NCBI GenBank assembly: GCA_024275415.1
Contig: JAJRZD010000025.1
Location: forward strand, 39,069 to 71,068
Direction of reading: 5' to 3'
Source: an archaeon
Lineage (GTDB): Archaea > Asgardarchaeota > Thorarchaeia > Thorarchaeales > Thorarchaeaceae
DNA: 32,000 nt
In this document: one piece after another, positions 1-32,000 of the stretch
Position numbering within the stretch: the stretch's first letter is position 1
Layout of the letters: the number at the start of each line of letters is the position of its first letter
The notes under the pieces: generated by a model
Told to the model about the DNA's origin: nothing
Database searches by the model: none
The model's input: only the letters and a program-made list of their open reading frames with translations
Program-made: the position numbers and the translations under genes

Positions 1-85
1 TCGTAAGTATTTAAAAAATGTGGTCAGCGCCAATTGGGAAATGGACTTGACAACGCACAAAAAAAGGTGTCTTGATCCGATGGTA

Positions 86-790
86 TCAGACCAAGATCAT
101 ACTCAGAATCCATGGAGACATAAGCCATAACCCAAGTACTATGAGTAACAGTCCAACGGCAATCTCAATCACATGAGCTGCATTAGCAATACGTGTGGCC
201 ATACGGTTCCTTGCTTCGCCTGTGACGAGGGCGATAGCAAGATAGGGGATTGCCACACCTATTGACAGCCAGATGAAAAGTGAAACAGCCAGTAAGGGGT
301 TAGCTAATGCACTGACACCAAATACCAGTGGTAATCCAAGAATAACGACAGGAGCCGTGCAAGGTGCTGCAATCAATGCGTAGCTGAACCCAACAACGAA
401 AACGCCAACCAAACCCTTTGGAGTGTCAGGGTTCTTCATGGAAAGGCGAGTCAACCCAATCTTTTCACGTAACTTCTGGGAGAGTGTCAGTATTCCCACA
501 AAAACAATGATCGCACCAAGGGCAGCCTGAATCTGTGTATAATATTGAAGTAGAAAGTAGGTTGATATGACATAGGATATCAGTGCAAATAGCCCAAGTG
601 ATGCAAGGATACCTGAAATAAGTGCACCAGTAACGACCACACTTTTTTTCCTACTATCCTCGGATTGGAGACTTCGTATCAGGAATAGTGGCAATAATGG
701 GAAAAGACAGGGAGAGGTAGCAGCATATAGTCCCGCCATGAAAGCGACCATATGCTCAATGACTACCTCTGCGACTATTTGTGCCAACAT
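86..790 (-). CDS. ccdA: Cytochrome c biogenesis protein CcdA / DsbD transmembrane-domain protein
   Basis: About 6 hydrophobic helices with the two redox Cys motifs of the CcdA/DsbD-beta family (TSPCLFPLLP and AAPCTAP). Lies 9 bp downstream of a co-oriented TlpA-like thioredoxin. Confidence 0.88.
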   Translation of the reverse strand: MLAQIVAEVVIEHMVAFMAGLYAATSPCLFPLLPLFLIRSLQSEDSRKKSVVVTGALISGILASLGLFALISYVISTYFLLQYYTQIQAALGAIIVFVGILTLSQKLREKIGLTRLSMKNPDTPKGLVGVFVVGFSYALIAAPCTAPVVILGLPLVFGVSALANPLLAVSLFIWLSIGVAIPYLAIALVTGEARNRMATRIANAAHVIEIAVGLLLIVLGLWLMSPWILSMILV

Positions 791-799
791 CGTTGCCGA

Positions 800-1399
800 T
801 CATACTCCCAGTTCGACAAGCGTTGCATTGAATTCTACGAATCTCCATGTTCCTTCGCGAATCCACCGGAGCGTGCCGGTCTGGTCAATAAGGACAAGGG
901 TCGGAAGATACCGCAGTTTGAGGAAATCGTCTGCAGGGCTATCTATGGCATAACCCATGTCCCAAAGAAGGCCGTACTCGTCCTTGTAATCCCGCAACAT
1001 TTGCTCTGTGTCACCCAATGCTGTCGACAGCTGCACAAAGCACAATCTATCAGAACCGAACTCATTGAATATCTTGACATTATCTGCATTCTGGTATTCA
1101 CATGCCGGGCACCATGTTGCGAAGAACTCCAGGATGAGGAATTTGCCATAGGCATCAGAAATCGAAAAGTTGTCCACATCGACCATGAGGAATTCCCAAT
1201 CAGGGACACTGATATTGTACGATGCCAAGTCCTGATCTCTGGGGATGAAATCAGGCACACCATCAGTGGTAGTGGTGGTAGATTCTGTAGTAGTTGTCGT
1301 GGTTGTGGGCTGTGAGTTCAGAACCACACTCGTACCAACAACACCACCAACAACAATTCCTAAAACTAGCACGACGACCAGTATCTGTCTTGTTTCCAT
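800..1399 (-). CDS. Membrane-anchored TlpA/ResA-like thioredoxin (disulfide reductase)
   Basis: N-terminal TM helix, Thr-rich linker (PTTTTTTTESTTTTT), FFATWCPAC CxxC motif and cis-Pro motif YLPTLVLID. Forms the typical operon with ccdA. Confidence 0.88.
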   Translation of the reverse strand: METRQILVVVLVLGIVVGGVVGTSVVLNSQPTTTTTTTESTTTTTDGVPDFIPRDQDLASYNISVPDWEFLMVDVDNFSISDAYGKFLILEFFATWCPACEYQNADNVKIFNEFGSDRLCFVQLSTALGDTEQMLRDYKDEYGLLWDMGYAIDSPADDFLKLRYLPTLVLIDQTGTLRWIREGTWRFVEFNATLVELGV

Positions 1400-1642
1400 A
1401 GTACCAACCTTCTAGGTGAAACAATTGAACTCAGGAACATAATCCTGTTTTAAAAATCAACCTATCTCTGTGATGGATGCTCGAAAGGGTTTCCGGACGG
1501 TGACAGGAAACACATCCTAGTAGAAAGCAACGACCAAACGGAAGGATTTATCACTGGAGATTCTGGCGTACCCGCAATTTCCTATTTGCTGTTCCAAATG
1601 GAATGATAGGAACGGGGTAACAGAAACGCAAAGGTTGATCAT

Positions 1643-3346
1643 ATGCCAAATCCAATGAATCCACTGATAGTGCAATCGGACAAATCAGTCCTGCTGGAAG
1701 TGGACAATCCCAGATACGAGGAAGCAAGAGATTCACTGGCTAGGTTCGCAGAGCTAGTCAAAAGTCCAGAATATGTCCATACCTATCGTGTTACACCTTT
1801 AAGCTTGTGGAATGCTGCTGCGATGGGGATGACTGCCCGTGAGGTTGTCGATGCCCTTGAGGAGTATGCAAAATATCCAATACCAGGAAACATATCTAGA
1901 GAGATTGTCGAGTACATGAGCAGGTATGGCCAGATCACACTGCATGCAATAGGAGATGACCTTCTCCTTGAATGTGCAGACGAAGATTTGGCAGCTGAAA
2001 TCTGGCAAAGCAGGAAGCCCAGAGAGTACCTTATTGAACCAGTCGATGAGAGAACGTTCCTAGTCGATCCCATCAACCGCGGGAACCTGAAACATGCACT
2101 ACTGGAGATTGGACACCCAGTCGAGGATCTTGCAGGGTATGCCGAGGGTGAACCTTTGCATTTCGAGCTGCGAGATGTGACACTTGAAGGGAAACCATTC
2201 GCTCTAAGAAAGTACCAGAAGGAGGCGGTGTCTACGTTCCATGCAGGCGGGGGAATCAGAGGTGGGTCTGGCGTCATTGTCCTACCATGTGGAGCTGGGA
2301 AGACCATGGTCGGTATAGGTGCTATGCATGAACTCCAAACATCAACAATCATCCTGTGTCCCAATGTGGTTGCTGTTAGACAGTGGGTAAAGGAACTCCT
2401 CGACAAGACCACCCTTACTGCAAATCAGATTGGTGAGTACACTGGAGAGGACAAGTCGATTCGCCCTGTCACTGTGGCGACCTACCAGATACTCACTTGG
2501 CGCAAGTCTCGGGATGATGAATTCGAGCATTTCCATCTCTTTGATGCCCGGAACTGGGGACTGATAATCTATGATGAGGTGCATCTCCTACCAGCCCCAG
2601 TCTTCCGTGTCACCGCTGCAATCCAGGCAACACGACGGTTGGGATTGACAGCCACTCTAGTTCGTGAAGACGAACGAGAAGAGGATGTCTTCAGCCTGAT
2701 TGGACCGAAACGCTATGATATGCCATGGAAGCAGCTTGAGGATCAAGGATGGATTGCCACAGCGATATGTTACGAAATCCGGATTGACCTTCCCGATAAG
2801 ATGCGTCGGAAATATGCCTTGGCTGAAGATAGGAAAAAATACAGGATTGCAGCCGAGAATCCCATAAAGATACAGCTCATCAAGGAACTCATCGACTATC
2901 ACAAGGATGACAACGTCCTCATCATAGGAATGTACCTTGACCAGCTCAAAATGATAGCTGATGAAATCAAGGCGCCTCTAATCACGGGCAAGACTACCAA
3001 TGAGGACAGGCAAAAACTGTATGAGGCATTCAGAGAGGGCCGTGAGAAGATACTTGTCGTATCTAAGGTTGCAAACTTTGCTTTGGACCTTCCTGACGCC
3101 AATGTAGCAATACAAGTATCGGGAACATTCGGGTCGAGGCAGGAAGAAGCACAACGACTGGGAAGGATCCTGCGCCCAAAGTCAGATGGTAGCTTTGCAA
3201 GGTTCTACTCGATTATCACAAAGGACACGAGGGATATGGACTTTGCTGCAAAACGCCAGCTGTTCCTTACCGAGCAAGGATACCAGTACGTCATCGCCTC
3301 AGCGGATGAAGAGATTTGGAGAAAGGACCCTCAGAGCTTCTTCTAG
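1643..3346 (+). CDS. xpb: XPB/Ssl2/Rad25 DNA repair helicase, long form with N-terminal Helicase_C_3 domain
   Basis: SF2 motifs GVIVLPCGAGKT (I), IIYDEVH (II), LGLTATLVRED (III plus RED motif) and SRQEEAQRLGRILR (VI). N-terminal PLIVQSDKSVLLE...YRVTPLSLWNA domain is characteristic of bacterial and eukaryotic XPB. Confidence 0.95.
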   Translation: MPNPMNPLIVQSDKSVLLEVDNPRYEEARDSLARFAELVKSPEYVHTYRVTPLSLWNAAAMGMTAREVVDALEEYAKYPIPGNISREIVEYMSRYGQITLHAIGDDLLLECADEDLAAEIWQSRKPREYLIEPVDERTFLVDPINRGNLKHALLEIGHPVEDLAGYAEGEPLHFELRDVTLEGKPFALRKYQKEAVSTFHAGGGIRGGSGVIVLPCGAGKTMVGIGAMHELQTSTIILCPNVVAVRQWVKELLDKTTLTANQIGEYTGEDKSIRPVTVATYQILTWRKSRDDEFEHFHLFDARNWGLIIYDEVHLLPAPVFRVTAAIQATRRLGLTATLVREDEREEDVFSLIGPKRYDMPWKQLEDQGWIATAICYEIRIDLPDKMRRKYALAEDRKKYRIAAENPIKIQLIKELIDYHKDDNVLIIGMYLDQLKMIADEIKAPLITGKTTNEDRQKLYEAFREGREKILVVSKVANFALDLPDANVAIQVSGTFGSRQEEAQRLGRILRPKSDGSFARFYSIITKDTRDMDFAAKRQLFLTEQGYQYVIASADEEIWRKDPQSFF

Positions 3347-4164
3347 ATGGTATTGTCGTTCTTTGGCGGACTTGCCTCGTAGGATGATATCTTGCGGGCT
3401 ATGGCCTTGAGTTCATCAAGTCCAAGCCTACGAATGCCCTGCTTGCCGACCTCAAAAGTGACCCACATCGGATTGTGCGGGGCCCCTTTCACTTTTGTGA
3501 CTCGGAACTGTTTGATCAATACACCAGCCCCCTCAAAGACTGGTTCGTGCCGGGTGTCGATGATGATATCGCTACTGTAGGTAATCATGTCGTCGTATGC
3601 AGCGAACTGCTGGAGTCCGGTGTGGTATGTTGCCCAGCACGGTATGTATAGGTTCTTGCAAAATGTCGCACGCCATGCCTTGATAGCATTGACTGCTTTG
3701 AATGGATGAGACTGGAGAAAAAGCTCCGTTATGCTATCGACAAAGATACCTCCAAACTCCATGTTATTTTCCAGTATCAACCCATGAATCGCATCACTGA
3801 TATGATCTGGTTCTGTCGGTTCTCTGACGAGAGTTACATGGTCATACTTGGCAGTTTTTCGAAGGATTTGGCTTGAGAAGCAGTCTACCAGATGGATAAG
3901 TCCTGACTCAAGAATCTCTTTGTAGTCCAGTCCCAGATAGCATAGGTTCTGTAATACAGAAACAGGTGTGTCTTCAAAGCATACATAAATGGCTTTCTTA
4001 CCGGATCTCATAATATGCCGAACCATCTCATTCAACAAGACAGACTTGCCGCCTCCGCCAGGACCACGGATCACCCCGAATGCGTTCGTTGGGAGTCCTT
4101 CAGGCACCTCGGTATCTAGGATGTCAATCCCCGTCCGGTATAATTCCCGTCCTTTTGCGAGCAT
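3343..4164 (-). CDS. KaiC/RAD55/GvpD-family RecA-fold ATPase, single domain
   Basis: RTGIDILD start of the RecA fold, Walker A GPGGGGKS, YVCFED, Walker B IFVDS and C-terminal VTKVKG. The ORF track starts at 4299, but the first 45 codons look non-homologous. ATG 4164 (about 27 nt downstream of TTATTTAA) or TTG 4179 is more likely. Confidence 0.82.
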   Translation of the reverse strand: MLAKGRELYRTGIDILDTEVPEGLPTNAFGVIRGPGGGGKSVLLNEMVRHIMRSGKKAIYVCFEDTPVSVLQNLCYLGLDYKEILESGLIHLVDCFSSQILRKTAKYDHVTLVREPTEPDHISDAIHGLILENNMEFGGIFVDSITELFLQSHPFKAVNAIKAWRATFCKNLYIPCWATYHTGLQQFAAYDDMITYSSDIIIDTRHEPVFEGAGVLIKQFRVTKVKGAPHNPMWVTFEVGKQGIRRLGLDELKAIARKISSYEASPPKNDNTI

Positions 4165-4333
4165 ATCTTCAAGACTCAATTCAAACCCCCTTAAATAACG
4201 AACATCGTAGTAGAATAATGTATTGCCTGTATCGAGTGGCACATAGTGAAAACAGACACAACCACTCGATTTATATGGGAATAGTATTTCATATGTCATA
4301 ATAGGATATATCGAAACCGGGTGTGTTCAAGTT

Positions 4334-4576
4334 ATGAAGATCATGAATGGTAGTGAGTCTGCGGCTGGAACCAATCCTATGCTTCTCAAGATACGGCATG
4401 CAGCATTGAACAAGGCGTTTACCCAAATCCGAGAGAAACGTTTCAATCTAGATGAGTCAAGAACCAACGGATGGATATCCGAAGAAGAATATCAGAAGGA
4501 ACTTGTGAACCTCATTCTTGAAGGGAATAAAATCCGAATGGAGCAGAAACAAATAGAAGAATACCTGAAGCTATAG
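4334..4576 (+). CDS. Small helical hypothetical protein, possible SHOCT-like motif
   Basis: 80 aa, charged and helical. LDESRTNGWISEEEYQKELVNLI resembles the SHOCT pattern (G-x-I-[ST]-x-E-E-[YF]). Fills the gap between neighbouring genes. Confidence 0.55.
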   Translation: MKIMNGSESAAGTNPMLLKIRHAALNKAFTQIREKRFNLDESRTNGWISEEEYQKELVNLILEGNKIRMEQKQIEEYLKL

Positions 4577-5527
4577 CCAAAAGCTCAGAAAATCTTCAAA
4601 AAGTTTCAATTTGGAGTTCACATAGTCAAGGATTAACCTCTTCTGTAATCGACCAAGTAGGACTGGAGCAAGCTGTTTCGTTTCAATATCACATAGTATC
4701 TGAATGCTCCATTTTATGACGCTGCAAAGTCCAAGGACAATCATCCATCTCCAATGCTCTGTTGAGCATCCTTCTGCCTTCTTGGACATCAGTCCCTGAA
4801 GGGTAGAGGAAGGATGTTGGACAAACAGATACGCCCAATCGTAGTAACGGCTGATGCCGCAACAGTCTTCGAGGTCTATGAGGATTGCACGATGCTTTTG
4901 GAAAAGGACATTCTTTTCGGAAAGGTCGCCATGTGATGTCACTGGATTCCAGTGTTCGGTACCAGACACCATGACAGACCTTTGTACAAGCCGACAGAAC
5001 TCCATGACCGTGCCCATGAGGGTGTCTGAAAACGCACAATCATGATTTTGGATAATGTCATCAAGAGATGATGCAATCTCCATGAGGAAACCATGAGCGT
5101 CACGGTATATTGGGATTGAGTGGAGGGTGATAGCAGATAGTCTGCTAAGAGAGTTACGTAGTATGTGAGAGTCTTCAAGAGTGATCTCAAATGGCGATTC
5201 ATATACGAGCCCGTTGATATATTCTAAAACCAGCATAGATAGACCGTATTCTTTTGAAAGGACGCCATAGAAAAGCGGACGAGGACACAGGTCGTGCTTT
5301 GAGATGGCATTGTGAAGATAGTAGAGCCGTTCAAGGTCGCGGTTTCCCATGGAGCGCGGAATCTTTAGGACGAAGGATGGAATACCATCCACGTAGCCCA
5401 AAAGATTGACTGTGGACCAACCGTCCAATATGACAGGATCCAAGTGAATCTCACCTGCCATCTCTAGGACGGATGATAGTTTCTCTTCAAGCATTTCTTT
5501 CGTATGTCCGTAATAATCCCATCCCAT
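4571..5527 (-). CDS. Aminoglycoside phosphotransferase / choline kinase-like (APH-family) small-molecule kinase
   Basis: FVLKIP (ATP-binding Lys), Brenner motif SHGDLSEKNVL and metal-binding ILIDLE. Confidence 0.8.
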   Translation of the reverse strand: MGWDYYGHTKEMLEEKLSSVLEMAGEIHLDPVILDGWSTVNLLGYVDGIPSFVLKIPRSMGNRDLERLYYLHNAISKHDLCPRPLFYGVLSKEYGLSMLVLEYINGLVYESPFEITLEDSHILRNSLSRLSAITLHSIPIYRDAHGFLMEIASSLDDIIQNHDCAFSDTLMGTVMEFCRLVQRSVMVSGTEHWNPVTSHGDLSEKNVLFQKHRAILIDLEDCCGISRYYDWAYLFVQHPSSTLQGLMSKKAEGCSTEHWRWMIVLGLCSVIKWSIQILCDIETKQLAPVLLGRLQKRLILDYVNSKLKLFEDFLSFWL

Positions 5528-5579
5528 ATATCGAAGAATGCGGGATATCTACTTAAAGAATCTTGAACGATTATACGAT

Positions 5580-5867
5580 ATGAAGGGAAAGGACATTCTA
5601 CTGATGCTATCACATCTGTTTAGGAAATGTGGAAGGTCTGTTTCATTGGGCGATGCGATCCATCACCTTTCATTTGAATGGAGGTATGGCGAACCCACAA
5701 AGATTAGAAAGATCCTTGCAGTAGCTGTTGAGAATGAGATGATTTCATTTGCTGATGGTAGAATAACTGCAGAATTCATATTCAATATCCAGAAACTGCA
5801 TCCGAATCAGGCCGACATCTTGAGTAAGCAGCAAATCAAGAAAGAAGATGTGATACCCCTCTATTAG
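5580..5867 (+). CDS. Small archaeal winged-helix-like protein, DUF2240-like
   Basis: Pattern LSHLFRKCG...LSFEWRYGEPTKIRKILAVAVENEMI...ITAEF resembles archaeal DUF2240. ORF track start is 5538; ATG 5580 leaves room for a TATA at about 5552-5558. Confidence 0.55.
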   Translation: MKGKDILLMLSHLFRKCGRSVSLGDAIHHLSFEWRYGEPTKIRKILAVAVENEMISFADGRITAEFIFNIQKLHPNQADILSKQQIKKEDVIPLY

Positions 5868-6985
5868 GTAGTGTCGACCATATTAGCAATTGACGCAAGC
5901 AACGCTGTGAGATGGATGTGAGGGTTCTTTCCCTGAATCATCCTATAGTCTATTTCTGCGATCCTGTCAATGATGTGTCGCACTGTATGGGGTTCTAGAG
6001 GACGTTTAGCAATCTCACGTTGAACCTGAGCAATGACCTCTTGAGGAGTGTATTGTTCCATAGTAAGTAGGTTTCTAAGCGCTTTACGTGCCTTGAGATA
6101 CTTGTTATCCAATGCTTGTGATATCATGCTCCGCACTCCTGATGTCAAAGGAGTGTCAGCAAACGCATAGACTATGTCCTCGGTAATGGTCTTTCCCGAG
6201 GCGGCACACATTTGGAGCAAGTTCAATGCCCGACGCATACTGCCGTTGGACTCGCGGATGATGGCATTCAACCCGTGCATATCAATATCTACCGATTCCT
6301 TCTCTGAAACCATAGACAAGAGCTGTGTGATATCTTCAGGGGTAGCTGCCTTGAAATGGACAGTAATACAGCGAGATATGATTGCTGGGTTCCAACCAGC
6401 GAGGGAGGGGGTCACTAGAACGAACCTGCATGTATCTGAGTATATCTCCATCGTCCTCCTGAGTGCCTGTAACATGTTGTTGTCAAATGCATCCGCCTCG
6501 TCAAGAACCAGTATCTTGACCATATCACTACCGACAGCGGCAGTAGAAGCAAACATCTTCACCGCCTGATGAAGCAGCTGGCTTCTGTTAGGAATCCCAG
6601 TCATTCCTTTCGCCTTTAGCTCCGCTTTTGCCTCGCGATAGACTACAGACATGTACTCGTCCAGCTCAGAGCGAGCTGCCCTGTCCAGCTTTGCCAATGC
6701 TTGGATTTTTCGTTTCGCAGCAGAGATTGTGAATGAGCGCAGGTCGCGAATATTGAGCCATTTGAAGTTGGATGTGAATTCCGACTCTAACACATGTCTT
6801 GCATAGGCATATGCAGCCAGAGTCTTTCCCGTACCAGAAGGGCCGTACAGAAGCAGATGAGGAACCGTCTTGGATTCGGCAAGGGATCTAAGTTGATTGA
6901 TCGCTGTTTCCTGCCCAATGAACTCGTCCCAGGTAGTTGGCTGGTATTTTATGCTCCAGAGAACTGGTTCCAATGAATACACCAA
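5864..6985 (-). CDS. rfcS: Replication factor C small subunit paralog with internal insertion
   Basis: WSIKYQP (RFC box II-like), PHLLLYGPSGTGKT, ILVLDEAD, QALRRTME, SRC arginine finger, GSMRRALNLLQ and C-terminal IAEIDYRMIQGKNPHIHL collar. TTG/GTG start. Confidence 0.9.
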   Translation of the reverse strand: MVYSLEPVLWSIKYQPTTWDEFIGQETAINQLRSLAESKTVPHLLLYGPSGTGKTLAAYAYARHVLESEFTSNFKWLNIRDLRSFTISAAKRKIQALAKLDRAARSELDEYMSVVYREAKAELKAKGMTGIPNRSQLLHQAVKMFASTAAVGSDMVKILVLDEADAFDNNMLQALRRTMEIYSDTCRFVLVTPSLAGWNPAIISRCITVHFKAATPEDITQLLSMVSEKESVDIDMHGLNAIIRESNGSMRRALNLLQMCAASGKTITEDIVYAFADTPLTSGVRSMISQALDNKYLKARKALRNLLTMEQYTPQEVIAQVQREIAKRPLEPHTVRHIIDRIAEIDYRMIQGKNPHIHLTALLASIANMVDTT

Positions 6986-7127
6986 GTGGAAGTGTCCGAC
7001 CTGCCAAAATAAGGTTACCTTTTAGTTTATCAGTAAATGAAGTCTAATAGATTGACCTTAACCGTAATGGTCAAATACGCTCGAACGCTGGGCGCTTGTT
7101 TGCAAATTCTCAATTCGAGGTTTCGAA

Positions 7128-8831
7128 ATGGCAAAAGAATCCCTAGAGAAAGAATTGGAACATATGTTCAGAGAAGATCTTGTCGTTGCCTGCCAATATT
7201 GGGATATAGATATCAGCAATAGTTCGTCAGGGAAGGAACTCACAGTGCTCCTGGCAAAAAAAATGAAGCAAAAGGAATCCCGTGAGAGAATATTCTCAAG
7301 CTTTACTGACCAAGAAAAGGATCTACTAGGTCTCCTGACATTGAGCGGGGGAGCGATGAGCTATGATAGACTAAAGCCATTTCGTAAGATATACAGCTAT
7401 GGACAGCTGAATCAGACAGAAAGGGATCTCAGGAAAAAAGGGTTGATCATCCGAAGAATGATGTCACGTCTCACCGAGTTCGGACGTGAAGTCGCAGAAT
7501 TCAAGATTCTCGATTTCTTCATCCCACACCTGAAGAAATACTTCTCCGCAAAACCCGAGCTAACAAAAGAGAAGCCAAAGAAAGCTCGTAATTTGGTGAA
7601 CGAACGCGATTCGCTCTTGCTCGACACATTGTTACTGACATCATACATCGCAAAGAATGAAGTCAAGATGACCAGCTCATGGGAGTTTCCGAAGAGGGAG
7701 ATTGAACACATAAAGAAAGGCATGTCAAAAGCTCGCGATGATAGGTTCGAGCTTGTACAGCGGATTGCACGGAAAGCAGGCGCGTATGAGATTGTCGAGA
7801 AGGATAGGGTTGTTCAGGGCAAAGTGAAAGATCTTTTTGCAGGAACACAAGAACAGGTAGCCACAAAGTTCCTGTTGTCGGCTGTGGGTAGGACACGAGC
7901 TATCTGGGCGACTCCCGACCAGCCTACAGAGTACACTCTCAATCTAATCATCTGCCGCCTCCGAGAGGCCAACACAAAGGATTGGATCAGTGTAACGGAG
8001 ATGCGTGACTGGATTCGAAGCGAACTCTTCATAGACGGGCAACCACTGAAATGGATACAAATCACAGATGAGCGGGTGAGTATCGCCCTAGAAACACCAA
8101 TCCTGCTGGGTCTAGTAGAAGGGGCATATAAAGGGAAAAATCTTCTAGCTGTGCGTCTTACCGACATTGGTGGTGCCGTCATTGCGGGACTTCCAAGGGA
8201 AGAAGTGTCAGGTCAGGAAACATTCATCGTTCTTCCAAACTTTGAAGTGACGGTGTTCTCAGCAGAAATGGACTATTACAAATTATATCGACTCATGCTC
8301 ATCACAGAGCCCATCAAGACCGACGTTGTAAGTACATTCAAACTCACAGAATCGTCAATATTCCATGCAGTCGAACTTGGATATCGAGAGAATGATATCA
8401 TCGCATTCTTAGAAAGTGAGAGCTCAAAGCCAATTCCCGCGAACGTCATCAGATCGATAAAGGATTGGACTTCACAGACCACCTTTGCTACGTTATCTGT
8501 GGTCACCCTATTTGAAACCGAGTCAGTGCAGGAAATGGAGAACCTTCTCTTGATGCCTGACTTCAATAGGCACCTTGTAAAACGGGTTGGACCTACGGCG
8601 GTCATCATAAAAGGGGACATTGAGGAGTTCATCGATGAGATGCAAAAGCACAAGTGTCATGTAACTCGATCTGATGTCCAAGAGAGGGAAGATGAAGAAG
8701 CTTCAAGCACTCGTGTTTCTGAGCAGGCATTGCTATATGGTGATAGTCATGGTGCGGAAATCCCTGACAATTGTTCAGGATGTCCAGCATTCCAATCATG
8801 TAATAGGGTGTTGAAGAGAAAGACAATATAG
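7128..8831 (+). CDS. XPB-associated Helicase_C_3-domain protein (TFIIH p52/Tfb2-like architecture), no helicase motifs
   Basis: Segment FIVLPNFEVTV...TFKLTESSIFHAVELG...IIAFLESESSKPIPANVIRSIKDW parallels the XPB N-terminal domain in this same window (LIVQSDKSVLL...TYRVTPLSLWNAAAMG...VVDALEEYAKYPIPGNISREIVEY). Long helical N-terminal part and no Walker motifs. Confidence 0.75.
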   Translation: MAKESLEKELEHMFREDLVVACQYWDIDISNSSSGKELTVLLAKKMKQKESRERIFSSFTDQEKDLLGLLTLSGGAMSYDRLKPFRKIYSYGQLNQTERDLRKKGLIIRRMMSRLTEFGREVAEFKILDFFIPHLKKYFSAKPELTKEKPKKARNLVNERDSLLLDTLLLTSYIAKNEVKMTSSWEFPKREIEHIKKGMSKARDDRFELVQRIARKAGAYEIVEKDRVVQGKVKDLFAGTQEQVATKFLLSAVGRTRAIWATPDQPTEYTLNLIICRLREANTKDWISVTEMRDWIRSELFIDGQPLKWIQITDERVSIALETPILLGLVEGAYKGKNLLAVRLTDIGGAVIAGLPREEVSGQETFIVLPNFEVTVFSAEMDYYKLYRLMLITEPIKTDVVSTFKLTESSIFHAVELGYRENDIIAFLESESSKPIPANVIRSIKDWTSQTTFATLSVVTLFETESVQEMENLLLMPDFNRHLVKRVGPTAVIIKGDIEEFIDEMQKHKCHVTRSDVQEREDEEASSTRVSEQALLYGDSHGAEIPDNCSGCPAFQSCNRVLKRKTI

Positions 8832-8846
8832 ATTGGGGGGTTCAGA

Positions 8847-9881
8847 ATGACGAAAGCCATCCTACCTCACGAACTAAGAGGACGATTTCTAGGCGTTGGA
8901 AGTGTTGTTGAGGAATGGGAAGGAGAAGCGTCGGAGTACATCCCAAAGATCTCTTTACCTTATGCATATCAAAGACCTGCCAGGCCGGAAGAGGATATGA
9001 TTCGTCAATTTGGGAGTGTGCTTACGGGATTCGAGGAGAAGGGCACATTCGTCTTTGAAACAGGATTTGACGAGTATCAAAATATGATCCGAGGCGAGGA
9101 GGACATACTTCCTGCCGAACAGTATTTTGAATCACTTTACAAGTTACCGAAACACGGACCGTTCAAATATCTGAAAACTCAGGTGACATCACCAGCCACC
9201 ATGTGTTACAGCATACGAGGGGAAGATGGACGACAGCATCTCACACCTCAAATGTTCAGGTTCTTCTCATCACTCATCTCTCGAATAATGAAGGGCTTTG
9301 TTGCTCACTTTGCCGAATCCGTGGAAACTCTCATGGTCTGTCAGGATGATCCTGCATTTGGGTTTGTGAAAGACATGATCGAATCGGAGAATGCTCCGGG
9401 GCTCTCCGCTCATCAGGTTATGAGAGTGATTGACCGAATATTCCCTTCGGAAGTAATCCCTGCTTACCACTACTGCTACGATTGGAGAGTATTGATGGAT
9501 AAAGGTAGGCACCTGATATGGCAAAGTAAGCCAAAGGTCGTCCACATTGATACAATAAACTATCCTCCTGAAATAGATGCCGGGCAAGGTGAACTTATCA
9601 ACAAATTCCTACAGGCAGGAGGGGGCATCGCACTTGGAGTCATCGCGAACGTGGACAGTGCATTCACAGAGCTGGTCATCTCATACTACGAAAAATCGCT
9701 CAAAAAGACGATTTCCTTATTTGTAAGGGCCGGCGTAAATATTGACCTGCTGAAAGAGAACACAATGGTTTCCACTCAATGTGGTCTTTCAGGAGCGACC
9801 CCAAATCTATCGCGTCAAATCCATTCCCATGATCAGACATATTCTGAGATACTGGAACAAATATACAACTCGTTCCAATGA
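8847..9881 (+). CDS. Cobalamin-independent methionine synthase catalytic-domain (core MetE / URO-D barrel) protein
   Basis: LGVGS start, QRPARPEEDMIRQF, LKTQVTSPAT, CQDDP, Zn-type H-x-C (YHYC) and C-terminal STQCGL. Only one barrel; the folate-binding half is absent. Confidence 0.7.
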   Translation: MTKAILPHELRGRFLGVGSVVEEWEGEASEYIPKISLPYAYQRPARPEEDMIRQFGSVLTGFEEKGTFVFETGFDEYQNMIRGEEDILPAEQYFESLYKLPKHGPFKYLKTQVTSPATMCYSIRGEDGRQHLTPQMFRFFSSLISRIMKGFVAHFAESVETLMVCQDDPAFGFVKDMIESENAPGLSAHQVMRVIDRIFPSEVIPAYHYCYDWRVLMDKGRHLIWQSKPKVVHIDTINYPPEIDAGQGELINKFLQAGGGIALGVIANVDSAFTELVISYYEKSLKKTISLFVRAGVNIDLLKENTMVSTQCGLSGATPNLSRQIHSHDQTYSEILEQIYNSFQ

Positions 9882-10135
9882 CTGTCCCTCGTTGAATGGA
9901 GTGAGAAATACCGTTCATTGTAAATTATACAGGCTTGGACACTAGAGTGTTGTACTCCCATGACACGACACGGAGTATGCCCTGTAGGGTTCTACGCATA
10001 TCATGGATGACCTTACTGAGCATGACTCGCCAAAACTATATGAACACCCACAACAAGATGTCTAGGTTTTGTGTGCCTGTTAGCAACCCTTAAGTGGGGG
10101 AGTCATAGCGCTTGCTGGAAAGGCAGGTGTGAATA

Positions 10136-10981
10136 GTGGAAAAAGAAAGCAATCAGCCAGGACCCATTATGAGATTCATCCAGGATTACCGTCTGAAGAT
10201 GCTTGTTCCAGAATTGCTTGTAGTGTTTGGCGTCTGGTACATGTTACCTGATTCGCTGACTACGAATGTCTATCTGATATACATGGATTTCCTAGGGCCG
10301 CTGGTATATGCCTTGCAACCGCTGTTCTTCATTCCTAGTGGAATATTGGCATTCCTTACAGCATTCACATTGCACGGGATATACCCCCTTGATAACTATC
10401 ATGAAGGAAAGATCCCTGACCTCCCGAGGGGTGCTGTCATAATGATCATCATCTCGTTCATCTTTCTCCCATGGTTGGTCTTGATGCAGATGATCGGCTA
10501 CTACATGACAGAAGCGACAGAGTACATCAGCAGGAACCCATTCTGGGAGCGAGTGGAGAGCTTTGGCGATCTGCTTTTCTATGCAGGAGCCATGTTCTTC
10601 GTCGGGCTGCAATGGTGGCTTCTCATCCCAGTGTTCTTCCTTAGTCAGGGAGTCGATGGGATACACAAGATTGCTCACCATGAAACATCCAGTGAGAAGA
10701 TAACATGGATATTCTATTTCCTCTGGCCTATCACTATACCCATCTTCTTCCAACCAGTAGAAATCTTTGCAATGGCGGCAATCTCAATCCCGGCATTTGC
10801 ATTCTACGGGTATATTAGGCCATATTATACCTATGTCAACGCCGTTCATACTCTGACCTTTGCAGCACTGGTCATTGTATCTCTCGTGCTTGCACCCTAC
10901 TTGCCCCTCCTGAATGTGTGGCTTCCAGGGAGTATCCCTGAGATAATGCCACCTAGAATATTCCCAGATATTGGATGGTGA
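10136..10981 (+). CDS. Hypothetical polytopic membrane protein (about 7 TM)
   Basis: 281 aa, mostly hydrophobic helices. GTG start preceded by AGGTG. Confidence 0.65.
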   Translation: MEKESNQPGPIMRFIQDYRLKMLVPELLVVFGVWYMLPDSLTTNVYLIYMDFLGPLVYALQPLFFIPSGILAFLTAFTLHGIYPLDNYHEGKIPDLPRGAVIMIIISFIFLPWLVLMQMIGYYMTEATEYISRNPFWERVESFGDLLFYAGAMFFVGLQWWLLIPVFFLSQGVDGIHKIAHHETSSEKITWIFYFLWPITIPIFFQPVEIFAMAAISIPAFAFYGYIRPYYTYVNAVHTLTFAALVIVSLVLAPYLPLLNVWLPGSIPEIMPPRIFPDIGW

Positions 10982-11006
10982 CAGGAGTAGTAGAACCTTT
11001 GCTGAA

Positions 11007-11312
11007 CTACTCAGCAAAGGTGGGCTTTCTTGTTGCAGCTTCCTCGTCTTCCTCTCGAAGCTTGTGCTGGAATGGCCTACCTTGTCCATAGATGGCAGGG
11101 TCATCATGCTGTGTCTTCTTCATGATAATGACAAAACCGAAGACTTGAAAGATGAGAGAGCCTATGGCAATCAGCGCGACGTCGTAGAAATAGAGATGGC
11201 TCACAAAGTCTGCAGGCTTTGACAAAGCAATGAAAGGATAGATGATTGCTTGGAGTACCAGTCCTGCAATATACATGAGAATCCATTTGTTCGTCCAATT
11301 TTTAATGGCCAT
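11007..11312 (-). CDS. Small hypothetical membrane protein (2 TM, charged C-terminal tail)
   Basis: Two hydrophobic segments followed by KKTQHDD...EEDEE. Co-oriented downstream of the membrane-protein pair. Confidence 0.6.
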   Translation of the reverse strand: MAIKNWTNKWILMYIAGLVLQAIIYPFIALSKPADFVSHLYFYDVALIAIGSLIFQVFGFVIIMKKTQHDDPAIYGQGRPFQHKLREEDEEAATRKPTFAE

Positions 11313-11383
11313 CGAAGATCAATCCTTTGTGTGAGTTTGGTCAACGTCTAGCTGTTCCCAATTAAAGATGTCTGTGGGGAAAC

Positions 11384-12307
11384 TCACTCACTAGAACCTA
11401 TACCTAGATCAAACATCACATCATCAAGAACCTCATTCTCGGGCGACACTAATGAATACCACTTCACGACTTCCCGTACCATGTCGATGATATCATCCGA
11501 TGTAGGTCGTGCCTTCTTAGGAATCTTTGGGAATCCCTCATGCTCCATCTCATTGTGAACCCATGCATACGAGATAGCGCCATCCTGTGTCACGCTACAT
11601 AACAATGTCGCAACACTTTCGAGACCTTCAATCTTGGCTGCAAGTAAGGGCTCACGGATAGTGTAGTATCCTGACCAGTAGCCAATGCGAACGCATACTC
11701 CAATCCATGACAGTGCAGGGATATCGCTCAATAAGCGGAGTCCTCTTCGGATAGGTTTGTGCGGGTATAGAGGAAACTCGTGATTCAGCGGGCCCGGGAT
11801 TATCGCAAAGAATAAGGAAGTATAAAGGATTCCGAGGAGGATGGTCAGCAATCCAAACAGTTGAGGGAGAAAGACTAGGATCGGGAATAGAAGGGAATCC
11901 AAGATAAAGGGCAGACTCATGGAGAAGACCAAGACCATTGCCACAAGAACCACTCGTTCGAGCGCGAACCGCGATGTGAAAAGCGTATAATTGCTTCGAT
12001 AGTCCTTGCTGATAGTTCGAAACTCGCTGAACGAAATGTACTGGTCTTTGAACTCCCATTCAGGCTCCGTAATCTCAAGAGACCACTTCATTCGCCAGAT
12101 AGTCGCTGCAAGGGGAAGAGGATAGATTAGGAGAAGAGGGACTGACACCGAAAGCCAAGAGGTGGAATCACTGACGAGGATGCCAAATAGCATGAAAAGT
12201 ATCTCGATTGACAGGACTGCCCAGAGGATGATTATTGAGAACAGGAGCACCGCATAGTACCATGGCAGACTAAGGTCATTCTCGATGGGCTCATTCATGG
12301 AACTCAT
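11384..12307 (-). CDS. Hypothetical 4-TM membrane protein with soluble C-terminal domain (paralog of 12322..13332)
   Basis: Layout is 2 TM, loop, 2 TM, soluble domain. Shares WRxK...WxF...SxxYRxxY and GYxxxRxPxxxxxxxG[LI]E motifs with the upstream gene. Confidence 0.7.
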   Translation of the reverse strand: MSSMNEPIENDLSLPWYYAVLLFSIIILWAVLSIEILFMLFGILVSDSTSWLSVSVPLLLIYPLPLAATIWRMKWSLEITEPEWEFKDQYISFSEFRTISKDYRSNYTLFTSRFALERVVLVAMVLVFSMSLPFILDSLLFPILVFLPQLFGLLTILLGILYTSLFFAIIPGPLNHEFPLYPHKPIRRGLRLLSDIPALSWIGVCVRIGYWSGYYTIREPLLAAKIEGLESVATLLCSVTQDGAISYAWVHNEMEHEGFPKIPKKARPTSDDIIDMVREVVKWYSLVSPENEVLDDVMFDLGIGSSE

Positions 12308-12321
12308 GAGCCTATCAGGAG

Positions 12322-13332
12322 TTATGAACTCTGTGGTTCCACACCAAGAGCATCCAATATCTCAAGCAGGTGTTCATGCGGTTCTCGTACTTTGAGCCAT
12401 TCTAGTATCAGGATTGCAACTGCGTTTTGAGTGACAAGCCTGACGTCCTTGACCCCAAGTTCTTCAATGTTCGACGGTACGGGGTTTTTGACATAGTAGC
12501 TTTCATCAGACTCTCCAATGTATTTCCTGAACCACCTATCAAGGTTCTGCCACCACCACACGACCTCTGGCCTTTCGTCACTTTCGAGTATTCGTATCAT
12601 CATCTTGTCAACAGAGCCAAACTCCTCAGTCCATGACTCGATATAAGAGCCCTTCTCAATCCCAGAAACTCGGATGACCACCCGGGGGTTCCTGTAGACC
12701 ACGTATCCCTGATGCTCTGCTTTCTCCAGCACGATGCGGACATGGGAGATACCCTCTACCTTAGATTGAGTGTGTGCAAGCTTGAGCGTTTCGTGCAATA
12801 GAGGCAATCTGAAGTCATGGGATGCCTCAGTCGAAGTTGAACGCCATCCTCCAAGCACAGATACAGTGAATATCAGGTTCGTCAAAAGTATGTACGATAA
12901 GGGGACGAATGACCGGAATGTAGAATCAACGAAAATCGTGTAAAAGGGAAAAATGATCAAAATAATTGTCAGGATGATTGGAGTGTAATAATACCAGAGG
13001 TACGGGACTGCGACGATTCGCCCGTACTTTTTCCGATATGCCCTAGAAAGCCGTCCTGCATCTTCAAGTCGCAGGGGTATGGTTTCGAACTTCCATTTGA
13101 ATGGATGGTACTCGATGTTGGTCCGTTTGGCTCGCCAGCTCAAATAGTATCCCAAAAAGGAGAGGAAGAATGGTATGCAGACCCCGATGAAAAGGTATAG
13201 CGATAAATCGAACGTGGAAAAATCGTATCCAATGACAACACTCAAACCAATGATCTGAACAAGCAAGAATGAGAAGAGGAGGAACAGATAGTAACGTGTG
13301 AGTGGTCTGTACTGAACAAGATCTTCCATCAT
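12322..13332 (-). CDS. Hypothetical 4-TM membrane protein with soluble C-terminal domain (paralog of 11384..12307)
   Basis: Same topology and motifs as its neighbour. ATG 13332 is preceded by GGCGGTG; the ORF track start of 13404 is likely too early. Confidence 0.7.
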   Translation of the reverse strand: MMEDLVQYRPLTRYYLFLLFSFLLVQIIGLSVVIGYDFSTFDLSLYLFIGVCIPFFLSFLGYYLSWRAKRTNIEYHPFKWKFETIPLRLEDAGRLSRAYRKKYGRIVAVPYLWYYYTPIILTIILIIFPFYTIFVDSTFRSFVPLSYILLTNLIFTVSVLGGWRSTSTEASHDFRLPLLHETLKLAHTQSKVEGISHVRIVLEKAEHQGYVVYRNPRVVIRVSGIEKGSYIESWTEEFGSVDKMMIRILESDERPEVVWWWQNLDRWFRKYIGESDESYYVKNPVPSNIEELGVKDVRLVTQNAVAILILEWLKVREPHEHLLEILDALGVEPQSS

Positions 13333-13452
13333 TACACCGCCGTACAGCCAGACTGCAAGCCCGACCACTTTAAGCCTTGTCGGTAGAATCATCATGTTGC
13401 ACAACGCTTATATCCCATCAGTTATTAACAATAGTGAATTTTGGTGATTGAT

Positions 13453-13935
13453 GTGCTGAAACAGGGAAACAAAGCTCCAGATTTTGAAACCACTGATGAG
13501 TCAGGCAATCCATTCAAGCTAAGCGAGTTCAGAGGGAGGAAGGTCATGTTATATTACTATCCAAAGGACAATACGAGCGGGTGTATCGCAGAAGCCTGTT
13601 CTATTCGTGATTCTTGGAATATGTTTGAAAAAAGTGACATTCCGGTCTTTGGAATATCAGGTGGCAGTGCGAAGAGCCATCAGGATTTCAAGAACAAGTT
13701 CGACCTACCATTCCCACTCCTCATGGACGAAAGCTTTGAGATTGCAAAGCTCTACGGGGTCTACAAGAAGAAAAAGATGTACGGCAAAGAGTACATGGGC
13801 ATTGAACGTACAACATTCCTTATCGACGAGAATGGGAACATAGAAGGAATATTTGGGGGATCTAGTGGAATCGAAAAGGTGAACACCAAGGAACATGCCA
13901 ATCAGGTCATCAAGTTCTGGAATCTCAGAATCTAG
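13453..13935 (+). CDS. bcp: Peroxiredoxin Bcp/PrxQ (copy 1)
   Basis: APDF, YYYPKDNTSGCIAEAC (PxxxT/SxxC plus resolving Cys) and RTTFLID. GTG 13453 follows a GGTGAT RBS; ORF track start is 13441. Confidence 0.92.
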   Translation: MLKQGNKAPDFETTDESGNPFKLSEFRGRKVMLYYYPKDNTSGCIAEACSIRDSWNMFEKSDIPVFGISGGSAKSHQDFKNKFDLPFPLLMDESFEIAKLYGVYKKKKMYGKEYMGIERTTFLIDENGNIEGIFGGSSGIEKVNTKEHANQVIKFWNLRI

Positions 13936-13946
13936 GGGTGATTTCT

Positions 13947-14423
13947 ATGAAACTCAAGATTGGCGACGAGGCACCGGACTTTGAAACCACAGATGAGAGT
14001 GGAAGCCCCTTCAAGTTAAGCGAACTGCGTGGCAAAAAGGTAGTGCTTTACTTCTATCCGCGTGATTTCACTCCTGGATGCACCAAACAGGCATGCTCGT
14101 TACGTGATGGCTACAGTCTCTTCGAGGGAAGAAATATCCCCATCTATGGAATATCGGGAGGAGGAGCAGAGATGCATCGGGAGTTCCGAAAGAAACATGG
14201 ACTTCCCTTTCCAATCCTGATGGACAAGGATCACGCCATCGCAGAACTCTATGATGCCAAGAGCAGGTTGAAGATTGCTGGGATAGGCACAAAGCGGATA
14301 ACGTATCTCATCGACGAGAATGGCACAATCGAGGGGATATTCGGCGGCTCTACAGGGATTGACAAGGTAAAGACCAGCCAACACGCACAGCAGATTGCAG
14401 AGTTCTGGGGGCTTAGTCTTTAG
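13947..14423 (+). CDS. bcp: Peroxiredoxin Bcp/PrxQ (copy 2)
   Basis: APDF, YFYPRDFTPGCTKQAC and RITYLID. ATG 13947 follows GGGGTGAT. Confidence 0.92.
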   Translation: MKLKIGDEAPDFETTDESGSPFKLSELRGKKVVLYFYPRDFTPGCTKQACSLRDGYSLFEGRNIPIYGISGGGAEMHREFRKKHGLPFPILMDKDHAIAELYDAKSRLKIAGIGTKRITYLIDENGTIEGIFGGSTGIDKVKTSQHAQQIAEFWGLSL

Positions 14424-14692
14424 CGCTCGAAACCAAAAAGATGACTTTGGATATGAGGAGATGCATAACTGACACACGAATGCTTTATGGTTCGATGAAC
14501 GAGTTTTCTGGCATGTGCATAGTATAACCGATATCATAAGCAATAACAATCCAGTGCCGTCCCCAGCCAGACCTATGAATTGAAACCGTTTTTGAACATT
14601 TGATGATACAATGCATAGTCTTTAATATGTACACTTTCCAGCTCGAACCCGTCTGGCAGGCATTCAGCCAGCAAGAATCTACAGGGGCAAAC

Positions 14693-16057
14693 ATGTTGAC
14701 TTCTGATGACAAGACAGTTGAAGAACTGAAGAAGAAAGCCGAGAAACCAGGGAAAGATGCCATGGTACTGCACCCGTTCTATAGGGGAAAAATCCAGTCC
14801 ATAGGCAAGGCACCAGTCCGGAGCTTTGATGATTTTGCTATCTGGTACACGCCAGGGGTAGCCAAAGCTTGTTTAGCTATCAAGGAGGACGAGGAACAGT
14901 CTTATGAGATGCTAAACCGAGGGAATATGGTGGCTGTGGTAAGCGATGGGACGCGGGTTCTAGGTCTTGGAGATATTGGCCCATACGCGGCAGGCCCGGT
15001 GATGGAAGGAAAGGCAATCCTCTTCAAATACCTAGGAGGTGTTGACGCTTGGCCAATCTGTCTCGATACAAAGGACGCCGACGAGATCATCCGCACCGTT
15101 AAACTGTTACAGCCGACCTTTGGTGGAATCAACTTAGAGGACATCTCCAAACCGAAATGCTACAGGGTGCTAGAAGAACTCAGGAATGACCCAGAGGTGA
15201 AAATCCCTGTCTGGCACGATGATGCTCAGGGAACCGCGACTGTTGTGCTAGCAGGAGTCCTTGGAGGGCTCAATGTGGTCAAGAAAGACATCGAGAACAT
15301 CAAGGTAGCACTTCTTGGAGTCGGAGCTGCAAACACGAGAACCGCCTATCTTCTAGAGGCTGCAGGTGTAGACCTGAAGAACGTGGTCATGGTGGACAGC
15401 AAGGGGGCAATTTACAGTGACCGAGAGGACATAGTCGCACAAAAGGATCATGACACCTTCAAGTACGACCTTGCACAAAAGACGAATCCCGACCGCATGA
15501 CCGGAAACCTTGGTGATGTCATAGAGGGAGCTGATGTCCTTATCTCAGCATCAAGGCCTGTCCCAGGCACTATCAAAAAGGAATGGGTGTCCAAGATGGC
15601 CAGCGATGCAATCGTCTATGCCTGTGCGAATCCGCTCCCTGAAATCTGGCCATGGGATGCTCTCGACGCTGGTGCAAGGATTGTTGGTACTGGACGAAGC
15701 GACTTTGACAACCAGATTAACAATTCTCTAGGATTCCCAGGAATCTTTCGGGGCACACTGGATGTGCGTGCACACACCATTACTGACGAGATGTGCGTGG
15801 CTGCAGCCCAAGCCCTAGCGGATCTTGGAGCAAAAGAAGCAAACGAAAAGAAGGTCATCCCGACGATGGATCAGTGGGAACTCTACCCTGCTGAGGCCAC
15901 TGCGGTGGGAATGAAGGCGATCGAACAAGGAATCGCAAGGGTCGAATGGGAAGAGAAGGATCTTTACAAACATGCAGAGAACATCATTCGCATCGCCCGA
16001 AGGGCCTCTGAGATGCTGTATGAGAAAGGATTCATTCCAAAGGCACCTCCAACTTAG
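14693..16057 (+). CDS. mae: NAD(P)-dependent malic enzyme (malate oxidoreductase)
   Basis: YTPGVA, VAVVSDGTRVLGLGDIG, PVMEGKAILFK, GGINLEDI, HDDAQGTA, GVGAA, ANPLPEI and TGRSDFDNQINNSLGFPGIFRG. ATG 14693 is preferred over ORF track start 14600. Confidence 0.95.
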   Translation: MLTSDDKTVEELKKKAEKPGKDAMVLHPFYRGKIQSIGKAPVRSFDDFAIWYTPGVAKACLAIKEDEEQSYEMLNRGNMVAVVSDGTRVLGLGDIGPYAAGPVMEGKAILFKYLGGVDAWPICLDTKDADEIIRTVKLLQPTFGGINLEDISKPKCYRVLEELRNDPEVKIPVWHDDAQGTATVVLAGVLGGLNVVKKDIENIKVALLGVGAANTRTAYLLEAAGVDLKNVVMVDSKGAIYSDREDIVAQKDHDTFKYDLAQKTNPDRMTGNLGDVIEGADVLISASRPVPGTIKKEWVSKMASDAIVYACANPLPEIWPWDALDAGARIVGTGRSDFDNQINNSLGFPGIFRGTLDVRAHTITDEMCVAAAQALADLGAKEANEKKVIPTMDQWELYPAEATAVGMKAIEQGIARVEWEEKDLYKHAENIIRIARRASEMLYEKGFIPKAPPT

Positions 16058-16072
16058 ACCAGTCATTGCTAA

Positions 16073-16104
16073 AGCGGCGCACTGTCGCCGCTCATTCTCT
16101 TTCT
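16073..16104 (+). terminator. Stem-loop plus pyrimidine tract downstream of malic enzyme
   Basis: Perfect 7-bp inverted repeat AGCGGCG-cactgt-CGCCGCT (16073-16092), 15 nt after the stop codon, followed by CATTCTCTTTCTTC. Confidence 0.5.
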
Positions 16105-16188
16105 TCAACTAGACTAATCTGGTTGACAAATTAGATCCGTACTGTGATTTGCAGTAGTTCATGCAGTGTGTGAATGATCCAGTTCAGA

Positions 16189-18156
16189 CTACTGTAATCG
16201 TTTCCAGAAAAACACAGTTCCAATCAGGACTGGGAGAAATGCCAGTCCGAAAATCACTAGGAGCGAATTGATTCGTGGATTGTGGTCTAGTCCGTCAGGT
16301 GTGAGATCGAAGTCGTAATCAGGCCGAAGGGGGTCAAGACCTTCAAGAAGCTCTAACTGGTCTCGGAGACCATCGCCATCCGTATCATCGCTCAGTGGAT
16401 TCATGCCTAGAGCAACCTCTTCGACATCAGGCACGCCATCGAAGTCACCATCAGCGGACATTGGATCAGCACCATGTAGATATTCATCGAGATTGGTAAG
16501 AGTGTCATTATCTGGATCCTCAAGGGCGTCGTCTACAAGAGGGTCTGTCAAGAAAGAAACCTCCCAGAAATCGTCCATGCCATCTCGATCGGTGTCTGTG
16601 CTATTTGGAAAAGTGCCCAGTGTGTGTTCACGGATATTAGTAAGCCCATCAGCGTCAAGATCACCGAGCTGGTCATTCCGGAGAGGATCAAGTCCATAGT
16701 CCACTTCATACCCGTCAAGCATAGAATCGTGATCTGTATCACGGATGAAAATGTCAGTTCCTGCAATACGCTCCTCGGTATCAGAAAGACCATCGTGATC
16801 CCAATCTATTGCTGGTACGGGGTCAGGCCACGAATACTGTTGCGAATCAGGAACGTCGTCGCCATCAAAGTCGAATTGATAGTCGAAGACGAGCTGTACC
16901 TGAATAGAGCTGTTCCCCGTGTTCCGGACAAGAGTCCTTCGTGGGCCTATCCCCGGAGATTCCGAGAGAGTCGCAGAAGCGGTCTGACCGGAGAGTGTCA
17001 CGGCATCGATGAGATTGCCCTCATCGTCCTGAAGCTGTATGTCGATACTGGCTGATGCATTGGCAGTCATCTCCACAGATAGGGGAGAACTGATCGACAT
17101 CATCTTCCAATCCACAACGGATTGAAGACTCTCAAGCTCTAAAACAAGCTTCTCGCTCACATCATTCCCATTGCCACTGTAAGAGAGAAAGACAGCCAGA
17201 GACGCGGATGCCTTGGCAAGTGCAAGAACTTTATCGAGACTATAGTCACTGCTATAGATTGATTCGACAGGAGGGTTGTCAGGATCAATAGTATCCCGAC
17301 CTTCAACATGAACTGTGGGGATGCCTTTTGGAAGGTACACGACCTGATCTGAGAGGTCGAAGTCATTCGCAGTAACAGTGAGGATATCTCGACCGTTCCT
17401 GAGAAGAAAGACTCGCAACAGTTCTGCAAGAAAAGATGATTGTCTATAGGGTTCTGTCAAATCCACTCCAGCATAATAACCCTCGTCAGCAAGCATCAGT
17501 CCCTCGAAGTCATAAAGTGCAAGAATATCAATATTATTGTCTATGAGATAATCGGAGATTTCCTCAGCTCCGTAGTACAATGGTACCAAAGTGCCACTAG
17601 GAAGGTAATCGCCGGATTTTGAATAAGATGGAAAACTGAAATACACATCAATTGATAGCCGGTAATTGCTTAATATCTCGGCGATGAGAAGAAGCATTGC
17701 ACATGCTCCGGTATTAAAGTTGAGAGGGTATTCGAAATTAATCTCGGTATCAAGATAAGCTGAAAAGATAATGGCTCTGTCGTCATTTCCAAATCCCTTC
17801 TTGACACCCATAAGCGATTGGTGTTCACCCTCGTACCATGTTTCTACACCAAGAGCTTCAAGCTTTTGTGAGATGTATTCAGCCGCGTCATAATATGCCT
17901 CGGGCTCTGTCAGCATATGTCTGGTCTTGTATTTGTCGATCCCGCTCATATAGGTCACAAGATCCGATGTGAATGCGAGTTCGTTGGGAATATCCCACCA
18001 ATTGAGGTCATTAAAGTAATGAGGTTCAATCACATCCGAGTCTGGTGAACCCGAGTCACCGTTTTGAAACAGAGAGGGGAACACATAAACAGAACCGATG
18101 AGGAATATCACGATGAGTGCAACGAACCCTGTAATTCTTCTGCGAGATACAGACAT
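16189..18156 (-). CDS. Membrane-anchored extracellular protein: degenerate M28/Zn-peptidase-like domain, beta-rich domain, TSP3-like DxDxDG repeats, C-terminal TM
   Basis: N-terminal RRR plus hydrophobic signal/anchor. M28-like spacing AAEYISQKLEALG...IIFSAYLDT...GAEE...SDQ. About 9 DxDxDGxxDxxE repeats, then a C-terminal TM helix and short basic tail. ATG 18156 is preferred over 18243. Confidence 0.7.
   Translation of the reverse strand: MSVSRRRITGFVALIVIFLIGSVYVFPSLFQNGDSGSPDSDVIEPHYFNDLNWWDIPNELAFTSDLVTYMSGIDKYKTRHMLTEPEAYYDAAEYISQKLEALGVETWYEGEHQSLMGVKKGFGNDDRAIIFSAYLDTEINFEYPLNFNTGACAMLLLIAEILSNYRLSIDVYFSFPSYSKSGDYLPSGTLVPLYYGAEEISDYLIDNNIDILALYDFEGLMLADEGYYAGVDLTEPYRQSSFLAELLRVFLLRNGRDILTVTANDFDLSDQVVYLPKGIPTVHVEGRDTIDPDNPPVESIYSSDYSLDKVLALAKASASLAVFLSYSGNGNDVSEKLVLELESLQSVVDWKMMSISSPLSVEMTANASASIDIQLQDDEGNLIDAVTLSGQTASATLSESPGIGPRRTLVRNTGNSSIQVQLVFDYQFDFDGDDVPDSQQYSWPDPVPAIDWDHDGLSDTEERIAGTDIFIRDTDHDSMLDGYEVDYGLDPLRNDQLGDLDADGLTNIREHTLGTFPNSTDTDRDGMDDFWEVSFLTDPLVDDALEDPDNDTLTNLDEYLHGADPMSADGDFDGVPDVEEVALGMNPLSDDTDGDGLRDQLELLEGLDPLRPDYDFDLTPDGLDHNPRINSLLVIFGLAFLPVLIGTVFFWKRLQ
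16285..16875 (-). repeat. Intragenic calcium-binding-type (TSP3-like) repeat array
   Basis: DFDGDDVPD, DWDHDGLSD, DTDHDSMLD, DLDADGLTN, DTDRDGMDD, DPDNDTLTN, DGDFDGVPD, DTDGDGLRD, DYDFDLTPD at about 19-23 aa spacing, often followed by E...G[TL][DN]P. Confidence 0.85.
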
Positions 18157-18389
18157 AGTCCTTACCAAACCTTCGAGTTGGCATGGGGTCGGTTCCAATA
18201 AATAGACAACGGAAGAAGCAATGGTGCACTGGCCCTTAGACATCCCTATTGTGAGGAGATATCTACTGCCATAGATAAATGTTCATAGTCAGTCAGGACC
18301 TGAAAACATATGAACGGATTCATCAACAACGACCACTTTTTATATGCGATTTCAAAACGCAGGAGATAATTTATTCAGGAGTTACAAAG

Positions 18390-19496
18390 ATGTCATATGA
18401 CCGCTGTGTTCGATGTGGCTCATGTCTGAAGATATGCCCCATCTTTGATGCTATGGGAGAGGAACAATACTCGCCACGAGGAAAGACCTATCTCTTGCAG
18501 ATCATGGATCAGATAGAGCAGGATCCAGAGGCAGCCAAGGAGTTTCGCAGGCTGCTGTTCATGTGCACCATGTGTGGGCGGTGCAAGGAAACCTGCTCCT
18601 CTGATGTTGACCTATTGGCTATCTGGCATGAGCAAAGAGGAAAGTCAATACGAGAGCATCCTGATGAGTTCGCATATCTGAAACCGCTGCAGGAAGCTTT
18701 GGAAAATGTCCAGAATATATACGGACTCGATCCAGAGGATAGAGCCATGTTCTGGCTAGATGAACTTGAAGACGAGATTCCGGGACTTGCGGACAAAGTC
18801 TATGAGCCGGGTAAGAAAGCAGAGGTAATGGTGTTCATTGGTTGCTTGATGTCATTCAGGAGTTCACAACTTGATGTCCTTCGGGCATTGCTAACGACAC
18901 TATGGAAAAGTGGCACCGACTATCTGGTCATGGGCGCCGAAGAGTTCTGCTGTGGGCATCCCCTATACCTTATCGGTAATGACGAGGGTGCCATTGAGTT
19001 GCGGAAACACAACAAGGCGGTCATCGAGGATGCAGGTGCAAAGAAAGTCATCACATGCTGCCCTGGCTGCTTGATACAACTCAAGCAGTACCACGATCTT
19101 GGGGATATAGAAGCCCTTCATCACACTCAGTTCTTCGACATGATGTACGATGAACTTCCTACGTACAAGGCTGAGAAACCCTTTGCGTACCATGACCCTT
19201 GTGAACTTCATCGAATCTTAGAAATCAAAAAAGAACCTCGTTCACTCATGGATAAGATGCATGTGGATTATCGGGACATTGAGCCAACCTGTTGCGGTGG
19301 CGGAGGTCTTTTGAGAATAACTGATCCAAATCTGAGTGACATCATCATTCAGATGAGAGCTGCAAGTCAGCACTTGAAGGATACCACTGTTCTCACATGC
19401 TGTCCTTCCTGTAGGGAACAGCTGTTGAGCAACGAACTAAAGACTCGTGATATCATAGAATTGGTATCGGAGATCATTGAAGAGGTGGGTGAATAG
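18390..19496 (+). CDS. (Fe-S)-binding oxidoreductase subunit, GlcF/HdrD-like with two CCG domains
   Basis: Two ferredoxin motifs CVRCGSCLKICP and CTMCGRCKETC; CCG motifs EEFCCG...TCCPGC and YHDPC...TCCGGGG...TCCPSC. ATG 18390 follows AGGAG. Confidence 0.9.
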   Translation: MSYDRCVRCGSCLKICPIFDAMGEEQYSPRGKTYLLQIMDQIEQDPEAAKEFRRLLFMCTMCGRCKETCSSDVDLLAIWHEQRGKSIREHPDEFAYLKPLQEALENVQNIYGLDPEDRAMFWLDELEDEIPGLADKVYEPGKKAEVMVFIGCLMSFRSSQLDVLRALLTTLWKSGTDYLVMGAEEFCCGHPLYLIGNDEGAIELRKHNKAVIEDAGAKKVITCCPGCLIQLKQYHDLGDIEALHHTQFFDMMYDELPTYKAEKPFAYHDPCELHRILEIKKEPRSLMDKMHVDYRDIEPTCCGGGGLLRITDPNLSDIIIQMRAASQHLKDTTVLTCCPSCREQLLSNELKTRDIIELVSEIIEEVGE

Positions 19497-19497
19497 A

Positions 19498-20835
19498 ATG
19501 AAAATACGCGACTATGTGATTGGAGCTAATGCTTCAATGTACTATCGGCTAAATTTCAAGAAGATCAAGGGCGTTTACTATCCGAAATCTGAGCAGGAAC
19601 TCATTGATATTGTGAAGATAGCACGAGAGAAAGGTTACGGAGTGACCCCTAAGGGAGGAGGCTCTGGACTGAGCGGAGCGTGTACCGGCGGTGACAGAGA
19701 ACGGATAATGGTCAGTAGCCTTCGCATGAATCGAGTGCTTACAATCTCAAAAGACCAGAAATATGTCGATGTCCAACCAGGTGCGACTCCCGATGAGATA
19801 AATGCGATGTTGGAACCAATGGGGATGAAGTTCTGGGTTGCCCCGAGTAGCAGGGACATAGCAACAGTGGGAGGCATTCTTAGCACCGATGGAGGAGGAA
19901 ATGACACATGGAGAAATGGGACGATGAGGGACAACACCCTGCGGGTAAGAATGGTCCTATACGATGGTTCCATACTTACGGTAGACTGGAGTGGAGTTAA
20001 ATGTGAGAACAAAAAAATCGAGAAGGCGCTAAACTCAAAGGGCATGACCGTCCACGATGTTGCCGGGTCACATGGGACACTCGGTTTTATCACAGAGATA
20101 AGGGTCAGGATCAATCCAATCCCAAAGCATACTCTTAGTGGTGGTGTAGCACATTATGATGACCTCAATGAGCTAGGCGATGTCTTAGCAAAGATGATCA
20201 ATGAGAAGTGTTCAATCTGGTATGGTGAAGCCATAGCAGAGGCACATCCTGATGTCCGAGGCGATATGAAACCACCATTGCTTATCCTTGAGGTTCCAGA
20301 GGAGAACACTTGCGACCTGAAAGGAATCACCGGATACAAGCCCATCTCTAAAGAAAAGCTACAGCAATACAAAGACACACGAATCAAGCTTCCAAAACGG
20401 AACCCGAATGAAGGAATGCAAGTCGCTCTCTTTGAAGGGTATGGATTCCATGGCACAAGTCTTCGGAAGATGCAAGACTGTGTCAATGAGATCAATGACC
20501 TGTTGAGAAGCCATGACCTTGAACCATTTGCAAAGTATGGGCACGGCCCCAGCAAATGGTATCTTGGCGATAATTCGCCAGCTTATGGCATTGTGTTACA
20601 TTCACGTGAAATCAGGCCTCCTGAAAAGAGCGGACCCGAAGTCTTTGAGGCTGTCAAGGACATTGTGGCATTATGCAAGAAACTTGGTGTGACTCCAAAG
20701 CCCGAGCACAAATGGCCCTTCTCAGATGAAGTGAAGAATGCTCGTCTGAGTGAGATTAGACAAGCACTGGGTGAAGGATTCAACGAATTTCTGCTAGATT
20801 CGAAATGCTATGATGTGCTTGCGTCAATGGTCTAG
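19498..20835 (+). CDS. FAD-binding oxidoreductase, GlcD/Dld (VAO/PCMH) family
   Basis: PKSEQE, PKGGGSGLSGA, VQPG, PSSRDIATVGGILSTDGGG and GSHGTLGFITE. Starts 1 nt after the glcF-like stop codon. Confidence 0.88.
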   Translation: MKIRDYVIGANASMYYRLNFKKIKGVYYPKSEQELIDIVKIAREKGYGVTPKGGGSGLSGACTGGDRERIMVSSLRMNRVLTISKDQKYVDVQPGATPDEINAMLEPMGMKFWVAPSSRDIATVGGILSTDGGGNDTWRNGTMRDNTLRVRMVLYDGSILTVDWSGVKCENKKIEKALNSKGMTVHDVAGSHGTLGFITEIRVRINPIPKHTLSGGVAHYDDLNELGDVLAKMINEKCSIWYGEAIAEAHPDVRGDMKPPLLILEVPEENTCDLKGITGYKPISKEKLQQYKDTRIKLPKRNPNEGMQVALFEGYGFHGTSLRKMQDCVNEINDLLRSHDLEPFAKYGHGPSKWYLGDNSPAYGIVLHSREIRPPEKSGPEVFEAVKDIVALCKKLGVTPKPEHKWPFSDEVKNARLSEIRQALGEGFNEFLLDSKCYDVLASMV

Positions 20836-20907
20836 CATACGACAAGGGCACAGAATACTTTCGGAGAAGTCTCTGTGCCCTTTATATATGGTTCACCAGA
20901 CAAATGT

Positions 20908-22053
20908 ATGATAACGATGAAGAGGGTGGATACGAGCCCAAAGGGCCTCTTCGATCCCTACTATGTCCCAAAGTACCTCTTGCACAGAGATAGGGATCTT
21001 GAAACGATTGATGGAATCTACACTGACTCATATTATGATGAATATGGTGTCAATTGCCTTGTCCATGGGATAACGGGCGTTGGCTCCACCGTGTTCAGTA
21101 GATATTTTCTCACTCGGCTAGTTCCTGAGAGATTCGACGCATATACGATATACTGTGATGTGAAGAACAAGGATCTATTGGAAATCATTTCTGAGTTGAA
21201 TGAGAAGATCCACTATGAAGCCAAGAAACCCGTTACGTTCACCTTTGACCTAGATGTCATGTGGCTGGACTTCAAGCGAACTGCAAGATCAAGCAGTAAA
21301 AGAACAGTCTTCGTGCTTGATAACATCGATGAGCGCAGTGAGGAGGTCTACGCCAAGATAGCCCAACTGTCAAAGGAAATCAACGCGAGCACTATTGGTG
21401 TGCTGAATAGTCACGACTATCGGTTGCTTACAAAAAGTCATGCACGCTCAATGGCATATGATTTTGAGATAGCGCTAGACACGTACACTCAATCTCAGCT
21501 CTACGATATTGTTAGGTTGCGAGTAGAAGAAACATTCTCTCAAGGTCTGACTGACGACATCATCAGATACATCACTGATTGTGTGGTAGAGTTCGATGCG
21601 TCAAAGCCGAAGACATCCATTGAAGCGTTGAGAGTGTTATGGCCCCTTGCAAGGAAAGGAAAAGAGATTGATTCTGATGCAGTACGCGCAGCAACTGCAG
21701 ATATCATCCCCTTCGGACAAGATCAGGATTACTTGGACATCATCGACACCATTAGCATGAATGATTTCATGACATTGATTGTACTGGAATGCCTTGCAGA
21801 ACATCTTATGCGCTTCAAAACTGAAACATATATCGACAGAAATACACTTGACGAGATTGTCCAGATCAAATGCGAAGAACTGGATATCCGCTATGTGATT
21901 GATGATATCTACAGGTCACTTCAGACACTTATTTTTCAAAGCGTCATCTTTGAGTCGAAACACTCGAGGAATCTCCTATACATATTGGTACCACCTGAGA
22001 TCCTTTATGATGCTGCTGTGAGTCTGAGAAGAGAACTCGCACGAAGGAAATGA
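20908..22053 (+). CDS. Cdc6/Orc1-like AAA+ protein with degenerate Walker A and B motifs
   Basis: Orc1/Cdc6 N-terminal signature LFDPYYVPKYLLHR, GITGVGST (Lys absent), FVLDNID (Glu absent), YTQSQLYDIVRLRV lid helix and probable C-terminal winged helix. TTTATATA at 20881 suggests a start at ATG 20908 or 20917. Confidence 0.8.
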   Translation: MITMKRVDTSPKGLFDPYYVPKYLLHRDRDLETIDGIYTDSYYDEYGVNCLVHGITGVGSTVFSRYFLTRLVPERFDAYTIYCDVKNKDLLEIISELNEKIHYEAKKPVTFTFDLDVMWLDFKRTARSSSKRTVFVLDNIDERSEEVYAKIAQLSKEINASTIGVLNSHDYRLLTKSHARSMAYDFEIALDTYTQSQLYDIVRLRVEETFSQGLTDDIIRYITDCVVEFDASKPKTSIEALRVLWPLARKGKEIDSDAVRAATADIIPFGQDQDYLDIIDTISMNDFMTLIVLECLAEHLMRFKTETYIDRNTLDEIVQIKCEELDIRYVIDDIYRSLQTLIFQSVIFESKHSRNLLYILVPPEILYDAAVSLRRELARRK

Positions 22054-22179
22054 GTTCCTAAAAGTCTCTGTCCATGATTCATATCACGGCATAAAGATGC
22101 AATACAAAAATGAGATGATAGTAAAAAAGCGGGAATAGTGTGGATCGTAATACCGACCACACTGGTTCCTCAAGTAAAT

Positions 22180-22620
22180 CTACTCGCCTTTCATGGCTTT
22201 CTTGGCTGCGACCTCTTCTTTGGCCCATGCCTCGATATCTGCACCACCGACGAGGGCAGTGAATTCGCTCATATCGTCGGGCTCAATCACAGCGATCCAG
22301 CCTGCACCATAGGGATCTTCATTTAGAAGGGCAGGGTTATCTTTGAGGGCTTCATTGACCTCAACAAGGGTACCACCGACTGGGGACTTGACTGCGCCGG
22401 TCCATTTACCTGATTCTAGCGTTCCAATGCTCCTACCTGACTTTACGGCCTTGCCAGCAGGACGGAGACGAATGAACTTGATCTTACCAGCTGCATACGC
22501 TCCGAGCTCAGTGATTCCTAGTCGTATCTTCCCGCCTTCATCCTTCAGCCATAGCGAATCGGTTTCGCTACCAAAATAGCGCAAATCGTCGGGAAAATTG
22601 AATTCATCTACCTGTACCAT
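22180..22620 (-). CDS. gcvH: Glycine cleavage system H-like lipoyl-carrier protein
   Basis: RLGITELGAYAAGKI, lipoyl-Lys motif GTLESGKW, SPVGGTLVEVN and NEDPYGAGWI. RBS AGGTGA at 22628-22633. Confidence 0.88.
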   Translation of the reverse strand: MVQVDEFNFPDDLRYFGSETDSLWLKDEGGKIRLGITELGAYAAGKIKFIRLRPAGKAVKSGRSIGTLESGKWTGAVKSPVGGTLVEVNEALKDNPALLNEDPYGAGWIAVIEPDDMSEFTALVGGADIEAWAKEEVAAKKAMKGE

Positions 22621-22656
22621 GGTTCAATCACCTAGTGCGTTTACAGACTACAGCCT

Positions 22657-22672
22657 GTATAAGACCGTTTCG
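22657..22672 (-). promoter_or_regulatory. Putative archaeal BRE/TATA promoter of gcvH-like gene
   Basis: Minus strand reads CGAAACGGTCTTATAC (purine-rich BRE-like followed by TTATA), about 37 nt upstream of the start codon. Confidence 0.4.
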
Positions 22673-22819
22673 GAAAAATGTTCCTTGCCAAATAATGCAG
22701 TAATTTGAAGAGAAGACGCTGATTAATAATGGGTTCTTTCACAAAAATGAAAATCTTATCATTGTTTGTTGTTCAAAAGTGTGATTTGTATTACAGTACC
22801 GAAGAATAGAACCCCATGA

Positions 22820-23023
22820 TTAGTCTGTATTGTCCCCATTCATCAGTTTCTGGAGGTCTTCCAGTTCATCTACGGTCACCTCAACATATACGGAGCCCGA
22901 GTACCCACAGGACTCCTCTTCACAGTAATATGTCGTAGGAACCAGCCAGCCACCAACGGAACTCGCCGAGCGGATGTTTGGGCTACCACATTTGGGACAG
23001 ACACGAATCAGCTGTTGTTTCAA
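22820..23023 (-). CDS. Small zinc-ribbon protein
   Basis: CPKCGS...YYCEEESCGY (CxxC plus CxxxxC). TTG 23023 follows GGAGG. Confidence 0.7.
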   Translation of the reverse strand: MKQQLIRVCPKCGSPNIRSASSVGGWLVPTTYYCEEESCGYSGSVYVEVTVDELEDLQKLMNGDNTD

Positions 23024-23205
23024 TATGTTGCCTCCCAGCAAACGGCATTTCTACGTTCTCGCTTCAACTTAAAAACTACCTGCCATGTCCTTTTTGGATT
23101 GGTGGTGGTTATTAGTGGCGCGCAATACATAGAGATGAGATGAGGAAAGCCAAACCCAATCTTACCACAGGATTCCATACTGCAGACCAGATAGTCAGAG
23201 TGAGG

Positions 23206-23904
23206 ATGAGCACTGGGATAACTGTAATTGATGAGCTACTGGGGGGAGGGATTGAGAGTGGGCTCATTCATCTATTCTATGGTGATAAGAGTTTGTACAG
23301 TGATATCCTGAAGATTGCAGTCCACGCACAGATCCCAGAAGATAGAGGAGGACTTGGAAGCCCAACAATCATTATCGACAGTGCGAACATCCTGAAAATT
23401 GAAGAACTGACCGACAATTCTTTCGAGTTCGAGCTGGAACCGGAGGAGGTGATGGACAGCATATACATCACCCGAGCATTCAGCTCGTCTCAAACATACG
23501 ACCTAATCATGAATCATCTGGATGGCTTCTTCAAACGTGTACCTGCACGGGTTCTCATGGTAACGGGGCTGCCAGACCTGTACATCAAAGAGGGCATTAC
23601 CTCAGAGGGAACACAGCAAATCACACATATGATCACAAAATTGATGACATTCACGCTGGGAAGAAGAATATTCACCATAGTCACTGCACCGCTGTCAAAG
23701 AAGTCGCAGTTTCTACCGGCTGGCGGGACTGCATTGGCAAGTTGCACGCAGGTACACATTCATGTGAACGAGAGGAGGTCGTACGTTAGATATACGCTTG
23801 CCAAGCATCCCAGTTTACAAGTCAGGCGAACCTCAAGATCAAAGATGGCAGATTTTGGGACGACACCACCTCTATCGTATTTCTTGAAACCCGAAGACCA
23901 ATGA
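23206..23904 (+). CDS. Inactivated RadA/Rad51-like (RecA-fold) protein lacking the N-terminal domain
   Basis: STGITVIDELLGGGIESGLIHLFYG; AQIPEDRGGLGSPTIIIDS; EEVMDSIYITRAFS all match the RadA core. The P-loop reads GDKSLYSD and Walker B reads LMVTG. ATG 23206 follows GAGTGAGG. Confidence 0.78.
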   Translation: MSTGITVIDELLGGGIESGLIHLFYGDKSLYSDILKIAVHAQIPEDRGGLGSPTIIIDSANILKIEELTDNSFEFELEPEEVMDSIYITRAFSSSQTYDLIMNHLDGFFKRVPARVLMVTGLPDLYIKEGITSEGTQQITHMITKLMTFTLGRRIFTIVTAPLSKKSQFLPAGGTALASCTQVHIHVNERRSYVRYTLAKHPSLQVRRTSRSKMADFGTTPPLSYFLKPEDQ

Positions 23905-23909
23905 CCCAG

Positions 23910-23942
23910 AAAAAAGAGAGGAGTGACTTGGCGGTCACTCCC
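23910..23942 (-). terminator. Hairpin plus U-tract terminator for the giant surface-protein gene
   Basis: Perfect 8-bp stem GGAGTGAC-ttggcg-GTCACTCC (23921-23942), followed on the minus strand by TCTCTTTTTTT, 7 nt after the stop codon. Confidence 0.55.
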
Positions 23943-23949
23943 ACTCAGT

Positions 23950-26900
23950 CTATTCCTTCTCTACACCCAGGCTCCGTAATAGTTCGTCCACGAGCTCGCG
24001 TGGGAGGTCTCTTGCCTGTTCAATGATCGTATCAATCTCGTGAGGTTGGACTCCCTTTGCTTCGAGGTCTTTCCGGAGTTCCTCTATTTCGTAATCACTG
24101 AGCTTGTCGGTTATCTTCAAGGGTTCCTCGGTTCGAATCTCACGGGCGATGTCGGCCTTCTCTTCTGTAAGGATGCCTGGTTCTTCGGGGATCTTCTCGC
24201 TTGGTTCTTCAGGTGTCAGGAAGATGGGAACATCAGGAGAGGGCCCGATTGCATATTCTTCGGTTGCCTCGGTACCGCTTAGCCGCTGCTTGGCCTCTCG
24301 TTGGATACGCTCCAGAACCTCTTCCATGCTCACACCATCTTTGCGAGCTGCGCGGATTGCTTCTTGATCAATGACTTCTCTCACAAAAGCGGCCTGCTCG
24401 CTCAGTTTCATCTTTGAAATATCCGCCTTGAACTCGTCAAGCTCATCAGGGCTCAGGTTGGTAAGAATTGAGAGCTGTATCAGGAGTTCGCCCATCTCGG
24501 GGATATCAACCGGTATTGACTCCTCAGGCATCATGTCGGCTGTCCGAGTTATCTCAAGTTCCTTGTTCGTGTCATTGAAGAGATCGGCTACGACCTGTTG
24601 CCGGGTTCGAACGTCATCGATAGGCTTGGGAACCTTGCCCTTTCGCAATGCCTTAATCTGTCCATTGATTTGTCTGAGTCGCTTAGGAATGCTAAAGTAT
24701 CTAACCCACGCAATTCCAAGCACCAGTCCAAATATGATGAGCGGAGTCCCGAAATTAATCACATTGGATGTAAGTATCTGGGTTTCTGTTGGGATTAGAT
24801 TCACATGCAATACGAGGGTCTTTGTTTCATAGTTGTTGCGTGATATGACAATAGTGACATCAACTCTCTGTTCGAAAGTCGTGGGAATGGTATTCGCAGG
24901 AGCGAAAATCTCGATGTAGTAACGACCATTCGAATCAAGCGAGCCATTGCCCACTACTTGAAGCAACGCCTCTGATGAGCTGATTCCAACAATCTGAGCT
25001 AGAGTGATTCCGGATCCATAGTAATCGCCCCATGTTTCGATGTACTCCAAGCTAATCATACCAGTTTCTCCATAGAATAGAGAAGTGGTTCCTTCATAAG
25101 GTTCGTCTGTAATCACATTATCATCATCAAAGGACGCATCGGTAGGACGTTCTATGATAGTGACCGATATCTCACTGTATTGTGACTCTCGGTAGTCAAG
25201 TGAAACTGTCACTGAGAGCGTGAACGGATCTTCAACAGGTTGAGTGATGTTGTTTAGAGCCTTGTAGAGCCACAACTCGTTCGTATCGAAGCGATATCGA
25301 TACCAACCATCACCAAGTTCAAGCACCGTTACCTCAATCTGTCTGCCACCAACTGCACCGCCGAAAACAAGGGCATAAACGGTTGCGCCAGAGAGACCTC
25401 CAATATAGCCTTCTGAGTTATCAGTATCGTTGTAAAAGAATTGAATATCAACATATTCGCCCACAGGAACTACAAGGATTGCATGACTACTTGTGACAGG
25501 TGCCAAGTTCAGTTCGGGGGACACTACGACCAGTTCTGTCGGGACTTCCTCGACAGTGATATCGATACCACCACTGCTGACCAAGAAGTTAGACTTCAAA
25601 AAGTCAACTCGCAGGGGGTACCTTGCAATATCAAGGAGAGAGGTGTCTATATAGATCGCGTAGTACCCATTACCAAGGTCAATAGCCGACCCATTGAAAT
25701 CACCATAGCGATAGAATACGTTGGCACCTACAATCCCTCTGACGAAGTGAGTATCATTGTAGTAGAAAGAAACGTTTCCTTTCCAGCCCCAAGGAACACT
25801 AAGATTTGGAGGGTTGATGACTTCTGTAGGTATCTGCTTCACAGTGAGGGTAAGACTCACAACGTCTTGTGCCAAGTTAGGGTCACTAGGAGTACCTCGG
25901 AAGGTCACACCCCAAGTCCCAAACTCAAGCACAGATGCATTGAAGGAGAGTTCCCAAACACCATTCCCTAACGAAGTGAAATTCCATCGCCCCTTGCTTT
26001 CGAGGCTCCACCAGACTGCACCAGAAGATATTAGGTCGCCACTTACCGTCTGGTTGAAACGGAGTGTGAACACGATGATATCGTTATAGAAAACTGACAT
26101 CTCTTCGCGGGTATCACCATAGAGCGCCAAAGTGGTGTCGGTTGTTTCTATGAAAATCTTGAAGATACTGCTAGCAGTGTCATAGTTCCTGAATGACGCT
26201 GAAATTCTGACGGAGTAAATCTCTCCAGGGGTTAAGGCTGCAGTAGCTGACGAAGGTAGGGTGAAGTTCCAAGTGGCAGACGAAGCGGAATAGACCATAT
26301 CCCAAGACATTCCTTCGAACGTGACTGTGGCAGTAAGGACGTAACTCGAGTCTACCAGCCCACCATTGTAGGTGTCATTGAGAAACACGGCAATATCCTG
26401 AAGGTTGCCTCTAGGCAAAGAAATGGTCTGTTCGAAGGGTTCTTCGATGGTCAGGTCGCTCGGTAGATTCTGAAGAACTAGCGTCACTGTCGCAGTGGAC
26501 GTTTGAAAGCCATTCTTTGTGGCAGTTATCCTAACTGTTCGCGTGCCTGCAAGAACACTAGATGTCGGAATCAGGGCTGTATAGAAACCTCCGCCTGCGT
26601 CAGTGAATACACCAGTTGTGCCATTGAGATCCCATTCGACCAATGCACCTGGAGTAGTATTGCCATATAGAAGATTATTCAATGTCACAGAGATTGAGGC
26701 GTCCTCACTCCAATACAGCGTCACCTCAGAGTCTGTTGCGTCTAGGGATGCTGCAATGCTAATTACATTGAAGGATGGATTGGTCTCGGATTGGAGATGC
26801 TTGACTTTGAAGGCTGTTATATTCAACGTGTAAGTGTTGGTTTCAGGAAGACCTTTCGTACTGATTGTGATATTGTATCTTCCATCATTTAGATCCTCTA

Positions 26901-29900
26901 TACTGATCAGATTCAGCGTTAAACTGGTATTCTCATAAGCGACAAGTATTGTCGCATTTGCAATACCACCTCCGTGGTCGAGATCGGTGTACGTTACAAT
27001 GACAGAAACATTCTCGGATATCTGAACCGAGGAGGGGCTAGGAATGTCCGCTTGCAGTACCGACCAGACCAGATCGACCGAACCAGTCAGTCCTATCGTT
27101 GATCGGTTTCTGTAGTAGGGCTCTAATGAGGGATCCCAGTGTACATCCAAGTCAAAATGGAAGACTCCCAGGTCACTTTCAGTAAATACAATAGAGTCTG
27201 TATCGAAGGTGATATTATACTGACCTGCATTCGCTCCAGTCCCCTCAGTGAGGGTGTAAAGGCCTGTCAGGTCAGCTTCTTGGCAATTGAACAGTATGTC
27301 AGCGTTTGAAACAGGAGTGCCAGTCGCGTCATCACTCACGAGGAAGGTGATGGTTATGTTATCACCCCAAGGAGTGGTTTCAATTGACCCCACTTCTACG
27401 AAGAGTACCCGACCGCGCGTGGAAACTCTGAGTGCAGTGGTCGCATCCTCATAATACGGTGCATTGGCAGCATTCCAATCAATGACAATGGTTATGTTGA
27501 ATCCATCAACCAATGTGTTGCTGAGTATCGTGGAATTGATTGACACTTCAAACAAGTCGCCAATTCGAGTAAGAACGAATTGGTTTGATGCTAGAAGACT
27601 CCCATTCGAGTAAAGCATGATTTCGTTCGATGTTATAGCTGAGATAGGAATACCATCAATGGTGTCAGTGTACCTGAACGTGAACGTCACATTGTCAAGA
27701 TAGGGTGTTGATGATGGAGGTGAAATAATCTCGACCTCGGTGGTTCGTTCTATCACTCGCACGGTGATGTTCTGGACGGCATTGTCCCGATATGGTGCGC
27801 CGCCTGTCCAGACAGCAGTCACTCTGAGATCATGGATATTCAGGGTGCTGAGACTTGTAGCATTCACTGAAATAGCATAGTATCCGCCCCCGAGAGGAAC
27901 AAAGATGAAATCAGTATTTAGAACAAGACTGTGTGTTTCATTCTCTACCGTGAAAGTTGTAGAAGTGTCTATTCCTACAGAAACATCGACATCCCAGTAA
28001 TAGAATGTGAAATTGATATACTCATTGTAAGATGTGGGCTGAGAGCCGTCAGAGATGTCCAATGATGTGGCACGGGTACGGATGGTGAAATACACATAGA
28101 CATCATCCCATCTGTAGAAGGGAGCCTGATATATGTAGCTCATGTTCAGGTGCAAAGAGTACTGAAACCCTACAGATAGAGTCGATTGACCTGCGGTTTC
28201 AATAGACATGTCGTATTGACCTAGGGTCGGATTCCATGCGATTGTGAAGACCCAAGGAGTGCCAGTATCGTTGAGGATAGTGATTGTCGTTGTAGAGGTG
28301 TTTGCTATATTCGCCAAGGTCAATTGGTCTTGGTAGTACAAGGTGATTTCGATTGGAGTACCGTATCCCACAGACGCGACTGGATCTGCTGAGAGAATGG
28401 TTCCCCTGAATCTCACATTCATCGGGCGAATCGCATAGTTATCCGCCTTGTACTCGGTGCCAGTGTAGACAAAGCTCGCATTCAGGTCGTAGGTTCCAGG
28501 TGTTGAGAAGTAACCTGTGTAGAATTCGACTACAAAGGAACCATCTCCTCCGGGCGTGACCAAGTAGTTCTGGCTAGGTATCGGACTTCCGGAATAGTAT
28601 AATGTCAAAGTGGCATCAGGAATTCCAGTGTTTATTACCCCGGAAAGGTCGATGTACCATATCGTGAAAGTGACATTGTCCCCATAAGGAGTGGGAACCG
28701 GAGCCTGAAAATCAACTTGGGTCTGCCGGTATGTTACAGTGACATAGATGGCTTTCCCTGTCTGATTGGTATAGAATGGGGCACCTGCCCAGGTGACGTT
28801 CATGGTGAAGCTTTGATCCCCGACTGTACCAAATTGGTTGGTATTGAAAGACACTGTGAAAGTCCTTGTCGGATCATCATAGTATAGGGAATAATCGGCC
28901 AGACTCAGTTGTATCGACAGCGCCACATCATTAGCTATTGGCTCAGAAAGAGCGCCTGTCACATCATTGAATGTGAACGAGTAAGTGGCATTCTCACCAT
29001 ATGCGGTCTGTGACGGCGGGTCGATGCTTATGAGTGTGTCCCGAGCAAGCACACGTACTGAGATTACATCGGTTCTATTGGTATAGTATGGAGAAACACC
29101 TTTCGACCAATTGATGAAGACGTTCATGTAGACAAGACCGGTTGTTGCGAGTATCGAGTTGTTGAACTGGATCGAATATTTACCGCGCTCAGTGACAGGG
29201 TCAATCTCCCATATATCAACTTGAGTCAGGTCAACGGAAACCCCTTGAAATGAAACGCTGATGAAGACATTACCTGTGGAGTTTGATATTCCAGTCCCAT
29301 TGGACGCTGCATAGAATAACACGTATGTCATATTCTCAAGGTACGGAGTAGGCTCGGCTGTAGCGAGCAGGCTCAGCTGAGAATCCTCTCCTATGATGTT
29401 CGCAGAAACTATCAACGTGCGGTTCTCGTATGTATAGACCGGGCCAGTCCAATTGAAGAATATCGTGAAGTTCTGTAGTCCAAGACCTGCAAACTGCGGG
29501 GCTGGAACTGTGATGATGTAATACCCACCGCCAAGAATAGTATCATTATCGAGGTAAGAGATGACATTATGAGTGCCATTCCAGACTCTGTGTGCAACAT
29601 CCTTTGATGCAATACCAGTGCCGCTGTCCAAATCACCATAGAACACAGAAATGGTGATGTTGTCATTGTAACTTGTCGGTTCCACTGCACTGACCAACCT
29701 GAAGTCAGTGTAGTGAGTCCGTATAGTAATCGAGATATTGAATATCCCAAACTGGTAGTTCTCTCCTTTAGAGAAGTTGAAAGTGATGATGAGATTCTGC
29801 ACCAATGCATCATCCTCAAAGGTCGGGAAATCAACGCGATACCTTCCTTCTCCGGGAATGTATGTGAACGTCACGGGATGTATCCAAGTAGAGGTGGCTA

Positions 29901-32000
29901 AGAAAGGAGCTGAGTCATCGATCGGAAGATTGTGGTCGATGTCACGGTACTCGACATAGAAGACCATGTCATCACCAACGGGGATGTCCAGAGCGCCGAC
30001 AGTAGGGATTGCAGATGTATATGCGATACGAATGACCACCTTGAAGGAGAGCTTCGCAGCAGCGTAACCGTCCTTGTCGATGGTGAGATTATAGAAATGC
30101 TCACCCTTTGCCAGTCCAGTCACATTAATCGTGACCTGATACAACCCACCACCCAAGTCCTGTGCATTATAGAAGGCAATTCCTTCTGCAGTGATCGTTG
30201 CGCCTGTGATGCCGATATCACGGTCAATGTCGGTATAGTTGATTGAAACAACGAAATCGGTCTCATAGGGAGTCACCACAGCTCGGTCAGGCGATGATGC
30301 CTCACTAAGTGCAGGACGATACCTAAACGTGAGCTGCAAGGTAGTGTCGCCATAGGTGCTGCTGGTTGTAGATATCACCACAGTGATTGTGTATGTCCCT
30401 TCTGGGAAGTTGGATTGGTCAATTGTGAAGTTGTACCGTCCATTGCCAAGGTTGTACCATTCTTTAATCGTATAACCAGTTACTGAGAACTCGCCTTGCA
30501 GCAAGCCAGTTAGTGGATCCCCATAGTATGGACCTGGCTCGGACACATTGACACGAATGACTATCTTGAAATCAGAACCAGTTGGGAAGATGAGGTCATT
30601 GGGCTCATTGTATGTTACGATGCTCAGACTGGTTATTGTGATGTCGAATTGATAGTTCGCGGGATTGTTGTAGATACCGCTCATGGTGACTGACAGGGTG
30701 ACGGTGTCTGTCCCTACAGCCCATGTGGAAGTGTCAAGGGTGACTGCAAAGTCCGCTGGTGGTGTTTCGGTCGTGGCACCATAGCTCGTGGGAGTGAAAG
30801 TCCATGACGACACCGATGAGGTCGTGCCAAGCACTGTATTCGTATCAAGATCCGTGATAATGACTGTCAGGTCAGTTGTATTCCCGTAGGGGCTGACCAT
30901 GTCCCCAGTCACTGAAACTGATGTATAGTGTTTTCGTATCTCCACATCAAACTGATAGCTTGAGGGATTTGAATAGATGCCGCTCATGGTCACGGTCAGA
31001 GTCACGGTTTCAGTCGCTATCGCCCAAGAAGTGGTGTCAAGAACGACTGCAAAGTCTGCGGGCGGTGTTTCAGTGGTAGAGCCATAACTCGCCGGGTTGA
31101 ATGTCCATGACGCCACATTGGTTGTCGTGGACAGGGCTGTTCCAGTATCCAAATCTGTAATCACAACGGTTACGGAAGTCGTGAACCCTGAAGGAGTGAC
31201 AAGATCCCCTGTGACCGTGACCGAGGTGTAATGTTTTCGTATCTCCACATCAAACTGAATGTTAGTGGGGTTGTCATAGATTCCACTCATAGTGACTGAC
31301 AAGGTGACGGTTTCAATACCAATTGCCCAAGTGGATGTCGTGAGTGTCACATTGAAATCGCTTGGTGGCGTTTCGGTCACTGGCGAGTACGAGGAAGAGA
31401 ATGTCCATGTTGTCACGGATGCCGTGCTGGAAAGAATCGTTCCTGTATCCAAATCGGTAATCGTCACCGTAACGTCAGTGTTCTGCCCATATGGAACAAT
31501 GAAATCACCAGTGACAGTCAGGGCAGTTCGGTGGTTTCGTATCTCTATATCAAACTGATAGCTTGACGGATTCGAATAGATACCGCTCATGGTCACGGTC
31601 AGTGTGACTGTTTCAATCCCGACTGTCCACGTTGAGGTGTCAAGGGTGACAGCGAAATCCGCCGGTGGTGTTTCGGTCGTGGCACCATAGCTCGTGGGAG
31701 TGAAAGTCCATGACGACACCGATAAGGTCGTGCCCAAGGCCGTCCCAGTATCGAGGTCAATTATGGTGACAACAAGAGAAGTCGTTTGACCATACGGAGT
31801 CGTAAGATCTCCGCTCACTGAAACAGACGTGAAATGTTTCCTGATTTCAATGTCGAACTGATAGTTCGCGGGATTGTTGTAGATACCGCTCATGGTGACT
31901 GACAGGGTGACGGTGTCTGTCCCTACAGCCCATGTGGATGTGTCAAGGGTGACTGCAAAGTCCGCTGGTGGTGTTTCGGTCGTGGCACCATAGCTCGTGG
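23950..32000 (-). CDS. Giant single-pass cell-surface protein with tandem Ig-like beta-sandwich repeats, C-terminal TM and 247-aa cytoplasmic tail (5' truncated by window edge)
   Basis: The frame stays open from 31893 to 32000 (TSYGATTETPPADFAVTLDTSTWAVGTDTVTLSVT), so the gene starts beyond the window. About 100-aa beta-strand-rich units, many N-x-S/T sequons, TM FGTPLIIFGLVLGIAWVRYF (about 24694-24753), then a basic stop-transfer segment and acidic tail. Confidence 0.85.
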   Translation of the reverse strand, partial: TSYGATTETPPADFAVTLDTSTWAVGTDTVTLSVTMSGIYNNPANYQFDIEIRKHFTSVSVSGDLTTPYGQTTSLVVTIIDLDTGTALGTTLSVSSWTFTPTSYGATTETPPADFAVTLDTSTWTVGIETVTLTVTMSGIYSNPSSYQFDIEIRNHRTALTVTGDFIVPYGQNTDVTVTITDLDTGTILSSTASVTTWTFSSSYSPVTETPPSDFNVTLTTSTWAIGIETVTLSVTMSGIYDNPTNIQFDVEIRKHYTSVTVTGDLVTPSGFTTSVTVVITDLDTGTALSTTTNVASWTFNPASYGSTTETPPADFAVVLDTTSWAIATETVTLTVTMSGIYSNPSSYQFDVEIRKHYTSVSVTGDMVSPYGNTTDLTVIITDLDTNTVLGTTSSVSSWTFTPTSYGATTETPPADFAVTLDTSTWAVGTDTVTLSVTMSGIYNNPANYQFDITITSLSIVTYNEPNDLIFPTGSDFKIVIRVNVSEPGPYYGDPLTGLLQGEFSVTGYTIKEWYNLGNGRYNFTIDQSNFPEGTYTITVVISTTSSTYGDTTLQLTFRYRPALSEASSPDRAVVTPYETDFVVSINYTDIDRDIGITGATITAEGIAFYNAQDLGGGLYQVTINVTGLAKGEHFYNLTIDKDGYAAAKLSFKVVIRIAYTSAIPTVGALDIPVGDDMVFYVEYRDIDHNLPIDDSAPFLATSTWIHPVTFTYIPGEGRYRVDFPTFEDDALVQNLIITFNFSKGENYQFGIFNISITIRTHYTDFRLVSAVEPTSYNDNITISVFYGDLDSGTGIASKDVAHRVWNGTHNVISYLDNDTILGGGYYIITVPAPQFAGLGLQNFTIFFNWTGPVYTYENRTLIVSANIIGEDSQLSLLATAEPTPYLENMTYVLFYAASNGTGISNSTGNVFISVSFQGVSVDLTQVDIWEIDPVTERGKYSIQFNNSILATTGLVYMNVFINWSKGVSPYYTNRTDVISVRVLARDTLISIDPPSQTAYGENATYSFTFNDVTGALSEPIANDVALSIQLSLADYSLYYDDPTRTFTVSFNTNQFGTVGDQSFTMNVTWAGAPFYTNQTGKAIYVTVTYRQTQVDFQAPVPTPYGDNVTFTIWYIDLSGVINTGIPDATLTLYYSGSPIPSQNYLVTPGGDGSFVVEFYTGYFSTPGTYDLNASFVYTGTEYKADNYAIRPMNVRFRGTILSADPVASVGYGTPIEITLYYQDQLTLANIANTSTTTITILNDTGTPWVFTIAWNPTLGQYDMSIETAGQSTLSVGFQYSLHLNMSYIYQAPFYRWDDVYVYFTIRTRATSLDISDGSQPTSYNEYINFTFYYWDVDVSVGIDTSTTFTVENETHSLVLNTDFIFVPLGGGYYAISVNATSLSTLNIHDLRVTAVWTGGAPYRDNAVQNITVRVIERTTEVEIISPPSSTPYLDNVTFTFRYTDTIDGIPISAITSNEIMLYSNGSLLASNQFVLTRIGDLFEVSINSTILSNTLVDGFNITIVIDWNAANAPYYEDATTALRVSTRGRVLFVEVGSIETTPWGDNITITFLVSDDATGTPVSNADILFNCQEADLTGLYTLTEGTGANAGQYNITFDTDSIVFTESDLGVFHFDLDVHWDPSLEPYYRNRSTIGLTGSVDLVWSVLQADIPSPSSVQISENVSVIVTYTDLDHGGGIANATILVAYENTSLTLNLISIEDLNDGRYNITISTKGLPETNTYTLNITAFKVKHLQSETNPSFNVISIAASLDATDSEVTLYWSEDASISVTLNNLLYGNTTPGALVEWDLNGTTGVFTDAGGGFYTALIPTSSVLAGTRTVRITATKNGFQTSTATVTLVLQNLPSDLTIEEPFEQTISLPRGNLQDIAVFLNDTYNGGLVDSSYVLTATVTFEGMSWDMVYSASSATWNFTLPSSATAALTPGEIYSVRISASFRNYDTASSIFKIFIETTDTTLALYGDTREEMSVFYNDIIVFTLRFNQTVSGDLISSGAVWWSLESKGRWNFTSLGNGVWELSFNASVLEFGTWGVTFRGTPSDPNLAQDVVSLTLTVKQIPTEVINPPNLSVPWGWKGNVSFYYNDTHFVRGIVGANVFYRYGDFNGSAIDLGNGYYAIYIDTSLLDIARYPLRVDFLKSNFLVSSGGIDITVEEVPTELVVVSPELNLAPVTSSHAILVVPVGEYVDIQFFYNDTDNSEGYIGGLSGATVYALVFGGAVGGRQIEVTVLELGDGWYRYRFDTNELWLYKALNNITQPVEDPFTLSVTVSLDYRESQYSEISVTIIERPTDASFDDDNVITDEPYEGTTSLFYGETGMISLEYIETWGDYYGSGITLAQIVGISSSEALLQVVGNGSLDSNGRYYIEIFAPANTIPTTFEQRVDVTIVISRNNYETKTLVLHVNLIPTETQILTSNVINFGTPLIIFGLVLGIAWVRYFSIPKRLRQINGQIKALRKGKVPKPIDDVRTRQQVVADLFNDTNKELEITRTADMMPEESIPVDIPEMGELLIQLSILTNLSPDELDEFKADISKMKLSEQAAFVREVIDQEAIRAARKDGVSMEEVLERIQREAKQRLSGTEATEEYAIGPSPDVPIFLTPEEPSEKIPEEPGILTEEKADIAREIRTEEPLKITDKLSDYEIEELRKDLEAKGVQPHEIDTIIEQARDLPRELVDELLRSLGVEKE
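30640..32000 (-). repeat. Tandem ~303-bp (100-101 aa) coding repeat, at least 4.5 units
   Basis: TMSGIYxNP anchors at 30684, 30987, 31290, 31590 and 31893 (spacings 303, 303, 300, 303). Near-identical DNA blocks occur between non-adjacent units. Confidence 0.92.

Follow-up and report, generated by a model that had tools for sequence, protein, structure and literature searches.

Candidate XPB-p52-like translocase module shared by Thorarchaeales and bacteria

The current analysis concerns two genes in the window (the whole 32,000-nucleotide stretch of Thorarchaeaceae DNA under study), one encoding the DNA-opening motor XPB and the other a non-helicase protein resembling the TFIIH subunit p52. 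Taken as a whole, the observations are best explained if the two proteins together make up a prokaryotic XPB-p52-like translocase module of a family common among bacteria, a reading to which we assign a probability of about 65%. An Asgard genome would then encode XPB together with a predicted p52-like holder and regulator, contrary to reviews in which prokaryotes lack a p52-type XPB partner. We found no published description of this prokaryotic pair, and no prokaryotic long XPB has been tied by experiment to a defined repair pathway (PMC3353954).

Architecture of XPB and its partner

The XPB gene (1643..3346, + strand) is an intact open reading frame of 567 aa, and the long form that had been proposed from the sequence is borne out by its match to the NCBIfam equivalog NF045503, "DNA repair helicase XPB" (871.8 bits, cut-off 610). 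Pfam divides the protein into an N-terminal Helicase_C_3 domain (aa 8-131, 1664..2035, + strand; 118 bits), on which the partner is predicted to dock, ResIII/RecA1 (aa 187-340) and ERCC3_RAD25_C (365-557, RecA2). Walker A (GAGKT, 217-221), DEVH (311-314), RED (341-343) and motif VI are invariant among 45 orthologues; the protein is an intact SF2 DNA-dependent ATPase/translocase. In a phmmer search of the PDB, it scored 293 bits against yeast Rad25 and 283 bits against human XPB.

The partner gene (7128..8831, + strand) begins 3,781 bases further on and likewise encodes 567 aa, without ATPase motifs and with no helicase motifs found anywhere in its length. Its sole Pfam match is Helicase_C_3 at residues 388-450 (43.7 bits, cut-off 34.2), while Pfam Tfb2 gave no match to it even at E 10. 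The likeness to p52 emerges from structure and from family profiles. When the AlphaFold model of the full-length protein (pLDDT 85.6, pTM 0.75) was searched against the PDB with Foldseek, the best 18 matches were all p52/Tfb2 chains aligned over almost the full length (8ebs_D, E 4.1e-11, 532 columns; 6trs_B, 1.4e-9), followed by XPB chains over about 160 columns and, from E 0.02, by unrelated proteins. The sequence-only reading had likened the partner to p52, and the resemblance thus covers its whole length and not the clutch alone. VIA similarly placed model residues 52-508 on human p52 41-458 (343-383 residues aligned, Z 12-14) and 142-452 on Chaetomium thermophilum p52 124-435. Among the family profiles, A1 had Tfb2 as its best PDB match (6e-6) and A3 matched both human p52 305-458 (7e-7) and human XPB 19-173 (8e-9), and relatives of the partner exceed the Pfam Tfb2 cut-off of 34.5 (38.4 and 38.9 bits).

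At the fold level, the model of the partner is laid out in four domains, as p52 is: a winged-helix NTD, a second winged-helix region, a clutch and a p8-like CTD, all encoded on the + strand. The winged-helix array (aa 1-355, 7128..8192) corresponds to p52 NTD and MD1 in fold only, as judged by VIA. The clutch (aa 361-452, 8208..8483) corresponds to p52 MD2 and confirms the suspected repeat of the XPB N-terminal pattern in the last third of a non-helicase protein, since its superposition on residues 71-164 of human XPB, in the N-terminal domain, gives Z 15.9 and rmsd 1.5 A. Sequence identity in this comparison is 25%, as against 12-18% to the p52 clutch. The small alpha/beta domain expected after it is found at residues 455-510 (FATLSVV...TAVII; 8490..8657), has a beta-alpha-alpha-beta-beta-alpha order with a block-mean pLDDT of about 90-93, and corresponds to p52 CTD. 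Modelled alone, clutch and CTD reached pLDDT 89.8 and were matched by p52 chains at TMq 0.58-0.65 and rmsd 4.1-4.9 A in Foldseek. Exhaustive comparison of this unit with 48,161 chains yielded Z of at least 5 for only three of them: XPB (14.4), C. thermophilum p52 332-492 (11.9) and, third best, yeast Tfb5 (5.3). The last aligned 55 of 65 residues with the p8-like domain at rmsd 2.3 A, and p8/Tfb5 was the best match of this domain, in line with the p8-like ending anticipated for it. Beyond C510, which sits just upstream, lies a Thorarchaeota-specific tail (aa 511-567, 8658..8831) recognized by its conservation among 119 orthologues, with a C548-x2-C551-x6-C558 motif followed by basic residues; residues 518-544 have low pLDDT.

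Predicted docking and comparison with known complexes

Complex prediction for XPB and the partner gave ipSAE values of 0.64, 0.62 and 0.64, the best of three controls reaching 0.00; 58 of 80 solved complexes attain the same mark, as do 2 of 110 mismatched pairs. At least 92% of contacts agreed between runs, with a partner pLDDT of at least 84. As had been envisaged, the predicted interface joins clutch to clutch-type domain through reciprocal strand-to-strand contacts, XPB 42-45 facing partner 367-375 and XPB 9-12 facing partner 399-401. The predicted contact residues of XPB (9-13, 17-21, 40-45, 78-81) are all invariant in the XPB alignment (A2), and those of the partner (367-375, 399-401, 434-443) coincide with the most conserved residues of its family, P370, F372, P437 and N439 lying inside the interface and W447 just past it. 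The prediction contained no confident contact between the p8-like domain and XPB RecA2. Because the predictor had access to TFIIH structures, the ipSAE result may reflect likeness, and in part model memory, rather than binding by the Thorarchaeota copy. We infer that the partner clutch packs its beta-sheet on the homologous XPB N-terminal domain with pseudo-two-fold symmetry, as p52 does in TFIIH. Docked in this way, the partner would keep XPB in place and modulate its ATPase, and its winged-helix array and Cys-rich basic tail would recruit the motor to DNA or other factors.

The closest known system is XPB-p52-p8 of eukaryotic TFIIH (Ssl2-Tfb2-Tfb5; PDB 6NMI, 7NVV, 6TRS, 8EBS; PMC6422496, PMC7708078). 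In both, a long XPB carries a clutch-type domain at its N-terminus, the partner is built as NTD-MD1-MD2(clutch)-CTD with a p8 fold in the CTD, and the clutch shares the fold of the XPB N-terminal domain, with pseudo-symmetric sheet-to-sheet pairing predicted for the archaeal pair. However, free-standing p8, p34, p44 and p62 were not found in this genome, its XPB has neither the N- nor the C-terminal extension of the eukaryotic protein, and its partner falls below the Pfam Tfb2 threshold, is nearer in clutch sequence to the XPB N-terminal domain, and carries a Cys-rich basic tail that is absent from p52. Archaeal transcription initiation does not need ATP (PMC13153155), and hence no role in transcription is implied for the pair. 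The archaeal XPB-Bax1 helicase-nuclease (PDB 6P66, 6P4F; PMC7293015, PMC7672443) likewise combines an XPB motor with a dedicated non-helicase repair partner, but its XPBs are short forms without a clutch domain (152 and 128 bits to the Thorarchaeota XPB) and Bax1, a nuclease, binds the ThM/HD2 region.

Distribution, origin and alternative readings

The 3.5-Mb genome contains exactly two Helicase_C_3 genes, XPB and its partner. Of 76 genomes sampled from the host family, 74 have both, and in about 50 the two lie on one contig and the same strand, 4.4-8.5 kb apart; Helicase_C_3 genes are also present in the one sister-family genome sampled (1/1). More than 100 Thorarchaeota clusters contain the partner, at 63-81% identity. 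Conservation and pairing are far beyond chance, and the linkage that had been proposed for survey is seen as tight co-conservation. Among 301 sampled Asgard genomes the pair is limited to one order, Thorarchaeales, the Helicase_C_3 domain being found in 0 of 224 genomes from 28 other families. The suggested departure from the usual archaeal partnership also holds, as no Bax1 was detected here, and the protein is encoded by 4 of 76 genomes of the host family versus 98 of 224 from the other Asgard families. The pair would likely serve in processing DNA damage, in a lineage where the usual archaeal XPB-Bax1 pair has mostly been lost.

The analogous bacterial pair that had been pointed out was encountered in operons of at least four named phyla, where the partners are called "helicase-associated domain-containing protein" and both proteins belong to the same families as the Thorarchaeota pair. 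XPB adjoins the partner gene in Paenibacillus (e.g. P. cellulosilyticus), Acaryochloris (A. marina) and Gloeocapsopsis, a single small ORF of roughly 99 aa accompanies the pair and separates the genes in Deinococcus (sp. QL22) and Actinomyces (A. oris), and 3.5 kb lie between them in Tsukamurella (T. tyrosinosolvens). The Thorarchaeota XPB is 49-56% identical to bacterial XPBs and 64-66% to some metagenome copies. Bacterial partners share the clutch and CTD unit (E 1e-11 to 5e-43 against profile A3), and a bacterial cluster matches the full-length fold at TM 0.68, but they are longer (622-847 aa), sometimes duplicated, and often end in a WYL domain where the Thorarchaeota partner has its Cys-motif tail. 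Their genes mostly overlap or abut those of XPB, whereas three or four conserved genes split the pair in Thorarchaeota.

The sequence-only reading had spoken of a "precursor or relative" of the TFIIH translocase module; kinship stands, and precursor status does not fare well. A vertically inherited Asgard module, ancestral to TFIIH XPB-p52(-p8), kept by Thorarchaeales and lost elsewhere, would account for a full p52 architecture in an Asgard archaeon, and the Thorarchaeota XPB does outscore four of five tested bacterial or bacterial-looking XPBs against yeast/human XPB (283/267, 275/251, 281/242 and 284/269 bits, somewhat below its own 293/283). Furthermore, in trees that hold no eukaryotic sequences, an AU test did not reject a topology in which bacterial XPBs stand together, apart from archaeal ones (p 0.224). 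Nevertheless, direct descent is unlikely given the confinement to one Asgard order, the missing p8, p34 and p44, and the closer match of a non-Thorarchaeota XPB (P0385, 315/300 bits) to the eukaryotic proteins. The 64-66% identity mentioned above is to XPBs on non-Thorarchaeota contigs that carry partner operons, and in the clutch tree the Thorarchaeota clade lies among metagenome sequences, with named bacterial partners scattered over several branches. The eukaryotic module probably did not arise directly from this pair, given how often bacteria carry it and that no other Asgard lineage was found to have it. Most likely, Thorarchaeales share the module with bacteria through ancient horizontal transfer, whichever way it ran, rather than as an Asgard heirloom handed to eukaryotes.

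It is about equally doubtful that the partner is a multi-winged-helix DNA-binding regulator acting without XPB, its proximity reflecting conserved synteny only. Its single winged helices do resemble MarR/ArsR repressors (Z about 10-11), the two genes form separate transcription units in a strand-alternating stretch, many relatives have a WYL domain, a sensor of ligands or ssDNA, and some have no XPB within 10 kb (Euryarchaeota bin, L010). Yet such independence fits poorly with the co-occurrence of the genome's only two Helicase_C_3 genes, the operon-like bacterial arrangement, and the fact that the surface predicted to contact XPB holds the residues most conserved in the family. Less probable still is an anti-phage or plasmid-borne system in place of a chromosomal repair factor, as might be supposed from bacterial copies on plasmid records or beside restriction genes or transposases, and from weak XPB matches to PADLOC PbeA helicases. 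Those matches (96 bits) are at the generic SF2 level, whereas the XPB equivalog scores 872 bits, and PADLOC gave no match to the partner. No integrase or defence genes were found near the pair, whose Thorarchaeota neighbourhood is stable and chromosomal in nearly every genome, with RFC, malic enzyme and peroxiredoxins.

Genes between XPB and the partner

Four genes on alternating strands separate the pair, which does not form one operon. A KaiC-like RecA-superfamily ATPase (3343..4299, - strand; PF06745) is missing from the same position in a diverged syntenic contig (L007) and therefore probably lies outside the module. The other three are conserved in place there: an APH-family kinase-like protein (4571..5527, - strand; PF01636), a 109-aa protein (5538..5867, + strand) that itself has no Pfam match while its L007 counterpart is a DUF2240 protein (PF09999), and a variant RFC small-subunit paralogue of 373 aa (5864..6985, - strand; Pfam Rep_fac_C), transcribed divergently from the p52-like gene. 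The order XPB-APH-DUF2240-RFC-partner persists in a lineage with a partner of only 38% identity. The RFC paralogue scores 263.8 bits against the NCBIfam RFC small subunit, below the cut-off of 303; a second, more typical RFC small-subunit copy is encoded on another contig (C43).

An intact XPB and a partner with a predicted p52-like fold

The source genome (3.5 Mb, Thorarchaeota-type, 92.9% complete) encodes a long-form XPB of 567 residues at window positions 1643-3346 (+), in which Pfam recognizes Helicase_C_3 (8-131), ResIII (187-340), and ERCC3_RAD25_C (365-557). Its score against the NCBIfam XPB equivalog NF045503 is 871.8 bits (cut-off 610) over model positions 1-547 of 548, which places it among the prokaryotic long forms. 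The motifs GAGKT (Walker A, 217-221), DEVH (311-314), and RED (341-343) show no variation across 45 orthologues, and the same is true of the motif VI residues Q500, R505, G507, and R508. Judged from its sequence, this is an intact long-form XPB, with SF2 motifs I, II, and VI as well as the XPB-specific RED all present. In a phmmer search of the PDB, its best matches are yeast Rad25 (293 bits) and human XPB (283 bits), while the short XPBs of Archaeoglobus and Sulfolobus reach 152 and 128 bits. The second protein, also of 567 residues (7128-8831, +), lacks ATPase motifs and its sole Pfam match is Helicase_C_3 at 388-450 (PF13625; 43.7 bits, threshold 34.2), making it a non-helicase carrier of this domain. 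These two are the only Helicase_C_3 genes in the whole genome. The domain is already labelled in databases, as Helicase_C_3 by Pfam and, for orthologues of the partner, as "helicase-associated domain-containing protein" by NCBI. Checks of coordinates, Pfam, NCBIfam, and motifs found the description of both open reading frames in the sequence-only reading to be accurate in every particular.

That reading had also proposed a p52-like fold for the partner, and structural comparison bears this out over nearly its full length. The predicted full-length model (mean pLDDT 85.6, pTM 0.75) retrieved p52/Tfb2 chains as its top 18 Foldseek matches in the PDB, with E values from 4.1e-11 and approximately 530 aligned columns, followed by XPB chains over approximately 160 columns, with unrelated proteins appearing only from E 0.02. 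In VIA-align, the clutch domain (361-452) superimposed on the human XPB N-terminal domain with Z 15.9, rmsd 1.5 Å, and 25% identity, and model residues 52-508 aligned to human p52 41-458 over 343-383 residues at Z 12-14; different interdomain angles account for the high global rmsd. When folded alone (pLDDT 89.8), the clutch and C-terminal domain (CTD) matched p52 chains at TMq 0.58-0.65 and rmsd 4.1-4.9 Å, and thus share p52's relative orientation of both domains. An exhaustive comparison of this unit with 48,161 representative chains yielded just three that reach Z 5, namely XPB (14.4), C. thermophilum p52 332-492 (11.9), and yeast Tfb5 (5.3); on the last of these, the p8 subunit, the partner CTD superimposes over 55 of 65 residues with rmsd 2.3 Å. 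In the scheme of Kappenberger et al. (PMC7708078), p52 consists of NTD, MD1, MD2, and CTD, the last of which "adopts the same fold" as p8. The fold matches therefore agree with their domain plan and, at the level of the predicted fold, the four-domain NTD-MD1-MD2-CTD architecture is present in the partner.

Sequence comparison is weaker evidence of p52 likeness than the fold, and it points in the same direction. A profile of the partner and its kin (A1, 72 relatives) had Tfb2 as its best PDB match (6e-6), while a profile of the clutch and CTD unit (A3) matched human p52 305-458 at 7e-7 and human XPB 19-173 at 8e-9, in both cases covering both sub-domains. The Pfam Tfb2 model (PF03849; gathering threshold 34.5 bits) has no match to the partner itself even at E 10, and the protein is therefore not classed as a Pfam Tfb2 member. 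Among its orthologues and relatives, scores range from 16.7 to 38.9 bits, with two relatives above 34.5, and the match always covers model positions 240-357 only. Profile A3 also matches the N-termini of prokaryotic XPBs at E 1e-13 to 8e-24 over both sub-domains (window 1664-2122 against 8208-8657), so the p8-like domain likewise has a counterpart within the XPB N-terminal module. MD2 plus CTD of p52 consequently looks like a duplicate of that entire module. The Cys-rich tail of the partner (window 8655-8801, residues 510-558) is absent from p52, and in many bacterial partners this end carries a WYL domain. The tail has four conserved cysteines: among 119 orthologues, C510 is retained by 80% or more and the set C548-x2-C551-x6-C558 by 95% or more. 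A basic stretch follows, and the spacing is reminiscent of zinc-binding or 4Fe-4S motifs in DNA-repair proteins.

Predicted pairing and a proposed role

Full-length XPB and partner residues 355-515 were predicted as a complex in three runs alongside three controls. The ipSAE values were 0.64, 0.62, and 0.64, compared to 0.00 for the best control; in benchmarking, the ipSAE mark was attained by 58 of 80 solved complexes versus 2 of 110 mismatched pairs. Contacts agreed between runs by at least 92%, with partner pLDDT of at least 84, and they are reciprocal: XPB 42-45 meets partner 367-375 and XPB 9-12 meets partner 399-401. The contacting residues are among the most conserved positions of each family (partner P370, F372, P437, and N439; XPB I9, Q11, D13, and P42). 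The clutch-to-N-terminal-domain interface anticipated from the sequence, which in p52 is formed by beta-sheet packing of MD2, was thus obtained as a prediction. The predictor has been exposed to TFIIH structures, which may have shaped the result, so the score measures likeness to TFIIH rather than proving binding. Between the p8-like domain and XPB RecA2, the complex prediction gave no confident contact.

From these features we infer a mechanism, including its binding, regulatory, and pathway elements, to which we would assign as a whole a probability of roughly 65%. The partner would grip XPB through pairing of its clutch with the XPB N-terminal domain and may, like p52/p8 (PMC7708078), modulate the XPB ATPase. 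The winged-helix array and the basic, Cys-rich tail of the partner could direct this motor to DNA or other factors. The module would presumably serve in damage processing, replacing XPB-Bax1 in this lineage.

Published accounts describe archaeal XPB as working with Bax1 and state that XPB and XPD are the only TFIIH subunits with prokaryotic homologues (PMC3353954, from 2012; PMC13153155 and PMC13024598, from 2026), with one 2026 perspective reporting the remaining subunits absent from Archaea (PMC13153155). Our literature searches on Asgard/Thorarchaeota and bacterial XPB, TFIIH, p52, and Helicase_C_3 returned no account of either a p52-like protein in prokaryotes or the pair. Bax1 (DUF790, PF05626) gave no match at E 0.1 in the 92.9%-complete genome, where controls gave signal, and hence the customary XPB-Bax1 pairing was not found. 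The Tfb5 and Ssl1 Pfam models were equally without a match in this genome, as was that of Tfb4 (p34), the anchor of the p52 N-terminal domain in the TFIIH core, although the Tfb4 control was silent in every genome and its blank therefore says little. A protein search with the partner CTD for a free-standing p8-like gene returned only the partner itself, and a CTD HMM run against 52,308 six-frame ORFs of at least 35 aa found only the partner and XPB at E <0.01, a search that small divergent proteins could escape. Among bacteria, a hypothetical gene of approximately 99 aa adjoins the partner gene in Deinococcus sp. QL22 (L016:7753-8052, +) and Actinomyces oris (L019:4208-4507, -). On contig L010, a 71-aa ORF precedes the partner. 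Any of these small ORFs might encode a free p8-like subunit; the Thorarchaeal genome yielded no counterpart.

Distribution and ancestry of the pair

Among 301 sampled Asgard genomes, Helicase_C_3 occurs in 74 of 76 from this family and in the single genome of its sister family within the same order, and it was found in 0 of 224 genomes from 28 other Asgard families. Two copies share one contig and one strand, 4.4-8.5 kb apart, in approximately 50 genomes, while in one complete genome they are separated by 72 kb. In the window, the partner lies 3.8 kb from the long-form XPB. A survey of co-occurrence across Asgard genomes, proposed as a check in the sequence-only reading, thus finds the pair tightly co-conserved within this family. 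Bax1 is present in 4 of 76 Thorarchaeaceae genomes versus 98 of 224 in the other Asgard families, a distribution nearly complementary to that of Helicase_C_3.

The sequence-only reading had pointed to an analogous pair in some bacteria, and such pairs are observed there. The Thor XPB shares 49-56% full-length identity with XPBs of Cyanobacteriota, Actinomycetota, Deinococcota, and Bacillota, the named loci being drawn from a plasmid collection, and each of these XPBs has a partner with the clutch and CTD unit either adjoining or a few kb away. For metagenome XPBs of 64-66% identity, the XPB gene and one or two partner genes form overlapping operons, and some of these partners end in a WYL domain. 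The fold of the full-length partner matches a Spirochaetota-dominated cluster at TM 0.68, with further clusters in Myxococcota, Chloroflexota, Bacillota, and Fibrobacterota. On a contig from Guaymas Basin sediment (L023:10001-13950), the XPB P0385 (66% identical) overlaps a WYL-containing partner of 758 aa; the neighboring genes give mixed signals, and we therefore term this contig only "non-Thor".

It is conceivable that a prokaryotic XPB-partner heterodimer was the ancestral translocase sub-module of TFIIH, with p52 MD2 plus CTD a duplicate of the XPB N-terminal module and, in the strong version, with the Thor copy, clustered with a variant RFC and a kinase-like gene, a surviving Asgard stage on the line to eukaryotes rather than a bacterial import. 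We consider this improbable. All of our trees were built from prokaryotic sequences; as a rough stand-in for eukaryotic ones, XPBs were scored by phmmer against yeast and human PDB chains. Rooting the XPB tree on haloarchaeal forms places the Thor clade within the long-form clade, surrounded by bacterial and unplaced sequences; an AU test did not reject a grouping of bacterial XPBs apart from archaeal ones (p 0.224), so this tree cannot show Thor nested inside bacteria. The clutch and CTD tree was rooted on XPB N-termini; its Thor clade is surrounded by unnamed metagenome sequences, and the named bacterial partners are scattered over several branches of a weak backbone. The phmmer scores to yeast and human chains are 283 and 267 bits for Acaryochloris, 275 and 251 for Paenibacillus, 281 and 242 for Tsukamurella, 284 and 269 for the additional XPB P0387, and 315 and 300 for P0385, the highest of those compared. 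Since P0385 exceeds the 293 and 283 bits of the Thor XPB, the latter is not specially close to eukaryotes. As the pair is also confined to one Asgard order, we judge exchange with bacteria more likely as its origin than an Asgard-to-eukaryote line, and the suggestion of a TFIIH precursor made from the sequence alone has correspondingly lost ground.

If a full-length p52-like partner does stand beside long XPBs in both Asgard archaea and bacteria, the XPB-p52 pairing would be older than eukaryotes. It would likewise make the control of the XPB motor by p52 accessible in a simple system of two proteins and would hint at what the poorly understood prokaryotic long XPBs require to function. It also cautions that not every eukaryote-like Asgard gene is ancestral, as the distribution in this case suggests exchange with bacteria.

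Neighboring genes

In a diverged syntenic contig (L007; partner 38% and XPB 65% identical), the order XPB-APH-DUF2240-RFC-partner is retained. A KaiC-like RecA-superfamily ATPase (3343-4299, -) lies between XPB and the kinase-like gene of the window; L007 has no such gene there, making it an extra. The RFC small-subunit paralogue (5864-6985, -) is a conserved neighbor, transcribed divergently from the p52-like gene. It scores 263.8 bits, below the equivalog cut-off of 303, and carries an insertion in its N-terminal ATPase part; a more typical small-subunit copy is found on contig C43. The variant could be a damage-specific clamp-loader subunit. The downstream 344-aa gene at 8847-9881 was considered as a third partner and rejected: it does not resemble the 343-aa gene that precedes XPB in L007 and is not a conserved neighbor; the conserved neighbor is the membrane protein at 10136-10981 (41% identity). 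In PADLOC, XPB matched generic helicases only, and the partner had no match. A look-up of RNA and DNA sequencing runs for the window listed none. Further along the window, a 254-aa Rad51/RadB-like gene (23140-23904, +) comes before a giant ORF (23950-32000, -) that exceeds 2,647 aa and continues beyond the window end.
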